This document shows, one piece after another, positions 1 to 64,000 of a DNA stretch of 64,000 nucleotides (the stretch's first letter is position 1; each line of letters starts with the position of its first letter). The notes under the pieces are model-generated. The model saw only the letters and a program-made list of their open reading frames with translations. It was not told where the DNA came from and did no database searches. The stretch comes from Candidatus Woesearchaeota archaeon (GTDB taxonomy: Archaea > Nanobdellota > Nanobdellia > Woesearchaeales > WJKL01): positions 225 to 64,224 of the forward strand of contig WJKL01000016.1 in NCBI GenBank assembly GCA_014729145.1. The letters are read 5' to 3'. The position numbers and the translations under genes were made by a program.

Positions 1-538
1 GCTGTTTATCACTTCTTAATTCAAAGGGAGATTTAGCAAAAGATCCAATCAGAACTTTACAGTTGTATTTTTTGCAGAATCTTATATTCTGCATCATTCT
101 TCCCATAATGATTGGTTTTTTGGATGAATTTAATAATTCAGAGAAAGCAAAACCTATGACAACATTATTTTTAGCAGCAAGTTTGCATAAAACCTGATTT
201 AATCCTGAATATCTGTAATGAGGTCTGTCTTTTTTTGGTGATTTTTCTAAATTAAATATTAAAGAAGGTTTTAATTTTTCTAAAACATGCTGGTCTTTTG
301 AAGTAGATTCGGTTATTATAAAATCCGATAGTTTTTTTGCTTTGATTATATCTTTTGGAGAAGCAAGCAGTCCAAGTTTTAATATTGTGTTGGTTTTCTT
401 TTGGAGCTTATCTATGTTTGATCTTAATCTGGAGATGTTTTTTTGATAGGGATAAACAAGATAAAGCTCTTTTTTTTCCAGTTTTTTGGCTATGGAGATA
501 AACTTTTCTGGGTTTTTTTTGGGAAAGCAGATATCCAT
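1..538 (-). CDS. RNase P protein component 3 (Rpp30)-like, 5' partial. The ORF runs off the window start. It is not in the ORF track. Hand-translated from ATG at 538 (minus).
   Basis: Manual translation of the minus strand gives MDICFPKKNPEKF...VLIGSFAKSPFELRSDKQ with no stop before position 1. The 'GSFAKSPFELRS' stretch resembles the conserved SSGA...LRsP block of archaeal Rpp30 TIM-barrel proteins. The start lies 4 nt after the stop of the downstream gene. Confidence 0.4.
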   Translation of the reverse strand, partial: MDICFPKKNPEKFISIAKKLEKKELYLVYPYQKNISRLRSNIDKLQKKTNTILKLGLLASPKDIIKAKKLSDFIITESTSKDQHVLEKLKPSLIFNLEKSPKKDRPHYRYSGLNQVLCKLAAKNNVVIGFAFSELLNSSKKPIIMGRMMQNIRFCKKYNCKVLIGSFAKSPFELRSDKQ

Positions 539-541
539 TTT

Positions 542-1399
542 TTATCTTATTTTTGAAAGTATCTTGCATGCCATGCAAAGTTTTTGCTGGGATGGTTCTC
601 TGCAATTAGCACAAAGTTTTTGTTTTTTTGTTGTTGTGAATTTTTTCTTTAATATTGGAGAGATAGATAAGAGCCATTTAATAATGTTTTTATGTGTTCC
701 TGGATTTTTCTGTTCATGTTCAGTCAAAAGCTTGTTTATCAGGCATCTGTAAACTCCTTTTCTGCATGGGCAAGGAGCATAATTAACAGGAAAATTCATT
801 TTTTTGGAATAATCAGCGATATCTTTTTCAGATACAAAATAAAGCGGCTTAACACGCTGAACAAAATTTTTGTTTTTGGAGATTCCAGTAGAAGGGCCCT
901 GCCTTGCTAATAATTCTAGATTATTTTTTAGCAGATTCATTATTACGCCCTGGGCTTCATCATTAAGATTGTGGCCAGTGACAAGTTTTGCGGCGTTGAG
1001 TTTTTTGGAATATTTGTTTAAAAGATATCTTCTTAAAACTCCGCAGATTGTGCAGGATGTTAAGTTGATGTTTTTTTTCTTTAATATTGATCTTATATAA
1101 CAAAGGGAAAAACCAAACTCTTCTCTGAAAGAGATAATATGAAGTTTTATTTTGTGTTTTTTGCAGAATTCTTTTATATTTTCAAGATTTTCTTTGGTGT
1201 AATTCCCAATCACTGCATCTACTGTTATTGCTTCTACATTATATTTGAGTTTTTTTAATATATGGAGTATTGTTGTGGAGTCTTTTCCGCCTGAACATGC
1301 AACTAAAATCTTGTCTTTTTTGGATAAAAGATTATATTTTTTAATTGTATTTTCAGTTGTTTTTTCTGTTTTTTGGGCTAATTTTTGTTTTTTATGCAT
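542..1399 (-). CDS. PP-loop ATPase, TtuA/NcsA/TtcA-family tRNA thiolation enzyme
   Basis: SGGKDS PP-loop motif (ILVACSGGKDSTTILHIL) plus CxxC pairs in the middle and at the C-terminus (CANC...CMAC). Length 285 aa fits the family. Confidence 0.6.
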   Translation of the reverse strand: MHKKQKLAQKTEKTTENTIKKYNLLSKKDKILVACSGGKDSTTILHILKKLKYNVEAITVDAVIGNYTKENLENIKEFCKKHKIKLHIISFREEFGFSLCYIRSILKKKNINLTSCTICGVLRRYLLNKYSKKLNAAKLVTGHNLNDEAQGVIMNLLKNNLELLARQGPSTGISKNKNFVQRVKPLYFVSEKDIADYSKKMNFPVNYAPCPCRKGVYRCLINKLLTEHEQKNPGTHKNIIKWLLSISPILKKKFTTTKKQKLCANCREPSQQKLCMACKILSKIR

Positions 1400-1537
1400 A
1401 ATATTGTTAATTTTGTCATAGAATTTAAAGATTCTTATAAAATACTTATTAATATACTTATTTTTGTATTAATTTTAATACTTATTTTAAAGGTTTATTT
1501 CTTATGGAGCAATAGATTTATATATAAAGGGGAGCTA

Positions 1538-1558
1538 TTTCCATATGAAATGAAGGGG
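1538..1558 (+). promoter_or_regulatory. Isolated ORB-like (origin recognition box-like) element, TTTCCATATGAAATGAAGGGG, in the AT-rich spacer upstream of tbp
   Basis: Matches the consensus of the three ORB elements at 16.3-16.65 kb (TTCCA-N3-GAAATGAAGGrG), including the trailing G-run. Confidence 0.4.
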
Positions 1559-1665
1559 TTATATTTGCTGGAAAATCTATATTATTTTTAAATTATTTAT
1601 AAATACATATCTTTAAATATAACTTCTGATTATAATATGTTAAAGAGGTTTATGGAGGCACAAAA

Positions 1666-2241
1666 ATGGCTAAAAAGAAAAAATCTTCTAAAAAAGAAAT
1701 AAGGGTTGTAAATATTGTTGTAAGCACTTCTTTGGAGCATGATATTCCTTTAGAAAAGATGGCTGCAACCTTGAGCAATACTGAATATAATCCAGAGCAG
1801 TTTCCAGGATTGGTTATAAGAATCAAAGAACCAAAGACCAGCGCTTTGATCTTCAGCTCAGGAAAGGTAGTATGTACTGGAGCAAAGAGCATGGACAAGG
1901 TTGAAGAAAGCATCAAAAAGATAATCCAGAGCCTGAAAAAGATAGGGATTAAGATCACTATAAAACCTGAAATAAGCATACAGAATATTGTTGCGAGCGG
2001 AAAGGTTGGAATGGATCTTAACCTTAATACACTGGCGATGAAACTGCCTAATACTGAGTATGAACCAGAGCAGTTTCCTGGACTGGTGTATAAGTTAGAT
2101 GAAGCAAAAGCTACTTTTTTGCTTTTCAGCAATGGAAAGATAGTTTGTACAGGAACAAAAAGCGAGAAAGAAGTAAATGCTTCACTGGATATGTTGATTG
2201 AAAAACTGAAGAAAGTAGTTAAACCAAGCAGATATCAATAA
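1666..2241 (+). CDS. tbp: TATA-box binding protein (TBP)
   Basis: 191 aa with two internal direct repeats (EQFPGLV...FSSGKVVCTGAKS / EQFPGLVY...FSNGKIVCTGTKS), the typical TBP fold signature. Confidence 0.9.
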   Translation: MAKKKKSSKKEIRVVNIVVSTSLEHDIPLEKMAATLSNTEYNPEQFPGLVIRIKEPKTSALIFSSGKVVCTGAKSMDKVEESIKKIIQSLKKIGIKITIKPEISIQNIVASGKVGMDLNLNTLAMKLPNTEYEPEQFPGLVYKLDEAKATFLLFSNGKIVCTGTKSEKEVNASLDMLIEKLKKVVKPSRYQ

Positions 2242-2305
2242 AATTTTTATTTAAAATTAATTTTAATGTTTAGTGTCACTGGACATAATGTGAAGGAGTC
2301 CAGAT

Positions 2306-2330
2306 AACCACTGGTCACTGGACATTTACC
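2306..2330 (+). promoter_or_regulatory. 25-bp conserved element AACCACTGGTCACTGGACATTTACC, located -59..-35 relative to the mcm start and just upstream of a TATA-like box. An upstream half-copy GTCACTGGACAT lies at 2274-2286.
   Basis: Near-identical copy (24 of 25 nt) at 30909-30933 at the same position relative to another gene start. Contains internal CACTGG direct repeat and GTCCAG/CTGGAC inverted repeat. Confidence 0.45.
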
Positions 2331-2364
2331 TGCGTAAGGCATTTAAGGGGGGATTGTCTTATGT

Positions 2365-5300
2365 ATGAATATGGAAGCAGCTGAAACTATAAATAAATTC
2401 AAAGAATTTTTTGAAAAAGAATATGAAGCTAAATTAAAAGATAGTGTTAGAAAAGGAAAACATTATCTTGTTATTGATTTTTCTGAACTTCTTAATTTTG
2501 ACCATGAGCTTTCTGATGGTCTTTTGGACAACCCAGAAGATTCTGTTGCTGCTGCTGAAGAGGCTGTAAAGGATTGTATTGATGGTAATATTAAAAAATT
2601 CAACATAAGATTCTTAAATCTTCCTGAAAACCAAAAGGTATTGGTAAGGAACATAAGAAGCAAACATATCGGAAGGCTTTTGGTGATGGATGGTGTGGTC
2701 AGGCAGAAAAGTGATGTAAGGCCGCAAGTAACTTCTGCAAAGTTTGAATGCCCTTCCTGCGGAAATATAATCAATGTTCTTCAGCTGGACAAAACATTCA
2801 AGGAACCAAATAAATGCGGGTGCGGAAGGAAAGGAAAATTTAGATTATTGAAGAAAGAACTGGTGGATGCTCAGGGGCTGGTTTTAGAAGAAGATCCTGA
2901 AAATCTTGAAGGAGGAGAGCAGCCAAAAAGGATGAATGTGCTGCTGCAGGACGATCTTGTAAGTCCTTTAAGCGAAAGGAAGACAAACCCTGGAAGCAAG
3001 ATAAAAATAATTGGAACAATAAAGGAAGTGCCAATATTTTCAAGAACTGGGAGCCAAACAACGAGATTTGACCTTCTTATAGAAGCAAATAATTTTGAAA
3101 CAATAGAGGAGAATTTCTATGAAGTTGAAATTACTAAAGAAGAGCATGAAGAGATCAAAAAGCTTTCAAAAGATCCTAAGATATACAAGAAACTTGTACA
3201 GTCAATAGCTCCATCTATATACGGCTATAAAAAAGTAAAAGAAGCATTGATACTGCAGCTTATGGGCGGGGTGCATAAGCAAAGACATGATGGGGTTGTA
3301 ACAAGAGGAGATATGCATATTCTTTTGATTGGGGATCCGGGAAGCGGAAAATCTCAGCTATTGAAAAGGGTAAATCTTATTGCGCCAAAAGGAAGATATG
3401 TATCTGGAAAGGGTGTTTCGGGTGCAGGACTTACTGCATCTGTTGTCAAGGATGAATTTTTAAAGGGATGGAGTTTAGAAGCAGGGGCTTTGGTATTGGC
3501 GAATAATGGAATGTGCTGTTTACATCCTGATACATCTATTGTCATTAATAATAAAATACAAAAAATATCAAAAATATTTGACTGCCATAAAAAAGAATTA
3601 GGAAAATGCAAAAATGAGATTGTTGAATTTAATGATATTGAAAAAGATGTAGTAAGTTTTGATATAAAAAGAATGGATTGTGAAAAACAAGTTTCGACAG
3701 TTATTAGGAGAAAGAAATTTGATGGCCATTTATTAAATGTCAAATTCAAATCAGGATTCTCTATAAAACTTACTCCTGACCACAAGATAATCGATGGAAA
3801 TCATTTAGGGTGGAAGGAAGCTCAAGAATTCAAAAAAGGGGAAAAAACATTGGCGCCCTTAAATTTGCCAAGCATTAAAGAAGATACTTTTATATTTGAC
3901 ATCTTACCTAAAAATTGGAAAGTTTTTTTGAACAAAAAAGAAAAAAACCAATTGAAGCAAAATATAAGAAGAAAATTTAAAACATTGAGCGCTTTCAATA
4001 AAAAATTTAACTTGGATAAGAATTTTCTTTCTGGAAGAAAACAAATAACTATTAAGAAATTTGAAAAAATCTTAGAATTTTTAGGAGAAAAAAATAAATG
4101 GAGAAAAATCCCTTTAAAATTTGGAAGGAATAAAAATGGAGAAAAATTGAAAATAGCCAAAATCACTCCAGAATTAGGCTATATATTAGGATTCATATTG
4201 GGAGATGGATATATAAATATGAATAAAAGAAGAACGACAATAAATATAACTCAATCTATCAAGAACAAGGAGAATATTAAAAGAATAAAAGAATATTGGA
4301 ATAAAATTTCATTGAAAAAATTAAAAGAAACTGAAGATAATAGAACCTCTAAGATTAGGGACCAAAAGGTAATATCAAAATGTAAAGTTCTTTATTCTGG
4401 GAGCAACCTTCTTGGTGGTTTATATAAACATTATACTTCGAATGCACTTGCCGAAATATTATCCCTGCCTGATGATGTGTTAAAAGGATTTATTGGTGGG
4501 ATTATGGATTCTGATGGCTGCATAAGTACAAGAAAGTACATAAAGAATGGAAATAAATATTTTACGCAGATTATTGAATTTTTATTTAGTAATGAAAGAA
4601 AAGAAAATCTTAATTTTATGCTTGCGCTTAGGAGATTTGATTGTTATGGTAAAATAAACGAGAGAGAAAATATAAAATCAGTCACAATTAGTAGTAGAAA
4701 AGATATATCTAATTTGATTAAAGAATTAGACTCTTTTTCTATTAAAATTAGTAAATCTAGATTATTAGTTAAGAATAAGCAAATTTCAGGAGACAGTGAT
4801 AAAATACCCTCCATCATTGGAAAAAAGATATGTGATAGGATAATAAAATTAAACAAATCCTTTTTGCTTAAGAAAGGTATATGGAGTACAGTTTATGGTT
4901 TTAAACATGGTGGAAGGGAACCTTCAAGAAATCAGATAATTAAAATCATCAATAAAACACAAGATATGATAAATGATAAAAAGTTTGTTGAGGGATCATT
5001 AGGATTGATAAAAAGAGACTATTTTCTAGATGAGATTGTTGATATAAAAAAAGAAAAATATTCAGGATATGTCTATGACTTATTTGTTCCGAAAAACCAT
5101 AACTTTCTTGCAGATGGAATAATTGTACATAATTGTATTGATGAGATGGACAAGATGAGCCAGGAAGACAGGAGTGCAATGCACGAGGCGCTTGAGCAGC
5201 AAAGCTTCCATTATGATACTTGGATTAGTTTAGCAGATGGTTCTGAAAAAAAGATTGGAAACTTCGTAGAAAAATTAATGAAAAAAAACCATAAAAAAAT

Positions 5301-7413
5301 TATAAAAGGAAAAGATTGTTATATACTTCCTACAGAAGACAAAGATGTAGAAATCTTCACTACTGATTGGAATAATATTTACAAAACAAAAATCAACAGA
5401 GTGAGCAAACACATTGCTCCAGATTATTTTATTAAAATAAAATTAAAAAATGGGAGAGAGATTACAGTAACTCCAGAACATCCTGTTTTCTATATAGATG
5501 AGTGTAAGATCAAAACCGTTGATGCTGAAAATGTAAAAGAAGATATGTGGATGCCTGTGCCTTTAGAAACAAATATAGAAGGAGAAAGTCAAAAATTTGA
5601 GATAACAAAAGAAGAATGCTACATAAATAGGGCTTCTCGACATATTGCTGTTCCGATGGAGAATGGAGAAAATTTCTTCAAGATTATAGGTTATATGCTA
5701 GCAGAAGGTTCTAAAGAACTTAATAGAGGAAAATTAATTGGTATTAATTTTACTAATAAAGATGAAAGATTATTAGAAGATTTTGAAAATTCCATGGAAG
5801 AATTATTTGGGCTTAGACCCTATAAACAACCCAGAATTGATGGTTATGATTTAAGATACATGTATAGGTATATTTCGAGAGAATTAAGTGTCTTTATTGA
5901 GAGAACATGTCCTGAGATATTAAATAAATCTAGTGAAAAAGAAATTCCTAAAATTTGTTTAAAAGGGAAAAAAGAAGATGTTGCTTTAATGCTTTCATGC
6001 ATGTTTGAAGGAGATGGTCATGTATCAAAAAAACTTAGAACTATTAGGGTAGGATTTGGATCTAATAGTAAGAAAATGTGCGAACAGGTTCAAGATTTGT
6101 TATTAAGATTTGGAATAAGAAGTAATTTGACTGAACACAAAAAAAGCTATAAAGTTTCGATTACTAGAAGAGAAAACTTGCTAAAATTTTATGAAAAAAT
6201 TGGATTTATTACTAAAGAAAAAAACAATATTATAAAAAAATATTTAGACAATGTAAAATTAAAAAGAAGTATCAAGAATAATATTCCTAATGTTTCTAAA
6301 AAAGTTATAAAATTGATGAAAAAATATGGTGTTAAATGTGTAGGAAATAATTGTTTGGCTACAATGAAATATGACTATCTTAAAAGAAGAAGAAATATAT
6401 CTAAACAAGCACTACAAGAGATTGTAAAAAAGATTTCTCCAAAACCTGAAGATAAGAAAGCCCATAATTTTCTTAAAAAAATGGCTTTTGGAAATATTGG
6501 ATTTGAAAAAATAAAATCTATTGAAAGAATAGAAAATAAGGATCAAAAATGGACTTATGATGTTACCATAGAGCCAACCCATAATTTTATTTCTCAAAAT
6601 ATGGTTTTACATAACACAATCAGCATAAGCAAGGCAAATATCCAGGCCACTCTTGTAGCTAGGACAACTGTGCTGGCTGCAGCAAACCCAAAGTTTGGAA
6701 GATTTGACCCTTATGATATCTTAGCGAAACAGATAGATCTTCCACCTGCGCTGATCAACAGGTTTGACCTTATATTTCCTATAAAAGATATGCCTGATAA
6801 AGAAAAAGACAAAAAAATGGCGCATCATATATTAGACCTTCATCAAAATCCTGATGTAGATGATCCTGAAATTGAAACAGAGCTTCTTAAGAAATATTTT
6901 GCCTATGCAAGACAGAATGTAAATCCAAAGCTTACCAGCGGTGCATTGGAGGAGATCAAAAATTATTATGTTGAGATGAGAAACAAAGAAGTGGGGGAAG
7001 AAGGCTCTGCAAGAGCAATACCAATATCACCAAGACAGCTTGAGGCTTTGATAAGATTGTCTGAGGCGTCTGCGAGGACAAGATTAAGCCCAAAAGTTAC
7101 AAAGAAAGACGCAAAAAAGGCAATAAGTCTGCTCCACCACTGCTTAAGTGAGATAGGTGTTGATCCAGAGACAGGAAAGATTGATATTGACAGAATTACT
7201 ACAGGTATAACAGCATCACAAAGAAACAAGATAGTGGTAATCAAGGAGATCATAAATGAGCTTGAGAATAAGATCGGAAAAACTATCCCTCTTGATGATC
7301 TGATAAAAGAGGCTGAAGACAAAGGAATAGAAGATATAGATGATGCTATTGAAAAGCTGAAAAGAAGCGGAGATATTTTTGAGCCCAAGAGAGGATTTAT
7401 ACAAAAGATCTAA
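2365..7413 (+). CDS. mcm: MCM replicative helicase interrupted by two inteins (1682 aa precursor; about 672 aa mature)
   Basis: N-terminal MCM domain with zinc finger (CPSCGN...CGCG), Walker A GDPGSGKSQ, Walker B CIDEMDKM split by insert 1, EQQ/TISISKA split by insert 2, arginine finger region LAAANP, C-terminal winged helix. Confidence 0.9.
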   Translation: MNMEAAETINKFKEFFEKEYEAKLKDSVRKGKHYLVIDFSELLNFDHELSDGLLDNPEDSVAAAEEAVKDCIDGNIKKFNIRFLNLPENQKVLVRNIRSKHIGRLLVMDGVVRQKSDVRPQVTSAKFECPSCGNIINVLQLDKTFKEPNKCGCGRKGKFRLLKKELVDAQGLVLEEDPENLEGGEQPKRMNVLLQDDLVSPLSERKTNPGSKIKIIGTIKEVPIFSRTGSQTTRFDLLIEANNFETIEENFYEVEITKEEHEEIKKLSKDPKIYKKLVQSIAPSIYGYKKVKEALILQLMGGVHKQRHDGVVTRGDMHILLIGDPGSGKSQLLKRVNLIAPKGRYVSGKGVSGAGLTASVVKDEFLKGWSLEAGALVLANNGMCCLHPDTSIVINNKIQKISKIFDCHKKELGKCKNEIVEFNDIEKDVVSFDIKRMDCEKQVSTVIRRKKFDGHLLNVKFKSGFSIKLTPDHKIIDGNHLGWKEAQEFKKGEKTLAPLNLPSIKEDTFIFDILPKNWKVFLNKKEKNQLKQNIRRKFKTLSAFNKKFNLDKNFLSGRKQITIKKFEKILEFLGEKNKWRKIPLKFGRNKNGEKLKIAKITPELGYILGFILGDGYINMNKRRTTINITQSIKNKENIKRIKEYWNKISLKKLKETEDNRTSKIRDQKVISKCKVLYSGSNLLGGLYKHYTSNALAEILSLPDDVLKGFIGGIMDSDGCISTRKYIKNGNKYFTQIIEFLFSNERKENLNFMLALRRFDCYGKINERENIKSVTISSRKDISNLIKELDSFSIKISKSRLLVKNKQISGDSDKIPSIIGKKICDRIIKLNKSFLLKKGIWSTVYGFKHGGREPSRNQIIKIINKTQDMINDKKFVEGSLGLIKRDYFLDEIVDIKKEKYSGYVYDLFVPKNHNFLADGIIVHNCIDEMDKMSQEDRSAMHEALEQQSFHYDTWISLADGSEKKIGNFVEKLMKKNHKKIIKGKDCYILPTEDKDVEIFTTDWNNIYKTKINRVSKHIAPDYFIKIKLKNGREITVTPEHPVFYIDECKIKTVDAENVKEDMWMPVPLETNIEGESQKFEITKEECYINRASRHIAVPMENGENFFKIIGYMLAEGSKELNRGKLIGINFTNKDERLLEDFENSMEELFGLRPYKQPRIDGYDLRYMYRYISRELSVFIERTCPEILNKSSEKEIPKICLKGKKEDVALMLSCMFEGDGHVSKKLRTIRVGFGSNSKKMCEQVQDLLLRFGIRSNLTEHKKSYKVSITRRENLLKFYEKIGFITKEKNNIIKKYLDNVKLKRSIKNNIPNVSKKVIKLMKKYGVKCVGNNCLATMKYDYLKRRRNISKQALQEIVKKISPKPEDKKAHNFLKKMAFGNIGFEKIKSIERIENKDQKWTYDVTIEPTHNFISQNMVLHNTISISKANIQATLVARTTVLAAANPKFGRFDPYDILAKQIDLPPALINRFDLIFPIKDMPDKEKDKKMAHHILDLHQNPDVDDPEIETELLKKYFAYARQNVNPKLTSGALEEIKNYYVEMRNKEVGEEGSARAIPISPRQLEALIRLSEASARTRLSPKVTKKDAKKAISLLHHCLSEIGVDPETGKIDIDRITTGITASQRNKIVVIKEIINELENKIGKTIPLDDLIKEAEDKGIEDIDDAIEKLKRSGDIFEPKRGFIQKI
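3517..5133 (+). mobile_element. Intein 1 in MCM (539 aa) with LAGLIDADG homing endonuclease domain. Inserted between NNGMC and CIDEMDKM (Walker B).
   Basis: Starts with Cys (CLHPDT), ends with His-Asn (IVHN), followed by a Cys +1 extein residue. LAGLIDADG-type motifs LGYILGFILGDGYI and KGFIGGIMDSDGCIS. The host motif is restored when the insert is removed. Confidence 0.75.
5203..6615 (+). mobile_element. Intein 2 in MCM (471 aa) with LAGLIDADG homing endonuclease domain. Inserted between EQQ and TISISKA.
   Basis: Starts with Ser (SFHYDT), ends with His-Asn (VLHN), followed by a Thr +1 residue. LAGLIDADG-type blocks IIGYMLAEGS and LSCMFEGDGHVS. Removal restores the canonical MCM motif EQQTISI. 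Confidence 0.7.
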
Positions 7414-7415
7414 AG

Positions 7416-8096
7416 ATGGCAGAGGAAATACAGAAAAGGCAGGTAGCAAAGAAGATAAAGATAAATGATGTTCTTAGTGGAAGCTATATTAAAGAGGATG
7501 GATGGAACCCTAATTTCATAGAGGTAAATGGAGAGAAGGTATCAAGGGTAAATATTATCGGGGCTGTGCTTGAAAAAGAGGAAGGAGATGGGCTCAATTA
7601 TATATCCATAATGCTTGATGATGGAAGCGGAAAAATATCAGGCAGGGTTTTCAAAGATGATATGTATAAATTAAAAGATATAGATATCGGAGATATAGTC
7701 CTGGCAATAGCAAGGCCAAGAGAATATGGAAGTGAAAGATATCTGCTATTGGAGATTGTCAAGAAGATAAAAAACAAGAAATGGATCAAAGTGAGGAAAT
7801 TAGAGCTTGAGAAAAAAAATGATGATGTAAAGGAAGTGGTGCAGAAAACAGAAGATATTGAAGAAACACCAACAGAGAGCAAAGAAGAAGTAGTTGAAGA
7901 AGATATTGTTAAAGAAGAGAAAGAGATGAACAATGTAGATAAAATAATAGATTTTGTCAGGGAAAAAGATAAAGGAGATGGGATAGATATACAGGCAATA
8001 GTTGACAAATTTGATGATGAAAGGATAGTAAAAGATTTGTTAAGTGAAGGAGAGCTTTTTGAAATAAAACCTGGAAGAGTTAAGGTTCTGGAATAA
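7416..8096 (+). CDS. RPA32-like ssDNA-binding protein candidate (OB-fold plus acidic linker plus C-terminal winged helix)
   Basis: Central OB-fold-like segment (NIIGAVLEKEEG...ISIMLDDGSGKISGRVFKD...GDIVLAIARP). Acidic E/D-rich linker. C-terminal segment IIDFVREKDKGDGIDIQAIVDKF...GELFEIKPGRVKVLE resembles the RPA32 C-terminal wH. Immediately downstream of mcm. Confidence 0.4.
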   Translation: MAEEIQKRQVAKKIKINDVLSGSYIKEDGWNPNFIEVNGEKVSRVNIIGAVLEKEEGDGLNYISIMLDDGSGKISGRVFKDDMYKLKDIDIGDIVLAIARPREYGSERYLLLEIVKKIKNKKWIKVRKLELEKKNDDVKEVVQKTEDIEETPTESKEEVVEEDIVKEEKEMNNVDKIIDFVREKDKGDGIDIQAIVDKFDDERIVKDLLSEGELFEIKPGRVKVLE

Positions 8097-8118
8097 TCAT
8101 TTTTATGTTGGGTTTTCT

Positions 8119-8967
8119 TTAGAATAAAGCTGGAGTTACATAAACTTCTATCAAAGCTGCAAGGATAAGGAACAAAACTGCCAGCAGAATAAGATCTGAA
8201 GAGTCAAGTATTATCTTCTCGAATCTTTTTGTGCCGAATTTTTCTTTGATAACTGCAACAGAGATTATCCCTCCTGCAAGCCCACCAATGAAATAAGCCA
8301 AAATTTCAGGTATGCCATGTATCAAATATCTTAATAAAGCAAGAGAAACTATCTGGAAGTAGGAGGCTAATTTAGATATTCCTGTGCTGGAAGTAAGAGT
8401 TATAAGATTTGTTCTTATAAGATTTCCTGTTGCTGTTGCGATTACAGAAGCATTCCATGTAAGTATAAAAATTGCGCCTGCTCCATAAAGAAAAGAGAAC
8501 AAAATGCAGAATATCATAACCTTAATATTGTTAAGTAGGATGTTTGTAAGTGTTTTTACATTAAGCACATCTCCTGTTATCCTTGTGTTTATCGCCTGTA
8601 TAGTCAGTGTCTGGGAACGGAATGAGTTCTGGACAAAGTTTGTCGGAAGAAGCACATACCATAGAATAAGAGCAGACATGATTCCAAGAAAGAGGAACAT
8701 CAAGAAAAGAATTGTTTTGCTGTGCCTTTTTACCAGGTTTTCCTTGGTATTTTCAACAGTATCTTTTTTCTCCTCATCTTTCATTGTCTGGAAAAGCAAA
8801 GGGATACATGCCATAGTGGTAAGAAAAACCATGATGAGGCTTGCGTATTCCCTGAATATCCAATTTCCAAGAAATAAAGCTATGCTAGCATATAATGCTC
8901 CTATCAAAAACATGTTCCATGGAGCTTTTTCTGCTTTCAGAGGATTAATAATAGATTCCAGGACCAT
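8119..8967 (-). CDS. Polytopic membrane protein, DUF95/SpoIIM-like
   Basis: Multiple predicted TM helices. Composition and length resemble stage II sporulation protein M-like family members found in archaea. Weak call. Confidence 0.35.
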   Translation of the reverse strand: MVLESIINPLKAEKAPWNMFLIGALYASIALFLGNWIFREYASLIMVFLTTMACIPLLFQTMKDEEKKDTVENTKENLVKRHSKTILFLMFLFLGIMSALILWYVLLPTNFVQNSFRSQTLTIQAINTRITGDVLNVKTLTNILLNNIKVMIFCILFSFLYGAGAIFILTWNASVIATATGNLIRTNLITLTSSTGISKLASYFQIVSLALLRYLIHGIPEILAYFIGGLAGGIISVAVIKEKFGTKRFEKIILDSSDLILLAVLFLILAALIEVYVTPALF

Positions 8968-9111
8968 AATAAAAAATTGGGCTGTAGATATATAAATATT
9001 TGTATTTGAGGTTGTGGTTAAATCTATCTTGCTCTGCGATCTCAGGGTTATGCCACAGATGTATCTAAAATAATCATTAACTTTAAATAGGGTCTATAAT
9101 TTGTATAATGT

Positions 9112-9507
9112 ATGGATTATGAAAAATTACTTGACAAAGCAAGAAAAGAACTGCCTGAATCTCTGCTAAAGGTGCAGAGGTTTGAGATCCCTAAAGTAAG
9201 GGGGCATATACAGGGAAATAGAACTATAATAAATAATTTTCATCAGATTGCCGCTGTTTTGCACAGAAAGCCTGAACATGTTTTGAAATATGTTTTGAAA
9301 GAACTGGCTGCTCCGGGGGAGCTGAAAAAAAATGCTTTGATGATCGGAACAAAGGTTCCTGCTTCAAGAGTTAATGCTAAGATCAAAAAATATGCTGAAA
9401 AGTTTGTAATCTGTCCGGAATGCAAGAAGCCAGATACCAAACTGGTGAAAGAGGAAGGTACAACCTATATCAAATGTCTTGCCTGCGGAGCCAAGAGCAA
9501 GGCTTGA
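9112..9507 (+). CDS. Translation initiation factor aIF2 beta subunit
   Basis: 131 aa. C-terminal zinc ribbon CPECKKPDTKL...CLACGA. Conserved aIF2-beta core (LKYVLKELAAPGEL). Confidence 0.75.
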   Translation: MDYEKLLDKARKELPESLLKVQRFEIPKVRGHIQGNRTIINNFHQIAAVLHRKPEHVLKYVLKELAAPGELKKNALMIGTKVPASRVNAKIKKYAEKFVICPECKKPDTKLVKEEGTTYIKCLACGAKSKA

Positions 9508-9513
9508 TCTAAT

Positions 9514-9816
9514 ATGATTGTAAAAATACATAAGTCTAATGAAGGGAGAGTAATTCTGGCAGTCTGTGATTCTGAACTAATAGGGAAACGTTTTACAGAA
9601 GGAGAAAAACAGCTGGATATGAGTTCTGATTTTTACAAAGGAGAGGAAATGGAAGAGAAAAGGATATTAAATCTTTTGAAATCAGTACATATTGTTAATC
9701 TATGCGGCAAAGAATCTGTTGCGTTGGGGGTTAAAGCTGGTGTTGTTGATGAAGAAAATATCATAAAAGTTGACGGGATTCCTCATGCAGAAGGTGTTAT
9801 TTTGAGAGAGGAATAG
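9514..9816 (+). CDS. Small conserved hypothetical protein (DUF424-like), often found next to aIF2-beta in archaea
   Basis: 100 aa, compact. 6 nt downstream of the aIF2-beta gene. Family assignment is from memory of the conserved neighbourhood only. Confidence 0.35.
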   Translation: MIVKIHKSNEGRVILAVCDSELIGKRFTEGEKQLDMSSDFYKGEEMEEKRILNLLKSVHIVNLCGKESVALGVKAGVVDEENIIKVDGIPHAEGVILREE

Positions 9817-9971
9817 TAAAATAATTTAGCAGTTATCTAATTTTAATTGGCTTATGGTTCTTTTTTCTGATAAGATATGTTTCTTTGTTTTTTTTAGAAA
9901 TATGATCTGGATTTGGAATATTCCCATGAAAAACTAAGTGTCCTGATGGAAAGTCTAATTTAAAGACTGTC

Positions 9972-12900
9972 CTAACCAAACCACTTTCCAAGACCTTCCT
10001 GCCTTTCTTTTTCTTTTCCAAAAACACTTTCAATCCTTCTTTGGAGTATTGTAAGTGTCTGCTTCAGATAATCAGGGATATTATATTTGTTTGCAAGAGA
10101 TATGCTTGGCTGGAGGTATTTTACTACAGAGCCTTCTGAGATGGTGAAGATTATCCTGCCTCCGCATTCAGTGCATTTTCCTATCAAAGGGGGCCGCCTG
10201 TATTTTGTATTGCATTTTACACAACGAAACTGCTGCATTGAAAATTTCCTGAGATTTCCTTTGATGTCTCTTAGGAAATGTTTTTCTATGACCAATCTTG
10301 CGACATCAGAGGTATCTACAGCTCTTAGTTTTTCTGCTATGTTCATCTGCCCCTTTAACTTATCCTCCATAGAAGGCAAAGTCTTGTATGCAGAACATCT
10401 TACCCCTTTATTTATGTTTGAGGTGTCATGTGTAAAACCAAGACCTTCATATTGCTTTGGTGTGTTAAGGTGGTCTCCAAGTTTTGATATTTCAATGTCC
10501 CATGGATCCTTATATGCAATGCATGCATTATAGAACTCAAGAGTGTATCTCCAGGCGATATCCATGTCAAATATCATATCATCTATTTCAGAAGGGATGA
10601 GTCTTGAGGTCATTACAAGGGGTGCGTCTTGGGTTGCTCCTCTGTGTGCAGGAAGGTACTGCCTGGAAAAATTGATTACTGCATCCATCAGAAGGTTTAC
10701 TGATGCTTCATCTCCGTCGCAGTCTCTTCTTGTAGCAGCATGGAGCATGGGATGAGCAAAAAAACCTTGGGTATTTGAAAAACCGATGATTCTCCCCACT
10801 ATTGCTGCAGAAGTGTGTGGCGCTAAAGCAAGAACAAGATGGCCGATAAGGTCTTGTTCAGATTTTAAATTATAGTAAGCTGGTAAGCTGTAAAGATTTT
10901 TAAGAAGGTCATCGCAGAATTTTGAAACCCTGAACAATACTTCATCTGCTCCCTGATCTGGAGATTCCTGACATGCAGGAAGAACTATGTCCTGTGGCTT
11001 TAATTCTAGAATCTGGTCTTTTTCCCTAAGGGGTTTTCCATGAATGTCTTTTATATATCCAAGCTCGTTAAGCTTTTCTACAGAAGTTCCTATCTCTTTT
11101 GGCTTGAAATGGGTCAGAGGAAGCTGAGTCATATCATACCTTGTTGTTCCGTCTTTGTTTACGTGTATATCATTTTTTGCCCTTAATATCCCTTTTATCA
11201 GGTGTTCAGGCACATGGTCTTTGTTTGATGTCCCTCTTACTCCTTTGATCAAATCAGGGTATGCTTTAATCTTTAATTTTTTAAGCATCTGCTTGAAATA
11301 ATACTTTATGTCAATATCCTGCAGCCTGTGATGTGGTATTTCTCCATGTTTTTTGCATTTCTCTTTTTCTTTTGATCCACAGATCTTGCAGAAATATCTT
11401 TTTTCTGTTCTTTTACCACAGGTTTCGCATACACTAAAGATGGTTTCTTTACTGCATCTTTTGCAGAAGAATAGGGGGAAATTGGACCTTATCTTTCCCT
11501 CTTCAAGTGCAGCCTGGAAAGAACGCAGTCTTCCCCCTTCATTTCCAACAGGGAACAGAACATGAGGTGATCCGGTAAGTTTTCTCATCTTGGCCTTTTC
11601 AGGACGCCCCATCCTTGCGCCTATGAATACTCCTGACTTGTCCCTAATCTTAACTGAGGATATATCTTTGATAATATCTAGGGGGTTCTTGTCTATTGAA
11701 GTAATATTAGAAATATTTAACTGGGCGATAAAAGCCGGGGCGTGATCTTTTTTGATTACTATAAACTCTTTATTGACAACAATATGGGGCAGACCTATCA
11801 GTTCCAATGCCCTTTTAGTATGCTCTTCTATCGGGATTATTATTTTCTTGGTGGTATTATTTTCTTTTTTTATCTCTGATTTTTTAATTGATCTTACAAG
11901 TTCAGAAAACTGCTCCTTGTTTATAAGCTTCCAGTGGTATGTATATCTTGGATGAAGAGGGATGTTCAACTTTAGAGAAAGTTTAAGGGCGTGCTGTGGA
12001 GAAATTATGGTATTTAGTGGGTTCTTAGTCAGCTTATTGAGTATATCTTCAGGTATTTCAGTAAACTCTGAAAGCTTGTAGGTGTCAAGATTTCCAAAAT
12101 TATCAACCGTGGCTTTTTCCAGCTCCTGTATCCACCATTCCTCACAATAACCAGGAGGTATCAAAGAATGAGCACGATTGAGGAAATCCCCATAGTTTAT
12201 GAGCATATCTCCCATGAAAAGGATCTCTTCAATATTATCTGAATATTCTTTTAGTTCTGATTCATTCTCTATCTTCACAACTGAACCGTCTTTGAGTTTT
12301 ATTATAGGACCTTCAAGCGTGTCGCAGACTGTGACGGTACAGCCTTTTCCAGGCCTCTCTATCTTCAGCTGGGTTCCAGTGCCAATATAATCATTTAAGG
12401 CTGCCATGGTAGCTGGGTGGATAGATGTAGCAGAATACCCTGATGTCCTTGACCTTCCAAATCTTAACCTAAATCCGCCAGGAGCAAGCGGGTGCGTCAA
12501 AACAGGCCTTCCTGCAACAAGGTCTTTTATGAATGTATGGTCCGGCTTTACTTCATTGGTTTCTTTTTCCTCTTTTTTATCTGGTGTCTGTTTTGATTTT
12601 ATCTTTTTTTGTAGTCTTACGAATTCTTCAAGAAAATCCCACTGCTCCATACTGAATTCGTGACCCCATTTTGAAAGCTGTTTCCATAATTTAGGGGCTT
12701 TTTGGGCAATTCCCTCTCCCATAGTAAGGCAGACCCCATTTCTGATCCTGTTTGTCTCTACTCTTTCAAGGTCCTTATAATTGGAAACCTCTATCTTTTC
12801 GGAAGGGTCTCCAGCTATCTGAACAGGTATGTGTTTAGCTAAAAATTCTATCTCTTCTGGAGAGGGAAGATATTGAAGATTGGTAATCTTTTCATGATAA

Positions 12901-13496
12901 TCATAAAGTTCAGTGACATACCTTTTAGTCTCCTTTTCGTTTGGATCATAAGGGTGATATCCCATCTTTTTTCTTACATAATCTGCAATCAAAACAGAAA
13001 CTGAAGCTCCGGTGCCCCCTGCACTCCTGATTGGTCCAGAAAAATATAGTTTAAAGTATTCTTTTCCTTCTTTTGTCTTTTCTATAGATAACTTGCTGAA
13101 ACCTTCAAGAGGGGATGCGACCGAACCTAAAGTATGGTATGCGAATCCTACCCTTATTCCCACCTCCATTGCTTCTTTTTTGTCTTCGAACTTGCAGAAT
13201 TTCTGATTTGCGATCTCTTCAGCGATTATGAGTGATATTCTCCAGTCCAGAACACTGTATTTTTTTTCGAGGTCCTGTATCCTTTTTGATACTCCTGAAT
13301 CTATAATCTGAGGTGCAACTGCAGAGATAAGCCCGGTTACACGCTCAGCCATATTCCTGGCAACAGGTATATCTATCTTTTCTTCTGGATCATATCCCTT
13401 CTTTCTTGCTTTGGAAGCCAGAGAAAGCCCTTTTTTCAGTTTTTCATCTATCTTTTTGAAGTAATCTTCCATCTCTTTTGAAGTTTGTGGGCTCAT
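9972..13496 (-). CDS. dp2: DNA polymerase II (PolD) large subunit DP2
   Basis: 1174 aa. Conserved DP2 blocks including Cys clusters (CKRCSKETIFSVCETCGKRTE...CKICG) and C-terminal zinc finger (CVKCNTKYRRPPLIGKCTECGG). Start overlaps the DP1 stop (ATGA). No intein. Confidence 0.9.
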   Translation of the reverse strand: MSPQTSKEMEDYFKKIDEKLKKGLSLASKARKKGYDPEEKIDIPVARNMAERVTGLISAVAPQIIDSGVSKRIQDLEKKYSVLDWRISLIIAEEIANQKFCKFEDKKEAMEVGIRVGFAYHTLGSVASPLEGFSKLSIEKTKEGKEYFKLYFSGPIRSAGGTGASVSVLIADYVRKKMGYHPYDPNEKETKRYVTELYDYHEKITNLQYLPSPEEIEFLAKHIPVQIAGDPSEKIEVSNYKDLERVETNRIRNGVCLTMGEGIAQKAPKLWKQLSKWGHEFSMEQWDFLEEFVRLQKKIKSKQTPDKKEEKETNEVKPDHTFIKDLVAGRPVLTHPLAPGGFRLRFGRSRTSGYSATSIHPATMAALNDYIGTGTQLKIERPGKGCTVTVCDTLEGPIIKLKDGSVVKIENESELKEYSDNIEEILFMGDMLINYGDFLNRAHSLIPPGYCEEWWIQELEKATVDNFGNLDTYKLSEFTEIPEDILNKLTKNPLNTIISPQHALKLSLKLNIPLHPRYTYHWKLINKEQFSELVRSIKKSEIKKENNTTKKIIIPIEEHTKRALELIGLPHIVVNKEFIVIKKDHAPAFIAQLNISNITSIDKNPLDIIKDISSVKIRDKSGVFIGARMGRPEKAKMRKLTGSPHVLFPVGNEGGRLRSFQAALEEGKIRSNFPLFFCKRCSKETIFSVCETCGKRTEKRYFCKICGSKEKEKCKKHGEIPHHRLQDIDIKYYFKQMLKKLKIKAYPDLIKGVRGTSNKDHVPEHLIKGILRAKNDIHVNKDGTTRYDMTQLPLTHFKPKEIGTSVEKLNELGYIKDIHGKPLREKDQILELKPQDIVLPACQESPDQGADEVLFRVSKFCDDLLKNLYSLPAYYNLKSEQDLIGHLVLALAPHTSAAIVGRIIGFSNTQGFFAHPMLHAATRRDCDGDEASVNLLMDAVINFSRQYLPAHRGATQDAPLVMTSRLIPSEIDDMIFDMDIAWRYTLEFYNACIAYKDPWDIEISKLGDHLNTPKQYEGLGFTHDTSNINKGVRCSAYKTLPSMEDKLKGQMNIAEKLRAVDTSDVARLVIEKHFLRDIKGNLRKFSMQQFRCVKCNTKYRRPPLIGKCTECGGRIIFTISEGSVVKYLQPSISLANKYNIPDYLKQTLTILQRRIESVFGKEKERQEGLGKWFG

Positions 13497-15076
13497 TTTC
13501 CGAATTTAAGTAGTTTAAATTTTCTTGTCTGAAGATTTAATATTGGAACACGTGCGGGCTCAGGATTATGGCCAACTTTTTCCTGGAAAGGTGTCTTGGA
13601 CTGCCAGCATGAACCGCAGACAAGAGTTATATTTCTGTAATTTTTTATCGTAGATTTATGAATATGGCCTGTAATAAATATATCAGGAAGGGTTTCAATT
13701 ACCAAGGGGTCTTTTGATGTGTTTGGGATATAAAGGGTGGATGTATGGCTTGGAGCAAGGTGTCTTTTTTGGAGTAAAAACTGCATGATAAGGTCAGCAC
13801 GATTGTATCCTCCTTTGTTCCTGATTGAATCGATATTGGCTACAAAATAATCAAAGGAATATCCATGATATAACAATACATCAAAACCAGGAAAATCCCC
13901 TGAAGAGTGAATATTGACTGTTGATGGATTGCTGACCATAGTGACGTTAGGAAGCTCCCAGATTGAGCCTGCAAAATCTTTGTAAAGTGTGGGCTGAGGC
14001 TCTGCAATGCGCATAGCATCGTGATTTCCAGGAGATATTATTAGATTTATATGCTGAGGGATTTTTTTCAGAAGACTGGCACATTCTTCATATTGTTTTT
14101 TTATGTCTTTGATGACAAGTTCATCTTCCTGTCCAGGGTATATTCCATGGCCATCCACTAGATCTCCCACAATAAATACATATTTTGTCTTTTCCGCAAT
14201 ATTTTTCTGCTCTTGATTTCCAGTATTGCCATTGATCCAGTCTAAAAACTGGTTGAATTCCTTGCCTAAAAAATGGTCTGAACCTACATGGACGTCTGAC
14301 AAAAATACAGCATAGGCTTCTTCTGGTGCTTTTCTCAGCTCCTTGCTTAAAGGGACTTCCGGCCAGATGATATTGTTGGCAAAAACAATATTATCCCCAT
14401 TTACACCTACAACCCCAATGACCTCATCAAGAACGATGTCCTGTGCTGGATTAAAAAGCTCTGGCTTGTTGTTGTTTACATATACCTTGATGCATCCAGT
14501 AGGGTCCTCTAAAGTAAGCATAAGCCCTCCTTTGGATGTAGTTTTTTTGTCTTTCACTATCCCTATTATCGACACATTGTCTTTGTCTTGTTTGCTATTG
14601 AGTCTTGTTATTGAGGTTAAATTCCTTAAATCAGGCCTGCTTCTTAGTATTTTTTCAAGCGCCTTGTACCTCACATTAAAATAAGAAACAAAGTCCTGGA
14701 TGTCTCTTTTCTTGCTTTCTTCCTCATATGAATTTATTATCTTTATATTTTGGGACTCGGGTTTGTTATCTACATCTTCAGAGTGCAGAAAATCTACAAA
14801 CTTAAAATAAACCTCTTTATTTTTTCCTTTTTCAAAGGACACCCTTGCATTATCAAAATCAACCCAATTCATGTCAAGAGGTGCATCCTGGTCCACCATC
14901 TTTTTTACATCAGAAGTTAACATAAGAAAGTTTCTTGATTTGAGTTTCTTGAAAAGTAAAGAATAAAAATCTGAAGGCTCAAAATCATCTGTAAGCGAAT
15001 CTAGAAATCCCTGTGATAGGAATATTTCTTTCTTTAAAAAATAATTTACAATCTTCTTTTGTTTTTCAATTTCCAT
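13493..15076 (-). CDS. dp1: DNA polymerase II (PolD) small subunit DP1 (calcineurin-like phosphoesterase, 3'-5' exonuclease)
   Basis: 527 aa. Metallophosphoesterase motifs (VFLSDVHVGS, GDLVDG, GNHD, GHIH). N-terminal OB region. Confidence 0.85.
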   Translation of the reverse strand: MEIEKQKKIVNYFLKKEIFLSQGFLDSLTDDFEPSDFYSLLFKKLKSRNFLMLTSDVKKMVDQDAPLDMNWVDFDNARVSFEKGKNKEVYFKFVDFLHSEDVDNKPESQNIKIINSYEEESKKRDIQDFVSYFNVRYKALEKILRSRPDLRNLTSITRLNSKQDKDNVSIIGIVKDKKTTSKGGLMLTLEDPTGCIKVYVNNNKPELFNPAQDIVLDEVIGVVGVNGDNIVFANNIIWPEVPLSKELRKAPEEAYAVFLSDVHVGSDHFLGKEFNQFLDWINGNTGNQEQKNIAEKTKYVFIVGDLVDGHGIYPGQEDELVIKDIKKQYEECASLLKKIPQHINLIISPGNHDAMRIAEPQPTLYKDFAGSIWELPNVTMVSNPSTVNIHSSGDFPGFDVLLYHGYSFDYFVANIDSIRNKGGYNRADLIMQFLLQKRHLAPSHTSTLYIPNTSKDPLVIETLPDIFITGHIHKSTIKNYRNITLVCGSCWQSKTPFQEKVGHNPEPARVPILNLQTRKFKLLKFGK

Positions 15077-15109
15077 TTTAAGATCAAAAGGATTAAGCTT
15101 AAGGGTTGC

Positions 15110-16321
15110 TTAAGATATATCTAATCCTTCCTCTAAAATATTTTTTATGGTCTGTTCGGATGACTCTGATATAGATAAAGTTATATCTCTTGTTCTTCCA
15201 TATCTTCCCTTTGATATTACCTTTGCATTTATTATCCCTAACATATCCAACTCTGCGATAACATCTGAGACCCTTCTTTGGGTTAGGGGCCTTATGTTAG
15301 TTTTGGAGCATATCTTTTTGTAAACTTCATATACCTCTCCTGTGAATATCTGTTTTTCTTTTTTAGAGCAAATAGAAAGGATAGAGTAAAGGATAGCCTG
15401 GTGTTGTTTTGGTTGGGTTCTTATTATATCTAAAATTCTGTCTTTTTCTATCTTTTCTTCTGCAAAATCAATATCATCTAATTCTATCTTTTCTTTGTTT
15501 TTTCTTTCTGCCAGTTCGCCTGCGACCCGCAAGAGCTCCAGGGCCCTTCTTGCATCCCCATGTTCTCTGGCTGCATAAGCGGCACATTTTTCTATCACTC
15601 CTGATTTCATTGATTTTTTTTGGAATGCTTTTTTTGCCCTCTGTCTTAAGATATCCTGTATCTGGATTGCATTATATGGGGGGAAGATTATCTCTTCTTC
15701 TGATAATGAAGATTTTACCCTTGGATCTAAATTATCTCTGAACATTAGGTCATTGGATACCCCAATTATTGATATTTGAGATTTTTGAAGCTCTGAATTT
15801 ATTCTTGTTAGGTTATATAATACTTCATCCCCTGTTTTACTTACAAGCTGGTCGATCTCATCCAAAATCAATAAAATCAAAGAATTTTCTTTTTCTATCA
15901 AATTGAATACTATCTTATATACTTCTTCTGTTGGTAGGCCTGTTGATGGGATCTCCTGTCCAAGTTCTCTAGAAATCTGAGCAACTAATCTATATTCAGT
16001 GTCTGCGATTTTTTTTAACTTACAGTTTAGATATATTGTTTTGAGAGGTATTTTTCTTTTGGTTGCTACATTTATCAGTTTGTTGGATGTAAATTTTATC
16101 GAAAGGGTCTTTCCTGTTCCTGTTTTTCCATAAATGAAAAGATTAGAAGGTTTGTCTAACTTTAAGGCTGGTGCTAAGATATCTGCTATTTCTTGTATCT
16201 GCTTATCTCTATGGGGTGTTGTTTCTGGTGTAAAGTTTGATTGAAGTGCTTTTTTGTTTGTGAATATTGATTTTTTATCTAAGAATTCTTCGAAAAATAC
16301 ATCTATATTTTTTTGATCCAT
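15110..16321 (-). CDS. orc1: Orc1/Cdc6 replication initiator
   Basis: 403 aa AAA+ protein with Walker A GKTGTGKT and Walker B LILDEID. C-terminal winged-helix domain. Starts 15 bp from ORB1. Confidence 0.9.
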   Translation of the reverse strand: MDQKNIDVFFEEFLDKKSIFTNKKALQSNFTPETTPHRDKQIQEIADILAPALKLDKPSNLFIYGKTGTGKTLSIKFTSNKLINVATKRKIPLKTIYLNCKLKKIADTEYRLVAQISRELGQEIPSTGLPTEEVYKIVFNLIEKENSLILLILDEIDQLVSKTGDEVLYNLTRINSELQKSQISIIGVSNDLMFRDNLDPRVKSSLSEEEIIFPPYNAIQIQDILRQRAKKAFQKKSMKSGVIEKCAAYAAREHGDARRALELLRVAGELAERKNKEKIELDDIDFAEEKIEKDRILDIIRTQPKQHQAILYSILSICSKKEKQIFTGEVYEVYKKICSKTNIRPLTQRRVSDVIAELDMLGIINAKVISKGRYGRTRDITLSISESSEQTIKNILEEGLDIS

Positions 16322-16335
16322 CTAAACACCCTCTA

Positions 16336-16354
16336 TTTCCAAATGAAATGGAAG
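16336..16354 (+). promoter_or_regulatory. ORB1: TTTCCAAATGAAATGGAAG (dyad TTCCA...TGGAA)
   Basis: Matches the archaeal ORB/mini-ORB core. 15 bp upstream of the orc1 start codon. Confidence 0.5.
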
Positions 16355-16375
16355 TATAAATAATTTTTTGTTTGT

Positions 16376-16403
16376 GCCCCTGACTCCTTCATTTCATTTG
16401 GAG
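16376..16403 (-). promoter_or_regulatory. ORB2 (read on minus strand): CTCCAAATGAAATGAAGGAGTCAGGGGC with downstream G-string
   Basis: Full-length ORB architecture (dyad core plus GAAATGAAGG plus GGGG). Confidence 0.55.
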
Positions 16404-16626
16404 TTTTATATTGTTGTTTTGGATGGTTTAAATTTATTTCAGTAGTTTAATATATATAATATAATAATTATTTTTTAATTTATATTTTTTATTATAATAT
16501 TTAGAGGCTTTCTTTTTATTTTTTTCTATATTGAAAATAAATATAATATAATAAATAATAATATAATAATAAAAATAATAAATAAAAAATAAAAAAGAAA
16601 ACAACAAACAAAACAAAAAAACGACA

Positions 16627-16653
16627 TTTCCACACGAAATGAAGGAGTAGGAG
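16627..16653 (+). promoter_or_regulatory. ORB3: TTTCCACACGAAATGAAGGAGTAGGAG. Inverted relative to ORB2 across the AT-rich stretch.
   Basis: Same consensus. A degenerate fourth copy (CATTTCATTT core) lies at about 16672-16693. Confidence 0.55.
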
Positions 16654-16834
16654 AATGAAAAAATCAAGAGATTGGAATACATTTCATTTAAAGTTATCAC
16701 TATATAATAATAAAAACCATTACCTTTATAAACAATATTCTCTTAATTATCCATATATCCAAAAAGAAATTGATAGGTATAAGTATATTATAATATAAAA
16801 TTAACATTAAAATAAGGATAGTGAGGGAAAAACA

Positions 16835-17653
16835 ATGATAGTTAAGAAAGATTTTTTAAACAAACTAAAAGATTTCGGATTAAATACATACGAAAGCAAA
16901 TTATGGACTGCTTTGTTGTCAAGAGGTGTTTCAACTGCAGGTGAATTAAGTGATATTGCAGGAGTTCCAAGAAGCAGAAGTTATGATGTTCTCGAAAGTC
17001 TTGAGAAAAAAGGCTTTATTATTATGAAGGTAGGAAAACCAATAAAATATGTGGCTGTTCCTCCGACTGATGTTTTAGAAAGAGTAAAAAAACAGATAGA
17101 AAATGAAGCAAACAAACAGATAGGCGTTATCGATTCTATTGAAGAAAGTGACGTATTAAATAAGCTTCAGTCCTTACACCAAGAAGGCGTTGATATGATA
17201 GACCCTACTGATTTAAGTGGGTGTGTAAAAGGGAGGAATAACCTTTACAATCATCTTGGATCAATGATTAATGACGCAAAAGAATCTGTTTCTATAATGA
17301 CTACAATGGATGGCCTCAAAAGAAAATTAGATAATCTAAAAAACGTTCTTGAGAAAGCAAAGAAAAAAGGTGTTAATGTAAGGATCGCTGCCCCTTTGAA
17401 AAAAGCAGATAAAAAAATAATAGATGAACTATCTAAATATGCAGAAATAAAACACAGTGATGTCAATTCAAGATTTTGTGTTATAGATGGAAAACAAGTG
17501 GCATTTATGTTATTAGATGACAAAGACGTACACCCAACTTATGATGCAGCCATCTGGGCAAATACGAAGTTGTTTGCTTCAACCCTTGAAAATTTCTTTA
17601 ACCAATGCTGGGGCAATATGAAACCAGCTGACAAGTTTGTAAAGGCATCTTAA
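16835..17653 (+). CDS. TrmB-family transcriptional regulator (paralog 1)
   Basis: N-terminal wHTH (LWTALLSRGVSTAGELSDIAGVPRSRSYDVLESLEKKGF) plus C-terminal TrmB effector-type domain. More than 60% identical to the ORF at 45256 over the N-terminal 90 aa. Confidence 0.8.
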   Translation: MIVKKDFLNKLKDFGLNTYESKLWTALLSRGVSTAGELSDIAGVPRSRSYDVLESLEKKGFIIMKVGKPIKYVAVPPTDVLERVKKQIENEANKQIGVIDSIEESDVLNKLQSLHQEGVDMIDPTDLSGCVKGRNNLYNHLGSMINDAKESVSIMTTMDGLKRKLDNLKNVLEKAKKKGVNVRIAAPLKKADKKIIDELSKYAEIKHSDVNSRFCVIDGKQVAFMLLDDKDVHPTYDAAIWANTKLFASTLENFFNQCWGNMKPADKFVKAS

Positions 17654-17752
17654 ATAAATCATTTAGGATTATTTTAGACAAGACCATTTCCAAAACTTTT
17701 ATATACCTATAACCTATTTTTTATTATTATATTTTTAAAAGAGGTGAATTAA

Positions 17753-17959
17753 ATGGCATTGGGATTAGCTGAACTTACTTTAGCAGTTATTATCGGAACA
17801 CTTGCAGCTATTGTTTATTCTCTGAGAGTTCTTGTATTATTAGAAAGAAGAATAGCAAAATTGGATGAAAATATAGCAAAGTTAACCAAAAAGGTCCTCA
17901 AGGAAGAAGTAAAGATAGAAAAGATGACTAAGAAGTCTAAAAGGAAAAAAATAAAATAA
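17753..17959 (+). CDS. Small hypothetical protein, N-terminal TM helix plus Lys-rich coiled-coil tail
   Basis: 68 aa ORF. Hydrophobic N-terminus (LTLAVIIGTLAAIVYSL) then charged helix. No family recognised. Confidence 0.3.
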   Translation: MALGLAELTLAVIIGTLAAIVYSLRVLVLLERRIAKLDENIAKLTKKVLKEEVKIEKMTKKSKRKKIK

Positions 17960-17975
17960 GGCTTTTTAATTTATC

Positions 17976-18878
17976 ATGAAAAATTTTAAATCTATAGTCA
18001 GAGATATAAAAGAGATAAAGATTCAGGGGGCCCAAAGTGTTGCAAAAGCAGCTGCTCAAGGAATAATCAGTGTTGCAGAAGATTCCAAAAGATTTTCAAG
18101 GAAAATTTTATTGATGGAGCTTGAAAAATCGAGAAAAGTATTAATAGGATCAAGGCCAACAGAGCCTGCAATGAGAAATGTTCTGAGTTTTTTATTTTAT
18201 GAATTAGACAAGCATGAAGATATACTATCTGAATTAAATAAAAGATCCAAATATATCAAAAAACATTTTGAAGAAAGCGAAAAAAACATATCAAAGATAG
18301 GAGCAAAAAAAATATCAAAAGAAAGTGTTGTTTTCACACACTGCCACAGCTCTACGGTCGTGAATATCCTGAAAGAAGCAAAGAAAAAAGATAAAAAAAA
18401 ATTTGAAGTTTATAATACAGAAACAAGGCCTTTGTTTCAGGGAAGGCTGACTGCGAAAGCATTATCCAGAGTAGATATTCCAGTTGTTCATTTTGTTGAC
18501 AGTGGAGGAAGGATTGCACTAAAAGAAGCAGATATTATGCTCATTGGAGCAGATGCAATCTCTTCAGAAGGAAAAGTTATAAACAAGATAGGAAGCGAAA
18601 TGTTTGCTGAGATTGCAGATAAGTATGATGTTCCTGTATATGTATGCAGTGATTCCTGGAAATTTGATCCTAAATCTGTTTTTGGATATGAAGAAGAGAT
18701 AGAGAGGAGAAGCAGTAAAGAAATATGGGCAGCACCACCAGAAGGAGTAAATATAAGCAATCTTGCTTTTGAGAAGGTAAGTTCTGATCTGATAACTGGT
18801 GTTATATCTGAGTTGGGAGTATATAAGCCTGAAATATTTGTAGAAGAAGTAAAAAAAGCATATCCTTGGATGTTTTAG
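17976..18878 (+). CDS. eIF-2B alpha/beta/delta family protein (aIF2B-like / ribose-1,5-bisphosphate isomerase family)
   Basis: 300 aa. Conserved C-terminal block GADAISSEGKVINKIGSEMFAEIADKYDVPVYVCSDSWKFDP typical of the IF-2B family. Confidence 0.7.
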   Translation: MKNFKSIVRDIKEIKIQGAQSVAKAAAQGIISVAEDSKRFSRKILLMELEKSRKVLIGSRPTEPAMRNVLSFLFYELDKHEDILSELNKRSKYIKKHFEESEKNISKIGAKKISKESVVFTHCHSSTVVNILKEAKKKDKKKFEVYNTETRPLFQGRLTAKALSRVDIPVVHFVDSGGRIALKEADIMLIGADAISSEGKVINKIGSEMFAEIADKYDVPVYVCSDSWKFDPKSVFGYEEEIERRSSKEIWAAPPEGVNISNLAFEKVSSDLITGVISELGVYKPEIFVEEVKKAYPWMF

Positions 18879-18907
18879 ATTTTCAGAATCAGATTAGATT
18901 AAATAAG

Positions 18908-19420
18908 CTATCTTTTTGCTTTTTTCAGGTCATCTTTTATCTCTTTTATCTCAGTTTTGATCTTTTGGATCTCTTCAGAATTATCTTCTTGTTCAGCTAA
19001 TTCACCACATTCAGGACATTTGAACTCAAAATCCATAGCTTGATCAAAGTCGAGCCTTATACATTTTGATTTACATGTGTAGAATTTGTTTGATTTTTCT
19101 CTTTCTAGCCTGTCCTGGAGTTTTTCAAGTCTTTTTTTCTTAAGGTTCAGAATAAGGTGTTTAACATTTTTCCTGTCAAATGTCCAGTAATAGATATACC
19201 ATCCCTTTTTTTTGTCTTTTTTTCTGACAAAAGAAACAAGATTGACATCGTAAAGCCTGTAAAGCATGTTTCTTGTAGTATTGACTTCTTCATCAATGGT
19301 TTCAGCAAGCTTAAACTCAGAAACATTTTTCTTGTTTTTTAGAGCTTTGATCAAGGGAAGGACATCTTCTCCTGCTACTTTTGTCACTACATTTTCTATT
19401 AATTTATTTGTTAATCTCAT
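18908..19420 (-). CDS. tfe: Transcription factor E alpha (TFE, TFIIE-alpha homolog)
   Basis: 170 aa. N-terminal winged helix. Zinc ribbon CKSKCIRLDFDQAMDFEFKCPECG. Confidence 0.75.
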   Translation of the reverse strand: MRLTNKLIENVVTKVAGEDVLPLIKALKNKKNVSEFKLAETIDEEVNTTRNMLYRLYDVNLVSFVRKKDKKKGWYIYYWTFDRKNVKHLILNLKKKRLEKLQDRLEREKSNKFYTCKSKCIRLDFDQAMDFEFKCPECGELAEQEDNSEEIQKIKTEIKEIKDDLKKAKR

Positions 19421-19639
19421 ATTAATATTTAAAAGTGTATATACTTATCAGTGAATAAGGTTTAAAAAACTTTGTATTTTTAATAAAGGATATAATATTT
19501 TAAAGTGTGTTAAACCTTGTTTTTGACGCTTAACATGCTTCTTAAGGGCCGAATAGCATTTTATTTTTTATTTAAGTATTTAAAAAGGTTTATTTATTAT
19601 TAAAAAGATTAAAAAGAGTTTTATTTTTAATTTAAAGAA

Positions 19640-20032
19640 TTATCTGGTTTCTATAAGGTCAGAGAAAGCCAAACCCTTTCTTTCTGCAATATCTAATGAG
19701 ATTGAATAATTTGCCTCTGTTTCTTTTAAATCCTCTAGACTAAGAAAAAACCATCCTTTTCTGTTGAATTTTATAGCAATCCAAGATTCTGCACCAAATC
19801 TTTCTGAAAATTCCTTTAATTCTGATATTTCTTTTGAAGAGAAATGTCTATAGCTGCTTTTGGATATTTTTGTTTCGATTGCGAGTTTTCTTAAGTTGTT
19901 TGATGCAAGGATATCTGGAGAAGGATATTTTTGGGAACCAGAACCAGCCACTCTTACAGCTGTCCATTCATTTTTCCAAAAAAGGTGGATAAGCTCACGT
20001 TCTGCATTAATTCCTTTTGATTTATATGACAT
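19640..20032 (-). CDS. hjc: Holliday junction resolvase Hjc
   Basis: 130 aa. Hjc motifs GINAERELIHLFWKNEWTAVRVAGSG, PDILAS and IETK (PD-(D/E)xK). Confidence 0.8.
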   Translation of the reverse strand: MSYKSKGINAERELIHLFWKNEWTAVRVAGSGSQKYPSPDILASNNLRKLAIETKISKSSYRHFSSKEISELKEFSERFGAESWIAIKFNRKGWFFLSLEDLKETEANYSISLDIAERKGLAFSDLIETR

Positions 20033-20094
20033 ATACTAAACAAAGAAGAAATTGTTTATATAGTTTTGGGAAGCATAAATTATAGTTTAAATCC

Positions 20095-20982
20095 TCAAAT
20101 TTTAATCCTCATAAAGTCTTTTGCTGCAATTACATCATCAAAAACATTTCTTGCATCTTCTTCAAGCTCATGTGTGTCTTTATATCTTGTTGAAAAATGA
20201 GTCAAGACCAATTTTTTGGCGTTTGCCTGGTTTGCAATCATACCAGCATGTTTTGAAGTCATATGCCTGTATTCCTCAGCTTTGTCTTCCAGTTTGCTGG
20301 AGTATGTTGATTCACATATCAAGATATCAGCATCTTGGGCAAGTTTTAATGAATTTTTTGAAGGAACCGAATCAGCAAGATAGCAGATTATCTTCCCTTT
20401 AACCAAGTATGTGGCATCTTTTGGAAATATTTTTTTTCCTTGGTGGGTTACGGTTTTTCCATCCTGCAGTTTTCCAAGAATAGGACCTTCTGAAATTCCA
20501 AGTTTTTTTACTGCTTTTAGATCGATTTTTCTTTTGTCTTTTTCAACAAACCTATAGCCGTTTGTGGGAATGGCATGTGAAATCTTTTCAGCCTGCAACA
20601 AATATCTTTCATTTGAATAAAATATCCCTTTTACTTCATGATATTCAACCTTTGTCCTTTCTTCAAATACAGTTGATTTTATCATATGCTCAAAATATTT
20701 TTTTGTGTTTTTCGGTCCATATATCTTTAAGGTTTTGTCGTATTCTGACATTCCAAGGGTCTGGATTAATCCAGGAAGTCCGAGAACATGATCACCATGC
20801 CAATGAGATATTAAAATTTTTGATATTTTTGAAGGCTTTATACCTGCTATGGTAAGCTGTCTTTGGGTGCCTTCTCCACAGTCAAATAATATTCCTTCAG
20901 AGCCGTAGCTAAGAAAAAAAGAAGAATGGTTTCTTTCTTTTGTAGGTTTTGCACACGATGTCCCCAAAAATGTAATTTTCAT
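20095..20982 (-). CDS. rnz: Ribonuclease Z (tRNA 3' endonuclease)
   Basis: 295 aa metallo-beta-lactamase fold. HWHGDH motif. N-terminal ITFLGTS...FDCGEGTQRQ. Confidence 0.8.
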   Translation of the reverse strand: MKITFLGTSCAKPTKERNHSSFFLSYGSEGILFDCGEGTQRQLTIAGIKPSKISKILISHWHGDHVLGLPGLIQTLGMSEYDKTLKIYGPKNTKKYFEHMIKSTVFEERTKVEYHEVKGIFYSNERYLLQAEKISHAIPTNGYRFVEKDKRKIDLKAVKKLGISEGPILGKLQDGKTVTHQGKKIFPKDATYLVKGKIICYLADSVPSKNSLKLAQDADILICESTYSSKLEDKAEEYRHMTSKHAGMIANQANAKKLVLTHFSTRYKDTHELEEDARNVFDDVIAAKDFMRIKI

Positions 20983-21060
20983 TATATTTAAAATAGAATT
21001 AATATATATAAAGGTTAGTATTCATCAACTTTTTATAGTTAATTCACATTATATGTCAAT

Positions 21061-21336
21061 ATGGCACTATTAGAAGCTTTTTTGAAAAAAACAACAAAGT
21101 GCAAAAAACACAATATAAATCTCGAGTCAATTGCAGTGACAATCACAATTAAAGGAGATAAAAATAAAGTAAAGTATGGGACCAATATAGAATACTGCAG
21201 AAAATGCTATCCTGATAAAAACACAAAAACTTTTGATGAATATATGAAGCAAATAGCTGTTGGTTATATGGGTTTTTGGAATATAGAAGCTGACCCTATA
21301 GACCTTAATATAGAGATCTACGATGGAATTCTGTAA
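21061..21336 (+). CDS. Hypothetical small protein
   Basis: 91 aa ORF with promoter-like AT-rich upstream region. No recognisable motifs. Confidence 0.3.
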   Translation: MALLEAFLKKTTKCKKHNINLESIAVTITIKGDKNKVKYGTNIEYCRKCYPDKNTKTFDEYMKQIAVGYMGFWNIEADPIDLNIEIYDGIL

Positions 21337-21426
21337 GATTTTAAAGTTCAAGTAAATTAATTTTATGATATCTAAGAGTATGTCTTAATAGTAAGTTTTT
21401 TAAGGAGAATGGTCTTTTGATAGTTT

Positions 21427-22005
21427 ATGGCCAAGAAAACAAAGAAATCCAAGAAAAAAGAAAAGTCTACAAAGAGAAGAAAAAAGATCAAGGCTATTTT
21501 TTCCAGAGAAAGGATAGTAACAGAAGATAGTGGAGAGGCAAAAGAATTATACAACCAGAGCAGATATGGAAAACTGCTGGAAAGCGGAAAATTACAACTT
21601 TCTCTTTTAGAAGGACTTTATCTGCTTGAGAAGGGAAGACTGAAAATAGTTGATGGAAGAGGGAAGAAACTCGATTTTGACAGTTATTTGGGGAAAGCAA
21701 AAAGAAAAGAAAAGAATTTTTGGATAAGGTATGTTGTCTTTAAGGACATAAGAGAAAGAGGATATATAATCAAAACCGCTTTGAAGTTTGGTGCAGATTT
21801 CAGGGTCTATAACAGGGGTGTAAAACCTGGAGAAGATCATGCAAGATGGGTTGTTTATCCTGTTCATGAGACTACTTCTTTAACATGGCATGAGTTTTCA
21901 GCAAAGAATAGGGTTGCCCATTCTACAAGAAAGAAACTTATGATAGGTGTTGTTGATGATGAAGGCGACGTTACTTATTATGAGATAAAGTGGATAAGAC
22001 CCTAA
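21427..22005 (+). CDS. endA: tRNA-splicing endonuclease (EndA)
   Basis: 192 aa. Conserved C-terminal catalytic block (FGADFRVYNRG...HARWVVYPV...TWHEFSAKNRVAHSTRKKLMIGVVD). Confidence 0.8.
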   Translation: MAKKTKKSKKKEKSTKRRKKIKAIFSRERIVTEDSGEAKELYNQSRYGKLLESGKLQLSLLEGLYLLEKGRLKIVDGRGKKLDFDSYLGKAKRKEKNFWIRYVVFKDIRERGYIIKTALKFGADFRVYNRGVKPGEDHARWVVYPVHETTSLTWHEFSAKNRVAHSTRKKLMIGVVDDEGDVTYYEIKWIRP

Positions 22006-22041
22006 TATAAAAATATATAAATAACAGATTTCTTATTAGAA

Positions 22042-23193
22042 TTGATGGTTTCCCAAGACGAAATAGTAAATGTGATCAGACATAAAGGACCTTTGCTTCC
22101 ATCCACATTGGCCAAAGAGATCGGAACAAATATTTTGATAGCTTCTGCGCATTTATCTGACTTAGTGGACAAGAAAAAGGTTTTTGTCTCAAATACAAAA
22201 GTAGGGGGAAGCCCTGTTTATTATATTGAGGGCCAAAAATCAAAGCTGCAGGATTTTGCATCCAACTTGAATGAAAAAGATCAAGAAACATTAGAATTTC
22301 TAAAAAAAAATAAAGTTTTAAGGGATGATAAGCTAGACCAACTAAAAAGAGTTTCTTTGAGGAATATAAAAGATTTTGCAGTTCCTCTGCAGGTTACCAA
22401 AGGGAATGAGAAAATATTGTTTTGGAAATGGTTTTTGATATCAAATCAAGAGGCAGAATCTTTGATCAAACAAAAACTGGAATCATCTCCAGTAACAGCG
22501 AAAAAAACAGAGGAACCCAAACAACAAGATATTAGAAAAGAAAATCAAAAATCAACAGAAGAGAATAAAAAGAGTATAGAAGAAGAGAAAAAAAGAGCAG
22601 AAGAAGAGAGAAAAAAATCAGAAGAAAGAAAAGCACTCGAAGACCAGAAAAAGAAAGAAGAGGAAAAGAAAAAGGCAGAGCAGAAAAAAAAGATACAAGA
22701 AGAAAGAGAAAGAGAAAAGAAAAAATTAGAACAGGAAAAGAAGAAGATAGAGGAAGAAAGAAAAAAGATACAAGAAGAAAGAGAAAAATTACAGGAAGAG
22801 ATAAAAAAGGAAAGGCAAAGCTTATTAAAAGAGATCCAAAACAAAGATAAGGAAGGGAAAGACAAACAAAAAAAGATTGATGACCCTTTTTTAAAACAAA
22901 TAATTGAATATTTAGACAATAAAAAAATACATCTGAATGAGTATAATATAATAAGAAAGAAATCAGAGATTGATTTGGTGTTGAAGATACCTTCTGTGAT
23001 AGGGGACCTGGATTATTACTGTAAGGCAAAGAAAAAGATGAGGGTAAGCGATTCAGATCTAAGTTCAGCGATAGTAAAAGGACAGTCAAAGAAACTTCCA
23101 ATAATATTTTTAACTACAGGAAAGTTGAACAGAAAAGCAAAGAAACTGATGAATTCAGAATTCAAAGGAAGCATAGTCATCAAAAAGATATAG
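22042..23193 (+). CDS. Novel multidomain protein: two N-terminal winged-helix-like domains, a roughly 100-aa Lys/Glu-rich coiled coil, and a C-terminal Mrr-like PD-(D/E)xK nuclease domain
   Basis: N-terminal wH-like segments. Central EEKKRAEEERKK...repeats. C-terminal EIDLVLKIP...YYCKAKKK...IIFLTTGKLNRKAKKL matches the Mrr_cat pattern (D-x-D/E-L-V ... Q/YxK ... TTg.f...A). Confidence 0.45.
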   Translation: MMVSQDEIVNVIRHKGPLLPSTLAKEIGTNILIASAHLSDLVDKKKVFVSNTKVGGSPVYYIEGQKSKLQDFASNLNEKDQETLEFLKKNKVLRDDKLDQLKRVSLRNIKDFAVPLQVTKGNEKILFWKWFLISNQEAESLIKQKLESSPVTAKKTEEPKQQDIRKENQKSTEENKKSIEEEKKRAEEERKKSEERKALEDQKKKEEEKKKAEQKKKIQEEREREKKKLEQEKKKIEEERKKIQEEREKLQEEIKKERQSLLKEIQNKDKEGKDKQKKIDDPFLKQIIEYLDNKKIHLNEYNIIRKKSEIDLVLKIPSVIGDLDYYCKAKKKMRVSDSDLSSAIVKGQSKKLPIIFLTTGKLNRKAKKLMNSEFKGSIVIKKI

Positions 23194-23215
23194 GTGTTAT
23201 TTTACTTATATAAAA

Positions 23216-24241
23216 ATGGGAACAAATCTTAAAAATCTTTTAATCATGGATGAGATATCCAGGAAAGCTCTCCAGGATAAAAAATTAGCAGTGGACAGTT
23301 TTAATGTTCTTTACCAATTCTTGAGTACAATCAGACAGAGAGACGGCAGTTTATTGAAAGATTCAAACGGGAACGTAACATCCCACCTAATAGGGCTTTT
23401 CAGCAGAACAACAAGGTTCATGAGAGATGGGCTGCAGCTCGCTTTTGTTTTTGATGGAGAACCTCCAGAATTAAAACAGAAGGAAAGGCAAAGGAGGGGC
23501 GAGATAAAGAAAAGGGCAAAGGCAAGTTACGAAAAAGCAGCAGAGAAAAAAGATATTAAAGCGATGAAGAAATATGCTTCCAGGACTTCAAAATTAACAG
23601 GAGAGATGATTGAAGAAAGCAAAGAGCTGGTCAGTGCTTTAGGTCTGCCAGTAATACAGGCGCCAAGTGAAGGAGAGGCACAGATGGCGTATATTGTAAA
23701 CAAAGAAAACCTATATGCAGGAATAAGTGAAGATTATGACAGCCTGTTGTACGGCATTCCAAGGCTGGTGAAAAATCTTACTATAAGCAGGAGAAGAAAA
23801 GTGGGAGCCAGTTATACAACAGTAAAACCAAAGGTTGTGGGAATCTCAAAAAATCTGAATGAGCTGGGTATCGATCAAGAGCAGCTGATAGTACTCGCTA
23901 TATTGGTTGGGACCGATTATAATATAGGTGGTGTGAAGGGTATAGGACCTAAGACAGCATTAAAGCTAGTAAAAGAGAATGACCATGATTTTGATAGGAT
24001 ATTCAAAGAAGCAAAATGGAAGGAACACTTTGATATTGACTGGGAAGAGATATATTATCTCATCAAAAAGATGCCGGTGAATAAAGATTATAACTTAAAA
24101 TGGGAAAGGATAAACAAAGAGAAGATATATAAATTATTAATAGATAAACATGATTTTGCAGAAGAGAGAGTAGAGAAAACAATGAAGGCGCTTGATAAGA
24201 TAGACCAAAAAAAATCACAGAAATCTTTGGCAGATTTCTGA
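23216..24241 (+). CDS. fen: Flap endonuclease FEN-1
   Basis: 341 aa. XPG-N and XPG-I domains (LAVDSFNVLYQFLSTIR..., GIPRLVKNL) and H3TH (GIGPKTALKLV). Confidence 0.9.
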   Translation: MGTNLKNLLIMDEISRKALQDKKLAVDSFNVLYQFLSTIRQRDGSLLKDSNGNVTSHLIGLFSRTTRFMRDGLQLAFVFDGEPPELKQKERQRRGEIKKRAKASYEKAAEKKDIKAMKKYASRTSKLTGEMIEESKELVSALGLPVIQAPSEGEAQMAYIVNKENLYAGISEDYDSLLYGIPRLVKNLTISRRRKVGASYTTVKPKVVGISKNLNELGIDQEQLIVLAILVGTDYNIGGVKGIGPKTALKLVKENDHDFDRIFKEAKWKEHFDIDWEEIYYLIKKMPVNKDYNLKWERINKEKIYKLLIDKHDFAEERVEKTMKALDKIDQKKSQKSLADF

Positions 24242-24272
24242 TTATAGTATTTCAATTAAAATTTAAAAAGAG

Positions 24273-25151
24273 GTGGATGATTTGGTTCAATGGTGGGTTT
24301 ATGCAGTAGGATCAGCATTATTTTCTACAGCATTTTCTTTGAGCAGGAAAAGAGCTTTGTTGAAGATGCATTCCATGAACTTGGAAAGCACAAGAACATT
24401 GGCAATAGCTTTCTTTTGTATTTTTTTGATCCCTTTTATCAATCTTAACATAGAGCCTGGGGTCTTCTTTTTGATATATGGAACTTCAGTTTTGAGCACA
24501 ATAGGGATATTGTTTGCATCAAAAGCATTAAGACACGAGGCAGTCTCCTTGATAGCCCCTCTTAGTAATTTAAGGCCTGGAATAGTCGCTGTTTTGGCAT
24601 TTTTATTTTTAGGAGAGATATTGAATACAAGAAAGATAATCGGAATTGGTGTATTGGTGCTGGCAGCTTATCTGCTGGAGTCAGATCATCATTTTTCTGA
24701 TTTTATAGCTCCAATAAAACACTTGATGAGAGATAAGTACAGCAAATTCTTTCTTTTTGCGATTGGGCTGTTTGGGGCCTTGTCAGTGCTTAATAAATAT
24801 CTTGTTTCTAATTATGTAGATATATTTACTCTTTATTTTTTAACCTGGATATTTATCGCGATTAATTTTAATCTAGCTCATTCGTGGAGATATGGTTTTA
24901 AGGATACGATTAACTGTTTTAAAGAACTGAGTTATCTTCCGATATTGATAGGAGGGCTTTCAATGATCATGAATCTTTTATATCTTAAAGCCATATCCAT
25001 CACTTATGTTTCTTTAGTCTCCCCCATAGTTATGCTTTCTACCTTATTTATTGTTTTTATAGGGGGGAATTTTTTCCACGAAAAGTATATATATTTTAGA
25101 TTTTTTGTATCTATACTGATGATAGCAGGAGCTTATTTAATAATAATATGA
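24273..25151 (+). CDS. EamA/DMT-superfamily membrane transporter
   Basis: 292 aa, about 10 TM helices, two EamA-like repeats. Confidence 0.55.
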   Translation: MDDLVQWWVYAVGSALFSTAFSLSRKRALLKMHSMNLESTRTLAIAFFCIFLIPFINLNIEPGVFFLIYGTSVLSTIGILFASKALRHEAVSLIAPLSNLRPGIVAVLAFLFLGEILNTRKIIGIGVLVLAAYLLESDHHFSDFIAPIKHLMRDKYSKFFLFAIGLFGALSVLNKYLVSNYVDIFTLYFLTWIFIAINFNLAHSWRYGFKDTINCFKELSYLPILIGGLSMIMNLLYLKAISITYVSLVSPIVMLSTLFIVFIGGNFFHEKYIYFRFFVSILMIAGAYLIII

Positions 25152-25993
25152 AAAAGAAAAAGCCCACCAGTCTAAAGCAGGCACTCAAAAAGAAATTAAA
25201 CAAAAAAGAGCTTTCTTTAGTTGTTACAAGCTATGATATGGTAGGAGATATAGCTATAATTGAAATTCCTATAGAACTCGAAAAAAAAGAGAAAATCATT
25301 GCAAAGACATTATTAGATCTGCACAAGAATATAAATGTAGTCGTGAAAAAAGCAGGGGTACACAAAGGAGTATATAGAACCCAAAATATGTTTATTTTGG
25401 CTGGAGAGGACAGAAAAGAAACTGTGCACAGAGAAAACAATATCGAAATTAAGCTTGATATTGAAAAGGTTTATTTTTCAGTAAGGTTAAGCACAGAAAG
25501 AAAGAGAATAATGGAGCAGGTAAAAAAAGATGAGGAAGTGCTAGTTATGTTTTCAGGAGTTTCACCTTATTGCCTTGTCATTGCCAAAAATACAGACGCA
25601 AAAAGGGTTTATGGCGTAGAGATAAACCCTGCTGCACATAAATATGCAGAAGAAAACGTAAAATTGAATAAATTAGATGGAAAGATTAAACTGTACAATG
25701 GTGATGTAAGGATGGTTGTGCCAAGGTTGAGGAAGAAGTTTGATAGGGTTTTGATGCCTCTACCTAAGGAAGGAGAGGGTTTTTTAGATGTTGCATTGAA
25801 AGCAGTAAAAGAAGAAGGAAGAATCCATTTCTATGATTTTGAACACGAGAAAGATATAAATCTTGCAAAGGAGAAAGTAAAGGAATCCTGTAGGAAATTC
25901 AAGAAGAAATGCAGGATATTAAGGACGGTAAAATGCGGGCAGGTAGGGCCAAGAGAGTACAGATTATGTGTGGATTTTAAGGTTATTTCTTGA
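25148..25993 (+). CDS. tRNA (m1G37) methyltransferase Trm5/TYW2-like class I SAM methyltransferase
   Basis: 281 aa. SAM-binding motif region VLVMFSGVSPYCLVIA...VYGVEINPAAHKYAEENV...NGDVR. Start overlaps the upstream stop. Confidence 0.65.
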   Translation: MKKKKPTSLKQALKKKLNKKELSLVVTSYDMVGDIAIIEIPIELEKKEKIIAKTLLDLHKNINVVVKKAGVHKGVYRTQNMFILAGEDRKETVHRENNIEIKLDIEKVYFSVRLSTERKRIMEQVKKDEEVLVMFSGVSPYCLVIAKNTDAKRVYGVEINPAAHKYAEENVKLNKLDGKIKLYNGDVRMVVPRLRKKFDRVLMPLPKEGEGFLDVALKAVKEEGRIHFYDFEHEKDINLAKEKVKESCRKFKKKCRILRTVKCGQVGPREYRLCVDFKVIS

Positions 25994-26056
25994 TTACATA
26001 AGTTTTATAAGGATATATATTTTAATATCATCAAAGGAAAACCTTTGGAAGTGCAA

Positions 26057-26124
26057 CAGTGCAATGATCCATGTGAACACCGACTGACGAAAGGATGATG
26101 AACGGAAGTAACTGGGTAGCACTG
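26057..26124 (+). ncRNA. Candidate C/D box sRNA (68 nt) in a GC-rich island between trm5 and pan
   Basis: Terminal stem CAGTGC/GCACTG. Box-like elements in order: aaTGATcc (degenerate C), CTGA (D'), GATGATGA (perfect C'), CTGg (degenerate D). Spacers of 13 and 10 nt suit guide regions. Local GC is much higher than flanks. Confidence 0.3.
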
Positions 26125-26164
26125 CACAAATTCAATTTTTATATAGAAAACGATATGAATAAAT

Positions 26165-27298
26165 CTAACCAAACATTCTTTTATGCTCTTCTGACCCTTC
26201 TTCTTGTCTTACTTTTGCAATAGCTTTATAGAAATCTTGTTTGTTGATGGAGGTTCTGTTTTCTCTTATAGCAAAATAACCTGCTTCTGTACATACAGAT
26301 TTTATCTCAGCTCCTGAGAAATTTTCCATCCTTTTGATTATATCTTTGTAAGGAAGGCCTTTTTCTAAGGTCATATCTTTTGAATGTATCTTAAATATCT
26401 CTTTCCTGGATTTTTCATCAGGCAGACCGCAATGGATCAATCTATCCAGTCTTCCTGGTCTGGTCACTGCAGGATCAAGTATGTCTTTGCGGTTTGTCGC
26501 TCCTATTATCTTTACATTGTCAAGAGGTTTGAAGCCGTCGATCTCAGCCAATAACTGCATAAATGTCCTCTGCACCTCTCTTTCACCTGAAGTACCTACC
26601 TCTATCCGTTTAGACGCCAAAGCATCTATCTCATCGATGAAAACAACCGCAGGAGCTTTTTCTCTTGCCAGCTGGAAAACTTCTTTGACAAGTTTTGCTC
26701 CTTCTCCTATGAATTTCTGGACAAGTTCAGAAGCCACTATCTCGATGAATGTAGAATCTGTTGAAGCAGCCACAGCTTTTGCCAGTAAAGTTTTACCTGT
26801 TCCAGGCGGCCCATGAAGAAGTATGCCTTTTGGTGGTTTGATACCCACTTTCTTAAATAACTCTGGTTTTTGAAGAGGAAGCTCTACTACTTCCTTAATA
26901 TCTAATGTTTGGTCTTTCAACCCACCAATATCTTTCCAGTTTATTGTAGGCTTTTCAATTATAACAAATGATTCAACAGAGAATTTTTTCGATTTCGGTA
27001 TTTTTTTAATGATCGCCAGGCTTTTTTGGTCAACTAAGACAGAATCTCCTGGCTTTAATCTCTCTTTTGATGTATTTTCAACATAGAATTGGTTTCCATT
27101 TGGAATCTGAATAATGGCTTTTTTTTCAATTATGTCTTTAACTGTGCAGATCATCAAAGGTGTTTTTTTGAAGCTGTCCAGCTCTTCCTTCAGTTTTTTT
27201 ATTGTTTCTTTTAATATCTTATTTTCTTCTTCTAATTCATTAGAACTTGTAGTATAAGAGTAGATAACTTTTTCCATCTCTTTGTCTTTTGCAGTCAT
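26165..27298 (-). CDS. pan: Proteasome-activating nucleotidase PAN (AAA+ ATPase)
   Basis: 377 aa. N-terminal coiled coil. Walker A GPPGTGKT, Walker B VVFIDEID, second region of homology. Confidence 0.85.
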   Translation of the reverse strand: MTAKDKEMEKVIYSYTTSSNELEEENKILKETIKKLKEELDSFKKTPLMICTVKDIIEKKAIIQIPNGNQFYVENTSKERLKPGDSVLVDQKSLAIIKKIPKSKKFSVESFVIIEKPTINWKDIGGLKDQTLDIKEVVELPLQKPELFKKVGIKPPKGILLHGPPGTGKTLLAKAVAASTDSTFIEIVASELVQKFIGEGAKLVKEVFQLAREKAPAVVFIDEIDALASKRIEVGTSGEREVQRTFMQLLAEIDGFKPLDNVKIIGATNRKDILDPAVTRPGRLDRLIHCGLPDEKSRKEIFKIHSKDMTLEKGLPYKDIIKRMENFSGAEIKSVCTEAGYFAIRENRTSINKQDFYKAIAKVRQEEGSEEHKRMFG

Positions 27299-27353
27299 AC
27301 TTTGATTCAGGTTCGGATGGTATATAAAGGTTATTGTTCTTTATGATCTTTAT

Positions 27354-27381
27354 ATCTGTGCTCAAACATCTGTGCTCAAAA
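27354..27381. repeat. Tandem direct repeat, 2 x 14 nt (ATCTGTGCTCAAAC / ATCTGTGCTCAAAA), in the divergent pan / aminopeptidase promoter region
   Basis: Read directly from the sequence. Candidate transcription-factor site. Confidence 0.5.
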
Positions 27382-27431
27382 GAAATTTTTTAAATAAAAA
27401 AGTTTAAATAGGTAAAGGTTTAGTTAAATTT

Positions 27432-28505
27432 ATGGCAGATCCAAGAGCAAAAAAACTAGCGAAGATTATTGTTGACTATTCTGTTAAGATCAAGAAAGGG
27501 GATCTGATAGAACTAAACTTTGGGGTTGGAGCAAAGGAGCTGGCTTTGGAAGTATATAAAGAGATATTAAGAAAAGGAGCTTATCCTATAGTTCATGCAG
27601 GGGTTCCCGGCTTTAGCTATGCTTATTATAAAAATGCTTCTGATGCACAATTAAAACATTTTCCACAGCTAGCTATGTATGAAGCAAAGAAAGCAGCAGG
27701 CTCGATAAATATTGGAGGAGATTATAATACAAAAGAGCTGACAAGAATAAACCCGAAGAAAATTGCTCTTAGGAACAAGGTCACAAAAAAAGTCAGTGAT
27801 GTATATATCAAGAAAAATAACTGGATAATTTGCAAGTTTCCAACACACAGTCTTGCCCAGGATGCTGAGATGAGTTTAGAGGAGATGGAGGATTTTGTTT
27901 ATGATGCATGTTTAGTTGACTGGAAAAAGCAAAGCAAGAAACAGGATAAGCTTAAGAAAAAATTAGATAAGGCAAATGAAGTAAGGATAACAGGAGAAAA
28001 AACAGACATAAGCTTCAGCATAAAAGGGCGGCAGGGAATAAAATGCGATGGACACAGAAACATGCCTGATGGTGAAGTATTTATTGCTCCGGTTGAGAAC
28101 TCCACTGAAGGATATATAAAATATACTTATCCTGCAATATACAGGGGAAGAGAGGTAAGCGGAGTTTTCTTAAGATTCCACAAAGGAAAAGTTGTAGAAG
28201 CAAAAGCAGAGAAAGGGGAGAAATTCCTTAAAGAGATGATAAAAACAGACAAAGGAAGCAGCAAACTGGGAGAATTCGGAATCGGACTTAATTATAATAT
28301 CAAAGAATTCATAAAACAGATCCTTTTTGATGAAAAAATAGGCGGGACAATACATCTTGCTTTAGGGATGGCTTATCCTGAAGGTGGAGGAAAAAACAAG
28401 TCTGCAGTGCATTGGGATATGATAAAGGACCTGAGAAGAGGAGGAAAAATGTTTCTTGATGGAAAATTGATACAGAAGGAAGGAAAATTCAATTTTAAAC
28501 TTTAA
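27432..28505 (+). CDS. M29-family aminopeptidase (AmpS/PepS-like thermophilic aminopeptidase)
   Basis: 357 aa. N-terminal MADPRAKKLAKIIVDYSV... and overall similarity to the aminopeptidase T/S family. Confidence 0.55.
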   Translation: MADPRAKKLAKIIVDYSVKIKKGDLIELNFGVGAKELALEVYKEILRKGAYPIVHAGVPGFSYAYYKNASDAQLKHFPQLAMYEAKKAAGSINIGGDYNTKELTRINPKKIALRNKVTKKVSDVYIKKNNWIICKFPTHSLAQDAEMSLEEMEDFVYDACLVDWKKQSKKQDKLKKKLDKANEVRITGEKTDISFSIKGRQGIKCDGHRNMPDGEVFIAPVENSTEGYIKYTYPAIYRGREVSGVFLRFHKGKVVEAKAEKGEKFLKEMIKTDKGSSKLGEFGIGLNYNIKEFIKQILFDEKIGGTIHLALGMAYPEGGGKNKSAVHWDMIKDLRRGGKMFLDGKLIQKEGKFNFKL

Positions 28506-29139
28506 TTCCTATATTTTTTAATTCTTTTTTAAGCTGGTTGAAATCAGTATAAAGAATACTATACATGCCCATCTTTGAAGAAGGGTGCATATTTTTTTCC
28601 TGGTCATCGATATAGATGCATTCTTCAGGCTTTAATTTCATCTTTTTTACAATCAATTCAAATATTTTGATATCTGGTTTTGCAAGTTTTGCATCGTAAG
28701 AAGTGACAATAACATCAAATATATCTTTAAGATTTTTTTCCTTAATGTCTTTACCAAGCCAGCTTCTTATATGATTAGATAACAATCCTATCCTATATCT
28801 ATTTTTCAGATTATTTATCAATTCAAAAAATCTTTCATCAAACTGAGGATATTTCAAAAAATCTTTTTTGAAACTGTCTTTATCTGTCCCTAAGAAATAA
28901 GCCAAATTTTTCCAGAATTCTTCATCACTTATTTTAGCAATTCTAGCTTTATGCCAGTTTTTAACTAAAATCTTATGCATTTTTTCTATATCTACACCAT
29001 ATTCTGGAGCAAATTTTTCACAAATTGGGCGCAACGATCCCGGAGGGGAAAGAACGCCACCATAATCAAATATTATTCCTTTTATTTTAATTGATTTTTT
29101 ATCTTTTGGCGGTTTTTGATATTTTATTGAAGAAATCAT
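28495..29139 (-). CDS. HAD-superfamily hydrolase
   Basis: 214 aa. Motif I (IIFDYGGVL) and motif IV-like IDDQ. Confidence 0.6.
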   Translation of the reverse strand: MISSIKYQKPPKDKKSIKIKGIIFDYGGVLSPPGSLRPICEKFAPEYGVDIEKMHKILVKNWHKARIAKISDEEFWKNLAYFLGTDKDSFKKDFLKYPQFDERFFELINNLKNRYRIGLLSNHIRSWLGKDIKEKNLKDIFDVIVTSYDAKLAKPDIKIFELIVKKMKLKPEECIYIDDQEKNMHPSSKMGMYSILYTDFNQLKKELKNIGIKV

Positions 29140-29810
29140 CTGATAGTAATCAATTTTTTTGTTGATTTTGTCAATTGTTCTGGATTATTTTGGACCAATA
29201 CAGTATCCTCGATCCTCAGTCCATATTTATCTTTGATATATATTCCTGGTTCTATTGTTATTATATCTCCTTTTTTTAATATTTCAGATGTTTTGGGGCT
29301 TAGATTTGGAGCTTGGTGTATTTTTTTGCCTACGCCGTGGCCAAGGGAGTGAAGGAAACATTCTCTAAATTTTTTTAATCTTTTTCTCACAAAATAATCA
29401 ATCTCAAAACATTCAATACCTGGCTTTGCTTTTTTTAATGCTGATTTTTGTATAGAGAGAAGTTTTTTGTATATATCTTGTTCTTTTTTAGAAGGTTTCC
29501 CCTTATATATTGTTCTGGTCATATCTGAACAATATCCTTTGAATCTTACTCCAAAATCAAGAACCAAAAAACCTTTTTTAATATTATATTTTGTAGGTTT
29601 AGGGTGGATTTCTGAAGATCTTTTTCCAGAAGCTACAATTGGAGGAAAAGCAATCTTCAGTTTCCTTTTTCTTATCTGGTTTCTGATAAATCCATCTATC
29701 TGTTTTTCTGTCTTAAGACTGTTATTTTTCAAGCTTTTTATCACTAAAGAAAATATTTTATCAGTTATTGAACAGGCTTTTCTAATGTTTTTTATTCTTG
29801 CAGAATTCAT
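29136..29810 (-). CDS. M24-family metallopeptidase (Xaa-Pro aminopeptidase/prolidase-like), catalytic domain only
   Basis: 224 aa. Metal-ligand motifs HSLGHGVG, ITIEPGIY, RIEDTVLV. Confidence 0.6.
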   Translation of the reverse strand: MNSARIKNIRKACSITDKIFSLVIKSLKNNSLKTEKQIDGFIRNQIRKRKLKIAFPPIVASGKRSSEIHPKPTKYNIKKGFLVLDFGVRFKGYCSDMTRTIYKGKPSKKEQDIYKKLLSIQKSALKKAKPGIECFEIDYFVRKRLKKFRECFLHSLGHGVGKKIHQAPNLSPKTSEILKKGDIITIEPGIYIKDKYGLRIEDTVLVQNNPEQLTKSTKKLITIR

Positions 29811-30832
29811 TCTGGATATGCTTTTTTTATCAGAGACTCTTTATTTTTCATGGTTTTTCTTACAGAATTTACCAATTCATTTATCTCTTTTGCTAATGCC
29901 TGCTTAAGGTCCATAGGATGCAACTTTTTTTCTTTGTAGTCTTTTTCAAGATCTTTGTAGTTTTTATAAGAAAGATCTCCTCCCCATTTTTCCGGACGAT
30001 TTATAATGAATTTTTCTTTTTTATCTTCTTTAATCATGAAAATCACATGTTTTACAAAAGCCAAAACCCCATTTTCTTGTGTTTCTCCTTCAGGGCAGTA
30101 TGCCGAATTTATCTTTTGCTTGATATCTTTTTCTGAATCAAGCAAATCTATTTTTGAAGATTCTTCTGATGCAGACATCTTTCCTGAAGCAGTCAGTCCC
30201 GGAATCAAAGGAGTCATCACCTCAATCCTGGGCCTGTAGCCTATTTTTGGAAGGTATTCTCTTGCAAACATCAATATCTTTCTTTGGTCTATTCCGCCAT
30301 ATTGGATATCTACTTTGAGATATTCCTCATCCAGGGCCTGCATTATAGGATACATCAGACCAGAAAGCTTTGGAGATTCTGCCTGTTTGACTACGTCTGA
30401 AGAAGCTTTTTTACAGTCGTGGACAGAAGCGTAAGTGGCGATCTTTAATACATCCATTGTATATTTCTTTCCCAGCTGAAAATCCGAGCCCTTTACAATC
30501 TCAAAATTCTTTATGTCGGCCCCTATTGACTTGAACATAGCAGGGATTACAATCGAATAATATTTGAATCTGTTTTCAAGCAGATCCCAAGGTGTATTAT
30601 CTAGTGCTCCATGAATATCTGCAAGCAAAAGCTTTACTTTGAATCCAGCCTTAAGAAAATCAGCAAGCTTCAAAACCCACATAAAATAGCCGATGTGTGG
30701 TTTTCCAGTTATAGAAACTCCCAGATACATCGAAGGATGTTTTTTTGTTTTAAGAAGTTTTTTTAGCTCCTCTTCTTTAACTATCTCTTGTGTATTTCTC
30801 TTTATCAGGTTTAGCTTTTCCTTAATATCCAT
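29807..30832 (-). CDS. tyrS: Tyrosyl-tRNA synthetase (class I aaRS; TrpRS not excluded)
   Basis: 341 aa. HIGH-type motif (GKPHIGY) and KMSKS-type motif (GKMSASE). Confidence 0.6.
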   Translation of the reverse strand: MDIKEKLNLIKRNTQEIVKEEELKKLLKTKKHPSMYLGVSITGKPHIGYFMWVLKLADFLKAGFKVKLLLADIHGALDNTPWDLLENRFKYYSIVIPAMFKSIGADIKNFEIVKGSDFQLGKKYTMDVLKIATYASVHDCKKASSDVVKQAESPKLSGLMYPIMQALDEEYLKVDIQYGGIDQRKILMFAREYLPKIGYRPRIEVMTPLIPGLTASGKMSASEESSKIDLLDSEKDIKQKINSAYCPEGETQENGVLAFVKHVIFMIKEDKKEKFIINRPEKWGGDLSYKNYKDLEKDYKEKKLHPMDLKQALAKEINELVNSVRKTMKNKESLIKKAYPE

Positions 30833-30908
30833 TAAAGTATTTATTTAGGTAAATAGTATAAAAAGGTTTCTTTAAGATTGACGATTGATCCATTGTAAGT
30901 ATTATCTG

Positions 30909-30933
30909 AACCACTGGTCACTGGACATTCACC
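30909..30933 (+). promoter_or_regulatory. Second copy of the 25-bp element AACCACTGGTCACTGGACATTCACC, at -62..-38 relative to the Cas4-like gene start and upstream of a TATATAAA box
   Basis: 24 of 25 nt identical to 2306-2330. Same orientation and distance to the downstream + strand start codon. Lies in the divergent spacer with tyrS. Confidence 0.45.
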
Positions 30934-30970
30934 CATAAGCTATATAAATGAAATCTTTTAGTTATTTAAT

Positions 30971-31846
30971 ATGGCTAGAAAGAGACGAATATCTGTGACA
31001 ATGCTGAGTTCTTATCTTTATTGTGCAAGAAAGCTGTTTTTAGAGAGGGTTTTAGGGCTTTTTGAGCCTGAGAAGGCAGCTTTGGTAAAGGGCAGCATAA
31101 GACACGAGACATATGACGGGGCAAATCAAGTTGAAGAAAAGATTGTTACCAGCATCAAAGAAGGGGAAGGATTTGAGGATATCTATAACAAATATGCAAA
31201 AATATATTCAACTTTGCTTAGACAATCAATAACTAAGAATAAATATAGATTAAGAAAGATAAAACTTCCATTGATAGATGCATATCATGAGATATGGCCT
31301 TTTTTTAAAAGAGAAAGTGAGATAAGAGCTTTAAACATATACAAATTTATTGTAAAATCTAATTTATACGGGCTTGAATTATGGGATAAGTTGATTCCGA
31401 AGGTAGAGTCTGAAAAGAAGATAGCATCTGATGAGCTGGAATTGAAAGGCATTGTAGACAAGATAGAGATTTATCCTGAAGGCTATGTACCTGTAGAATT
31501 AAAGACAGGGAGTATGCCTAAAGAAGGTGTTTGGCCAGGACATAGGGTGCAGATAGGGGCTTATGCTTTGATGATGGAGGAAAAATACGGGAAAGAGATA
31601 AAAGAGGCATTTGTTCATTATCTTGATTCTGATGAGAGAAGGCAGGTAGTGGTCAATCCTTTTTTAAAAGAAGAGGTAAAAGAACTAAAGGACAAGGTCA
31701 GGAAGTTATTAGAAGGAAGCAAGATCCCAGAAAGAGCAGACAACCAAAATAAATGCCGTAAATGCGGACTGAAAAATAAGTGCTTTGATGAGAATTTTCT
31801 CAAAGGATTATTAGATAGAAGAGCAAAAGAAAAACAAAAAAATTAG
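30971..31846 (+). CDS. Cas4-like (DUF83) PD-(D/E)xK exonuclease with 4Fe-4S cluster; no CRISPR array in the window
   Basis: 291 aa. N-terminal Cys (SSYLYCARK), RecB-type motifs (IVDKIEIY...VELKTG, QIGAYAL), C-terminal CRKCGLKNKC completing a C...CxxCx5C cluster. Confidence 0.6.
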   Translation: MARKRRISVTMLSSYLYCARKLFLERVLGLFEPEKAALVKGSIRHETYDGANQVEEKIVTSIKEGEGFEDIYNKYAKIYSTLLRQSITKNKYRLRKIKLPLIDAYHEIWPFFKRESEIRALNIYKFIVKSNLYGLELWDKLIPKVESEKKIASDELELKGIVDKIEIYPEGYVPVELKTGSMPKEGVWPGHRVQIGAYALMMEEKYGKEIKEAFVHYLDSDERRQVVVNPFLKEEVKELKDKVRKLLEGSKIPERADNQNKCRKCGLKNKCFDENFLKGLLDRRAKEKQKN

Positions 31847-32796
31847 AACCATTTTCTTTCTTTGAAGAATATTATCATAGCTATACCAATAAAACCCATC
31901 ATAAGCATCATAATCCAGAACCCGTTTTGGGATTCAGATCCTGGAAGATTGATAAAGTTTGTCCCATATATTCCAGATACAACAGTCAAGGGAAGAGCAA
32001 TGGTGGCAATTATAGATAAAACTTTCATGACTTCATTCATATTATTAGAAACAGCAGTCATATATGTGTCAAATGTATCCCCAATAGCTTCCCTGTGGTT
32101 TTCTACAACATCTGACACCCAGATTGCGTGGTCATATATATCCCTAAAATAAGGCTGAGATTTTTCAGGAAGGAACTTATATTTTCTTCTTATGAGAAAG
32201 GATATCTTTTCCCTTTGGGGGAATGTGATCTTTTTAATCTCAACTATCTTTTTCTTTAGTTTGACTATCTTTGACAATAATTTAGATTCAACTCTTTCAG
32301 TGATTTTTTCATCAAGTTTTTCAATTTGATCATCCAGTTCCTCCAATACTGGGAAAAAATTATCAATCTCTTCATCCAAGAGCCTGTGGAAAACAATATC
32401 AACCCCCCTTTTCAGTAAATATTCAATCAGGCTTTCTCTTTGTTTTATCTTTTCATAGCTTTCTATCTTATATTTGTGGGTACTGACGATAAAATTTTTT
32501 CCAAGGATAAATTCCAAAGGAAGAAGCTCTATCTTATGTTTGCTTGATTTTCTTATTCCATAAAAAGTGCAGAAAAGATAATGGGGAAATTGCTCAACTT
32601 TTATCCTGCCATGGGACTGAAACATATCTTCTTCAGTTACTGGATGAAAATCATATAATTTTCCAAGCAAATCTGCTTCTTTTTTTGTTATTTTTGTAAC
32701 ATCAATCCATATCCTTTTATTCTTTAATTTAGCTAAGTCTTCAACTTTGCCTTTTTTTAATTTTCTTCTATTATCCAGATAAAAAATATCTAACAT
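31843..32796 (-). CDS. corA: CorA-family Mg2+/Co2+ transporter
   Basis: 317 aa. Two C-terminal TM helices with the YGTNF (GMN-type) signature. Confidence 0.7.
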   Translation of the reverse strand: MLDIFYLDNRRKLKKGKVEDLAKLKNKRIWIDVTKITKKEADLLGKLYDFHPVTEEDMFQSHGRIKVEQFPHYLFCTFYGIRKSSKHKIELLPLEFILGKNFIVSTHKYKIESYEKIKQRESLIEYLLKRGVDIVFHRLLDEEIDNFFPVLEELDDQIEKLDEKITERVESKLLSKIVKLKKKIVEIKKITFPQREKISFLIRRKYKFLPEKSQPYFRDIYDHAIWVSDVVENHREAIGDTFDTYMTAVSNNMNEVMKVLSIIATIALPLTVVSGIYGTNFINLPGSESQNGFWIMMLMMGFIGIAMIIFFKERKWF

Positions 32797-32797
32797 C

Positions 32798-34243
32798 TTA
32801 ATTAGGTTTTATCCTTTTGAAAAGCCAATGGTTCAGCAGCATAAAGAAACCGATAACTGTTGGAGCAATCCAGACAAAAATCCACCAGCTTGCGAGGGGT
32901 TTTCCAAGCAGAATGGTCAGGATAAAAAAGATGAGTATCCCTATAAATATGAACGATAGTCCGGATACAGTAGGATGGTCGAGAATCTTTCTTTTTACTT
33001 TTAATCTGGAACCCATATAATAATTGGCATTTAGTCCTCTGTCAAGAAGCAATCCCAGGAAGGCGATTACTAATATACCCTCCCATATTAACTGCATTAT
33101 GTACTGCTGTTTAAAGAAAACAACAGATACAAAGAATGCGGTTGCAGCAATATATAAGAAATAAGCCCATCTTCTGAATGCCATCATCAATGGATCTGAA
33201 GGAGGATTTCCTGCCATTCTTTTTATATTCCAATAGATAGTTCCCATAACACTTAACAATAATCCGGTAGTTACAGCAAAGACAACAGAAACAAATATTG
33301 AAGGATCTACAAGCAGAATCCTGATAAATTGAGTGGCAGCTACAAGTAAGGCTAAAATTATGAAATTCATTGCAGTAAACTGGTGCCCTTTAGGCTGGGC
33401 CAATTCAAATAATCTGTAATGGATATACCAAACTACAGATATAAAGAAAAGAAGTTTTCCAAACATCAATATAGGGATTAGGATGCCTTCTGATGAAGAT
33501 AAGTCTATCTCCATAAGGGGTGTGGCAGCCAGCACCATAAGAAGACCATAAACTAACAAAGAAAAAAGCCCTATTCTTTCAGATTTATGAGGAATATTTT
33601 CTTGGGGTACGTTTTGCAGTTCAGGAGGGATATTAGGTTTTGCTTTAGGGTTTATCCATGTAATGAAAGGGTACCTGTTAAAATATATAAACACGATAAT
33701 AAACCAAAAAGGTCTTATTGCCGGAGTAGCGATCAATGCGCTAAAATAACCTATTGACTCCCAAAGCATATTTTTAGCAGAAGCTCTGGCCCATTTTTTT
33801 TCGTTTTCTCCTCCGCCTGTAATTCTAAAAGAGAAAAAGAAATAAAGAAATGCTGTTGACAATGCTATAAGAAAAATTGTTATTGTGGCAAGGTAGCTTC
33901 CCACTACAGGGTTAACCTTCCATATCCTTATAAACTGAGTAAATACGATAACTAAAAATCCTATAAATAATGTGATAATCTCAGATAAAAATGAAGATCT
34001 TTTGAATCTGTTAACAAGAGCCATATGTCTATACCAAAAAATAATAAGAAATACAAAGATTAGTATGAATTGTGTAAAAGCCATCCAGGGGCTCATTTCA
34101 CTGTTGTGAACATGTTCCAACCCTTTTGCAGACATTGCTAAAGCAAGCGCAAAAAGCAGATCAAAGAAAAGCTCAAGCCAGCTTACTTTTTTAACATCTA
34201 AACCAGGCCTTGAAGCTATTTTAGACATATCACGGGATGGCAT
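32798..34243 (-). CDS. LtrA-like (low temperature requirement A family) polytopic membrane protein
   Basis: 481 aa. N-terminal VSWLELFFDLLFALAL motif typical of the LtrA family. At least 10 TM helices. Confidence 0.45.
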   Translation of the reverse strand: MPSRDMSKIASRPGLDVKKVSWLELFFDLLFALALAMSAKGLEHVHNSEMSPWMAFTQFILIFVFLIIFWYRHMALVNRFKRSSFLSEIITLFIGFLVIVFTQFIRIWKVNPVVGSYLATITIFLIALSTAFLYFFFSFRITGGGENEKKWARASAKNMLWESIGYFSALIATPAIRPFWFIIVFIYFNRYPFITWINPKAKPNIPPELQNVPQENIPHKSERIGLFSLLVYGLLMVLAATPLMEIDLSSSEGILIPILMFGKLLFFISVVWYIHYRLFELAQPKGHQFTAMNFIILALLVAATQFIRILLVDPSIFVSVVFAVTTGLLLSVMGTIYWNIKRMAGNPPSDPLMMAFRRWAYFLYIAATAFFVSVVFFKQQYIMQLIWEGILVIAFLGLLLDRGLNANYYMGSRLKVKRKILDHPTVSGLSFIFIGILIFFILTILLGKPLASWWIFVWIAPTVIGFFMLLNHWLFKRIKPN

Positions 34244-34396
34244 GTTATAATTAGCACCTCTTTTTATCTAAATTTCTTTTTTAAGCTATTTAAATCTTTC
34301 TAAAATCTTCTTCAAAATAAAAAACTTTAAATATCAATTGCACTACTCCATAAAATATCATCTTTTAATGATAAAAATAACAAGGGGTTTTGTAAA

Positions 34397-34660
34397 ATGA
34401 CTAAAGACGAAAAAAAATATTCAAAAGATTTGATGGGAAAAACCGTTGTAAGCAAAACAGGGAAGAGATTTGGAGAAGTTGGAGATGTAATATTTGAAAC
34501 TAGAAGCGGCGAATTAATACATCTGGTCTTATCTAGTCCGACCCCATATACTGAGAAATTGGAGCTGGAAAAGGATAAAGAAGGAAATATATTGATCCCC
34601 TTCTCTGCAGTAATCGCTACAGGAGATTTTATGGTTGTTTCTGAAGAAGATATAATCTAA
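34397..34660 (+). CDS. PRC-barrel domain protein
   Basis: 87 aa. LMGKTVVSKTGKRFGEVGDVIFETRSGELIHLVL fits the PRC-barrel pattern. Confidence 0.55.
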   Translation: MTKDEKKYSKDLMGKTVVSKTGKRFGEVGDVIFETRSGELIHLVLSSPTPYTEKLELEKDKEGNILIPFSAVIATGDFMVVSEEDII

Positions 34661-34751
34661 AAACAAAACTTTTTTAATTACAAATCTTTTTCTAGTTATT
34701 AATTAGCATCAATATAGTTTTTCATTATAGTTTTTTTATATTGGGGGCAAG

Positions 34752-35726
34752 ATGGAAAAAGTTATGAATAATACAGCAATATGGACTGAAAAGTACAGGC
34801 CTGAGACTTTTAAAGAGGTTAAGGGCCAGGATGAGATAGTCAATAGAGTCAGTTCTTTTGTTGAGAAGAAGAATATGCCTCATCTTATGTTTGCAGGGCC
34901 TGCAGGGATCGGAAAAACAACTTTGGCATTGGTGATCGCAAAACAGCTTTTTGGAGAAAGCTGGAGACAGAATTTTTTAGAGTTAAACGCTTCTGACGAA
35001 AGAGGGATAGATATCATCAGACACAAGGTCAAGGATTTTGCAAGGACAAGAGCAATCGGAGATGTTCCGTTTAAGATAATTTATCTAGATGAATGTGATG
35101 CTTTGACCAAAGAGGCTCAGCAGGCATTAAGAAGGACTATGGAGAATTTTACAAGAACAACAAGGTTTATCTTAAGCTGCAACTATTCTTCTAAGATTAT
35201 CGATCCGATACAATCAAGATGTGCAGTTTTCAGGTTTAAGCTTTTGCCCAAAAAAGATGTTTTTGAGATAATAGAAAAGATTGCTGCAGAGGAAAACCTA
35301 AAGATCAGTGACAAAGCAAAGGAAGCTTTGTATGTTATCAGCGATGGGGACTGCAGGAGAGTAGAGAATATACTACAGAGCTGCGCCTCTATCTCCGACA
35401 ATATAACTGAAGAGGTAGTTTTTTCTTTGGCTTCAGTGGCAAAGCCCAAGGAAGTCAAGGAGTTTTTGGAAATGGCTTTGGAGAACAAGTTTATTGAAGC
35501 AAGGAAAAAGATGCTTGATGTGATGCTTAATTATGGATTAAGCGGATTAGATGTTGTAAAGCAGATACAGAAAGAAATATGGAAGTTAGAGATAGACGGG
35601 AGAAAAAAGATGGATCTGGTAGATAAATGCGGAGAGATAGAATTTAGGATGACAGAGGGAAGCGATGAATATATCCAATTAGAGGCTTTGTTAAGCCAGG
35701 TTGGATTGGCTGGTCTGAAAAGATAA
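34752..35726 (+). CDS. rfcS: Replication factor C small subunit
   Basis: 324 aa. Walker A GPAGIGKTT, DEAD-like YLDECD, SRC motif (QSRCAVFRF). No intein. Confidence 0.85.
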   Translation: MEKVMNNTAIWTEKYRPETFKEVKGQDEIVNRVSSFVEKKNMPHLMFAGPAGIGKTTLALVIAKQLFGESWRQNFLELNASDERGIDIIRHKVKDFARTRAIGDVPFKIIYLDECDALTKEAQQALRRTMENFTRTTRFILSCNYSSKIIDPIQSRCAVFRFKLLPKKDVFEIIEKIAAEENLKISDKAKEALYVISDGDCRRVENILQSCASISDNITEEVVFSLASVAKPKEVKEFLEMALENKFIEARKKMLDVMLNYGLSGLDVVKQIQKEIWKLEIDGRKKMDLVDKCGEIEFRMTEGSDEYIQLEALLSQVGLAGLKR

Positions 35727-35768
35727 AAATAAATAAAAAACAAAAGAAAAAAAACATAAAAAAAGAAA

Positions 35769-36686
35769 TTAAATTTCTTTTTCTATCCTAATTTTTTGCT
35801 GGATTATATCTCTATAGTCATAGCTTAGAGTAAGTCCAATTGCTTTTGTATATAATGCTCCTTCTTCCAGTGGCTCCCTTAGCTTGCACCTTATAGTAGA
35901 TTTATCATCTATCAATCTTGCTTCATTTTCTCTTGCGCCTGCCCGGCATAGCCACTTATTCCTTTCGGTTTCTGGTTCAATAGTGAATGCTACTTGGTCA
36001 TATTGGGGTGAGAATTCTTGTCCAGGTATTGTAGATCTTCCTCCACCCAAATTCTCAATCTTAAAGTCAAGCTCTATTATTCCAGACCCTGCAGGTTTTT
36101 CTTCTGCTGAGCTTACCTGGATCGGGGCTCCGGAGCAGAAAATTTCTTTTGATTCCTCTACAGTGCATACTCTTTCATCTCTCAAGTTTTCCTTAAAACA
36201 TACATTGGGAACTGATGCATATGTCTTATAGCTGTAAGTATAGCTTGCAAATACATTCAAATCATAAAATGTTCCAGGAATTTCCTGTGTATATTTTACA
36301 TTCTGGCCAAAATCAATAATTTCTTCCCCTCCTTCTTCATTGAATTCTGAAATTTTTTCTATTTCCTGGCTGTTTGTCTTAGTTCCAGATTCTATTCCAG
36401 AGAAATCTTCTAAAAGAATACCATATATCTTTACTGTAGCATCCCCTGCTTCAATGTCATGTTCCCCTTTATTTTTAAGGAGCACTTGGATAGGAAACTC
36501 TTCATCTTCATAAAGGGAATAAAGGCCACTATCTTCTATACCCATCGGTTCAAATTCTGCTGTAACTCCTTTAGTTCCACCCATATAAGGGGAAGGTCCG
36601 GCAGTATCTTCTTCTCCATCTTCACAGCCAGTTATGGATAATGCTGTAAAGATGATAATAAACATAGCTAATATTTTTTTACTCAT
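35769..36686 (-). CDS. Putative secreted lipoprotein, paralog 3 of a tandem triplet
   Basis: 305 aa. Signal peptide ending in a lipobox-like ITGC. Shares motifs with 36712 and 37693 (GGTKGV, LLKNKGEHDI, EEGG, SGAPIQVSS, ENLGGG). Confidence 0.5.
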   Translation of the reverse strand: MSKKILAMFIIIFTALSITGCEDGEEDTAGPSPYMGGTKGVTAEFEPMGIEDSGLYSLYEDEEFPIQVLLKNKGEHDIEAGDATVKIYGILLEDFSGIESGTKTNSQEIEKISEFNEEGGEEIIDFGQNVKYTQEIPGTFYDLNVFASYTYSYKTYASVPNVCFKENLRDERVCTVEESKEIFCSGAPIQVSSAEEKPAGSGIIELDFKIENLGGGRSTIPGQEFSPQYDQVAFTIEPETERNKWLCRAGARENEARLIDDKSTIRCKLREPLEEGALYTKAIGLTLSYDYRDIIQQKIRIEKEI

Positions 36687-36711
36687 TTTTAAACCTCCTT
36701 TTTAATTTTAA

Positions 36712-37647
36712 TCATCCTGGTGTTTTTATTATTTCAATATCTTTTGAAATTGAATCCATATAATTATAATAAAGGGTTATTCTTAAAGGGGTTGTGTAGG
36801 CTGAGTCCCCTGATATATCAAAAGTACAATATATTGTTCCTTTGTTGTTCACAAATCTAGTTTTTTCACTTCCTTCAATTTCAGGAGTGCATCTTATTTT
36901 TGTTCCTCCTGACATGTCAACTCCATATCTAACTATATTATAGTCTTTTGGATCTACTTGGTAAGGGCAGTCAGTGAATACACTCGCTCCTGGACCTATA
37001 ACTGTTCCTCCTCCCACATTAGATATCTTGATATCAAAGGCCACCTTATCTTTCCCTACCATCTCAACATTAACTCCTGATACAGCAACAGGTGCTCCCT
37101 GGCCTCCTGCCGTAGATACATCCTTTACTGTACATCCTCTTTCGATAGGACCTATTTCATAAAGGTTAGGATCAATACATACAACAGGGGACGCCTTTGT
37201 TTGGTATTCATAACATGCAGTTAACAAAAGTCTTTGATTTAGTGAATCAAGATAGTCTGGAAGATCTATTATGTCTGTAGAAAACTGCTGAGTGGAATAT
37301 CCTCCTTCAGGATTTAAGGGACTTTTGCCTTCTAGAAAGGAAGAACATATCTTAGTCTTGTCCAGTCCTCTTATTATCTTATCATCAAATCCTGAAAGAT
37401 ATAACCTACAGTTAGTTCCAGAAAGATCATAAGTTCCTTTATTTTCCAGTTCCAGAAGAACAGTCAGATCAGAAGTATCATAAATTTTGCTCATTGGCAT
37501 ATCCTTGATAAATCTCATCTCAAGACCCTTTGTCCCTTTATAGATATCTTTCGAGAATTCTTGTTCAGCATCAGTACCTGTCTGTCTTCTACACCCACAA
37601 ATAACCAAAAGAGCTAATACAAACAAAATTAAATGTATTTTTTTCAT
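36712..37647 (-). CDS. Putative secreted lipoprotein, paralog 2
   Basis: 311 aa. Signal peptide plus VICGC. Motifs YKGTKGLEMRF, LELENKGTYDL, PEGGY, GGQGAPVAVSGV, NVGGG. Confidence 0.5.
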   Translation of the reverse strand: MKKIHLILFVLALLVICGCRRQTGTDAEQEFSKDIYKGTKGLEMRFIKDMPMSKIYDTSDLTVLLELENKGTYDLSGTNCRLYLSGFDDKIIRGLDKTKICSSFLEGKSPLNPEGGYSTQQFSTDIIDLPDYLDSLNQRLLLTACYEYQTKASPVVCIDPNLYEIGPIERGCTVKDVSTAGGQGAPVAVSGVNVEMVGKDKVAFDIKISNVGGGTVIGPGASVFTDCPYQVDPKDYNIVRYGVDMSGGTKIRCTPEIEGSEKTRFVNNKGTIYCTFDISGDSAYTTPLRITLYYNYMDSISKDIEIIKTPG

Positions 37648-37692
37648 CTTGTTTAACTGCGTTTATTATTTATTTAAGTTTTTCGGAAAATT

Positions 37693-38544
37693 TTATTGTT
37701 TTCTTATCTGAACTATCTTTCCAATCCTTGATATGTATCCATAATCTAATTTAATCGAAAGAGAAGTCAAATATGCTCCAGCTCCTGCCAGTATTTCTGT
37801 ATAGCATTCTATCTTTTCATCTTCTTCTAATTCAATATTGTTTTTTGTGCATGTTATCGGTACATTAGCAAGTCTTACCTCATCTAGTGTGATGTTGTCT
37901 TTAATATCACCCTCTCCTTTATTTTCCATATAGATATTGAATTTTATCCTTATCCTGTTTTCAAAAGGAACAGCCTCCTGTTGTATCTTTGTTACTGCAA
38001 CAGGAGCTCCCTGACCATCAGATAAAATAATCTCTTTTGGTTCACAAATCTTTTCTTTAGTTTTTACATGGCTGTATATATCTGGATTTATGCATACTTC
38101 TGCTCCTGCTTCTGTCTGATAATCATATCTTGTTATTATCTTGAACCTAGCTGGATCTGTTTCTTTTATCTTGGGAAAATCTATATTTTTCCCTCGGAAA
38201 TTTATTATTTCATATCCTCCTTCAGGAAATCCGGGCTTTTTGCCTTCTATATTAAAATATTTTCCATGCTCATTTATCTGAATCTTGCTTTGATCATACC
38301 CAGAGACTGAAATTTCTCCATTTTCAATATCATAAGCTCCTTTATTTCTTAATTCCAAACCTATTATAAATTCACTTCCCTCTGAAATCTCATCAGGAGG
38401 GAGATTTCTAACAAAATTCATCTCAAGACCCTGGGTTCCTTTGTGATATTCAATCAATTCCGGCTCTAAGTTAGGTGTAGTTCTTCCGCATCCAGTAACC
38501 AAGATGAGGAATCCAATAACTAATAAAATCAATATTTTTTTCAT
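37693..38544 (-). CDS. Putative secreted lipoprotein, paralog 1
   Basis: 283 aa. Signal peptide plus LVTGCGR. Motifs HKGTQGLEMNF, LELRNKGAYDI, PEGGY, DGQGAPVAVTKI. Confidence 0.5.
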   Translation of the reverse strand: MKKILILLVIGFLILVTGCGRTTPNLEPELIEYHKGTQGLEMNFVRNLPPDEISEGSEFIIGLELRNKGAYDIENGEISVSGYDQSKIQINEHGKYFNIEGKKPGFPEGGYEIINFRGKNIDFPKIKETDPARFKIITRYDYQTEAGAEVCINPDIYSHVKTKEKICEPKEIILSDGQGAPVAVTKIQQEAVPFENRIRIKFNIYMENKGEGDIKDNITLDEVRLANVPITCTKNNIELEEDEKIECYTEILAGAGAYLTSLSIKLDYGYISRIGKIVQIRKQ

Positions 38545-38548
38545 TGTT

Positions 38549-40561
38549 TTAGGCTATGCCTGGACTTACCAGGTCTATCTTTTTTTGCTTGGTGTATTTA
38601 TAGGTATAAGTCATTTCTGACTTAAACTCTATTGGATAATCTTCAAAATCCTTAATATTCTTCAATTCTTCAGGAACAATCAAATCACAAGTTAAGCGAG
38701 GAGGTTTGTCTGTTCCCTCCCATATTATATTATTATCTTGGGTTATTATGTATCCTTCTTTTTCACAGTTGCCTGAAGGAATTATTCCATATTCTCTTAA
38801 GTCTATAAGAACTTTTTTTATAGATAAAAGCTCGCCTCCTTTCTCCTTTTTGAGGTCTTCATATTTTCCAGTAAAAGTCAATGTAGCTTTATCATAGATA
38901 AGCTTATCTGCCCCTATCCTGAAAGTATAAACTGCAAATTCATCCCCAGTTATAGATGCTTTGCTTTCCCTTGGTGAAGAATCAGTTGCCTGCTGAACTT
39001 CTTGTTTTTCTCTGCTGTCCATCCATATATTTTCTCCTACAAATATTCTCTCCAATACTGCTGTGGTTGTGATGTCTTCAGCTGTTACCTCAAATACAGC
39101 AGTAACACTTCTCTGTTCAGGATAAGGAAGGTCAGGAGCACAATATACCAGATCCTTGTCCTTTCCTTTTACTGTGATCTCTCTAGCTCTGGAAGGATTT
39201 ATTATTCCAGGAATTTTATTCTCATCAGAGGTTTTAAACAAACAAGATAGTTTAATATTTACTGGATTATTTATGGGGGATTCTAAGATAACATTCATAG
39301 GTATCCCTTCTCTACTGTTTGATGGAATATCACTATACCATGCAGCATCTGTAAGTTCTTCAAATCTAATATTGGTGGCAGTATATTCTTCTTTTATCTC
39401 CACTTCCACCCCTTTTCCAAGCGCTTTATTTATACACTCTTCGCGTTCTTCTGTTTCTGCTTCATATTCCGAGCATACTCTTTCTGCATTTCTTTGATTT
39501 AGACATTCATCGTAATTTTCCTGGCGGGAACAATAAACAGGATCCATCAAAGACCCCCAGGTATCACCAATATTTTTTAAGGATCCGGCAATAAATCCTT
39601 TGGCTTCTTCTACCTGTTCAGGTTCAAGGCCTGCTTCAATCCTTCCAAGCTGCACTGCTCCGTTCCAGAATGCAAAGACATTTATTATAATAATAAAAAA
39701 AGTCATCACATTCATCCATGTGGGCTTTTCTTTTGTGGTTATTATTATCGCATATATCCAGATGGGAATTATCAGCCTGTTGGAGATGATGGGATTATTT
39801 ACATAATTTGCCAGAATTCCAAATCCAAAAAAATCTATAAACAAAAGAATGGAAGCTATAAAATTTGCAGTTGTCTTGTCTCCTGAAACAGGGTACAAAT
39901 AAAAAACATAAAAAGATATGGCAAATAGGAGGTGAATTATACTTCCTGAATCAACTCCACCTAATGTTATTATCAGACTTCCTACTTCAAGCAAAAGGAA
40001 GAAAGACAAGAATTCTTTTTTGTTGGGTTTTTTCAATACAAGATATGCTATCGCCAATACCAGTACAACCCCATTTAAAAAAAGTCTTGCCATGTTTTCA
40101 GGGCTGAGCTGCACGAATCTTGACAAAAATAATCCAACATCTATCCCATTAAATCTTGTTAAAAATAAATCTAACAAGTATAAAACAATAGCCAGAATAA
40201 ACCACATTCCTGCTCCGCCAGTTGGTTTACTGCTTGTTTTTCGTTTTCCCTTTTTTAATGTGCCAAAGGCAGCACCTCCTGCAGATAATGCTCCTGTGCC
40301 AGCCAATTTTAAACCTTTTCCAGCAAGTTTTGCGCCTTTTTTTAATCCTGGTTTAACATCATAAGTGGCCGCACGCCCTGTAGCAGACAATCCTTTTTTT
40401 CCTGTTTCTACTGGGTGTCTTACTGCTTTAGTTCCTTTTTTTATTCCTTTCCAAGCACCTTTTCCCCCTTTTGTAAAAGTAGGGAATACTTTAGCTAATT
40501 TTTCTTTTAATCCTTTTTCAGTAAGTTCTTCTTCTACCTCTTTTTTATCATCTTCAGCCAT
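38549..40561 (-). CDS. Large polytopic membrane protein. Lys/Gly-rich cytoplasmic N-terminus, about 7 TM helices, roughly 330-aa C-terminal extracytoplasmic domain.
   Basis: 670 aa. N-terminal low-complexity KGxK/AGxG repeats. Hydrophobic core from about 120-300 aa. Cys-containing C-terminal domain. 4 bp upstream of paralog 1. Confidence 0.45.
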   Translation of the reverse strand: MAEDDKKEVEEELTEKGLKEKLAKVFPTFTKGGKGAWKGIKKGTKAVRHPVETGKKGLSATGRAATYDVKPGLKKGAKLAGKGLKLAGTGALSAGGAAFGTLKKGKRKTSSKPTGGAGMWFILAIVLYLLDLFLTRFNGIDVGLFLSRFVQLSPENMARLFLNGVVLVLAIAYLVLKKPNKKEFLSFFLLLEVGSLIITLGGVDSGSIIHLLFAISFYVFYLYPVSGDKTTANFIASILLFIDFFGFGILANYVNNPIISNRLIIPIWIYAIIITTKEKPTWMNVMTFFIIIINVFAFWNGAVQLGRIEAGLEPEQVEEAKGFIAGSLKNIGDTWGSLMDPVYCSRQENYDECLNQRNAERVCSEYEAETEEREECINKALGKGVEVEIKEEYTATNIRFEELTDAAWYSDIPSNSREGIPMNVILESPINNPVNIKLSCLFKTSDENKIPGIINPSRAREITVKGKDKDLVYCAPDLPYPEQRSVTAVFEVTAEDITTTAVLERIFVGENIWMDSREKQEVQQATDSSPRESKASITGDEFAVYTFRIGADKLIYDKATLTFTGKYEDLKKEKGGELLSIKKVLIDLREYGIIPSGNCEKEGYIITQDNNIIWEGTDKPPRLTCDLIVPEELKNIKDFEDYPIEFKSEMTYTYKYTKQKKIDLVSPGIA

Positions 40562-40617
40562 TTTAATTTAATTAAAAGAACTCTTTTGTTCACCTCTTTT
40601 TTTTATTTAAATTTAAT

Positions 40618-41811
40618 TTAAGTTTCCAATGAAACCTTTAATTCAACTATGTCAAGCACTTCTTCGGGTTCTATCTTAAATGCATTGTTGCCCAGGTCAA
40701 CCCATTTACTTATAGTCTGGTTGAATTCTACTTCGGTCTGGTCAAGCCTTATCAGGCGGTTATTAATAGTGATATCTGCAACTTTTTCACTAACATCATC
40801 AACAAACTCGATATACAATACCGCTTCTGTTCCATTTTCTTCAATCTCTTCAAAATCGTCTCTTTCTATTTCAAAATAATAGACAGGAGCAACTGCCTCT
40901 TTTAATTCTGAGTTTAACATTATATTATCAATAAGATATCTTCCTTTGTTTGTAAAGAATTTTAATATGTTTTCTCCTGCAACCAACCTTTCAGGAATGA
41001 ACTCTAGCGGCCTTATAGGTACATTACAATCAGCAACTGCAGAGTAAAGTTCATAATTGTTTACTTGGACTGTGAGTGTTCCTGCTTCACCCTGGGTGCA
41101 GTCAGGAGTAAACCTTAATTTTACTTTTTCCATATTGTTTATCTCTTCTTCACTAGCTACAAAAGCCAAAGCACTTTCCTGGGTCTCTTTTCTGAGGATA
41201 TCTGCAGTAACAAGTATGTCTTCCAAAGAATATTCATTTGTTCTCCAAAATGCAGCACCAGGAGAGGAAACCTCAAATTCAACTAAATTATCTCCCTGGA
41301 TAAGGTGCTCATTAAGGTTAATGGGATTTATATTACCTGTTTCTTGTTCTTTGTCAAATATTTCATTTCCATTTAATCTTATCATAAGCCTTCCTTGGCC
41401 TTCTTCTATATAAAAATTCAACAACGCATCTTTTATACTATCCATGTCTGTTATCTCAAATGTTATATTATTTTGGTTGTTTCTGAACAATGATCTGCTG
41501 GTGTATAAAGAATTCAGTTTTTTGAGTTCCATACCTTCTTCTCCAACATATATACTTACAGCTGGAAATGATTTTTCAAATTCTCTTTTTTCTGCAGGAA
41601 AGAGTCTTCCAGGAGATTCAGAAAGCAGTATATCAATCTCTTTTCCTTTTTCTTTAGCTTCTTCTAATTCATCCTCTCCCAATATCTTTTCTCTTTCTTC
41701 AGGAGGAATCAATAATATATATAATATAATAAACAGACCAATCAGCGCTATCAAGACAGCAGCTGCTGAAGCATTATTTCCCTGCGCTTTTTTCTTCAAT
41801 TTTGAAAACAT
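40618..41811 (-). CDS. N-terminally membrane-anchored extracytoplasmic protein (first gene of the surface-protein operon)
   Basis: 397 aa. Single N-terminal TM or signal-anchor (AAAVLIALIGLFIILYILLI). Acidic, beta-rich remainder. Confidence 0.4.
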   Translation of the reverse strand: MFSKLKKKAQGNNASAAAVLIALIGLFIILYILLIPPEEREKILGEDELEEAKEKGKEIDILLSESPGRLFPAEKREFEKSFPAVSIYVGEEGMELKKLNSLYTSRSLFRNNQNNITFEITDMDSIKDALLNFYIEEGQGRLMIRLNGNEIFDKEQETGNINPINLNEHLIQGDNLVEFEVSSPGAAFWRTNEYSLEDILVTADILRKETQESALAFVASEEEINNMEKVKLRFTPDCTQGEAGTLTVQVNNYELYSAVADCNVPIRPLEFIPERLVAGENILKFFTNKGRYLIDNIMLNSELKEAVAPVYYFEIERDDFEEIEENGTEAVLYIEFVDDVSEKVADITINNRLIRLDQTEVEFNQTISKWVDLGNNAFKIEPEEVLDIVELKVSLET

Positions 41812-41905
41812 AGTTTACACCTCTTAGATGAACACTTTTTAAATATCAGTTGTTTATACTAAAATGATAAAGTATATATAAATGTTTTTCTAAATTTCGT
41901 ATATA

Positions 41906-42964
41906 ATGAAGATAATAAGAAAAAACCTGAAAAAAAGCGAAATAAAGGTTAAAATTGACAATCTTGATGATCTGTGGTATTTAAGCCATATAATCGAAGA
42001 AGGTGATGTTATCAGCGGAAAGACTGTAAGAAAGATCAAGATAGGTGAGAAAGAACAGAGAAGAACAGAAACTACGAAAAAGAATATTTTTATCTCTATT
42101 GAGGTGGAAAAAGTTGAGTTTAAAGAAGATATATTGAGAGTCTCAGGCGTTGTTAGGGAAGGGCTGGAAGAAGTTCCAAAAGGAAGCCACCACACATTTA
42201 ATTTTAAAGAGAATACAATAGCAGAAATAAAAAAAGAGAAATGGCTTAAATTTCAGCTGGACAAACTGGATGAAGCTGCTTCATTTAAACAGCCAGCAAT
42301 CTTAATATGCATACTGAATAGAGAAGAAGCGATATTTGCATTGTCGAAAAGAAAAGGATATAATATATTAACATCTTTGGAAGGAGAGGTTCAGAAAAAG
42401 GAAGAAAAAGCTGTAGCAAAAGGAAGCTTTTATGAAGATATCATCAAAATGTTGAAGGAATATTCAGCAAGGTACAAGACAGAACATATTATCCTTGCAA
42501 GCCCTGCTTTTTGGAAAGAGGAGCTGATGAATAGAATTGAAGATGAAAAATTAAAAAAAAATATTATAACAGCTACATGCAGCAGTGTGGGAGAAAATGC
42601 AGTCAATGAAGTTTTGAAAAGGCCCGAGACAAGAGAAGTACTGAAAAAAGACAGGGTTTCAAGGGAATTGAAGCTGGTCGAAGAGCTGCTGACCGAGATA
42701 TCCAAACAGGAATTAGGTTCTTACGGGTTAAAAGAGGTGGAAAAAGCAGCAGCTGCCGGAGCAGTCAAGGTTTTATTGATAACAGATAATTTTATAGACA
42801 AAAAAAGAGATGAGGGAAAATACAAGAAAGTTGATGAAGTGATGAAGATGACAGATAAGACAAAAGGAGGAGTCCATATCATAAGCAGTGAGTTTGAAGG
42901 TGGAAAGAGATTAGACGGTTTGGGAGGAATAGGGGCTATATTAAGGTACAAATTGAATTACTGA
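41906..42964 (+). CDS. pelA: Pelota/Dom34 mRNA surveillance factor
   Basis: 352 aa. eRF1-like three-domain layout without a GGQ motif. C-terminal GGKRLDGLGGIGAILRY. Confidence 0.75.
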   Translation: MKIIRKNLKKSEIKVKIDNLDDLWYLSHIIEEGDVISGKTVRKIKIGEKEQRRTETTKKNIFISIEVEKVEFKEDILRVSGVVREGLEEVPKGSHHTFNFKENTIAEIKKEKWLKFQLDKLDEAASFKQPAILICILNREEAIFALSKRKGYNILTSLEGEVQKKEEKAVAKGSFYEDIIKMLKEYSARYKTEHIILASPAFWKEELMNRIEDEKLKKNIITATCSSVGENAVNEVLKRPETREVLKKDRVSRELKLVEELLTEISKQELGSYGLKEVEKAAAAGAVKVLLITDNFIDKKRDEGKYKKVDEVMKMTDKTKGGVHIISSEFEGGKRLDGLGGIGAILRYKLNY

Positions 42965-43005
42965 TCTTTTAGAATTAAAAATAAATTTTTTAAAAATCAA
43001 TTTTT

Positions 43006-44406
43006 TTATTTTTTGTGCTGACCTCTTTTTATCAATGCATCCATAGCTAGTGCAGCTTTTTTAATATCATGATAATTTGGTATTTGGTTTGCTTCCAGTA
43101 TATTTCTGGACCGTTTGCTGAATCTTCCTCCCATATAAACACAGATAATGGGTTTTTGAGGGTATTTTTTTGAAAGTTCTATAATAATATTTGCATCTTC
43201 TTCTGGATCTGTCATAGTCTGAAGTGTCTGTATCACTATCAAACCAAAGATATATTTTTCTTTCAGAAGGGTTTCCATAGCGGCCCTGTACCTTTCTGGA
43301 AGAGCATCACCTACTATGTCAAGAGGATTTGCTTTTGAATATGCAGGATGCATTTTTCCTGTCTTATCCAATTTTTCAACTGTGGATTTTTTTAACTTAA
43401 CTATATTTACCCCTAATTCAGTGCAGTGGTCTGCAGCAAGAACGCCACATCCTCCTCCATTTGTGACAATCGCCACTGCATTTTCTTTGCATGGAGGCTG
43501 GTTGGCAAGAGCTTTGGCAAGATCAAAAAGCTCTTCTATGGTATCTGCAATTATCACATTGCTCTGCCTGAATGCAGCCTTGTATATTTCATAAGATCCA
43601 GCAAGCGACCCTGTGTGGGAAGCTATAGCTTTTGTCCCTTCTTCTGTTCTTCCTGCTTTTAAGATTATTATGGGTTTTTTCTTTGATGCTTTAGATGCAA
43701 CTTCCATGAATCTTTTCCCGTCTTTTAGCCCCTCCAAATAAACGGCAATAGCATCTGTTTTTTCATCTTTAGAAAGATATTCAATAAAATCATGAATATC
43801 AATGTCTGCTCTATTTCCATAAGATATTATATTAGAAAATTTATAATGATTTTCAATTGCCCAATCAATTATACTGTCAGCAATAGCTCCTGACTGGGAG
43901 ACAAAAGCAATGTTTCCTTCAGGAGGCATTGCAGGGGCAAAGCTGGCATTAAGATTCGAGGAAGGACGGATTATTCCAAGACAATTAGGGCCAATAAGAG
44001 GGATGTCTGCTTTTTGTGCAATATTTTTTATTTTTTCCTGAAGCTTTTCTCCCTGTTCTCCAAGCTCTGCAAAACCTGCTGATATTACAATCATAGCCTT
44101 TACTTTTTTCTTAACACAATCCATCATCACTGAAGGAACGATCTTAGCGGGAACAGCGATCACTGCCAGATCAACATCTTCTTTTATTTCTGTTATCTTT
44201 GGAAAAGACCTGATATTTAGAATCTTGTCTGCGTTAGGATTTACTGCATATATTCTTCCCTTAAATGGCTTGCAATATTCATTCTCAAATACACATCCCT
44301 TTACTATGTTTTTTAATATTCCATAACCTACCGAATCAGGATCTCTGGAAGCTCCGATTACAGCGACACTTTTTGGTTTGAATAATTTTTCAAGTTTATT
44401 TTTCAT
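43006..44406 (-). CDS. Acetyl-CoA synthetase (ADP-forming) alpha subunit
   Basis: 466 aa. CoA-binding N-terminal domain (KSVAVIGASRDPDSVGYG). Succinyl-CoA synthetase-like ligase-CoA domain with phospho-His loop region (IASHTGSLAGS). Confidence 0.75.
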   Translation of the reverse strand: MKNKLEKLFKPKSVAVIGASRDPDSVGYGILKNIVKGCVFENEYCKPFKGRIYAVNPNADKILNIRSFPKITEIKEDVDLAVIAVPAKIVPSVMMDCVKKKVKAMIVISAGFAELGEQGEKLQEKIKNIAQKADIPLIGPNCLGIIRPSSNLNASFAPAMPPEGNIAFVSQSGAIADSIIDWAIENHYKFSNIISYGNRADIDIHDFIEYLSKDEKTDAIAVYLEGLKDGKRFMEVASKASKKKPIIILKAGRTEEGTKAIASHTGSLAGSYEIYKAAFRQSNVIIADTIEELFDLAKALANQPPCKENAVAIVTNGGGCGVLAADHCTELGVNIVKLKKSTVEKLDKTGKMHPAYSKANPLDIVGDALPERYRAAMETLLKEKYIFGLIVIQTLQTMTDPEEDANIIIELSKKYPQKPIICVYMGGRFSKRSRNILEANQIPNYHDIKKAALAMDALIKRGQHKK

Positions 44407-45043
44407 GTTCTAATATTCTCATGTCAACAACTAGTGCAGATTTTTCATCTGCAATGACTGGATTAAAATCAATCTCCTGTATATTTTTGTTTTCCAAGGC
44501 AAGCTTAGATATCTTGGTCAGCAGATTTACAAGCGCAGAAATTTTCACAGGTTTTTTGCCTCTGACACCTTTTAATATCTTATATCCTTTTATCTCCTGG
44601 ACCATCTCTTTTGCTTGTTTATTATCTATGGGAGCAATCCTAAACGAAATATCTTCCAATACCTCAACAAAAACGCCCCCTAACCCAAACAATAAGACGA
44701 CATCAAACTGCGGATCCCTTTTCATACCTATGATTATCTCTGTCCCTGAGACCATCTTTTGCATCAGGATGTCGGCATCCTTGATCTTTTTTTTGCTGAT
44801 GATCTTTGATAATTTTTCATATGCCGCTACAACCTGTTTCTGATCCTGTAGATTATTTTCAACCCCTTTGATCTCAGTCTTATGGATTACAGATGAAGAA
44901 GAAATCTTCAATACAACAGGAAAACCTATTTTTTTTGAGAGTTCAGCTGCATTTTTTTCAGAACCGACGATTTGGGATATAGGATAAGCGATATTATATT
45001 TATCCAAAAGTTTTTTTGTCTTTTTGAAATCCAGTTTTTTCAT
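44396..45043 (-). CDS. Acetyl-CoA synthetase (ADP-forming) beta subunit (ATP-grasp)
   Basis: 215 aa ATP-grasp fold (GFPVVLKISSSSVIHKTEIKGV). Overlaps the alpha-subunit start. Confidence 0.7.
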   Translation of the reverse strand: MKKLDFKKTKKLLDKYNIAYPISQIVGSEKNAAELSKKIGFPVVLKISSSSVIHKTEIKGVENNLQDQKQVVAAYEKLSKIISKKKIKDADILMQKMVSGTEIIIGMKRDPQFDVVLLFGLGGVFVEVLEDISFRIAPIDNKQAKEMVQEIKGYKILKGVRGKKPVKISALVNLLTKISKLALENKNIQEIDFNPVIADEKSALVVDMRILEHEK

Positions 45044-45255
45044 CCTACTGCTTCAAGATTTTTAAATTATTTAAACTTTGTTATAATTTTTAGCCAAACA
45101 AAACAACCTAAATATTTATATATGAGTTCTATTTTTATGACTCTTGAGAGATTAATCACATCTGCAGCGAAGTGAAAAAAGATAACATATTTATAGTGGT
45201 AATCGTTTGTTGTATACAAGCAATAGTAAAATGCCAAAAAAGAGGGGGGTTATAA

Positions 45256-46065
45256 ATGATTGTTAAAGACGAATTTTTAAGCAAACTAAGAAGGTTTTTT
45301 GCTTTAAACTTATATGAGGTTAAGATATGGACTGCACTGCTTTCTCGAGGAGTTTCCACAGCAGGAGAGTTATCAGACATCGCAAATGTTCCGCGGAGCA
45401 GAAGCTACGATGTTCTTGAAAGCCTTGAGAAAAAAGGTTTTGTTGTAATGAAATTGGGAAAGCCAATAAAATATATCGCAGTACCTCCTTCAGAAGTTAT
45501 CGAAAGAGTCAAGAAAAATATGAAAGAAGAAGCTGACAAAAAAGTAAAGAAGCTTGAAGATTTAAAAGATACAGAGTTGCTTAATGAATTAAACACCTTA
45601 CATACACAAGGTATAGAATTGATAGAACCTACTGATCTAAGCGGCAGCCTTAAGGGCAGACATAATCTTTACAATCATCTGGAGTTAACCATCAGGAATG
45701 CAGAAGATGCAGTAACAATAATGACTACAGACAAAGGACTGATGAGAAAGATCGAGGGTCTTAAGCCTGTCTTTGAAAAACTGAACAAGAAAGGCGTCAA
45801 TATCAAGATAGCTGCACCAATCACAAAAGAAAACAAAAATTCTTTAAAGGATGTTGCGAGTTTGGTAGAGGTAAGGCACCTAAAGGATAAAGATCCTAAT
45901 GCCAGGTTCTGTGTGGTTGATAATAAAGATGTTATCTTTATGCTGATGGATGACAAAGAAGTCCATCCTACAAATGATACAGGAATTTGGGTTAAATCTC
46001 CTTTTTTTGCAAGTGCATTAACAGGCTTGTTTGACAACGCCTGGAAAGGTATGAAAAAACCATAA
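45256..46065 (+). CDS. TrmB-family transcriptional regulator (paralog 2)
   Basis: 269 aa. wHTH nearly identical to the ORF at 16835 (IWTALLSRGVSTAGELSDIANVPRSRSYDVLESLEKKGF) and the same C-terminal domain. Confidence 0.8.
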   Translation: MIVKDEFLSKLRRFFALNLYEVKIWTALLSRGVSTAGELSDIANVPRSRSYDVLESLEKKGFVVMKLGKPIKYIAVPPSEVIERVKKNMKEEADKKVKKLEDLKDTELLNELNTLHTQGIELIEPTDLSGSLKGRHNLYNHLELTIRNAEDAVTIMTTDKGLMRKIEGLKPVFEKLNKKGVNIKIAAPITKENKNSLKDVASLVEVRHLKDKDPNARFCVVDNKDVIFMLMDDKEVHPTNDTGIWVKSPFFASALTGLFDNAWKGMKKP

Positions 46066-46115
46066 GTTATTTTTTCTTTTCTTTAACATAAGATTTTTAA
46101 ACTAATCATATCTTT

Positions 46116-47642
46116 TTGGATATAATGGATATCAATAAACTTATCAACAAACTTCATCCATTGGAAAGAAAGGTTTTGCCTGTTTTAGACAAATCAGAGG
46201 AACTTAAAGATATTTCTAAAAAAGCAGGATTAAAAGAAGTTGAAGCTATGCGGGCACTGCAGTGGCTGAGCAATAAAGAAATTCTTAAAATCAAAGAAGA
46301 TATTAAAGAAGTTGCTGAACTAGGAAAGAATGGAAAAGAATATCTGGAAAAAGGAATGCCTGAAAAAAGATTTTTAGATGTCATCAAAGATAAGGCAAAA
46401 GATGAAGATAAGATAAAGGAGAAGCTGAATAAACAAGAATATGGAGCATGCATAGGAATACTAAAAAAGAATTCAACGATCGCAATAAGCAAGGAAAAAG
46501 GAAAATTAAAATTTAAGGCTACGCCTGCAGTGAAATTCTTTTTGGAGAACCTAAAGAAAACAGAAGAATTTTTGAAAAAAGATTTTCCGGTAGAGTTAAA
46601 CAAACTTTCTACTGAAGAAAGAAAGATTCTAGAGGAGCTGAAAAAAAGAAAAGATATAATTGAAGTTGATATAAAGAAATCAAAAAGAATCGAACTGACA
46701 GATATCGGAAAACGAATCCTAAAAAAAGGCATCAAAGGAAAAGTAGAGGATAAATTGACATCAGAGATGCTAAAAAAAGGAAGCTGGAAAAACAAAAAAT
46801 TTAGGGGATATGATGTAAGCATCAATGTTCCTGTCAAGTTCGGCGGAAAGAAACAGCATTACAGAAGATTCCTGGATGAAGTAAGAAATAAGTTTATTTC
46901 TTTGGGTTTTATAGAGATGGACGGGCCAATAGTTGAAAGTGATTTTTGGGATATGGATGTATTGTATATGCCTCAGTTTCATTCTGCAAGAGATATACAT
47001 GAGGCTTATTATGTCAAAGATCCAGAATTTTCTGATATCAGCAAGAAAATTTTAGATAATGTCAAAAAAGCTCACGAAAATGGTTTTGATACAGGGAGTA
47101 AAGGCTGGGGTTATAAGTTTGACCCTCTAAGGACCAAAAGGAACTTATTGAGGACACAGGGAACAGCATGTTCTGCAAGGATGCTCGCTTCTGACGAGCT
47201 GAAAATTCCAGCAAAATACTTTGCTATTACAAGGTGCTTTAGATATGATGTTATCGACGCAACACATCTTCCTGATTTTAACCAAGTTGAAGGGATAGTT
47301 GTAGAGGAAGGCCTGAATATCAAACATCTTTTTGGGCTGCTTCAGATGTTTGCAAGAAAATTTGCAGACACCGAAGAGATTAAATTAGTGCCTGGGTATT
47401 TTCCTTTTACTGAACCTTCAGTAGAATTATTTGCAAAACACCCTGAATTAGGGTGGATAGAGCTCGGAGGGGCAGGTATTTTCAGACCTGAAGTAACAAA
47501 GCCATTAGGAATAAACGTTCCAGTGATTGCCTGGGGTTTAGGGATAGACAGGATTGCGATGTTTAAATTAGGGTTAAAAGATATAAGGGACCTGTTCAGC
47601 CATAATCTTGATGTGTTGAGAAAGACAAAGGTGAATATTTAA
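46116..47642 (+). CDS. pheS: Phenylalanyl-tRNA synthetase alpha subunit
   Basis: 508 aa. Class II aaRS motifs (motif 2 FRPEVT..., motif 3 GLGIDRIAM). N-terminal wH repeats. Confidence 0.85.
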   Translation: MDIMDINKLINKLHPLERKVLPVLDKSEELKDISKKAGLKEVEAMRALQWLSNKEILKIKEDIKEVAELGKNGKEYLEKGMPEKRFLDVIKDKAKDEDKIKEKLNKQEYGACIGILKKNSTIAISKEKGKLKFKATPAVKFFLENLKKTEEFLKKDFPVELNKLSTEERKILEELKKRKDIIEVDIKKSKRIELTDIGKRILKKGIKGKVEDKLTSEMLKKGSWKNKKFRGYDVSINVPVKFGGKKQHYRRFLDEVRNKFISLGFIEMDGPIVESDFWDMDVLYMPQFHSARDIHEAYYVKDPEFSDISKKILDNVKKAHENGFDTGSKGWGYKFDPLRTKRNLLRTQGTACSARMLASDELKIPAKYFAITRCFRYDVIDATHLPDFNQVEGIVVEEGLNIKHLFGLLQMFARKFADTEEIKLVPGYFPFTEPSVELFAKHPELGWIELGGAGIFRPEVTKPLGINVPVIAWGLGIDRIAMFKLGLKDIRDLFSHNLDVLRKTKVNI

Positions 47643-47643
47643 T

Positions 47644-49308
47644 ATGCCAACAATTTCATTCCAAAACAAAGATTTATGTGATTTAGTAGGAAAAAATATA
47701 CCAATAAAAGAATTAGCTGAACTTCTTGAATATGGAAAAGGGGAACTGGAAAGCTATGATGAGGAGAATGATGAAGTTACAGTGAGTTTTGGAGATACCA
47801 ACCTACCTTATCTGTGGAGTGTTGAAGGGGTAGCAAGGCTGATTAAAGGATTGATCGGAAAACAGAAAGGCATACCTAAATTAGATATCTTCAAAAAATC
47901 AGAGCATAGATTGATAGTAGACAAGTCTGTCAAGAATGTAAGGCCTTATATTGCTGCGTTTGCAGCAAAAGGAAAGAAAGTAGATGATAAGTTTATCAAG
48001 CAAATTATAGATTTACAGGAGAAATTTTGTGACAGCTATGGAAGAAGAAGAAAGAAGACAGCAATTGGAGTCTATAATTACAAAAAGATAAAATTTCCAA
48101 TACACTATAAAGCAACAAAGCCTGAGTCAATAAAGTTTGTTCCTTTAGAATACAAGAAAGAGATGACCCAGCAGGAGATATTAGAAGACCATCCAACTGG
48201 AAAGGAATATGCCTGGATTCTAGAAGGAATGCCTAAATATCCTATTCTTGTTGACGCTAATGATGAGGTTTTAAGTTTTCCTCCAATAATCAATTCAAAT
48301 TATTCAGGTAAGATAGATATAGGAGATGAAGATCTGTTTTTTGAAGCAACTGGAGAAGATCTGGATTCAGTATTATTGGCTGCAAATATATTTGCGCAGG
48401 CTTTCTATGAAAGAGGATTCAAGATAGAGTCTGTTACAGTTGAATACCCTGACAAGAAGAATGATAAGATTACAACGCCTTTTCTTTTTGACGAAACAGT
48501 GAAGGTTTCTTTGAGCCAGATAAGAGATCTTTTGGGCTTAAAACTAGATGAAAAAAAGATAAAGAAACTTTTAGAAAAGATGCAGTTTGATTATAATAAA
48601 GGTACAGTGAAGATTCCAAATTACAGGAGAGATATAATGCACCCTGTTGATGTTATCGAAGATATAGCAATCGCGTATGGTTATTCTAATATTGATATGG
48701 AATATATGAAAAGTTATACAGTCGGAAAGACATTTCCGATTGTTAATTTTGTGGATAAGGTCAGAGAATTGATGACAGGGCTGTGTTACCAAGAGGTTAT
48801 GTCAGCAATACTTTCAAACAAAGAAGTTTTATTTAAGAAAATGAATGTCAAGGAATTTTCTTTGATAGAACTAAAGGAATACATGTCTAAAAGATATGCT
48901 GTAGTTAGGAACTGGCTGATGCCTGGGCTTATGGATGTCCTGAGCAAGAACAAAAGCGTAGAATATCCTCAGAAAATATTCGAAGAGGGTTTGATTACAG
49001 CAAAAAAAGATAAAGAAGCTAAAGATTATCACAGGATAGCAGCTGTTTCTGCACATGAAGGGGCTGATTATACTGAGGCAAGACAAGCAATTGATTTTAT
49101 CTTAAGAGGTTTTGATATTGATTATAAAGTTATGGATGTTGAGCATGACAGTTTTATCAAAGGAAGGGTAGGAAGAGTTATTGTAGATGGAAAGAAAGTA
49201 GCTTATGTGGGAGAGATAAATCCAAAAGTGTTAAGTAATTTTGATTTGACTGTCCCTGTATGTGGATTTGAATTAAATCTGACAGAATTGTTTAGTGCAA
49301 TTCAATAA
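47644..49308 (+). CDS. pheT: Phenylalanyl-tRNA synthetase beta subunit
   Basis: 554 aa. B3/B4 and B5 domains, archaeal-type beta subunit. Start 1 nt after the pheS stop. Confidence 0.85.
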   Translation: MPTISFQNKDLCDLVGKNIPIKELAELLEYGKGELESYDEENDEVTVSFGDTNLPYLWSVEGVARLIKGLIGKQKGIPKLDIFKKSEHRLIVDKSVKNVRPYIAAFAAKGKKVDDKFIKQIIDLQEKFCDSYGRRRKKTAIGVYNYKKIKFPIHYKATKPESIKFVPLEYKKEMTQQEILEDHPTGKEYAWILEGMPKYPILVDANDEVLSFPPIINSNYSGKIDIGDEDLFFEATGEDLDSVLLAANIFAQAFYERGFKIESVTVEYPDKKNDKITTPFLFDETVKVSLSQIRDLLGLKLDEKKIKKLLEKMQFDYNKGTVKIPNYRRDIMHPVDVIEDIAIAYGYSNIDMEYMKSYTVGKTFPIVNFVDKVRELMTGLCYQEVMSAILSNKEVLFKKMNVKEFSLIELKEYMSKRYAVVRNWLMPGLMDVLSKNKSVEYPQKIFEEGLITAKKDKEAKDYHRIAAVSAHEGADYTEARQAIDFILRGFDIDYKVMDVEHDSFIKGRVGRVIVDGKKVAYVGEINPKVLSNFDLTVPVCGFELNLTELFSAIQ

Positions 49309-49339
49309 ATTTTTATAATATATTTTATTCTATCATATT

Positions 49340-49576
49340 ATGGGAAACATTGCTACAACCGTAAATAAATTAGTTAACAAAGATTTTAGACCTCTTGGTG
49401 AAATAACTAAGAAGGATCGTGTTCAGATTAGAGATTATGGATTTATGGGTTATATAAGAAATAATATTCGTTTGGCATTTGGATTGTTTTATACTTCTGA
49501 TGAGAAAGCTTATATGGCTAAACAATATAAAAAAGCAATTGCCAGATTAAAAAAAGAATATGATAAAATAAAATGA
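49340..49576 (+). CDS. Hypothetical small protein (78 aa)
   Basis: ORF with 4-nt ATGA overlap to the next small ORF. No recognised motifs. Confidence 0.3.
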   Translation: MGNIATTVNKLVNKDFRPLGEITKKDRVQIRDYGFMGYIRNNIRLAFGLFYTSDEKAYMAKQYKKAIARLKKEYDKIK

Positions 49577-49779
49577 CTCAAGAAGATATTTCCGATATAA
49601 TAAACAAAATTAATAATGGAGAACAGATAACTGGAGAAGAATTTAAATTATTGACCAAAGAAACAGATTGGAATGAGTTTTACACTAAAACATTAACTCA
49701 AATTGGAGAAGCTGCAGATAGACACCATTTAGCACAATGCAGATCATATGCTAAAGGAATTTCTAGATATATTAGATAA
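49573..49779 (+). CDS. Hypothetical small protein (68 aa)
   Basis: Translationally coupled to the ORF at 49340. Acidic N-terminus, basic C-terminus. Confidence 0.3.
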   Translation: MTQEDISDIINKINNGEQITGEEFKLLTKETDWNEFYTKTLTQIGEAADRHHLAQCRSYAKGISRYIR

Positions 49780-49802
49780 AAGCAATAAAGAAAAAAGAAT
49801 AA

Positions 49803-50192
49803 TTACTTTTTAACTTGTTTTTTTGTTGGTTTAGCTGTTTTTTTTGAAGTCTTTTTCCTGGAAGATTTTTTTGGTTTTTCTTCAGATCCCTGTTTTTCCT
49901 TTTTCTTTCTCTGTTTTTTTGGGCGCTCTGCAGCTTTTTTTGGTTTTGTAGATCTTACTTCTATATCCAGTTTTTTCAAAGCTTTAGCTATATCTTCATG
50001 AGATGCCTTTTTCTTTATCTTGACTGTTTCTTTTAATGGTTCAAGATGCTTGATGCTGCAGTTTCTTCTTCTGGTTTCTCCATCTATCAAAACTGCATTG
50101 TCATCAATTATATCAACAACAACGCATTTTTTCCCAGCATCTCTTCCAGCAATTTTAACACATAATCTTCCAACTTTCAGCATTTTTATCAC
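49803..50192 (-). CDS. rpl14e: Ribosomal protein eL14 (L14e) with Lys-rich C-terminal tail
   Basis: KOW-like VGRLCVKIAGRDAGKKCVVVDIIDDNAVLIDGE...RRNCSIKHLEP. About 40-aa K-rich extension. Confidence 0.75.
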   Translation of the reverse strand: MIKMLKVGRLCVKIAGRDAGKKCVVVDIIDDNAVLIDGETRRRNCSIKHLEPLKETVKIKKKASHEDIAKALKKLDIEVRSTKPKKAAERPKKQRKKKEKQGSEEKPKKSSRKKTSKKTAKPTKKQVKK

Positions 50193-50244
50193 TTTATTAT
50201 TATCTTAACCAGTTCTATTATTGGTTTTAATATTGAAACTATGA

Positions 50245-50559
50245 TCATTTGGTCCTAGCACCCTTTACAATCTTTTTTCTCATGCAACCTGAACAAAGAT
50301 AACCACCATATGGCCTTTCAGGTCTTTTTGAGTTTTTGGGAGTGTTTTTCATCTTTGAAGGATGTTTTCTCAATGTTCCTGCCAGCTGTTTTCCACATTC
50401 AGCACATTTTGCTTTTGAAGGTTTTTTCTTCTTATAATGGATCTTGGTTCTTCCTCCAGGTGTTTTAATGTATTTTAGCTTTTTACTTCTGGATTTAAAC
50501 CTAGCATAACGTCCTTCTTTTTGAATTTTTTCCTTTGTTTTTCTTTTTGTTCCCGGCAT
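50245..50559 (-). CDS. rpl34e: Ribosomal protein eL34 (L34e)
   Basis: TPGGR motif and zinc-binding CAECG...CSGC. Confidence 0.75.
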   Translation of the reverse strand: MPGTKRKTKEKIQKEGRYARFKSRSKKLKYIKTPGGRTKIHYKKKKPSKAKCAECGKQLAGTLRKHPSKMKNTPKNSKRPERPYGGYLCSGCMRKKIVKGARTK

Positions 50560-50573
50560 TTTTATCAGTTATT

Positions 50574-51332
50574 TTAATGTATTTTTAATATTTTTCTTAA
50601 ACTCATACTAAATATAATCGAAAATATAATATATGTTCCTAACCATCCCCAGTTTTTAACCCAGGGGATTCCTGTGAATGAAAGAGGAGTGACTTTTTTA
50701 TTGTTAACAATTAATTGATTTAATTTGCCTTTATTTATAACTTTAACGGGTTCTTCATAGTCTTTTTGTTCAGTTATCAATATTTCCTTTTGGTAACTCT
50801 GGTTATGGTATTGATATTCTAGGATATAATTTCCTGTGGTTCCCTTCAATGTCCAGTTAACCTGGTTATCTGTTATCGGTTTTGTTGAGTTTCCAATTAT
50901 TTCAATCCCTTCAGGGGCAACCAAGCTTATATCTCCAGCAGCCCCTATATCAAAAAAAGCAGAGGTTGTAAATTCCTGGCCAGGATTGATAGGTTCATAT
51001 GCAAGATTTGCATTTAGCCAGCTGAATATGATTATGATAGGGATAAATGTTATCAGTGTGGGTTTTAGGGAATGCATCATATATTTCATATTTGTCTGCA
51101 TGGCTCTTTTTTGGACTTTCATGACTTCTTGAGGTTTGTCTTTAAGCTCTTTCATCTGTTTTTGAAAGTTCTTTATATCTTCTTTCAATTTTCTCATCAG
51201 ATGCTGGTCAGTCATCCATTTGTATATCAAAGTGATCAAAAGAGCAACAAGTAGTGAAATGAGCATTATTGCCCATAAAGAAGGCAATTTTAGCAGCGGT
51301 GAAAACACCGGATTAAGTATTGTTTCAAACAT
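50574..51332 (-). CDS. DUF106 membrane protein (archaeal Oxa1/YidC-superfamily, EMC3-like)
   Basis: 252 aa. Position between secY and rpl34e matches the conserved archaeal neighbourhood. TM1 then a coiled-coil segment (KLKEDIKNFQKQMKELK), then further TM helices. Confidence 0.5.
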   Translation of the reverse strand: MFETILNPVFSPLLKLPSLWAIMLISLLVALLITLIYKWMTDQHLMRKLKEDIKNFQKQMKELKDKPQEVMKVQKRAMQTNMKYMMHSLKPTLITFIPIIIIFSWLNANLAYEPINPGQEFTTSAFFDIGAAGDISLVAPEGIEIIGNSTKPITDNQVNWTLKGTTGNYILEYQYHNQSYQKEILITEQKDYEEPVKVINKGKLNQLIVNNKKVTPLSFTGIPWVKNWGWLGTYIIFSIIFSMSLRKILKIH

Positions 51333-51444
51333 TTTATCTGTTGTTTTTAATTTTTAAGCCTTTAATAAGCTTATGTTTCTTGAGTTGTTATGATTGTTAT
51401 GTTTTAAATTTATCTGTTTTTCTTATGAAAATTATCTACAAAAA

Positions 51445-52833
51445 TTATTCCATAAATTTCCTCATCATTGGGTGCATATCATACATGTGCTGTTTAGCGA
51501 TCTCTTCATACAATCTGTAAATGATCATGACCGCAAGCAATATTCCTGTTCCTCTGCTTAGTGCTCCTGAAAGATCTGCTATCGCAGCTATAAATCCCAC
51601 GGTGATAGCACCCATAACAGTCAAAGGCCAGATATATCTATTTAATAATCTTTCTAAAACTCTCTGATCACGCCTAAATCCAGGTATTTGTAAACCAGAC
51701 GACATAATTTTTTCTGCCTGGGATTTTGCATCCATCCCTGAAGTCTGCATCCAAAATATAGAAAACATGACTGCACCGCCTACCATAATAAGCATATAAA
51801 CTAAACCATGGGAAACATCGGCGAATGTAAGGCTGCCTTTTATCAATTTTCCAACTATATCTGGAGAAGCTAACCAAGCTACCAACCCTGTAGCAGGACT
51901 ATTTCCTACAAATGTTCCTAATATAGGGTGACCCCAATTTTGGAGCAGTCTTGCCCATAACTGTATATTGGCCATCAATGCAGCAATCAATATAACAGGA
52001 ATATTAGACGTGTATATAAAACTTAAAGGCCATCTTATTCCATGGCCACGAACCCTTCCAAAAGATAATGGAATCTCAACCTTCATGGCCTGTCCGTAAA
52101 CAGCAATACAAAAAACAAGTATGGTAGATATGACTGCTGCGATCATCAATGCTGCAGTTACAGGATCCCCTGCAGACAAAGACTGGAAAAGTGCAGGAAT
52201 CGCACCTGTAGCAATGTTTGGATTAGTAGGGGAGGCGAGCGGTGAAAGGGCTCTGATGAATATCTGTTCAGATACACCTGCTGCGATAAACAAGCTTATT
52301 CCAGAGCCAAATCCCCATTTTGAGATAATCTCATCCATAAATAATATAAGCATACCTCCAAGGAACAACTGAAATACCAACAAGGACTGAAGCTGGAAAT
52401 AAAGACCAGTTCCGACAAATTCCTGAGGAGGAGCAAGACCGCCCATAAAAACATAGATAGCTGCTTCAAATATGATAAAAAATATTGCCAGCAGTTTTTG
52501 GGTTCCCTGAAACCTCTTTTTTCCTTCTGGAGAGTTTAAGTCAAACTTAATCAGTCCTGAACCATTCAAAAGCTGCAACACAATAGATGCAGTAACAATT
52601 GGACCTATACCAAGCGAGATTATGGACCCGAATTTAGCTCCTAATATCAATGATAAGTATTCAAACTGCTGTAATGCATTAGCTCCAAGTCCAAATAAGG
52701 GGATTAATCCCAGGATAAAGAATATAATTAATGTAATCAAGGTCCATTTTAATTTTTCCTTAAAAGAAAGCCTTTTTTGTTCAGGACCCTTAACTTCAGG
52801 CAGATTAGCTAAGATAGAATCCCATAAACTCAT
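51445..52833 (-). CDS. secY: Preprotein translocase SecY
   Basis: 462 aa, 10 TM helices, conserved SecY blocks. Confidence 0.9.
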   Translation of the reverse strand: MSLWDSILANLPEVKGPEQKRLSFKEKLKWTLITLIIFFILGLIPLFGLGANALQQFEYLSLILGAKFGSIISLGIGPIVTASIVLQLLNGSGLIKFDLNSPEGKKRFQGTQKLLAIFFIIFEAAIYVFMGGLAPPQEFVGTGLYFQLQSLLVFQLFLGGMLILFMDEIISKWGFGSGISLFIAAGVSEQIFIRALSPLASPTNPNIATGAIPALFQSLSAGDPVTAALMIAAVISTILVFCIAVYGQAMKVEIPLSFGRVRGHGIRWPLSFIYTSNIPVILIAALMANIQLWARLLQNWGHPILGTFVGNSPATGLVAWLASPDIVGKLIKGSLTFADVSHGLVYMLIMVGGAVMFSIFWMQTSGMDAKSQAEKIMSSGLQIPGFRRDQRVLERLLNRYIWPLTVMGAITVGFIAAIADLSGALSRGTGILLAVMIIYRLYEEIAKQHMYDMHPMMRKFME

Positions 52834-53348
52834 TTTTCATTTTCCTCTTCCTGAGGTGTTTTTTCAGCAGTCTGTTTTTCTTCTTTTTTCTTAGGTTCAG
52901 ATTTTTCTGTTTCTATTGCTTCTCCTCCGGCGGCTTTTATCTTTTCAGCAGCTTTTTTGGAGAAAGACGGTGAAGTAATCCTGTATTTTTTAGTTAACCT
53001 TCCACTCCCTAAAACTTTGTTGAATCCAAGATCTTTAATATCAATCACATAAAAACCATCTTCTTTTTTTATCAGTTTTTTTGCCAACAATTTTTCAAGT
53101 TTCTCTTCAAAATAATTAAGATTTACAGCTTTTGTAGGTTTAGAAACTCCTTTTTTCTTAAAACCATGTTTCCCGAAATATTTTTGATTTTTCCATATAG
53201 ATGGTTTTTTAGCATCTCCTTTTTTTCCTGTACCAGCCATGCCTCTGCCTCCACGGTTGCCAGCTCCTCTTCTTTTTTTCATAGAGCCGCAGCCATGAGT
53301 TGTGCTTCCACGTCTTCTTGATTTTCTTTTTCTTTTATTAACTACCAT
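52830..53348 (-). CDS. rpl15: Ribosomal protein uL15 with C-terminal Lys/Glu-rich tail
   Basis: N-terminal RKSRRRGSTTHGCGSMKKRRGAGNRGGRG. Confidence 0.85.
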   Translation of the reverse strand: MVVNKRKRKSRRRGSTTHGCGSMKKRRGAGNRGGRGMAGTGKKGDAKKPSIWKNQKYFGKHGFKKKGVSKPTKAVNLNYFEEKLEKLLAKKLIKKEDGFYVIDIKDLGFNKVLGSGRLTKKYRITSPSFSKKAAEKIKAAGGEAIETEKSEPKKKEEKQTAEKTPQEEENEK

Positions 53349-53768
53349 TTAAATCATCTTCTTGATCAATTCATTGATCTTTTCTCCCCTATAACCTAGT
53401 GCTCCCCCTACTTTGAATGGAAGTTTTATCCCTTTTCTTTCAAATCCTTTTCTGGGAGGATGTAATCTAAATATCTTGGAATCCTTTTTTTCTCTTTTTT
53501 CTTTCAGCAATTTGAGGGTCTGTTCGTCAATCTCTCCCCAAGTGACAAAACCCTGCACTTTTTTGAGCATTCCAATGTTGCTTGGGCTAGCATATAATAC
53601 AACACAATTATTTTGTTTGTAAAGATTCATCATATGCAATGTATCTTTTGTTTCTTTTTTTACCTTAACAGAACCTCTGATCCTGACTACAGCTATCTTT
53701 TTGTATTCTTTTTTCTTTTCTGCAGTCTTTTTATCTGCTGTTTTTTGCCCTTGTTTTTCTTTTTCCAT
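53349..53768 (-). CDS. rpl30: Ribosomal protein uL30
   Basis: 139 aa. Ferredoxin-like uL30 core (IAVVRIRGSVKVKKE). Confidence 0.8.
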   Translation of the reverse strand: MEKEKQGQKTADKKTAEKKKEYKKIAVVRIRGSVKVKKETKDTLHMMNLYKQNNCVVLYASPSNIGMLKKVQGFVTWGEIDEQTLKLLKEKREKKDSKIFRLHPPRKGFERKGIKLPFKVGGALGYRGEKINELIKKMI

Positions 53769-53786
53769 TTTATTTATTTTTGTTGT

Positions 53787-54752
53787 TTATTCTTTTTTAT
53801 CTTTATTTTCTTCTTTTTCTTTTGTTTTCTGCTTTTCTTCTGATTTTTCTTCTTCAGTATGTTTTTCTGTTTCTTCCTTTTTAGATTTTTCTTCCTCTGG
53901 GATTATTTCTTTAAAATCTTCTGCAGAAGGCTCTTTTTCAGCTTTTATTTTTCCCTCTACAATTCCAAGGATAGAAGCATCATCAGCTTTTGTTCTTACA
54001 GTCATCAACCTTTTAAGGGCTTTGATGCATGCATAGATAAGGTTATATTTAGTCCCTGCCTTACCAAGTGTTTTTGACCATACATCTTTTATTCCAGCAA
54101 GTTCAAGGATTTTTCCACATTCATCTTCAATCTTTAATCCTGTTCCTTTTGGAGCAGGGAACAATTTCAGTATAACTGAACCGCATTTTCCTTCTACTTT
54201 ATAAGGTATAGTGTGGGGTTCTTTACACCCACACTGCCAGCTTCCACAGCCTCTTCTGATCTTAAATAAATTTAATTTTGCATTTCGGATGGATTTTTCC
54301 CTTGCAGGAACTGTTTCTTTGCTTTTTCCATAACCCAACCCAATATATCCGTTTTTGTTCCCAACAGCAGCAATAGTAGCAAACTTAGGTTTATTGCCTT
54401 CTCTGGTTTTCTTTTGAGTCTGCCTGAATATTCTTCTGCTTCCGCCTCCAAATTTACCTTTCGACTGGCCTACAAGCAAAAGCTCAACATCCAGATTAGG
54501 AACAAGGGTATCTATTATCTCTGCCTCAAGTATATTTGATGCATTGTCTAATATGCATTCAACATCATCTATCTCTCCTGATTTAACCTTTTTGCCTAAA
54601 TCAGTTTTAGGTTTCCAAGCATCTTTGTCAAATTCTTTGTTAAATCCTTTTCTGGACCTAGTCTGTCTTTTCTTCCTTTTTTTCTGTTTTCCAGGAACTG
54701 TCTCCTGTCCTTCTTTTTCTTTTTCTGGAAATTTCTTTTTTACTTTTGGCAT
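53787..54752 (-). CDS. rps5: Ribosomal protein uS5 with long Lys/Glu-rich N- and C-terminal extensions (321 aa)
   Basis: dsRBD plus S5 C-terminal domain (GYIGLGYGKSKETVPA...IPYKVEGKCGSV). Confidence 0.85.
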   Translation of the reverse strand: MPKVKKKFPEKEKEGQETVPGKQKKRKKRQTRSRKGFNKEFDKDAWKPKTDLGKKVKSGEIDDVECILDNASNILEAEIIDTLVPNLDVELLLVGQSKGKFGGGSRRIFRQTQKKTREGNKPKFATIAAVGNKNGYIGLGYGKSKETVPAREKSIRNAKLNLFKIRRGCGSWQCGCKEPHTIPYKVEGKCGSVILKLFPAPKGTGLKIEDECGKILELAGIKDVWSKTLGKAGTKYNLIYACIKALKRLMTVRTKADDASILGIVEGKIKAEKEPSAEDFKEIIPEEEKSKKEETEKHTEEEKSEEKQKTKEKEENKDKKE

Positions 54753-55273
54753 TATTCTTTCACCTTGATGTTGTTTTTGACTTCTTCAAATGTTTTAGTG
54801 ATTTCTGAAGATTTTTTATTGAACTTAGCTATATGTTCCCCTTTTATTCGTTCTTCTGAAGGAAATATATCTTTTTTATGGGGCACTTCAAGTCCAGCAT
54901 CTACAGCGCCTTTTAAGCAGGCAAATATTCTTGAGCCCCTAGTTGGATGGTTCAATCCTGTATCAAGGATAGCTTCTTTTACTCCAACCTCTACTGCTTT
55001 TTTACCAGCTAAAAGACCAGTCAGATAGGCTGCAGGTATGTTACTTTTATTATGCTTCCATCCTTTCTTTTCAAGTTCACGAGATGATGCATATGCAACG
55101 ATCTTGTCTCCTTTAGTCCGGTATTCAATTATCTGAGCAGTAATCCTGTTCAAAGAGGTTCTAATCACCAATCTTGGCTTTTCTGATTTTAGCATTTTAA
55201 GCCTTTTCTTATAATTGGTTTTTCCTTCTCTTTTTCTTCTCAGCGGAACATTGTATCTTTTTGAATTTGTCAT
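54752..55273 (-). CDS. rpl18: Ribosomal protein uL18
   Basis: 173 aa. Conserved uL18 blocks. Confidence 0.85.
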
Positions 55274-55288
55274 CTTGCATTAACCTTT

Positions 55289-55750
55289 TTATTTTTCTTT
55301 TGGTTTCTTTGCGAGCTTGTGCTCTTCTAGATATAATTTAATATGACGCTTGCTTCTGAAAAAGCCTCCTTTAGCTTTTTGATAAAGAGTATGATAGTTT
55401 TCTTTAGTTATGATCTCCTTATCTCTTAAATTTTTTAGGAAAGCCCTTTGCTTTCTTATCTTATTCATCCAGGACTTTTTTTTGGAAAGCCTTGATGTTT
55501 TTTTACCTTTTTTAGATCCAGGACCTTTTCTCTTTCCCTTTCTTTTCTGAATCTTTATCTTCCTTGCTCTGAATCTTGAATTTCCTTTTTTTGGTTTTTC
55601 TTTTATAGCTTTATCATTGATTAAGGATTTTATATCTAATTTAGTGATGGCTTCTTTGATGTCTTCAAGCCTATCTTGATTAAATATAATTCTGCTTTCT
55701 GAACATTTTAATATGTCTGCAGCAAGCCTTTTTTGTAGATTGAATTTCAT
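55289..55750 (-). CDS. rpl19e: Ribosomal protein eL19 (L19e)
   Basis: 153 aa. N-terminal MKFNLQKRLAADILKC. Confidence 0.8.
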   Translation of the reverse strand: MKFNLQKRLAADILKCSESRIIFNQDRLEDIKEAITKLDIKSLINDKAIKEKPKKGNSRFRARKIKIQKRKGKRKGPGSKKGKKTSRLSKKKSWMNKIRKQRAFLKNLRDKEIITKENYHTLYQKAKGGFFRSKRHIKLYLEEHKLAKKPKEK

Positions 55751-55751
55751 T

Positions 55752-56357
55752 TTATTTTTCCTTTTTTGTCAACACTTTATCCTTCTCTTTTTTCTTCATT
55801 TTTTGTTTTTCTTCTTCTGAGAGTTTTTCCAGCTTTGATTCCTCTTGTTTTTTCTTCTGTTTTCCCTTCTTTTTTTCTTTCTCTTTTTTCTTTTCTTTTT
55901 CTCTTAATTTTTGCTCTTTCTCTTGTTTTTTCTTCTTTCTCTCTTCATCTATTCTTTTAAGAAAATCTTCTGGATTTTTTATATTTATGATTTGAATACC
56001 TGCCTGCTGAGCTTTTTTTATTATATTGACCCTTTTTTTATCGCCTATCGAACTAGCAATTATAATTCCCTGCTCTTTTTTGTCTATTTGCTCTTTTAAT
56101 CTCTCCAGTCCAATTTCAGACGAGATTCTTATGGGTTTTAATCCTTTTTTAAGACCATATACTTCTTTTGGAGAGCCATACCCTGGAGTTACCATTTTTC
56201 TGTATCCCCTTTTTCCAAGCCTTATCTTTGACTGCCACCCTCTTGGTCTGTTCCACCTTTTTCTTATCCTTTTTCTTTTATGGGTGTCCTGACTAACAAA
56301 ACCAGGCTTTTTCGATTTTATCTTCTTTCTTAATTTTAACAGTTTATCTTTATCCAT
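55752..56357 (-). CDS. rpl32e: Ribosomal protein eL32 (L32e) with Lys/Glu-rich C-terminal tail
   Basis: RKRWNRPRGWQSKIRL...GYGSPKEVYGL core. About 70-aa tail. Confidence 0.8.
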   Translation of the reverse strand: MDKDKLLKLRKKIKSKKPGFVSQDTHKRKRIRKRWNRPRGWQSKIRLGKRGYRKMVTPGYGSPKEVYGLKKGLKPIRISSEIGLERLKEQIDKKEQGIIIASSIGDKKRVNIIKKAQQAGIQIINIKNPEDFLKRIDEERKKKKQEKEQKLREKEKKKEKEKKKGKQKKKQEESKLEKLSEEEKQKMKKKEKDKVLTKKEK

Positions 56358-56901
56358 TTTCTATATTCTTTTCTGATTTTGAAATGATATATATTCCATC
56401 CTGGAAAACTCTCCTATCTCTTCCGCTTATCTTACAGAGCCCTTCTATCGAAGCCGCAGTCTGTCCTGCAAGCTCTTTATCCGGACTTTTAACAGTGATT
56501 TCTTCTCCTTCGATCTTGACCTCAGCATTTTCTTTTATCTTTAATTTTCTGGGAACTTTTTCCCCCAAAAAATTCTGCAGGACAAATTCATTGTCCTTGA
56601 TCGAAGCAGTCATAGGAAAGTGAGTAGAGCATATCTTTAATTTATATATGTGATTTTCAGATGCTCCCTGTATAAGATTCCTCACATGGGATTTGAATGT
56701 TTCAATAATCTTTTTCTCTCTTTTTGTGCCTTTTTTTGCTGAAAATATGATATTTTTATCTTTGACCTCAATCTTGACTTTTGGATTGATCAGTTTTTTT
56801 GAAACCTCACCTTTGGGGCCTTTGACTTTTATCATGCCTTTATCTGTCTGAACTTCTATCTTTTCAGGAATTTCTATCTTTTCTTCGATATTTTGTTTCA
56901 T
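56350..56901 (-). CDS. rpl6: Ribosomal protein uL6
   Basis: 183 aa. Two-domain uL6. Confidence 0.85.
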   Translation of the reverse strand: MKQNIEEKIEIPEKIEVQTDKGMIKVKGPKGEVSKKLINPKVKIEVKDKNIIFSAKKGTKREKKIIETFKSHVRNLIQGASENHIYKLKICSTHFPMTASIKDNEFVLQNFLGEKVPRKLKIKENAEVKIEGEEITVKSPDKELAGQTAASIEGLCKISGRDRRVFQDGIYIISKSEKNIENG

Positions 56902-56941
56902 TTTGTTCTGATTTTAATCTGAATAATCATATTCTTTTTGT

Positions 56942-57331
56942 TTAATAACAATATGCCAGTAAAACTCCTCCACTTTCTTTTTTCAATGCATTTTCCTGGG
57001 TCATAATCCCATATGGTGTAGATACTATAAGGATACCAAAGCCTTTTGCAGGCAAATATTTCTGCTCAAATCTTTCAAAGCCATCTTTTTTAGACGAATA
57101 AGGTGGTCTTATCACTCCGCATTTGTTTATCTTTCCCAGCAGTTCTATTCTTACAGCTCCGCCTTTTCTTTTTTCAGTTTCCTTAATTTCTCCAATAAAT
57201 TTATTATCCTGCATGATTTTTAAGGTTTGCATTATAACCTTGGATACAGGTTTAACTGTACAGGAACTTCTACCTAATCTCTCAGCATTCATTATTTTTG
57301 ATAAAGCATTTGCAAGCGGGTTGTTTAACAT
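56942..57331 (-). CDS. rps8: Ribosomal protein uS8
   Basis: 129 aa. Conserved N-terminal LANALSKIMNAERLGR. Confidence 0.85.
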   Translation of the reverse strand: MLNNPLANALSKIMNAERLGRSSCTVKPVSKVIMQTLKIMQDNKFIGEIKETEKRKGGAVRIELLGKINKCGVIRPPYSSKKDGFERFEQKYLPAKGFGILIVSTPYGIMTQENALKKESGGVLLAYCY

Positions 57332-57340
57332 TTTCTCACC

Positions 57341-57571
57341 TTAGCTGTATTTTTTAAATCCTATTTTTGTTGCTATTTCCTTAAAGCATTGTCTGCAAAG
57401 ATCCAAGCCATATTTATTTATGTGGCCCCCTTTTCTTCCACATTTGCTGCATGTCTTTAGTGCTTTGCCACAGCTTCTTTTTTTAGGGGCATTATGCTTG
57501 ATAAATTTCTTTAATTTTGCAGGTTTTGATTTCAACTGTTTGAATACTTTTTTATGGCTGCTTGAACTCAT
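57341..57571 (-). CDS. rps14: Ribosomal protein uS14 (zinc-binding type) with N-terminal extension
   Basis: [30 protein letters not shown] zinc ribbon. Confidence 0.75.
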
Positions 57572-58083
57572 TCTTTTTCACCTATCTTTATATTGAATTT
57601 TTTGGACATAAAATCAATAGCTTCGTCTTTGGTTATATTGTGTTTTTTTGGTATTTTTTTCGTCTTGACTTTTCTTCTTTTAATCCTGAATCCTGGTCTT
57701 TCTAAAGTGACACATACTTCTAATCCAATTATTCCAATATCCGGGTCATATTTTATTCCAGGGATGTTAATATATTCAGGAACACCAAAAGCAAGATTTC
57801 CAGCTGCATTAAACTGTTTTGGAGACAAGACATTATCTCTTGCTTCAAGCAGTTTAGGAAGGATTTCCTCTGCTTTTTTCTTTCTGAGAGTCAGTTTACA
57901 TCCGATAGGAAGCCCAGGCCGTATGCCCCATCCAGGTATCCTTTTTTTTGCAGTGGTCTGGACAGGTTTTATACCTGTGATTATCTTAAGAAGTTTCATA
58001 CCTTTCTTTAGCTTATTTTGATCTTTTCCAGTACCTATATTTAAGGTAATTTTCTCTATCCTTATTTTTCTCATCGGATTCAT
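57568..58083 (-). CDS. rpl5: Ribosomal protein uL5
   Basis: 171 aa. Conserved uL5 core. Confidence 0.85.
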
Positions 58084-58085
58084 CT

Positions 58086-58790
58086 TTATTCAGGTAATTT
58101 AATTGATGGTTTTTCTTTTCCTATGACAAAGGCATATTTTTTTAAGGTCTCAAACTTCTTTTTTCCTCTTTTGTATATAATCAAGTTATCTTTTATATCT
58201 TCAACAGTTCCTGTCTCACCGATATGCTTTCCACCCGTAAGGTAGATGAATGCTTTTTTATCAAGCTTAAAAGAATCTTTTATCTTTTGAGAAGGAAGCT
58301 CAATCAAGACTGTGTCTCCCACACTGATGCTTTTTTCCTTGGATAAAATAATATTTTTTCCATCAAAAAGATTAAGCTGTATCTTACCTTTCTTTAATAC
58401 TTTTTTTCCTTTAACTTTACATGGTTTAATCTTGGATTCCTTGTTATCTATAGGGAAAGCGATTATCTTGCCTTTTTTATCAAACAAAATCCTAAAGTTT
58501 TCTTTTATCTTAGGCATGGATATCACATCCATAAGCCCCACAATAAAACGGTGATTCTTTCTTCTTACATGGTCCACAAATATTTCCTGATTATTAAGGA
58601 TATATCTTGTTTCTTTTGCTGTTCTAGTGTATTTTAATATGTTTCTGATTAGAAGGTTGATAGGCAGGCCTAGCTTAAATGGGTGAGGTCCAGGTAAAGG
58701 TCTGGTGACCCATTTTTTATCTTTTCTTTTTATCTTCCATGTTCTTGGCATTGCAAGCCTTGACAAATGTTTTTCTATTCTACTTCCCAT
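58086..58790 (-). CDS. rps4e: Ribosomal protein eS4 (S4e)
   Basis: 234 aa. N-terminal HLSRLAMPRTWKIKRK plus KOW. Confidence 0.85.
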   Translation of the reverse strand: MGSRIEKHLSRLAMPRTWKIKRKDKKWVTRPLPGPHPFKLGLPINLLIRNILKYTRTAKETRYILNNQEIFVDHVRRKNHRFIVGLMDVISMPKIKENFRILFDKKGKIIAFPIDNKESKIKPCKVKGKKVLKKGKIQLNLFDGKNIILSKEKSISVGDTVLIELPSQKIKDSFKLDKKAFIYLTGGKHIGETGTVEDIKDNLIIYKRGKKKFETLKKYAFVIGKEKPSIKLPE

Positions 58791-58795
58791 TCATA

Positions 58796-59182
58796 TCACT
58801 TCCGTTCTAATAATTTAGCTCTTTTTTTATCATTAAGATTTAATTCTGTAAGCATAAGATTTGAAGGTTCAAGGGGAGGAAATGCTTTAGTCCCATCTTT
58901 TTTTGACAGTTCAATCCCATCAATATAGATTTTTGATCTTTTCAGGTCAATCTTGTTTATCTTTCCTGTCTTTCCTTTAAAACTTCCTCTTAAAACCTTA
59001 ATTGAATCTCCTTTTTTAGCAGAACAGTTTCTTTTGCTGTATTTTTTCTTAAGCTCCTTTGATAATGTTACTGAAACAAAGTCATTTCTTATGTGCAATG
59101 GAGCATTGTACCTATATTTGTGCTGTTTTCTGGGGCTTTTGCTTTTTTTCCATGTTTTTGAAAATCTTTTTGTTTTTTTCAT
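58796..59182 (-). CDS. rpl24: Ribosomal protein uL24
   Basis: KOW motif (GDSIKVLRGSFKGKTGKI). Confidence 0.8.
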   Translation of the reverse strand: MKKTKRFSKTWKKSKSPRKQHKYRYNAPLHIRNDFVSVTLSKELKKKYSKRNCSAKKGDSIKVLRGSFKGKTGKINKIDLKRSKIYIDGIELSKKDGTKAFPPLEPSNLMLTELNLNDKKRAKLLERK

Positions 59183-59197
59183 CTTATTATTTTGATT

Positions 59198-59599
59198 TTA
59201 GACTATAATCTTTGCGAGTTTTGCTATTCCCGGCCATCTTTCACAGGCTTCCTTCGCAATCGGGCCTTTAAATATAGTTCCTTTAGGATTTCCCTGATCA
59301 TCCTTTAATACAACGGCAGCATTGTCTTCGAATTTTACTCTTGTGCCGTCAGGCCTTCTAAACTCTTTTTTTTGTCTTACAACAACAGCAGGAACTACCT
59401 GTTTTCTGATATCAGGACGGCCGCTTTTTACAGAAGCCATAATTAAATCTCCTACTCCCGCTCCCTGAACCCTGCCTTTTACAGTCTTGTGGCCCTTTAC
59501 ACTGAATATCTTGAGTATCTTAGCTCCTGAATTATCACATGTATCGATCTTTGAGCCTGCCTGCAGTGCTTTGGTAACTTTAGCTTTAACCGGCTGCAT
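59198..59599 (-). CDS. rpl14: Ribosomal protein uL14
   Basis: 133 aa. Highly conserved core (ADNSGAK...GDLIMASVK). Confidence 0.9.
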   Translation of the reverse strand: MQPVKAKVTKALQAGSKIDTCDNSGAKILKIFSVKGHKTVKGRVQGAGVGDLIMASVKSGRPDIRKQVVPAVVVRQKKEFRRPDGTRVKFEDNAAVVLKDDQGNPKGTIFKGPIAKEACERWPGIAKLAKIIV

Positions 59600-60126
59600 T
59601 ATTTTTCAGCCTCCTTTGAATCTTTAGCATCTTCTTTTGTTCCTTTCTCCTTCTTTTCTTTTGTTTTATTTGCTTCTTTTTCTTTAGGTTCGGTTTCTTT
59701 ATCTTCTTCTGTTTTATCTTTCTTTTTTGTCTCTTCAGGCGTTTCCTGCGGTTTTTTAATTTCGGGTTCTTCTGCTCCTTCTACTGTCGCTTCTTCTCTG
59801 GCAGCGAGCTCCTCTATAAAGCCTTTTTTCTTTCCCATATTTTCAACTATTACGAATTTTTTTGTTTTTGACAAAGGCCTTGTTTCCTGGACCTTCACAA
59901 TGTCACCAATATCTGCATCTAAGCATGAAGGATTATGGACATGTATCTTGGTTCTTCTTGTTTCACTTCTTTCATATTTTGGTATGACTACAGGATAAGA
60001 CCACTCAACTGTTGCTGTGTTATGGGTATCTTTAGCTAAAACTACCCCAGTAAAGCTCTTTCCTCTTAGTTTTATGTTCCCATGGAAAGGGCATTTTTTA
60101 TCTGTACATTGTTTTTCTTTTGCCAT
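59599..60126 (-). CDS. rps17: Ribosomal protein uS17 with about 65-aa Lys/Glu/Thr-rich C-terminal tail
   Basis: OB-fold core (FHGNIKLRGKSFTGVVLAKDTHNTATVEW). Tail shares 47 identical nt with the rps3 tail. Confidence 0.8.
   Translation of the reverse strand: MAKEKQCTDKKCPFHGNIKLRGKSFTGVVLAKDTHNTATVEWSYPVVIPKYERSETRRTKIHVHNPSCLDADIGDIVKVQETRPLSKTKKFVIVENMGKKKGFIEELAAREEATVEGAEEPEIKKPQETPEETKKKDKTEEDKETEPKEKEANKTKEKKEKGTKEDAKDSKEAEK
59689..59735. repeat. 47-nt stretch identical to 61045-61091 (the rps17 and rps3 3' coding tails)
   Basis: TTCGGTTTCTTTATCTTCTTCTGTTTTATCTTTCTTTTTTGTCTCTT appears in both places on the plus strand. It encodes the shared peptide KKKDKTEEDKETE in both proteins. Confidence 0.8.
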
Positions 60127-60145
60127 GTTTGTTCTTCCTCTTTAC

Positions 60146-60412
60146 CTAATTTTTTATCCTGTTTTTTGATTTTCCAAACAGCAGTTTTCCTTTTACGACT
60201 GCAGCCTGTTTTTTTGTCTTGATCTTTATGGTTATGTTATTTTTTAACAGTATTTTTCCTGAACCTTTTTTGTCTTGGATAACGATTGTATTTTTTGTAT
60301 CATCGATGATCTTTCCTTTGATGCCTATGTTATCCTTATTTTTCGAGTCTATTACTTCAACTTCTAGACCTATGATCTCAGACTTAATGAGATCCTTTAA
60401 ATCTGATTTCAT
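60146..60412 (-). CDS. RNase P protein component 1 (Rpp29, Sm-like)
   Basis: 88 aa. Position between SUI1/L29 and S17 is conserved in archaea. Sm-like pattern LIGLEVEVIDS...GIKGKIIDDTKNTIVI. Confidence 0.6.
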   Translation of the reverse strand: MKSDLKDLIKSEIIGLEVEVIDSKNKDNIGIKGKIIDDTKNTIVIQDKKGSGKILLKNNITIKIKTKKQAAVVKGKLLFGKSKNRIKN

Positions 60413-60438
60413 CCTGTTCTTTTTTGTTTTATCAAAGT

Positions 60439-60747
60439 TTATTTAACTTCAATTGCCTCTGGAGCAAAGCCGTATTGAACCAATCTTTCCTTTATATCTT
60501 TTCTGTGATCACCCTGGAGCTCAATCTTGCCGTCTTTTGCGGTTCCTCCGCAGGCAAACTTGGTCTTGAGGGTCTTTGCGAGATCTTTAAGGTCGATCTC
60601 TTTTTCGTCTATACCTCTAATCACTGTATTTATCTTGCCAAACGCTTTTTTAACCGTTTTCACAGTTATCTTTTGGCTCTCTTTTGCGATTGATTCACAA
60701 ACACATAGTTCTTTTGGCAGCCCACAGTCTGGACAAACTTCAGCCAT
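60439..60747 (-). CDS. Translation initiation factor SUI1 (aIF1)
   Basis: 102 aa. N-terminal Cys cluster (CPDCGLPKELCVC) plus SUI1 core (ITVKTVKKAFGKINTVIRGI...FACGGT). Confidence 0.75.
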   Translation of the reverse strand: MAEVCPDCGLPKELCVCESIAKESQKITVKTVKKAFGKINTVIRGIDEKEIDLKDLAKTLKTKFACGGTAKDGKIELQGDHRKDIKERLVQYGFAPEAIEVK

Positions 60748-61012
60748 TTATCTTTTCCTCTGTTTGTTTTTTTGTCTTTTTCATAGACTTTTTTGGTGTA
60801 TGCACAGAAGCCTCTTTTTTCTTAGCTTCTGTATTCACTATTGTTAAAATTCTAGCAATAGTTTTTTTTATTTCTCTGATTTGCCCTGGATTTTTTGGTG
60901 TAGTTCCAGTAGCAATTTGAGCATTATTTTTTATCATTTCTTTTCTGAGTTCATCTAGCTTTGAATTAAGTTCTTCCCTTCCCATTGAACGCAGATCTTT
61001 TATCTTAGTCAT
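60740..61012 (-). CDS. rpl29: Ribosomal protein uL29
   Basis: Helical uL29 core (LRSMGREELNSKLDELRKEM) with a C-terminal basic tail. Confidence 0.7.
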   Translation of the reverse strand: MTKIKDLRSMGREELNSKLDELRKEMIKNNAQIATGTTPKNPGQIREIKKTIARILTIVNTEAKKKEASVHTPKKSMKKTKKQTEEKING

Positions 61013-61014
61013 TT

Positions 61015-61809
61015 TTATTCGGTTTTTTCCTCCTCTTCTTCAGATTCGGTTTCTTTATCTTCTTCTGTTTTATCTTTCTTTTTTGTCTCTTTTTTGGTAT
61101 CTGTCTCTTTTTCTTTCTTTATTTTTTCTTCTGAGCTTTCTTTTTTAGTTTGTTTTTCAGTTTTCTTGTTTTCCTTGTCTTTTTTTTCAACTTCTTCAAT
61201 AACTTCTTCTTTTTCTTCATTTAATTCAATATGGTCTGGCAGTTTTGTGTCTGGAGGCATTATCCTGACCTGTATGCCTACAACACCTGATTTTAATTTA
61301 GCCTTAGCGTATGCTGCATCTACTCCTGATAAAGCAATATCTCCGCATTTTTTCAGATATCCCTGGTAGAATCTCCAGGATTTTGCCCTACTGCTTGGGA
61401 CCTTTCCTGAAATTATAATCTCAATACCTAATGCTCCTGCACCCATAACATCAGACATAACCTTGTGGCCTACTCCTTTAAACTTGCTTGAGCCAAATCT
61501 TTCCAAGGACGATGATATCCTTTCTGCAACTATGTTTGCGTCGAGATTTGGGTTTTCAACTTCTGCAATCTCTATCTGGGGATTTTCTAATTTGAATCTT
61601 TTTTTTAAATCTGATGTTAATTTTTGAATATTTTTACCTTCTCTTCCAACAACAAGCCCTGGCCGTGAAGCATAGACTATGATCTTTTCTCCAAGAGGGG
61701 TTCTCTGCATCTTTGTTTTTGAATGCCCTGCATTATTAAGATGATTGATTACAAAATTCTGAATCTCGAATTCTTTCTTTTTTTGTTTAACAAAATCTCT
61801 TTCTATCAT
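61015..61809 (-). CDS. rps3: Ribosomal protein uS3 with Lys/Glu-rich C-terminal tail
   Basis: KH domain (VGREGKNIQKLTSDLKKRF) and S3-C domain. About 60-aa tail. Confidence 0.85.
   Translation of the reverse strand: MIERDFVKQKKKEFEIQNFVINHLNNAGHSKTKMQRTPLGEKIIVYASRPGLVVGREGKNIQKLTSDLKKRFKLENPQIEIAEVENPNLDANIVAERISSSLERFGSSKFKGVGHKVMSDVMGAGALGIEIIISGKVPSSRAKSWRFYQGYLKKCGDIALSGVDAAYAKAKLKSGVVGIQVRIMPPDTKLPDHIELNEEKEEVIEEVEKKDKENKKTEKQTKKESSEEKIKKEKETDTKKETKKKDKTEEDKETESEEEEEKTE
61045..61091. repeat. Second copy of the 47-nt identical stretch (rps3 tail)
   Basis: See 59689-59735. Confidence 0.8.
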
Positions 61810-61819
61810 ATGGCTTCAC

Positions 61820-62497
61820 CTAGGATTTTTTATTGCCCTCTTGTTTTTTTGGTTCTTTCTTTTTTTTATCTTGATTATCTGTTTTTTCTTTTGACTGTTC
61901 TTTGTTCTGCTTTTTTTCTTCTGTTTTCTTCTTTAGTTCTTTTTGGGGTTCTTTTTTATCTCCTTCTTTTTCTTGGGTTTTGCTCTTTTGCTCTTTTTTA
62001 GGTTTTGTCTTTTCTTTTTTTGGCTGATTTTGATATCTTTTTTTAGTTTTTTTGCCTGCTTTTTCTTCAAGTATAATCTCTATGTGGGTTCTTTTCATGG
62101 TTCTTCCACGCATCCTTCCATAATGCGGCTGTTTTCTTGCTTTATGAGCACAGATGTGTTTGATTATTGTGCTGGAAGTATCAATGCCTTTAAATTGCGC
62201 ATTGGATTCTGCAGATTTTAAGACTCCAAGAATCTCTTTGCTTGCTTTTATCGGATAACTTCCTCCAGCAATGTTCCCTTTTTTGTGGGCAACTCCTCTG
62301 TTAAATTTCTTGAGAGGAACAGGCATCTTTTTCAGCATTATCTGGCTTAAGATGTCTTTTGCTTTCTGAAGATTCTTGAACCTAATCAAATTACAGATTT
62401 CAACTGATTTCTTTACTGAAATAGGAAGGGACATACCTTTTGCCCTAGCCATATGTTCAGCATCGAAATCCTTTGCTGCATATTTTTGATTTGCCAT
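61820..62497 (-). CDS. rpl22: Ribosomal protein uL22 with about 75-aa Lys/Glu-rich C-terminal tail
   Basis: Conserved uL22 core (AKGMSLPISVKKSVEICNLIRFKNLQKAKDIL...HKKG). Confidence 0.8.
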   Translation of the reverse strand: MANQKYAAKDFDAEHMARAKGMSLPISVKKSVEICNLIRFKNLQKAKDILSQIMLKKMPVPLKKFNRGVAHKKGNIAGGSYPIKASKEILGVLKSAESNAQFKGIDTSSTIIKHICAHKARKQPHYGRMRGRTMKRTHIEIILEEKAGKKTKKRYQNQPKKEKTKPKKEQKSKTQEKEGDKKEPQKELKKKTEEKKQNKEQSKEKTDNQDKKKKEPKKQEGNKKS

Positions 62498-62517
62498 TTT
62501 TTATCTTTATCTAGTTT

Positions 62518-62901
62518 TTATTTAACTGAAAGCGCTGCAGATGATCTTGTCGCACCTATTCCTGGGGCAGAGTGTGATACTCCTTTTCTTGTAGAGATAA
62601 ACTCCCCCAGATAATGTCCGACCATCTCAGGCTGTATTACAACTTTTATGAATGATTTGCCATCGTGAACATTAACAGCAGAATCCACCATCTCAGGCAG
62701 GATGATGATACCTCTGCAGTGGGTTTTTATATTGCTTTCTTTGTTTTTGATCTTCTTTAACAGCTTTTTCTGAGGGTCTGTAAATCCTCTTTTAAGCGAT
62801 CTTCTGATTCTTGCTGGAGCTATTTCAGCGAACTCATTTAAGCTAAGTTTTTTTAGTTCTTCAATCGTTTTTCCGTAATAAGTGAATTCTTTTTTTGCCA
62901 T
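62518..62901 (-). CDS. rps19: Ribosomal protein uS19
   Basis: 127 aa. GHYLGEFISTRK signature. Confidence 0.85.
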   Translation of the reverse strand: MAKKEFTYYGKTIEELKKLSLNEFAEIAPARIRRSLKRGFTDPQKKLLKKIKNKESNIKTHCRGIIILPEMVDSAVNVHDGKSFIKVVIQPEMVGHYLGEFISTRKGVSHSAPGIGATRSSAALSVK

Positions 62902-62907
62902 CTTTAA

Positions 62908-63621
62908 TTACCTCTTGTGACCTGTTCTTTTTGGAGCAATGCTTCCAACCTTTCTTCCAGGAGGAGCATTTCTTGAAGCTTGTGTAGGTCTCCCTTTCTG
63001 GTGAGAGCTCTTACTTCCAAATGGATGAGCAACAGCATTCATGGAAGTTCCGGATACCTTCGGATAAAGCTTATTCTTTGCTTTTTTAGCATAAAAATTA
63101 TTTCCTGCTTTTAACATCGGTTTTTCAAGTCTACCGCTTCCTGCAATAATCCCTATACATGCTCTGCAATTTGGATCAAATGTTTTTCTTTTATTTGAAG
63201 GCAGCAGAACAACTATTCCTTTTTTTGTCTTTTCTATTATCTTTGCTGAAGCCCCTGATGATTTTACAAACTTTCCTCCATCTCCAGGATTTAATTCAAG
63301 ATTATTTATGGATGTTCCAGAAGGTATGTCTTTTAGCTGAAGCGTATTTCCTGGTTTAGGTTTTGCTTCAGAACCAGAGGTAATTGTATCTCCTACCCTA
63401 ATACCTTCAGGAGCAACAATATAACATATCTCTTTGTTTTCATATTCAATCTTAGCAAGAGGAGCTGAATGTCCAGGACATTTTATGAGATCAAGTATCT
63501 TTCCTTTTATTGTTTCTTCACCGAATCTATTGTGCCCTGCTTTAGCCCTATATCTAAAACTAGGCGCTCTGTATGCTGCGCTTCCTTTTCCTCTTCTCTG
63601 TTGAATCAATCTTTTTCCCAT
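62908..63621 (-). CDS. rpl2: Ribosomal protein uL2
   Basis: 237 aa. Conserved C-terminal HPFGS...G and the GDGGKFVKSSGAS region. Confidence 0.9.
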   Translation of the reverse strand: MGKRLIQQRRGKGSAAYRAPSFRYRAKAGHNRFGEETIKGKILDLIKCPGHSAPLAKIEYENKEICYIVAPEGIRVGDTITSGSEAKPKPGNTLQLKDIPSGTSINNLELNPGDGGKFVKSSGASAKIIEKTKKGIVVLLPSNKRKTFDPNCRACIGIIAGSGRLEKPMLKAGNNFYAKKAKNKLYPKVSGTSMNAVAHPFGSKSSHQKGRPTQASRNAPPGRKVGSIAPKRTGHKR

Positions 63622-63631
63622 TTTGATTACC

Positions 63632-63904
63632 TTATATCAATCCAAGCTGTGTAGCTATGTCAATTGCAGGAGTGTCTGCTGCAAATCTGACATATGCTCT
63701 TTTTTCTCCAGCTTGTGTTATAAATGTGTTAACTTTTTTGACTTTTGCTTTGAATAGCTTTTCAACTGATCTTTTGATATCCTGTTTTGTAGCTTTCTTA
63801 TCTACAGCAAATATAAGCTTGTTTTCTGATTCCATCAATCTGATAGACTTTTCAGTTGAAAGCGGGTTTTTGATTATCGAGTATGGGTCTTTCATCTTTA
63901 TCAC
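63632..63904 (-). CDS. rpl23: Ribosomal protein uL23 (GTG start)
   Basis: 90 aa. The sequence shows GTG at the annotated start. Conserved uL23 fold pattern. Confidence 0.75.
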   Translation of the reverse strand: MIKMKDPYSIIKNPLSTEKSIRLMESENKLIFAVDKKATKQDIKRSVEKLFKAKVKKVNTFITQAGEKRAYVRFAADTPAIDIATQLGLI

Positions 63905-64000
63905 ATAAACATTTTTTCTTTCTCTAATTTATTGATTGCAGATTCAGTGAACAGAGTCAATCTTCCAGGTACTGCTCCAGGAGCCAATAGTTCAGCATTT
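63902..64000 (-). CDS. rpl4: Ribosomal protein uL4, 3' end only (the gene continues past the window end)
   Basis: Hand translation gives ...NAELLAPGAVPGRLTLFTESAINKLEKEKMFM*. Its stop TGA overlaps the uL23 GTG start. Gene order L4-L23-L2 is canonical. Confidence 0.5.

What the first reader, a model, noticed from the sequence alone, without database searches (positions are those of the whole stretch)
2274..2330. 25-bp element shared by the mcm and Cas4-like nuclease promoters at the same position (-60 to -35), suggesting a common regulator
AACCACTGGTCACTGGACATT(T/C)ACC occurs at 2306-2330 and at 30909-30933, with 24 of 25 nt identical. Each copy lies immediately upstream of a TATA-like box and at the same distance from a + strand start codon (mcm and the Cas4-like exonuclease). 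The element contains a CACTGG direct repeat, and the mcm copy is preceded by a half-copy GTCACTGGACAT (2274-2286) with a GTCCAG/CTGGAC inverted repeat. Its reverse complement contains TCCAGTG, which resembles the ORB dyad core, so an Orc1-type or other wH regulator is conceivable. Co-regulation of the replicative helicase with a RecB-family nuclease would define a small replication/repair regulon.
Basis: seen in the sequence. Interest (0 to 1): 0.55.

Follow-up and report, generated by a model that had tools for sequence, protein, structure and literature searches.

The report
Conserved promoter site for DNA-repair genes
The shared 25-bp element is real: it is a regulator-binding site, conserved across uncultured Woesearchaeota archaea, that sits just upstream of the TATA box of recombination, repair and replication genes and so marks an undescribed archaeal DNA-maintenance regulon whose regulator is still unknown.

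Summary
AACCACTGGTCACTGGACATT(T/C)ACC occurs only at 2306-2330 and 30909-30933 (0 expected by chance), upstream of mcm and of a stand-alone Cas4-like nuclease. A third unit lies at 2275-2286.

The window is from a Woesearchaeota (DPANN) genome. The invariant 18-mer CCACTGGTCACTGGACAT occurs 61 times here and in about 32 related genomes. Every copy lies 11-16 nt (mostly 12 or 14) upstream of a TATA-like box, so it is not a dispersed repeat.

Downstream genes are mostly DNA-transaction genes. They include a small-protein-radA operon, Hef, an ERCC4 nuclease, Cas4-like nuclease, MCM, about 15 free-standing LAGLIDADG endonucleases, integrases, Bro-N proteins and restriction enzymes.

Orthologues found by protein similarity alone keep the site:
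- Cas4-like: 3 of 3.
- radA operon: 4 of 4.
- mcm: 2 of 5.

The minimal unit is CACTGGACA(T/A). Phased auxiliary units lie 30-70 bp upstream.

Best reading: this is the binding site of an unidentified transcription factor. From its position upstream of BRE/TATA it is probably an activator of a recombination and fork-repair regulon.

The ORB/Orc1 idea is not supported by this genome's own origin boxes. However, a second Orc1/Cdc6 paralogue next to one regulon promoter remains a lead. I found no published description.

The parts
2308..2325 (+). Proximal regulator site of the mcm promoter. It is the 18-mer CCACTGGTCACTGGACAT, made of two overlapping units, CACTGGTCA and CACTGGACA(T). It spans -63..-46 relative to the ATG at 2371.
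   Evidence: Searches give the sequence and position. The same 18-mer is exact in 61 copies, each upstream of a TATA-like box. It is conserved in mcm orthologues L030 and L047, and as a single unit in L075 and L077.
2275..2286 (+). Auxiliary upstream unit GTCACTGGACAT (core CACTGGACA at 2277-2285), 39 bp upstream of the proximal unit.
   Evidence: locate it. Auxiliary units are recurrent: 15 of 61 promoters carry another CACTGGWC within 130 nt upstream, against a 0.9% background and 0 of 61 in the downstream control. The same arrangement occurs in L030, L061 and L072.
2298..2303 (+). GTCCAG, a partial inverted unit inside the segment AGTCCAGATAA that separates tandem copies. Its role is unknown.
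   Evidence: One search shows the sequence. The segment 'gagtccagataa' is repeated between copies in L030, L061 and L072, so it belongs to a duplicated promoter module in this sub-lineage.
2326..2339 (+). G+C-rich 14-nt spacer TTACCTGCGTAAGG; the GCGTAAGG part is in the BRE position.
   Evidence: spacers of 12 or 14 nt with a consensus of roughly GCGTRAG in nearly all copies. Ordinary promoters of the window have A-rich sequence at this position.
2340..2348 (+). TATA-like box CATTTAAGG of mcm, followed by a G-run.
   Evidence: identical in L030 and L047. The ATG at 2371 lies about 30 nt downstream, as in other leaderless genes of the window.
2371..7413 (+). mcm gene (replicative helicase with two inteins). 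The likely true start is 2371; the mechanical ORF starts at 2365.
   Evidence: MCM_N, MCM_OB, MCM, MCM_lid and MCM_WH_arc domains plus Intein_splicing and LAGLIDADG_3; orthologues start MEAAETI; L047 has no intein and L030 has one.
30911..30928 (+). Proximal regulator site of the Cas4-like nuclease promoter. It is the same 18-mer, spanning -60..-43 relative to the ATG at 30971.
   Evidence: Searches give the sequence and position. It is retained in orthologous promoters L061, L072 (three copies), L057 and L004. It is a single unit in L074 and diverged in L073.
30929..30940 (+). 12-nt spacer TCACCCATAAGC, BRE-like at its 3' end.
30941..30948 (+). TATA box TATATAAA of the Cas4-like gene.
   Evidence: The ATG lies exactly 30 nt downstream of the start of the box, which indicates a leaderless mRNA.
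30971..31846 (+). Stand-alone Cas4-like PD-(D/E)XK nuclease gene with no CRISPR context in the window. It is divergent from a class I Tyr/Trp-type tRNA synthetase gene (Pfam tRNA-synt_1b).
   Evidence: Cas_Cas4, PDDEXK_1; TIGR00372 cas4; 610 homologues, named Ca. Woesearchaeota. Synteny is conserved in L072-L074.

Best explanation
The element is the promoter-proximal binding site of a sequence-specific transcription factor, not yet identified, that is conserved in Woesearchaeota (DPANN archaea).

Anatomy. The recognition unit is CACTGGACA(T/A). In this genome two units overlap with a 7-bp offset (CACTGGTCA / CACTGGACA). The downstream unit ends 12-14 bp before the TATA box, which is 5-7 bp upstream of the BRE position, so the site covers about -43 to -63 relative to the start of leaderless mRNAs. 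Further units lie 30-70 bp upstream, in either orientation, and probably allow cooperative binding. The mcm promoter has one at 2275-2286.

Inferred mechanism. Because the site lies upstream of BRE/TATA rather than over or downstream of it, the factor most likely helps recruit TFB/TBP, that is, it activates. It thereby co-regulates a recombination and fork-repair gene set: the radA operon, Hef, an ERCC4 nuclease, the Cas4-like nuclease, and in some lineages MCM. Selfish and defence genes appear to have joined the same signal (LAGLIDADG endonucleases, integrases, Bro-N proteins, restriction enzymes).

What is shown and what is inferred. Shown: the fixed promoter position, the conservation and the gene set. 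Inferred: protein binding, the sign of regulation and the inducing signal (DNA damage or S phase).
For: (1) The 25-mer pair is non-random.

(2) The 18-mer gave 63 stretches in 185,579 species genomes. Of these, 56 are in Woesearchaeota/Nanoarchaeota-type MAGs, 6 are bacterial hits with no archaeal promoter context, and one (L040) lies in a bacterial chromosome but carries the full archaeal promoter module. About 17 chance hits are expected for the whole collection.

(3) All 61 exact archaeal copies are followed by a TATA-like box at 11-16 nt (26 at 12 nt, 20 at 14 nt). In 23 promoters the ATG lies 41-45 nt after the element, consistent with leaderless mRNAs.

(4) The downstream genes are non-homologous but functionally coherent:
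- MCM x3
- Cas4-like x4
- Hef x3
- ERCC4 nuclease
- RadA directly (L054)
- the 95-aa protein that heads the radA operon: 8 with the protein recognised, plus 2 (L034, L044) counted only from their shared leader sequence
- LAGLIDADG about 15
- integrase x2
- Bro-N x3
- NgoPII and Mrr

(5) Orthologues found without reference to the motif keep the site at the same place. This holds for Cas4-like in 3/3 (L072, L073, L074), for the radA operon in 4/4 (L066, L067, L070, L071) and for mcm in 2/5 (L075, L077). Only the motif, spacer and TATA align; the flanks do not.

(6) In 194 kb of such loci, all 13 exact CACTGGACA copies lie in these promoter regions. Eight of the 13 have a canonical TATA at the right distance, against a 5% background.

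(7) Auxiliary units are strongly enriched and phased: 15/61 against a 0.9% background, clustering at -59..-67 and -29..-41.

(8) Other promoters in the window lack the element, including ribosomal-protein, orc1, polD, RFC and Fen1.

(9) Position rule: archaeal factors bound upstream of BRE/TATA activate, and those bound downstream repress (TrmBL1, PMC4706686).
Against: No binding protein has been identified, and no expression data exist for these uncultured organisms.

The core promoters already have near-consensus TATA boxes and plausible BREs. That would suit a repressor (SOS-type logic) as well as an activator.

A 7-bp offset between two units is unusual for a classical dimeric helix-turn-helix factor.

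Membership of mcm is not universal. The site is decayed or absent in L064, L076 and L078.

Most of the gene catalogue comes from exact-match hits. Weaker sites, and therefore the full regulon, are unknown.
Confidence: 0.8

Rival explanations
1. The site is the same kind of protein-binding site but acts as an operator for a repressor (SOS/LexA-like logic). The factor sits next to the BRE, oligomerises with the upstream auxiliary units, occludes or distorts the TFB/TBP site, and is released on DNA damage.
For: The core promoters look intrinsically strong (TATATAAA or TATTTAAA plus a BRE-like GTAAG), so they may not need an activator. Phased auxiliary sites are typical of looping repressors. The gene set resembles bacterial SOS regulons: a recombinase, nucleases, and mobile or defence genes.
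Against: Archaeal repressors characterised so far mostly overlap or follow BRE/TATA, and sites upstream of BRE were activating in vitro (PMC4706686). Here the site never overlaps TATA; the spacer is 11-16 nt in 61/61 copies.
Confidence: 0.35
2. The regulator is an Orc1/Cdc6-type protein. It could be the initiator binding an ORB-like box, or a non-initiator paralogue acting like Sulfolobales Orc1-2.
For: The reverse complement contains TCCAGTG / CCAGTGG, the centre of canonical ORB dyads (sequence; own knowledge). Orc1-2 of Saccharolobus is a proven DNA-damage regulator that binds promoter motifs (PMC6061795). Relatives encode a second Orc1/Cdc6 paralogue of 357 aa that is 29% identical to the window's Orc1 and 80% conserved between genomes. 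It lies directly upstream of a motif-bearing promoter in three genomes (L052, L028, L015).
Against: The origin beside orc1 in this window carries ORB-like inverted repeats of a different sequence (ATTTCCAAATGAAATG, ATTTCCACACGAAATG), and the element is absent there. The GAAA half of the ORB dyad is missing from the element. The paralogue's own promoter lacks the motif, and adjacency is the only link. Pfam does not detect a Cdc6_C winged helix in the paralogue.
Confidence: 0.15
3. The element is the recognition or homing site of the LAGLIDADG proteins that so often lie downstream of it. These could be a domesticated WhiA-like regulator or an active homing endonuclease whose promoter cassette spreads.
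For: About 15 of 61 exact copies drive free-standing LAGLIDADG_3 genes. LAGLIDADG proteins recognise long sites of roughly 20 bp (own knowledge), which would fit an invariant 18-mer.
Against: These proteins are only 12-33% identical to one another, whereas the 18-mer is invariant, and both catalytic acidic residues are kept. This pattern fits diverse endonucleases acting as cargo rather than one conserved regulator. Several paralogues occur per genome. The site is conserved at orthologous cellular promoters (radA operon, Cas4-like gene) in genomes where only a single 9-10 bp unit remains. No LAGLIDADG gene lies near either copy in the window apart from the mcm inteins.
Confidence: 0.05
4. The element is not a regulatory site. 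It could be a recently duplicated promoter fragment, a dispersed repeat or miniature mobile element, or a generic upstream element of strong promoters.
For: The two copies in one genome are 24/25 identical. In close relatives the unit is tandemly duplicated, for example a 56-bp repeat present three times in L072.
Against: Similarity between the two window copies ends at the element. The same sequence precedes unrelated genes in about 32 genomes, always 11-16 nt before a TATA box and always in one orientation. No copies were found in viral contigs. Ribosomal-protein and other strong promoters lack it. No copies were found inside genes in 194 kb of independent loci.
Confidence: 0.03

Closest known systems
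DNA-damage-responsive element (5'-ANTTTC-3') bound by the Orc1/Cdc6 paralogue Orc1-2 in Sulfolobales (PMC6061795; PMC5817253)
   Same: Both are short promoter motifs shared by a set of archaeal genes for DNA transactions. Each defines a lineage-wide regulon and acts at the level of transcription initiation. In Sulfolobales the factor activates.
   Different: The sequences are unrelated. The Sulfolobales motif lies at -23 to -55 from the ATG, whereas this site lies upstream of BRE/TATA at about -43 to -63. The gene sets differ: ups, ced and tfb3 there, against radA, hef, the Cas4-like gene and mcm here. The regulator here is unknown.
Upstream activating sites of archaeal transcription factors (TrmBL1 at TGM sites upstream of BRE/TATA, PMC4706686; EarA at the fla promoter, PMC5512572; Ptr2 and TFB-RF1, own knowledge)
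   Same: The site lies immediately upstream of BRE/TATA. There can be more than one site per promoter. The presumed action is recruitment of TBP/TFB.
   Different: The sequence is different, the clade is different (DPANN), and the gene set concerns DNA maintenance rather than metabolism or motility. No factor or activity has been demonstrated.
Bacterial SOS boxes / LexA regulon (own knowledge; example of motif variation in PMC4951493)
   Same: The logic and membership are similar: the recombinase gene is the core member, joined by nucleases or helicases and by mobile and defence genes that join the signal.
   Different: SOS boxes are palindromes overlapping the promoter and are bound by a self-cleaving repressor. 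This site is non-palindromic, lies upstream of the core promoter, and belongs to a TBP/TFB-type promoter. LexA is not known in archaea.
Archaeal origin recognition boxes (ORB / mini-ORB) bound by Orc1/Cdc6
   Same: They share a CCAGTGG/TCCAGTG-like core with canonical ORB dyads.
   Different: This genome's own ORB-like boxes at the orc1-adjacent origin (16335-16350, 16390-16405, 16626-16641, 16680-16695) read ATTTCCAAATGAAATG or ATTTCCACACGAAATG. The element lacks the GAAA half, is not at an origin, and is tied to TATA boxes.
Eukaryotic G1/S regulons (E2F sites; MBF/MCB boxes) (own knowledge)
   Same: MCM is co-regulated with Rad51-type recombinase and fork-repair factors through one short promoter motif.
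   Different: The sequences and factors are unrelated. Cell-cycle control is not shown here, and other replication genes (orc1, polD, RFC, Fen1) are outside this regulon.

Membership tests
Transcription-factor binding site upstream of an archaeal core promoter (UAS/operator) | Fixed position and orientation relative to BRE/TATA | tested here: met
   All 61 exact copies lie 11-16 nt upstream of a TATA-like box on the same strand as the downstream gene. Background frequency of such a TATA is 5%.
Transcription-factor binding site upstream of an archaeal core promoter (UAS/operator) | Conserved at orthologous promoters while the flanks diverge (phylogenetic footprint) | tested here: met
   Cas4-like 3/3, radA operon 4/4 and mcm 2/5 orthologues found by protein similarity alone keep the site. 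Alignments show that only the motif, spacer and TATA are conserved.
Transcription-factor binding site upstream of an archaeal core promoter (UAS/operator) | Shared by non-homologous, functionally related genes (a regulon) | tested here: met
   The genes are the radA operon, Hef, ERCC4 nuclease, Cas4-like nuclease, MCM, LAGLIDADG, integrases, Bro-N and restriction enzymes.
Transcription-factor binding site upstream of an archaeal core promoter (UAS/operator) | A specific protein binds it and changes transcription | not testable with these tools
   This needs EMSA or footprinting and in vitro transcription, or metatranscriptomics. The candidates are only leads.
Archaeal ORB / mini-ORB (Orc1/Cdc6 site) | Matches the ORB boxes of the same genome's origin | tested here: not met
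   The boxes at 16335-16350, 16390-16405, 16626-16641 and 16680-16695 read ATTTCCAAATGAAATG, CATTTCATTTGGAGTT and similar. No copy of the element with up to 5 mismatches lies in the orc1-adjacent origin region 16322-16834.
Archaeal ORB / mini-ORB (Orc1/Cdc6 site) | Located at a replication origin, with inverted boxes flanking an A+T-rich unwinding element | tested here: not met
   Both copies sit in short intergenic promoters (2242-2370 and 30833-30970) with no A+T-rich unwinding element flanked by inverted boxes.
Sulfolobales DDRE / Orc1-2 regulon | ANTTTC hexanucleotide at -23 to -55 from the ATG | tested here: not met
   The element contains no ANTTTC and lies further upstream (PMC6061795).
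Sulfolobales DDRE / Orc1-2 regulon | A non-initiator Orc1/Cdc6 paralogue is the regulator | tested here: inconclusive
   A second Orc1/Cdc6 paralogue exists in relatives, next to a motif-bearing promoter in 3 genomes. There is no evidence of binding, and no such gene in this 64-kb window.
Bacterial-type SOS box (LexA operator) | Palindromic operator overlapping the promoter; LexA repressor | tested here: not met
   The unit is not a palindrome and lies upstream of TATA/BRE. LexA was not searched for.
Dispersed repeat / miniature mobile element | Copies in non-promoter locations, longer conserved unit, terminal repeats | tested here: not met
   Conservation is limited to about 40 nt (motif, spacer and TATA). 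No copies lie inside genes in 194 kb of loci, and none in viral contigs.
Core promoter element (BRE/TATA itself) | Present at most promoters of the genome, directly adjacent to TATA | tested here: not met
   Only 2 of about 48 promoters inspected in the window carry it, and it is separated from TATA by 12-14 nt that include a BRE-like segment.

The most novel reading that the evidence does not exclude
Woesearchaeota, and perhaps wider Nanoarchaeia, possess an SOS-like or G1/S-like transcriptional programme for homologous recombination and fork repair. It would be driven through CACTGGACA units by a regulator of a new type. Candidates are a non-initiator Orc1/Cdc6 paralogue (extending the Orc1-2 paradigm from Sulfolobales to DPANN) and the novel 95-aa beta4-alpha protein co-transcribed with radA behind a conserved structured leader. 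In this reading, free-standing LAGLIDADG endonucleases, integrases and restriction or defence genes have captured the same signal.
Probability: 0.3. Interest if true: 0.8.

Novelty: new member of a known kind. Interest (0 to 1): 0.62.

Why it matters
Whether archaea outside Sulfolobales and the haloarchaea have a coordinated DNA-damage or replication-stress response is an open question. For DPANN archaea, which are uncultured, have reduced genomes and are probably host-dependent, almost nothing is known about gene regulation.

This element gives a concrete, clade-wide cis-signature. It predicts a regulon: the radA operon, Hef, an ERCC4 nuclease, a stand-alone Cas4-like nuclease and MCM. It also assigns a recombination-related context to three things: stand-alone Cas4 nucleases, an uncharacterised 95-aa protein family and a large family of free-standing LAGLIDADG proteins. 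Finally, it provides probes with which a regulator can be sought in vitro without culturing the organism. It can also serve as a marker for annotating promoters and leaderless starts in Woesearchaeota MAGs.

Tried and rejected
(1) The metagenome scan for mcm relatives chose low-complexity peptide patterns and returned only 2 loci, so the orthologue survey used exact-protein look-ups instead.

(2) The 18-mer has no hit in viral contigs, so the idea of a virus or plasmid promoter was dropped.

(3) Rfam found nothing in the long leaders downstream of some copies. RNAalifold on the leaders recovered only a 3-bp hairpin because the variable part aligns poorly.

(4) The 95-aa protein could not be assigned to a family:
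- No Pfam or NCBIfam hit.
- No PDB sequence match.
- Foldseek hits were weak (Pur-alpha, SSB).
- hhalign found no similarity to PC4.
- The afdb50 library was unavailable.
Its fold therefore remains unassigned.

(5) LAGLIDADG as the regulator was rejected, because those proteins are too diverse for an invariant site.

(6) Initiator Orc1 binding an ORB-like box was rejected after comparison with the window's own origin.

(7) Looser scans of the window (18-mer with up to 6 mismatches; 10-mer with up to 2 mismatches plus TATA) found no further credible sites.

(8) Literature searches for the sequence and for DPANN or Woesearchaeota promoter regulons found no description.

Full report
**Observation.** The window holds exactly two copies of AACCACTGGTCACTGGACATTYACC, at 2306-2330 and 30909-30933 on the + strand. 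They are the only matches even with 3 mismatches allowed, and none appeared in 100 shuffles. A 12-nt unit, GTCACTGGACAT, recurs at 2275-2286, 39 bp upstream of the same 12-mer inside the mcm copy.

Pfam confirms the neighbouring genes:
- TBP at 1666-2241.
- An intein-containing MCM at 2365-7413.
- A Cas4/PD-(D/E)XK nuclease at 30971-31846.
- A divergent class I tRNA synthetase (Pfam tRNA-synt_1b, the Trp/Tyr type) at 29807-30832.

Each copy is followed by a G+C-rich spacer and a TATA-like box. For mcm the spacer is TTACCTGCGTAAGG and the box is CATTTAAGG. For the Cas4-like gene the spacer is TCACCCATAAGC and the box is TATATAAA. The start codon lies about 30 nt after the start of the box (30971 for the Cas4-like gene; 2371 for mcm, as supported by orthologues). 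Most genes in this window show the same geometry, so these are leaderless mRNAs, and the 'same distance to the ATG' follows from a fixed distance to TATA.

**Source organism.** The Cas4-like protein is identical to one that NCBI names Candidatus Woesearchaeota. The window also carries an orc1/cdc6-polD operon next to a typical origin.

**How widespread the element is.** A scan of one genome per species (185,579 species) for the 18-mer CCACTGGTCACTGGACAT returned 63 stretches. About 17 hits are expected by chance for the whole collection.
- Six stretches are bacterial hits with no archaeal promoter context.
- One lies in a low-GC island of a bacterial chromosome but carries the full archaeal promoter module.
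- The remaining 56 are in about 32 Woesearchaeota/Nanoarchaeota-type MAGs, with up to 11 copies per genome.

Including the window, there are 61 exact archaeal copies. Every one is followed by a TATA-like box at 11-16 nt (26 at 12 nt, 20 at 14 nt, 7 at 13 nt), on the strand of the downstream gene. In 23 promoters the ATG lies 41-45 nt after the 18-mer. No viral contig holds the 18-mer.

**What the element drives.** The downstream genes are unrelated in sequence but coherent in function:
- MCM: window, L030, L047.
- Cas4-like nuclease: window, L004, L057, L061.
- Hef helicase-nuclease: L029, L046, L055.
- An ERCC4 nuclease: L045.
- RadA directly: L054.
- A conserved protein of about 95 aa: 8 loci with the protein recognised (L001, L013, L017, L023, L031, L032, L038, L048... 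with L062), plus 2 (L034, L044) counted only from their shared leader sequence.
- About 15 free-standing double-motif LAGLIDADG proteins.
- Two tyrosine recombinases.
- Three Bro-N proteins.
- NgoPII and Mrr restriction enzymes.
- A Schlafen/AlbA_2 protein.
- A nucleotidyltransferase.
- Several small unknown proteins.

The 95-aa family has 313 homologues, all annotated as hypothetical. In four of four loci retrieved by protein identity alone it lies immediately upstream of radA. radA is therefore the most constant member of the set. By contrast, orc1, polD, RFC, Fen1, RPA, RadB and ribosomal-protein promoters in the window and in the retrieved loci lack the site.

**Independent test of conservation.** I retrieved orthologues through protein searches, not through the motif.
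- Cas4-like promoters. L072 (79% identity) has three exact 18-mers in a 56-bp tandem repeat. L073 (68%) has a diverged version, CACTGATCACTGATCAG, at the same place. L074 (61%) has a single CCACTGGACAT 13 nt before the TATA box.
- radA-operon promoters. L066 has CCACTGGTCACTGGACAC, L067 has CCACTACCCACTGGACAA, L070 has CCACTCCCGCACTGGACAA and L071 has a single CCCACTGGACAA. In each case the element lies 12 nt before the TATA box.
- mcm promoters. L075 (72%) and L077 (63%) keep a single CACTGGACAT. L064 (60%) has a decayed GCACAAGACAT. L076 (66%) has nothing. In L078 (59%) mcm follows TBP without its own promoter.

In total these loci cover 194 kb and contain 13 exact CACTGGACA copies, where about 1.5 are expected. 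All 13 lie in these promoter regions, and 8 have a canonical TATA box at the right distance against a 5% background.

Two conclusions follow. The 25-mer of this genome is two overlapping units with a 7-bp offset.

**Auxiliary units.** Fifteen of the 61 promoters carry another CACTGGWC within 130 nt upstream, against a 0.9% background and none in a downstream control. These units cluster at -59..-67 and at -29..-41 relative to the 18-mer, and they occur in direct or inverted orientation. The unit at 2275-2286 is one of them. Phased auxiliary sites that work in either orientation are typical of cooperative protein binding.

**Mechanism.** The following are shown:
- a fixed, oriented position about 5-7 bp upstream of the BRE position;
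- conservation at orthologous promoters while the flanks diverge;
- a coherent gene set;
- phased auxiliary sites.

It is inferred that a sequence-specific factor binds the site. Because archaeal factors bound upstream of BRE/TATA activated transcription in vitro while those bound downstream repressed it (PMC4706686), activation by TFB/TBP recruitment is the more likely mode. Repression cannot be excluded, because the core promoters look strong.

The gene set combines a recombinase, fork-repair nucleases and helicases, the replicative helicase, and selfish or defence genes. This resembles a DNA-damage or replication-stress programme. The inducing signal is unknown.

**Who binds?** Four candidates were considered.

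- The initiator Orc1. The origin next to orc1 (16322-16834) has an A+T-rich centre flanked by inverted ORB-like boxes (ATTTCCAAATGAAATG, ATTTCCACACGAAATG and their complements). These differ from the element, and the element is absent there. Binding of the initiator Orc1 to an ORB-like box is therefore not supported.

- A second Orc1/Cdc6 paralogue. Three relatives encode a paralogue of 357 aa that is 29% identical to the window's Orc1 and 80% conserved between genomes. It lies directly upstream of a motif-bearing promoter that drives a small Zn-ribbon protein, followed by Sua5 and a phosphoesterase. Given the Orc1-2 precedent in Sulfolobales (PMC6061795), this is a lead. Adjacency is the only evidence for it.

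- The LAGLIDADG proteins. They are too diverse (12-33% identity to one another, catalytic residues retained) to all read one invariant 18-mer. They are better seen as cargo.

**Novelty.** No paper in the searchable library contains the 13-mer core, and none describes a promoter motif or regulon in Woesearchaeota or DPANN. The kind of feature is familiar: a factor site upstream of an archaeal core promoter that defines a regulon. This motif, its clade and its gene set are, as far as I can tell, undescribed. I therefore file it as a new member of a known kind.

**Verdict.** The ORB analogy fails the direct test. The regulator and the sign of regulation remain open.

Noticed in passing
window 16322-16834 (next to orc1 at 15110-16321 on the - strand, then polD small subunit 13493-15076 and large subunit 9972-13496): Typical archaeal replication origin. 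An A+T-rich stretch (about 16440-16600) is flanked by inverted ORB-like boxes: ATTTCCAAATGAAATG (16335), CATTTCATTTGGAGTT (16390), ATTTCCACACGAAATG (16626) and CATTTCATTTAAAGTT (16680). A TrmB-family gene (16835-17653) lies on the other side, and this synteny is conserved in L077 and L078.
   Followed up: partly
[not shown]
   Followed up: partly
L066 2860-3000, L062 180-320, L071 9840-10000, L001, L013, L017 (leaders of the 95-aa gene): The 95-aa-radA operon has a structured 5' leader of 90-190 nt. Its tail is invariant: GTTGAAAYAARATGCG(A)AAGCAA..GGAGGT, ending 7-9 nt before the ATG. It also has a stem CATCCCC...GGGGATG and hairpins with a CCAAAG loop. There is no Rfam match. It may be a new cis-regulatory RNA.
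   Followed up: partly
L052 1361-2434, L028 4527-5597 (- strand), L015 2520-3593: A second, shorter Orc1/Cdc6 paralogue (357 aa, no detectable Cdc6_C winged helix) is conserved at 80% identity between genomes. It is always followed by the motif-bearing promoter, a Zn-ribbon mini-protein of 47-66 aa, Sua5/YrdC and a metallophosphoesterase.
   Followed up: partly
L006, L008, L010, L012, L014, L019, L026, L037, L041, L042, L043, L049, L058, L059: A large, diverse family of free-standing double-motif LAGLIDADG proteins (about 200-400 aa, both catalytic Asp residues retained, conserved C-terminal ...W...IGF.NP.H..K). There are several per genome, and all sit behind the same regulatory element.
   Followed up: partly
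window 2365-7413; L030 4217-7843 (- strand); L047 2352-4361 (- strand): The number of MCM inteins varies among close relatives: two in the window (1682 aa), one in L030 (1209 aa) and none in L047 (670 aa). TBP-mcm gene order is conserved across Woesearchaeota (L064, L075-L078). The mcm TATA-like box is followed by a conserved G6 run.
   Followed up: no
L040 (OY776512.1, 'Desulfarculaceae bacterium' chromosome), motif at 2247-2264 on the - strand: The complete archaeal promoter module (18-mer, GTTCGCATAAGG, TATATAAA) lies in a low-GC island (33-45% against 55%) of a 6.5-Mb bacterial chromosome assembly. This could be an assembly chimera, contamination or transferred DNA.
   Followed up: partly
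L001, L005, L006, L010, L018, L020, L024, L026, L030, L045, L048, L052, L056, L061, L062: MAG records titled 'uncultured Methanosarcinales archaeon' carry loci whose proteins are 88-95% identical to the window's MCM and Cas4-like proteins; NCBI names the window's Cas4-like protein Ca. Woesearchaeota. The organism label of these records is probably wrong.
   Followed up: no
L078 9019-9340: A one-mismatch copy (CCATTGGTCACTGGACAT followed by TTTATAAG) drives a hairpin-rich stretch of about 300 nt with no ORF, upstream of the TBP-mcm pair. It may be a non-coding RNA.
   Followed up: no
L039 5049-5147 and L053 (- strand, 44 nt after the motif): A conserved 32-aa basic peptide (MKK.K..K.GQKHLIEKSSKR...) is encoded as a leaderless ORF directly behind the element in two genomes. 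In L053 it precedes a tyrosine recombinase.
   Followed up: no

Follow-up and report, generated by a model that had tools for sequence, protein, structure and literature searches.

The mcm gene of this Woesearchaeota/Nanoarchaeota-type (DPANN) archaeon, encoding a precursor of 1682 aa in one uninterrupted open reading frame (positions 2365..7413 of the window, by which we mean the whole 64-kb stretch of DNA analysed, with the stop codon at 7411-7413 and all features on the plus strand), is interpreted here as the gene for an MCM replicative helicase interrupted by two independent, unrelated class-1 inteins with nested LAGLIDADG homing endonucleases. On this interpretation, to which as a whole we give a probability of about 0.75, both inteins would excise themselves to leave an MCM of 672 aa, both would be capable of homing, and they would have arrived separately. 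MCM is the commonest host of inteins in Archaea. The original prediction placed the two inteins at 3517-5133 and 5203-6615, and the recomputed boundaries proved identical, with translation of the reading frame giving the same sizes, 539 and 471 aa; the claim that the inteins triple the length of the gene was an overstatement, the actual increase (1682/672) being 2.5-fold.

The precursor combines the domains of an archaeal MCM (MCM_N, OB, AAA+ P-loop, lid, and winged-helix) with the two inteins, and the product is matched in Pfam by MCM_N, MCM_OB, MCM, MCM_lid, and MCM_WH_arc. The N-extein (2365..3516, 384 aa) comprises the N-terminal domain, a Zn finger (CPSCG at 2749-2763, CGCG at 2815-2826), the Walker A motif GDPGSGKS (3331-3354) and the hydrophobic strand of Walker B, which lies on the N-extein side of intein 1, and it ends in ...NNGMC. 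The middle extein, CIDEMDKMSQEDRSAMHEALEQQ (5134..5202), contributes the acidic residues of Walker B and is only 23 aa, or 69 bp, long, so that an intein-free allele would have two homing sites 69 bp apart. The C-extein (6616..7413, 265 aa plus the stop codon) starts with TISISKANIQ of the pre-sensor-1 beta-hairpin, and it holds sensor 1 (AAANP, 6676-6690), the arginine-finger region (NRFD, 6757-6768), the lid and the winged helix. Together, the exteins possess the parts by which an archaeal MCM replicative helicase is recognized (N-terminal, OB/Zn, AAA+, lid, and winged-helix, the AAA+ motif set being Walker A, Walker B, sensor 1, Arg finger, and sensor 2), with all catalytic motifs intact. 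When both inteins are removed in silico, the resulting 672-aa MCM aligns to the solved MCM structures 8x7t_D (E = 3e-154) and 4r7y of the PDB with zero gaps at both junctions, and to 670-aa intein-free Woesearchaeota MCMs over the full length, at up to 83% identity, confirming the splice junctions and the restoration of Walker B and pre-sensor-1 that had been predicted. The gene is surrounded by replication genes (TBP, PolD, Orc1), in a conserved neighbourhood that is syntenic in a relative, L003. No intein domains were found in PolD DP2 (1173 aa), DP1, Orc1/Cdc6, or the RFC small subunit (324 aa), in agreement with the earlier description of PolD, RFC, and Orc1 as intein-free, and the 64-kb window contains no tRNA or Rfam matches.

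Intein 1 (3517..5133; 539 aa, precursor aa 385-923) has the junctions ...NNGMC-CLHPDTS...GIIVHN-CIDEMDKM (hyphens mark the points of splicing) and is of the class-1 type, with Cys1 (TGT at 3517), a terminal His-Asn and Cys at +1. Three modules make it up: besides the HINT splicing domain and the two-motif LAGLIDADG endonuclease there is a helical insert, at about aa 120-215. Its block B, TPDH (3766-3786, intein aa 86-89), is conserved in homologues, and its blocks F/G (...VYDLF...IIVHN, 5014-5133) include the block F Asp, D521; the first LAGLIDADG motif, LGYILGFILGDGYI (4174..4215, ...ILGDG), holds the catalytic Asp230 of the intein, and the second, GIMDSDGCIS (4498..4527, ...MDSDG), holds Asp333, invariant in 12/12 homologues. 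Intein 2 (5203..6615; 471 aa, precursor aa 947-1417), with the junctions ...EALEQQ-SFHYDTW...NMVLHN-TISISKA, has Ser1 (AGC at 5203), a terminal His-Asn and Thr at +1, and pairs a HINT domain with a two-motif LAGLIDADG endonuclease. Its block B, TPEH (5464-5484, intein aa 90-93), is likewise conserved in homologues, and its blocks F/G (...TYDVT...MVLHN, 6496-6615) include D453 as the block F Asp; LAGLIDADG motif 1, IIGYMLAEGS (5683..5712), possesses the catalytic Glu168 (Glu/Asp in 15/15 homologues), and motif 2, FEGDGHVS (6004..6027), the catalytic Asp271 (Asp/Glu in 15/15 homologues). The terminal and +1 residues of both inteins are those originally predicted, and all four of the LAGLIDADG blocks then quoted were located at the positions given here.

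Both inteins are matched by the Pfam profiles Intein_splicing (PF14890; E = 1e-23 for intein 1, 1e-22 for intein 2) and LAGLIDADG_3 (PF14528; E = 8e-8 and 1e-25), and by the NCBIfam profile TIGR01445 (38 and 63 bits, cut-off 24.5), with intein 1 also matched by TIGR01443 (33 bits, cut-off 15.6), similarities that, as sequence matches go, are far beyond chance. Conservation among homologues extends to position 1 (C for intein 1, C/S for intein 2), the block B Thr and His, the acidic residues of both LAGLIDADG motifs, the block F Asp and the terminal HN, with the terminal Asn invariant and the penultimate His nearly so. Matches in the PDB by sequence are the Pho/Pab CDC21-1, RadA, and PI-PkoII inteins. 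The AF2 models (pLDDT 92.0 for intein 1 and 92.4 for intein 2) find their best Foldseek matches in PI-PkoII (2cw7), TliVMA (7qss), and PI-PfuI (1dq3), with E = 1e-16 to 1e-26 and TM 0.5-0.8, and the endonucleases are matched by I-DmoI, I-OnuI, E-DreI, I-Tsp061I, and the endonuclease parts of PI-PkoII and PI-PfuI, a duplicated alpha-beta-beta-alpha-beta-beta-alpha core being predicted for them from AF2 secondary structure and Foldseek. PI-PkoII, TliVMA, and PI-PfuI share the predicted layout of a HINT domain, a two-motif LAGLIDADG core and accessory DNA-binding modules; however, they are only 14-19% identical in sequence to the inteins described here, they reside in PolB, V-ATPase, and RNR rather than MCM, and their domains are oriented differently (overall rmsd 5-8 Å). 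Between the two inteins, similarity is confined to blocks B and F/G, which makes them independent invasions, and an origin of one by duplication of the other was rejected on the same ground.

Inteins at the same two junctions can be found in proteins from Thermococcus, Odinarchaeia, Hodarchaeota, Thaumarchaeota, and Nanoarchaeota. Homologues of intein 1 at ...-C(I/L)DE(F/L/I)DKM are represented by nine database proteins (28-46% identity) and those of intein 2 at EQ(Q/R)-(T/S)(I/V)(S/T) by 12 (39-58% identity), the nearest members being only 46 and 58% identical, respectively. Four MCMs, from Thermococcus guaymasensis DSM 11113 (P0009), a Thermococcus MAG (P0003), and two Odinarchaeia (P0008, P0021), have both sites filled, with the same 23-residue spacer (CIDEFDKM...EQQ), the same intein 1 end (IIVHN-C), and the same Ser start and LHN-T end of intein 2. 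In three of these, intein 2 is reduced (332 aa in P0009, 191 aa in P0008, 173 aa in P0021), and in P0003 it is incomplete at the end of a fragment, this MCM also possessing a third mini-intein at SAAGL-TAA, whereas in the mcm described here both inteins are full length by the standards of their families (533-540 aa for intein 1, 464-471 aa for intein 2), with endonuclease motifs intact, as the original prediction of full-size endonuclease domains had it. Archaeal MCM (CDC21) inteins have been catalogued in InBase and, with sites a-e, by Novikova et al. (2016; PMC4760082), with the same host protein and the same insertion logic, into conserved ATPase motifs. The naming of MCM intein sites differs among three sources (PMC3972481, PMC4760082, PMC10643990), and we tentatively equate intein 2 with site 'c' and intein 1 with site 'e' or 'd'. 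Both inteins are thus, to judge by their sequences, ordinary members of lineages already known at these two archaeal MCM sites, and since both sites and their double occupancy are already present in public genomes and in the literature (PMC4760082, PMC10643990), the finding is less unusual than the original prediction implied. What differs is the host, of a DPANN/Woesearchaeota type, from a group that published intein surveys have hardly covered.

As to the mechanism, the full 1682-aa precursor would be translated, and each intein would then excise itself, starting with an acyl shift at its first residue, Cys1 in intein 1 and Ser1 in intein 2, followed by attack by the +1 Cys or the +1 Thr, respectively, by cyclisation of the terminal Asn, helped by the penultimate His, and by a final acyl rearrangement. 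The three exteins would be ligated in the process, so that the strand of Walker B would again read GMC-CIDEMD and EQQ would be rejoined to TISISKA ahead of the pre-sensor-1 hairpin. An active helicase would require both splicing events. Each endonuclease would be expected to cut the intein-free form of its own insertion site, with repair from an intein-bearing allele copying the intein in. Splicing of both inteins and activity of both endonucleases are predicted here from conserved residues and folds. More speculatively, the cluster of Cys(-1), Cys1, and Cys(+1) at intein 1 may make splicing, and hence maturation of the helicase, redox-conditional.

The history of the two inteins can be approached through relatives. 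The syntenic L003, of about 94% extein identity and from an independent assembly, possesses intein 1 (83% identity) at the same codon, while its intein 2 site is empty and agrees with the reconstructed intein-free site at 52/60 nt. Another relative (P0015) possesses intein 2 only, and still others (L001, L002, P0033/34) neither intein. This mixed occupancy indicates, as far as genomes of relatives can be compared, independent and evolutionarily recent gain or loss. Intein 1 would already have been in the lineage shared with L003, or have been exchanged with it; for intein 2, parsimony across a few genomes favours a later gain on the branch of this mcm over a precise loss in L003. Comparison with L003 produces a dN/dS of 0.128 for intein 1 overall and 0.139 for its endonuclease segment, and 0.027 for the exteins, the last value being limited by an extein dS above 1, near saturation. 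By this measure intein 1 is under purifying selection along its whole length, the endonuclease domain included. The recent or active mobility originally guessed from the size of the domains gains partial support from these values, and from the absence of intein 2 from the syntenic allele; the activity itself is predicted.

One alternative is that the inteins splice but their endonucleases have become inactive, so that both inteins would now be immobile, in the decay phase of homing, and passed on vertically as fixed passengers. Among the 120 best extein relatives most are without inteins, and neither a donor nor a relative above 58% identity was found for intein 2 among the sequences searched, so that no recent transfer is directly documented; in addition, the reduced forms of intein 2 at the same site, mini or endonuclease-less, demonstrate that decay does occur in the intein 2 lineage. 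However, the catalytic Asp/Glu are kept in both LAGLIDADG motifs of each intein, the endonuclease segment of intein 1 is far from neutrality, both inteins are of family-typical length, and intein 2 is polymorphic between alleles that are closely similar in their exteins, and we thus consider such passengers unlikely.

Far less probable is a disabled, pseudogene-like mcm with non-splicing inserts, the helicase being supplied by another mcm elsewhere in the genome. Our view of the genome is limited to 64 kb, leaving room for a second mcm, and some Archaea possess several MCM homologues, one example being Thermococcus kodakarensis (cited in PMC3972481), but a frame intact across 1682 codons, very strong purifying selection on the exteins, the intact MCM motifs and splicing residues, and the conserved replication-gene neighbourhood are hardly those of a decaying copy. 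The suggestion that assembly or binning joined mcm fragments to intein DNA of other organisms has in its favour the distinctly lower G+C of the inteins and the absence of the exact 1682-aa protein from a large protein collection (by exact look-up). This we regard as scarcely credible: both junctions are in frame and codon-exact, intein 1 occupies the identical codon, and is low in G+C as well, in the independent L003 assembly, and assemblies from other phyla have homologous inteins at both sites, separated by the same 23-aa spacer.

[quoted passage not shown] Here too, two LAGLIDADG inteins are close together in one mcm, and the occupancy states described above (both, intein 1 only, intein 2 only, none) fit the model of sequential single homing. 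The systems differ in the sites, the P-loop and a downstream site in Haloferax mediterranei and Walker B and EQQ-T here, in the archaeal phylum, and in that activity was shown there and is predicted from sequence here, where the spacing of the sites is a mere 69 bp. A stronger version, that a fully endonuclease-equipped pair, 69 bp apart, has been caught in sequential homing within a DPANN population, with intein 1 perhaps exchanged with the L003 lineage after divergence, seems to us rather doubtful. The exchange is suggested by the silent distance to L003 at four-fold sites, 0.58 inside intein 1 versus 1.00 in the flanking exteins (0.4% of bootstrap replicates were without a difference). If sequential homing in DPANN were true, it would offer a natural test, outside haloarchaea, of the model in which neighbouring inteins interfere with co-homing.

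The practical consequence is that the true mcm product in a DPANN genome would be fixed at 672 aa, where gene callers otherwise give a 1682-aa 'MCM/LAGLIDADG' fusion. Intein invasion of MCM catalytic motifs is a textbook case, and concepts are therefore unchanged; two full-length intein-endonucleases, predicted to be probably active, are added to families with few and mostly fragmentary members, both enzymes may be a source of new meganuclease or splicing tools, and the set of alleles represents a small natural dataset on the homing cycle and on the interaction of closely spaced inteins.

The G+C content of the inteins (26.6% for intein 1, 27.2% for intein 2) is lower than in any of the 50 host ORFs of the window (minimum 28.1%, mean 34.7%), and their GC3 is 0.22 and 0.19, versus a host mean of 0.30 (sd 0.045); intein 1 of L003 is low as well (25.5% versus 38.0%). 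The deficit is mostly at first codon positions (low GC1, with Lys, Asn, and Ile abundant), and as it largely follows amino-acid composition it is weak evidence of foreign origin, and was set aside as proof of it. The 23-codon spacer between the inteins has a GC3 of 0.65, versus 0.32 for the whole extein, but the intein-free L001 has the same peak (0.61 versus 0.29), and co-conversion from a foreign donor was rejected as its cause; sliding nucleotide identity between this mcm and L003 reveals no anomaly near either insertion site. No viral vector for the inteins was found, viral contigs containing relatives at 21-35% identity only. The one exception in these contigs is a match of 34 residues, in the C-terminal splicing block.

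The mcm precursor in the window is encoded by a single uninterrupted frame of 1682 codons (2365..7413, plus strand) that carries two inteins, in agreement with the original prediction. With the junctions of both placed independently, from translation of the ORF, intein 1 (3517-5133, plus strand; amino acids 385-923 of the precursor, 539 aa) is bounded by VLANNGMC↓CLHPDTS and ADGIIVHN↓CIDEMDKM, and intein 2 (5203-6615, plus strand; amino acids 947-1417, 471 aa) by HEALEQQ↓SFHYDTW and SQNMVLHN↓TISISKAN. These coordinates, terminal residues and lengths are identical to the ones proposed from the sequence alone, and the four LAGLIDADG blocks quoted there are located at 4174-4215, 4498-4527, 5683-5712 and 6004-6027. 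The MCM minus both inteins has 672 aa, a 2.5-fold growth (1682/672) rather than the tripling suggested. Over the precursor, Pfam recognizes MCM_N, MCM_OB, the MCM P-loop domain in three stretches, MCM_lid and the archaeal MCM winged helix, along with two Intein_splicing domains and LAGLIDADG_3. The spliced protein aligns end to end with solved MCMs, gap-free at both junctions: against 8x7t_D (E = 2.9e-154) the query reads GALVLANNGMCCIDEMDKMS versus GVLVLADGGFALIDEFDKMS, with HEALEQQTISISKA identical in both, and against 4r7y there is likewise no gap across either junction. It also matches, over the full length, 670-aa intein-free MCMs annotated as Candidatus Woesearchaeota (up to 83% identity), so that a canonical MCM is restored as predicted and a third insertion is absent. 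The mature protein possesses the Walker A and B motifs, sensor 1 and the Arg-finger region, together with the Zn finger, lid and winged helix.

The profile search that had been proposed gave matches to both splicing and endonuclease models when the inserts were scanned alone (Intein_splicing, E = 1.1e-23 for intein 1 and 1e-22 for intein 2; LAGLIDADG_3, E = 7.7e-8 and 1.3e-25, respectively), and in NCBIfam both inteins scored above the cut-off for TIGR01445 (intein N-terminal region), and intein 1 for TIGR01443 (intein C-terminal region). In intein 1, the catalytic set comprises Cys1, TPDH in block B, D230 and D333 as the LAGLIDADG acidic residues, D521 in block F, H538-N539 at the C-terminus and Cys at +1; the corresponding residues of intein 2 are Ser1, TPEH, E168 and D271, D453, H470-N471 and a +1 Thr. 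Across homologues, these catalytic positions are kept or conservatively exchanged (Asp/Glu), with a Cys/Ser exchange at position 1 of intein 2. Ser1 (codon AGC, 5203-5205) is common to homologues from Thermococcus, Odinarchaeia and protein P0021, while the closest full-length relatives (proteins P0011, P0013-15, P0023, P0024) have Cys1, a natural interchange of the first nucleophile inside one intein family. AlphaFold2 models built from homologue alignments are confident (mean pLDDT 92.0 for intein 1 and 92.4 for intein 2), and the top PDB structures returned for them by Foldseek are archaeal intein-endonucleases, namely PI-PkoII (2cw7, E = 3e-21 and 4.5e-26 to the two models), TliVMA (7qss, TM up to 0.74/0.80) and PI-PfuI (1dq3), followed by PI-SceI, free-standing LAGLIDADG enzymes and mini-inteins such as Pab/Pho CDC21-1. 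Intein 1 owes its PI-PkoII-like size to an extra, mostly helical module (approximately aa 120-215), which follows the N-terminal half of the splicing domain and precedes the endonuclease core. Neither intein is a duplicate of the other, BLASTP similarity being confined to blocks B and F/G.

As to their occurrence elsewhere, homologues of intein 1 (28-46% identity) all reside within MCMs and end in VHN↓C(I/L)DE(F/L/I)DKM, starting with CLHP(D/S) wherever the start is present; complete ones measure 533-540 aa. Among the sources given for these homologues are Hodarchaeota, Thermococcus, Thaumarchaeota and Odinarchaeia. Homologues of intein 2 (39-58% identity) are found at EQ(Q/R)↓...LHN↓(T/S)(I/V)(S/T), in full (464-471 aa) or reduced (332, 191 and 173 aa) versions. 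Both sites are occupied, with the same 23-residue spacer, in four proteins: P0009 of Thermococcus guaymasensis DSM 11113, P0003 (a Thermococcus MAG), P0008 (an Odinarchaeia MAG) and P0021. Published work is in line with this distribution, and up to four inteins are known in haloarchaeal MCMs (PMC3972481). Going by the literature descriptions of the site letters, intein 2 may tentatively be assigned to published site c and intein 1 to site e or d. The original observation is real and was read correctly, and it presents an ordinary case, of the best-known intein host, known sites and a known double occupancy; what it adds are two full-length inteins, divergent in sequence, from a phylum that has been little sampled, and useful comparison alleles with both inteins, intein 1 only, intein 2 only or neither. 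Among the best 120 extein relatives, 113 are intein-free and seven have one intein each, at GK↓S of Walker A (four), at G↓SGKS (two) or at the Walker B site (one). The last, Woesearchaeota protein P0065, has a 428-aa intein at the very codon of intein 1 (GIC↓CTTGDTEF...IIMHN↓CIDELDKM) that belongs to a different lineage, the two sharing only 23% identity, so that the Walker B site is a target of at least two intein lineages within the same phylum. In the Woesearchaeota-like MCMs P0132 and P0144, the insertion between G and SGKS (GDPG↓CIAGDSQ...VCHN↓SGKS) precedes by three residues the classical P-loop position, GK↓S, which is occupied in P0053, P0059, P0060, P0080 and locus L004; it is possibly a less documented MCM site.

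A scan of the genome collection with the spliced MCM yielded five loci. One of these, L003 (CAZFSZ010000021), is orthologous to and syntenic with the window, as shown by approximately 94% extein identity and by the same OB-fold gene and a SpoIIM-like gene downstream of mcm. Its 1209-aa MCM carries intein 1 (83% identity), inserted at the codon used in the window, and site 2 reads HEALEQQTVSISKA, empty of intein 2, its DNA agreeing with the reconstructed empty site of the window at 52/60 positions. Neither intein is present in L001 and L002 (65-69% identity) or in P0033/P0034 (83%), and intein 2 only is present in P0015 (64% N-extein identity). The simplest history is of an intein-free ancestor, entry of intein 1 before or around the split of the window and L003, and later entry of intein 2 in the window's branch, precise loss of intein 2 from L003 being the alternative to this late gain. 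The MCMs nearest to that of the window carry Woesearchaeota or Nanoarchaeota annotation, which makes a DPANN archaeon its most likely source. The records of L002 (CAYMBN010000012) and L003 are titled 'uncultured Methanosarcinales archaeon', and their MCMs cluster with those of Woesearchaeota/Nanoarchaeota, L003 being also syntenic with the window; the label is probably wrong for both.

Judging from family membership, the whole precursor would be translated, and each intein would then excise itself by the standard four-step class-1 splicing: an acyl shift at position 1 (N-S in intein 1, N-O in intein 2), trans-esterification onto the +1 Cys or Thr, respectively, Asn cyclisation, and acyl rearrangement. 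Both events would be required for MCM, since the Walker B strand is broken by intein 1 just ahead of the catalytic Asp-Glu, and EQQ is cut off from the pre-sensor-1 hairpin by intein 2. In the DNA, each of the two endonucleases should cut its own intein-free site, the two homing sites being 69 bp apart, and the mosaic of allele states among relatives is in agreement with what the published neighbouring-intein homing model predicts. The possibility that the inteins are splicing-only, with dead endonucleases, is disfavoured by intact LAGLIDADG motifs, by the presence/absence polymorphism and, for intein 1, by Nei-Gojobori dN/dS between the window and L003: 0.128 over the whole intein (0.10-0.15 by segment), 0.035 in the C-terminal splicing block and 0.139 in the endonuclease core, which is therefore maintained by selection, as expected for an element homing still or until recently. 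This alternative is more plausible for intein 2, selection having been measured on intein 1; selection on the intein 1 endonuclease and the polymorphism of intein 2 speak in favour of the recent or active mobility originally suggested. A dead mcm copy is likewise disfavoured, with the frame intact, an extein dN/dS of 0.027 and conserved synteny, and an assembly chimera is for practical purposes excluded by junctions exact to the codon and by independent assemblies of the same architecture.

Silent divergence between the window (3517-5133) and L003 (approximately 1241-2857) is unexpectedly and significantly reduced within intein 1: corrected for composition, four-fold sites give a distance of 0.58 there versus 1.00 in the exteins (no difference in only 0.4% of bootstrap replicates), a contrast tempered by extein dS near saturation. 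Base composition is out as a cause, being the same in both at these sites. The two copies of intein 1 could have a more recent common ancestor than their host genes if the intein moved horizontally, by homing in which only short tracts were converted; this is a lead rather than a result. A low-divergence tract was looked for in the extein flanks of intein 1 and none was found. Compared with copies from Thermococcales-like hosts, intein 1 is about as similar as the exteins (46 versus 49% identity) despite evolving approximately threefold faster in the close pair, which hints at inter-phylum transfer. Both inteins are compositional outliers (26.6 and 27.2% G+C, versus 37-38% for the exteins and a mean of 34.7%, sd 2.3, minimum 28.1%, for 50 other ORFs of the window), largely through amino acid composition, as GC1 is low. 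The 23-codon spacer (5134-5202) has a GC3 of 0.65 versus 0.32 for the whole extein; a homing footprint is ruled out, since intein-free L001 shows the same peak, a property of the conserved Met/Glu/Lys-rich motif.

The mcm gene lies in a cluster devoted to replication and information processing, which also encodes TBP (1666-2241), an OB-fold protein, PolD DP2 (9972-13496, 1173 aa) and DP1, Orc1/Cdc6 (15110-16321) and the RFC small subunit (34752-35726, 324 aa). No intein domains are found in its genes besides mcm, as had been noted for PolD, RFC and Orc1. For three sizeable ORFs of 669, 396 and 383 aa (38549-40561, minus; 40618-41811, minus; 22042-23193, plus), Pfam gave nothing at E <= 1e-5. 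The gene for the 226-aa OB-fold protein (7416-8096, plus strand; PF01336, E = 2e-8; no match in NCBIfam) starts 3 nt past the stop codon of mcm and has a syntenic counterpart in L003 (3721-4407); the two genes may be transcribed together, the product being a possible SSB/RPA-like partner.

Follow-up and report, generated by a model that had tools for sequence, protein, structure and literature searches.

A predicted Orc1-dependent replication origin of the oriC1 type beside the orc1-DP1-DP2 genes of a Woesearchaeota archaeon

Background

In Sulfolobus, the replication origin oriC1 lies beside orc1-1 and carries three origin recognition boxes (ORBs), of which ORB2 and ORB3 face each other in inverted orientation across an AT-rich duplex unwinding element (DUE), with their TCCA ends directed inward and their G-strings outward (PMC12141716; 2QBY, 2V1U). 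Each of the flanking ORBs is bound by an Orc1-1 monomer with a defined polarity; the origin no longer fires once either ORB is lost, and MCM is guided to the spacer by the bound initiators (PMC12141716). About midway between the inverted ORBs, in an AT-rich spacer that tolerates mutation, is a short conserved motif of 11 bp, the ucm; the genome has more than 300 UBP sites, and the ucm is one of them (PMC12141716). Structures of Sulfolobus Orc1-1 (2qby_A) and Aeropyrum ORC1 (2v1u_A) have both been solved on origin DNA, and mutating R341/R365 or the initiator-specific motif (ISM) residues G120-L121 of the Sso protein weakens origin binding (PMC3089459). Non-origin Orc1 sites, detected by ChIP-seq, and effects on transcription have also been reported in Sulfolobus (PMC3607249).

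Two further groups of described origins are relevant here. In Pyrococcus and other Thermococcales, genes are arranged in the order oriC-cdc6/orc1-dp1-dp2, two long ORBs form an inverted repeat, a 13-bp mini-ORB is present as an array of many copies, a second ORB cluster lies in dp1, and the ORB itself has a TTCCA...GAAATGAA core followed by a G-string, as in ORB1 of P. furiosus, TTCCAGTGGAAATGAAACTCTGGGGGG (PMC1904270). Haloarchaeal origins, such as oriC1 of Haloferax volcanii, are intergenic and located between divergent genes, one of them orc1, with DP1 nearby; their ORBs, composed of a mini-ORB core and a G-string, surround AT-rich DUEs (PMC1868953). The euryarchaeal ORB consensus is quoted by Norais et al. 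(PMC1868953) as GTTCCAGTGGAAAC-AAA----GGGGG.

In the literature that we searched, no description of ORBs in Woesearchaeota or DPANN was found. The DPANN archaea are uncultivated and, to our knowledge, nothing experimental is known about how their replication starts. By convention, complete genomes of the phylum Nanobdellota are rotated to ORC1; a study that does so, and whose text contains neither 'ORB' nor 'skew', lists ORC1 with the phylum's single-copy core orthogroups (10.64898/2026.05.13.725050).

Here we examine a stretch of 64,000 nucleotides from a Candidatus Woesearchaeota archaeon (GCA_014729145.1 WJKL01000016.1:225-64224), referred to below as the window, in which a sequence-only reading had proposed a probable chromosomal origin directly upstream of orc1. 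Because of the anatomy of the locus, chance statistics, conservation in relatives and the conserved contact residues of Orc1, we consider it highly probable that positions 16336-16653 are an Orc1-dependent chromosomal replication origin of the canonical oriC1 type. The proposal is supported by this analysis, in that the sequence-level features that define an archaeal origin of this type are both present and conserved.

Results

Anatomy of the locus

The locus is a non-coding gap of 513 bp (16322-16834) between orc1 and a divergent gene of the TrmB family. The gap and its flanking genes contain the following features:

9972-13496, minus strand: PolD large subunit DP2 (Pfam), its start overlapping the DP1 stop by 4 nt
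13493-15076, minus strand: PolD small subunit DP1 (Pfam), co-directional with orc1
15110-16321, minus strand: orc1/cdc6 initiator of the Orc1-1 class, 403 aa (Pfam Cdc6_C 1.5e-30, Cdc6_lid 1.6e-23)
16336-16354, plus strand: ORB1, TTTCCAAATGAAATGGAAG, a mini-ORB with a TTCCA-N3-GAAATG core and no G-string; PWM score 16.1
16355-16362, minus strand: TATTTATA (orc1 strand) after a run of A, probable TATA box for transcription of orc1-DP1-DP2
16376-16403, minus strand: ORB2, CTCCAAATGAAATGAAGGAGTCAGGGGC, a full ORB with a G-string, TCCA end toward the AT-rich spacer; PWM score 24.7-26.7
16404-16626, no strand: AT-rich spacer, where duplex unwinding and MCM loading presumably take place; 223 nt, 89.2% A+T
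16522-16537, no strand: central dyad, TTTTCTATATTGAAAA, 16 bp, between ORB2 and ORB3
16627-16653, plus strand: ORB3, TTTCCACACGAAATGAAGGAGTAGGAG, a full ORB, inverted relative to ORB2, TCCA end toward the spacer
16672-16695, minus strand: possible degenerate mini-ORB (weak evidence), TTTAAATGAAATG
16835-17653, plus strand: TrmB-family regulator (Pfam TrmB 2e-21), the divergent neighbour across the predicted origin

From left to right, the ATG of orc1 (16321) is followed by ORB1, TATAAATA (16355-16362), ORB2, the A/T stretch and ORB3; direct reading of the sequence bears out the coordinates and strands that the sequence-only reading had assigned to the three ORBs. ORB2 and ORB3, both of which are exact matches to the 19-nt pattern TCCANNNGAAATGAAGGAG, are inverted such that their TCCA ends point inward and their G-rich ends outward. 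With at most one mismatch, this pattern occurs three times in the window versus 0.01 expected, and none of 100 shuffles gave three occurrences. ORB3 has the top PWM score of the window (28.9-29.4), and ORB1 together with ORB2 forms a perfect 13-nt inverted repeat.

No other 223-nt stretch in the 64 kb is as AT-rich as the spacer (the runner-up has 83.4%, and the window mean is 66% A+T), whose left half is T-rich and whose right half is A-rich. The earlier claim of an extreme A/T stretch between the inverted ORB2 and ORB3 is borne out by a composition of 89.2% A+T, the maximum of the window; the length then given, about 210 bp, has to be corrected to 223 nt (16404-16626). A fourth, degenerate copy of the motif had also been suggested, near 16672-16693. 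This site (16672-16695) is identical to ORB2 at 14 of 16 positions over CATTTCATTTGGAGTT, and a relative (L083) has the ORB-like sequence TTCATAAGAAAT at the aligned position, which speaks for it, but the site scores below PWM 12.

ORB1 is located between the putative TATA box of orc1 and the orc1 start codon (16321), 15 nt from the latter. The TATA box, centred about 37 nt from the ATG at 16321, agrees with the consensus of the proximal ORB class described below. In a four-sequence alignment (A2) ORB1 is kept and the block AAAAA-TATTTATA is invariant, the conserved block as a whole being AAAAA-TATTTATA-ORB1-GGGTG-ATG.

The initiator

The orc1 product, which contains a Cdc6 lid and a C-terminal winged-helix domain (WHD), matches Sulfolobus Orc1-1 (2qby_A) at an E-value of 6.9e-109 and Aeropyrum ORC1 (2v1u_A) at 1.3e-95. 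Its score against Orc1-1 is 367.6 bits, versus 148.5 against Orc1-3 (2qby_B) and 80.5 and 73 against two remoter structures of archaeal paralogues, 1fnn and 1w5s. In the alignment, Sso R341 and R365 are matched by R349 and R373 of this protein, and the ISM residues G120-L121 by its G128-L129, all of which are invariant among 24 homologues (alignment A1). The window contains one copy of orc1, and it is followed co-directionally by DP1 and DP2, as the sequence-only reading had described: both genes have Pfam matches, and their stop and start overlap by 4 nt.

Comparison with described origins

Like Sulfolobus oriC1, the locus lies beside a gene of the orc1-1 class and has three ORBs, with ORB2 and ORB3 inverted in the same polarity around an AT-rich segment. 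For a closer comparison, the ORB2-DUE-ORB3 fragment of S. islandicus oriC1 was taken from the supplement of PMC12141716: its ORB TCTCCAAATGAAATACTGGGGTAGG shares 13 consecutive bases, CTCCAAATGAAAT, with ORB2 of the window. ORB2 and ORB3 of the window agree with the published ORB consensus (PMC1868953) as well as with the ORBs themselves of S. islandicus and P. furiosus. Between the window and S. islandicus, the G-rich part starts at the same offset (+16), and the initiators are orthologous, with the contact residues of both WHD and ISM conserved. The spacers differ, that of the window (about 223-226 bp, 89% A+T) being more than twice as long as that of S. islandicus (96 bp, 77%), and so do the elements in mid-spacer, a 16-bp dyad versus the 11-bp ucm. 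Both elements are short conserved motifs lying approximately midway between the inverted ORBs, but the likeness is one of position only: the ucm is one of many genomic UBP sites, whereas the dyad is symmetric and confined to origins. No UBP-like factor was identified. A further difference is that Sulfolobus has two more origins with other initiators.

With the Thermococcales the locus shares the gene order, a pair of long inverted ORBs, and the ORB core followed by a G-string, with GGGG starting at +23 in ORB2 of the window versus +21 in ORB1 of P. furiosus. Unlike the Thermococcales, the window has no many-copy mini-ORB array, and its extra ORB stands before TBP-MCM, at a distance of 15 kb. 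A search of dp1 (13493-15076) for a second ORB cluster gave no PWM match of 12 or more; the polD genes contain a single match, of low score (12.5), at 10421 within DP2. With the haloarchaeal origins the locus has in common the intergenic position between divergent genes, one of them orc1, the proximity of DP1, and ORBs of mini-ORB core plus G-string around an AT-rich DUE; it differs from them in lacking the halophile-specific extended G-string, in having one DUE and not two, and in its far more extreme base composition.

Conservation upstream of orc1 in relatives

Our sample comprised 80 orc1 loci, taken from genomes that each represent a species and almost all carry the label Woesearchaeota or Nanoarchaeota; the Orc1 proteins are 57-82% identical. 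Across the 80 loci, the 900 nt upstream of orc1 contain the core TCCA-N3-GAAA at a density of 2.70/kb, versus 0.11/kb elsewhere. The non-coding gap upstream of orc1 is long in these relatives (median about 428 nt), and their ORB sites group by position into three classes, which together repeat the layout of the window: a proximal mini-ORB less than 60 nt from the orc1 start (28 sites, mostly at about -16 to -30), followed by TATAAAT; a full ORB reading toward orc1, typically at about -70 to -150; and a full ORB in the opposite orientation, usually at about -300 to -500. From the 132 full sites we derived the consensus TTCCAtAgGAAAtaAAGGgGT, which fits the euryarchaeal ORB consensus. Under a strict core criterion, 34 of 62 loci have an inverted ORB pair around an AT-rich spacer, which in these 34 relatives has a median length of 260 nt and an A+T content of 82%, versus 65% for the locus.

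Linkage of orc1 with DP1 is found in 79 of the 80 loci; the arrangement, which the sequence-only reading had likened to that of Pyrococcus, agrees with the published oriC-cdc6-dp1 region (PMC1904270). In the 3 kb upstream of orc1, 68% of coding bases are on the divergent strand, and 22 of 62 relatives have a TrmB-family gene as divergent neighbour. The same neighbour is found in L083 and L084, independent assemblies (JGI and ENA) of a 78%-identical relative, where the order is TrmB-gap-orc1-DP1-DP2 and the gap can be aligned with that of the window. The recurrence of this alignable gap in independent assemblies rules out an assembly artefact at the join across the AT stretch.

A central dyad in the spacer

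The dyad between ORB2 and ORB3 has the family form TTTTC-WATATW-GAAAA, which is present upstream of orc1 in 28 of 62 loci, and it is 100% identical in the closest relatives. Strong copies number 29 in 59.9 kb upstream of orc1 versus none in 446.9 kb elsewhere, and unrelated loci yielded one strong copy in 326 kb. In AT-matched segments, the density is 1.02/kb upstream of orc1 versus 0.02/kb. Wherever both ORBs were detected, every strong copy lies between the inverted ORBs (positions read by eye).

A hairpin or cruciform in the dyad or the spacer was considered, and selection on pairing found no support. Pairing over 34 aligned dyads amounts to 65.8% versus 64.9% in shuffles, the covariation score of the dyad was reached by 41 of 500 shuffles, and folding of the spacer as a single strand gives z = -0.30. 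The symmetry of the dyad resides in its consensus sequence and not in arm-to-arm covariation; because selection on arm pairing is not detectable, the dyad is more likely a symmetric protein site than a hairpin. By hand count, 18 of the 22 loci that have a TrmB neighbour contain the dyad, versus 17 of the 40 that lack one, a difference confounded by relatedness. Binding of the dyad by the TrmB neighbour is an idea only, as the dyad is clearly present in loci without this neighbour.

An extra ORB upstream of TBP and MCM

A full-strength ORB motif, the third in the window, also occurs outside the locus, in a region with these features:

1496-1508, minus strand: weak inverted partner of the ORB at 1540; PWM score 14.0, partners 31 nt apart
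1540-1558, plus strand: extra-origin full ORB, TCCATATGAAATGAAGGGG then TTATATTT; one mismatch to the 19-nt pattern, PWM score 27.3
1666-2241, plus strand: TBP (Pfam TBP 6e-63)
2365-7413, plus strand: MCM helicase with two inteins, 1682 aa; MCM domains, Intein_splicing (two stretches), LAGLIDADG

The ORB at 1540 lies 108 nt upstream of the TBP-MCM pair and 15 kb from the origin locus. The sequence-only reading had named a dispersed repeat as an outcome that would count against it. In 64 kb there is one further strong copy, this one, and its own position before TBP-MCM is conserved, so that a dispersed repeat does not account for the motif.

To describe this conservation, we used a sample of 80 TBP loci from metagenomes (TBP 73-89% identical), of which 71 had enough upstream sequence. 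A strong ORB lies at most 600 nt upstream of TBP in 46 of these 71, and the density of strong ORBs is 1.45/kb upstream of TBP versus 0.028/kb elsewhere. The site is nearly always in the orientation of TBP and is often followed by a TATA-like sequence, and at least 10 loci have a tandem pair of ORBs 83-85 nt apart. TBP and MCM are linked in 71 of the 80 loci, what lies next to them upstream differs between loci, and none of the 80 has orc1 within 2.5 kb of TBP. The order of the two genes is also kept in the relatives L081 and L083.

We considered a second origin at about 1.5 kb, where the A+T content of 83.4% is the second highest of the window, and rejected it: the two partners are only 31 nt apart, and the relatives have single ORBs or tandem ORBs in the same orientation, with no inverted pair and long spacer. 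Lacking this architecture, the ORB at 1540 is judged to be a putative non-origin Orc1 site, regulatory or architectural in nature, which agrees with the non-origin sites known from Sulfolobus (PMC3607249). As a full ORB can occur at a clearly non-origin position, ORBs alone are no proof of an origin in this lineage.

The extra ORB and the dyad can be combined in one joint reading, which we offer tentatively and hold to be somewhat less probable than its opposite: that in Woesearchaeales Orc1 has a putative role beyond origin selection and that the dyad of the origin is bound by a factor of its own. Orc1 may act as a transcription factor or as a long-range architectural partner of the origin, and origin occupancy may be coupled in this way to the supply of the replicative helicase and TBP. 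The predicted dyad-binding factor may play a role analogous to that of UBP at the ucm of Sulfolobus; candidates may be the TrmB-family neighbour, or TBP on the TATATA core.

Discussion

Proposed mechanism

By homology to Sulfolobus, Aeropyrum and Pyrococcus, we infer Orc1 binding, MCM loading, unwinding and autorepression at the predicted origin. ATP-bound Orc1, supplied by the adjacent gene, would occupy ORB2 and ORB3 as single monomers, with its winged-helix domain on the TTCCA-N3-GAAA core and its AAA+ initiator-specific motif on the G-rich part. Since the two ORBs are inverted with their TCCA ends inward, the two Orc1 molecules would be mirror images of each other on either side of the 223-bp spacer. 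Each would then recruit an MCM hexamer onto the spacer, where the duplex would open and bidirectional replication start. Because ORB1 is flanked by the putative TATA box on one side and the start codon on the other, Orc1 on this element should act as a repressor of its operon; from this geometry we infer autoregulation, in which Orc1 on ORB1 would shut off the orc1-DP1-DP2 unit.

Raw GC and AT skew in the window track the coding strand. When third-position GC skew (GC3) is regressed on the strand of each gene and on its side of the locus, the strand-corrected skew comes out positive both left and right of 16.5 kb (intercept +0.125, side term -0.048 +/- 0.019); no polarity switch is visible at the locus, in a 64-kb window that, with nine genes to the left, gives little power to see one. 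We count this as at most mild evidence against the origin.

Alternative explanations

The locus might be a divergent promoter/operator and nothing else, its ORBs being Orc1 operators for orc1-polD, perhaps also for trmB, with no start of replication. Such a reading draws on the overlap of ORB1 with the putative core promoter of orc1, on the full ORB before TBP-MCM, by which putative Orc1 sites precede genes at a non-origin position too, and on the non-origin sites and transcription effects known from Sulfolobus (PMC3607249). We hold it to be very unlikely, however: a promoter has no need for two inverted full ORBs, set 226 bp apart, around the most AT-rich segment, nor for an origin-specific central dyad conserved across the order, and the TBP site, with single ORBs or tandem ORBs in the same orientation, does without such architecture. 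Regulation and origin function are, besides, not mutually exclusive.

In some archaea, for example Thermococcus kodakarensis and Haloferax volcanii, replication can proceed with the origins unused, a point against the main reading. The locus might be an intact but dormant origin, or one of several, with replication initiated mostly elsewhere or dependent on recombination; multiple and dormant origins are known in archaea (PMC5333045), and the lack of a skew switch at the locus, with nine genes to its left in the window, is in keeping with this. Against it stand the listing of ORC1 as a single-copy core orthogroup in Nanobdellota (10.64898/2026.05.13.725050) and the single orc1 of the window. 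The strong purifying conservation of ORBs, spacer and dyad likewise argues for use, and we regard a dormant origin, or one of several, as very unlikely. It is extremely improbable that the origin is that of an integrated plasmid or virus with its own Orc1 and not of the chromosome. Orc1-encoding mobile elements and origin capture are indeed known in archaea, but the Orc1 found here is of the core Orc1-1 type, its gene is part of a conserved housekeeping block (TBP, MCM, eIF-2 beta, PolD and an IF-2B-family gene) with the same gene order in independent assemblies, and there is neither an integrase gene nor a tRNA gene nearby.

Implications

As an Orc1-dependent chromosomal origin, the predicted origin is of the expected archaeal type, and the dyad and the ORB before TBP-MCM are lineage-specific extras that are worth following up. 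Together with the 80 relatives, the locus provides a concrete origin model for DPANN archaea, consisting of ORBs, their polarity, a spacer and a central dyad. The code by which Orc1-1 recognizes ORBs appears to be common to this lineage and Sulfolobus oriC1, including the 13 consecutive ORB bases. The origin is a hotspot for assembly breaks; the ORB and dyad motifs could be used to locate origins and to orient and close genomes, and they could anchor peak-to-trough estimates of growth rate in metagenomes. The conserved ORB before TBP-MCM is a lead on gene expression controlled by the initiator.

Other readings of the gap

An open reading frame at 16434-16700 on the minus strand was rejected as protein-coding, in line with its earlier dismissal as an artefact: its translation is of low complexity, rich in F/I/Y/L, and has no Pfam match. 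A scan for bacterial-type promoters and terminators gave fewer matches than shuffles and is irrelevant to an archaeon. A non-coding RNA was rejected as well, as the whole window has no Rfam match at gathering thresholds and no tRNAs; near the locus there is a sub-threshold match to Y_RNA (21.3 bits versus 38), which is accounted for by the inverted repeat formed by ORB1 and ORB2.

The dyad at the centre of the probable origin

Between the inverted origin recognition boxes (ORBs, Orc1 sites predicted from sequence) of the probable origin upstream of orc1, the AT spacer (16404-16626) carries a central element that is also found upstream of orc1 in related genomes (L001-L084):

16522-16537, 16-bp dyad TTTTC-WATATW-GAAAA, in the AT spacer flanked by inverted ORBs

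Across these same orc1 loci, 29 strong copies of the dyad lie upstream of orc1, as against 0 in the remaining 447 kb; the dyad is origin-specific. A hairpin reading of the element is not supported, since the dyad arms show no covariation.

Assembled sequence often breaks off in this region. Among 80 species-representative genomes, 17 have a contig end lying 89-395 nt ahead of orc1, where 2.15 would be expected (P ~2e-10). Several contigs, those of the related orc1 loci L031, L036, L081, L082 and L001, begin at the central dyad or within ~35 nt of it. This AT-rich, near-palindromic origin spacer is a hotspot of assembly breakpoints.

On its other side the origin adjoins a divergent gene:

16835-17653, + strand, TrmB-family regulator, divergent neighbour of the origin

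Of 62 relatives, 22 likewise have a TrmB-family gene as the divergent origin neighbour. Loci with this neighbour carry the dyad more often (18 of 22) than loci without it (17 of 40), a comparison confounded by relatedness.

The replication and information-processing island

A conserved replication and information-processing island spans 1666-16321 in the window and recurs in L081 and L083, with the gene order TBP, MCM, OB-fold protein, SpoIIM-like, eIF-2 beta, DUF424, PolD DP2, DP1, Orc1, the origin, a TrmB-like gene and an IF-2B-family gene. One member is longer in the window than in these two relatives:

2365-7413, + strand, MCM gene, 1682 aa

The MCM genes called in L081 and L083 encode 668-670 aa. 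In the window's MCM, the P-loop domain is interrupted by two intein splicing regions and a LAGLIDADG endonuclease domain (Pfam).

Two further predicted sites lie ahead of TBP and MCM, at a distance of 15 kb from the origin:

1540-1558, + strand, full-strength ORB upstream of TBP-MCM
1496-1508, - strand, weak ORB partner of the 1540 site

A strong ORB upstream of TBP is kept in 46 of the 71 related TBP loci with enough upstream sequence to be counted (from L085-L164); a TATA-like sequence usually comes after it, and sometimes the ORB forms a tandem pair with a spacing of ~84 nt. In the window, AATACTTATT is a perfect 10-nt direct repeat at 1441-1450 and 1477-1486, with a third near-copy around 1456, and these repeats sit in a gap of 83% A+T adjoining the 1540 ORB.

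Window-wide composition

Once the coding-strand effect is removed, the + strand has a positive third-position GC skew over the whole window (intercept +0.125 +/- 0.019), which falls from left to right. This pattern could come from the codon usage of particular gene classes, or from a bias linked to replication that has no switch at 16.5 kb. Neither a tRNA gene nor an Rfam family reaching its gathering threshold was found in the 64 kb. When ORFs of 120 aa or more are considered, the largest gap between them (60127-61014, 888 nt) falls within a run of short minus-strand genes.
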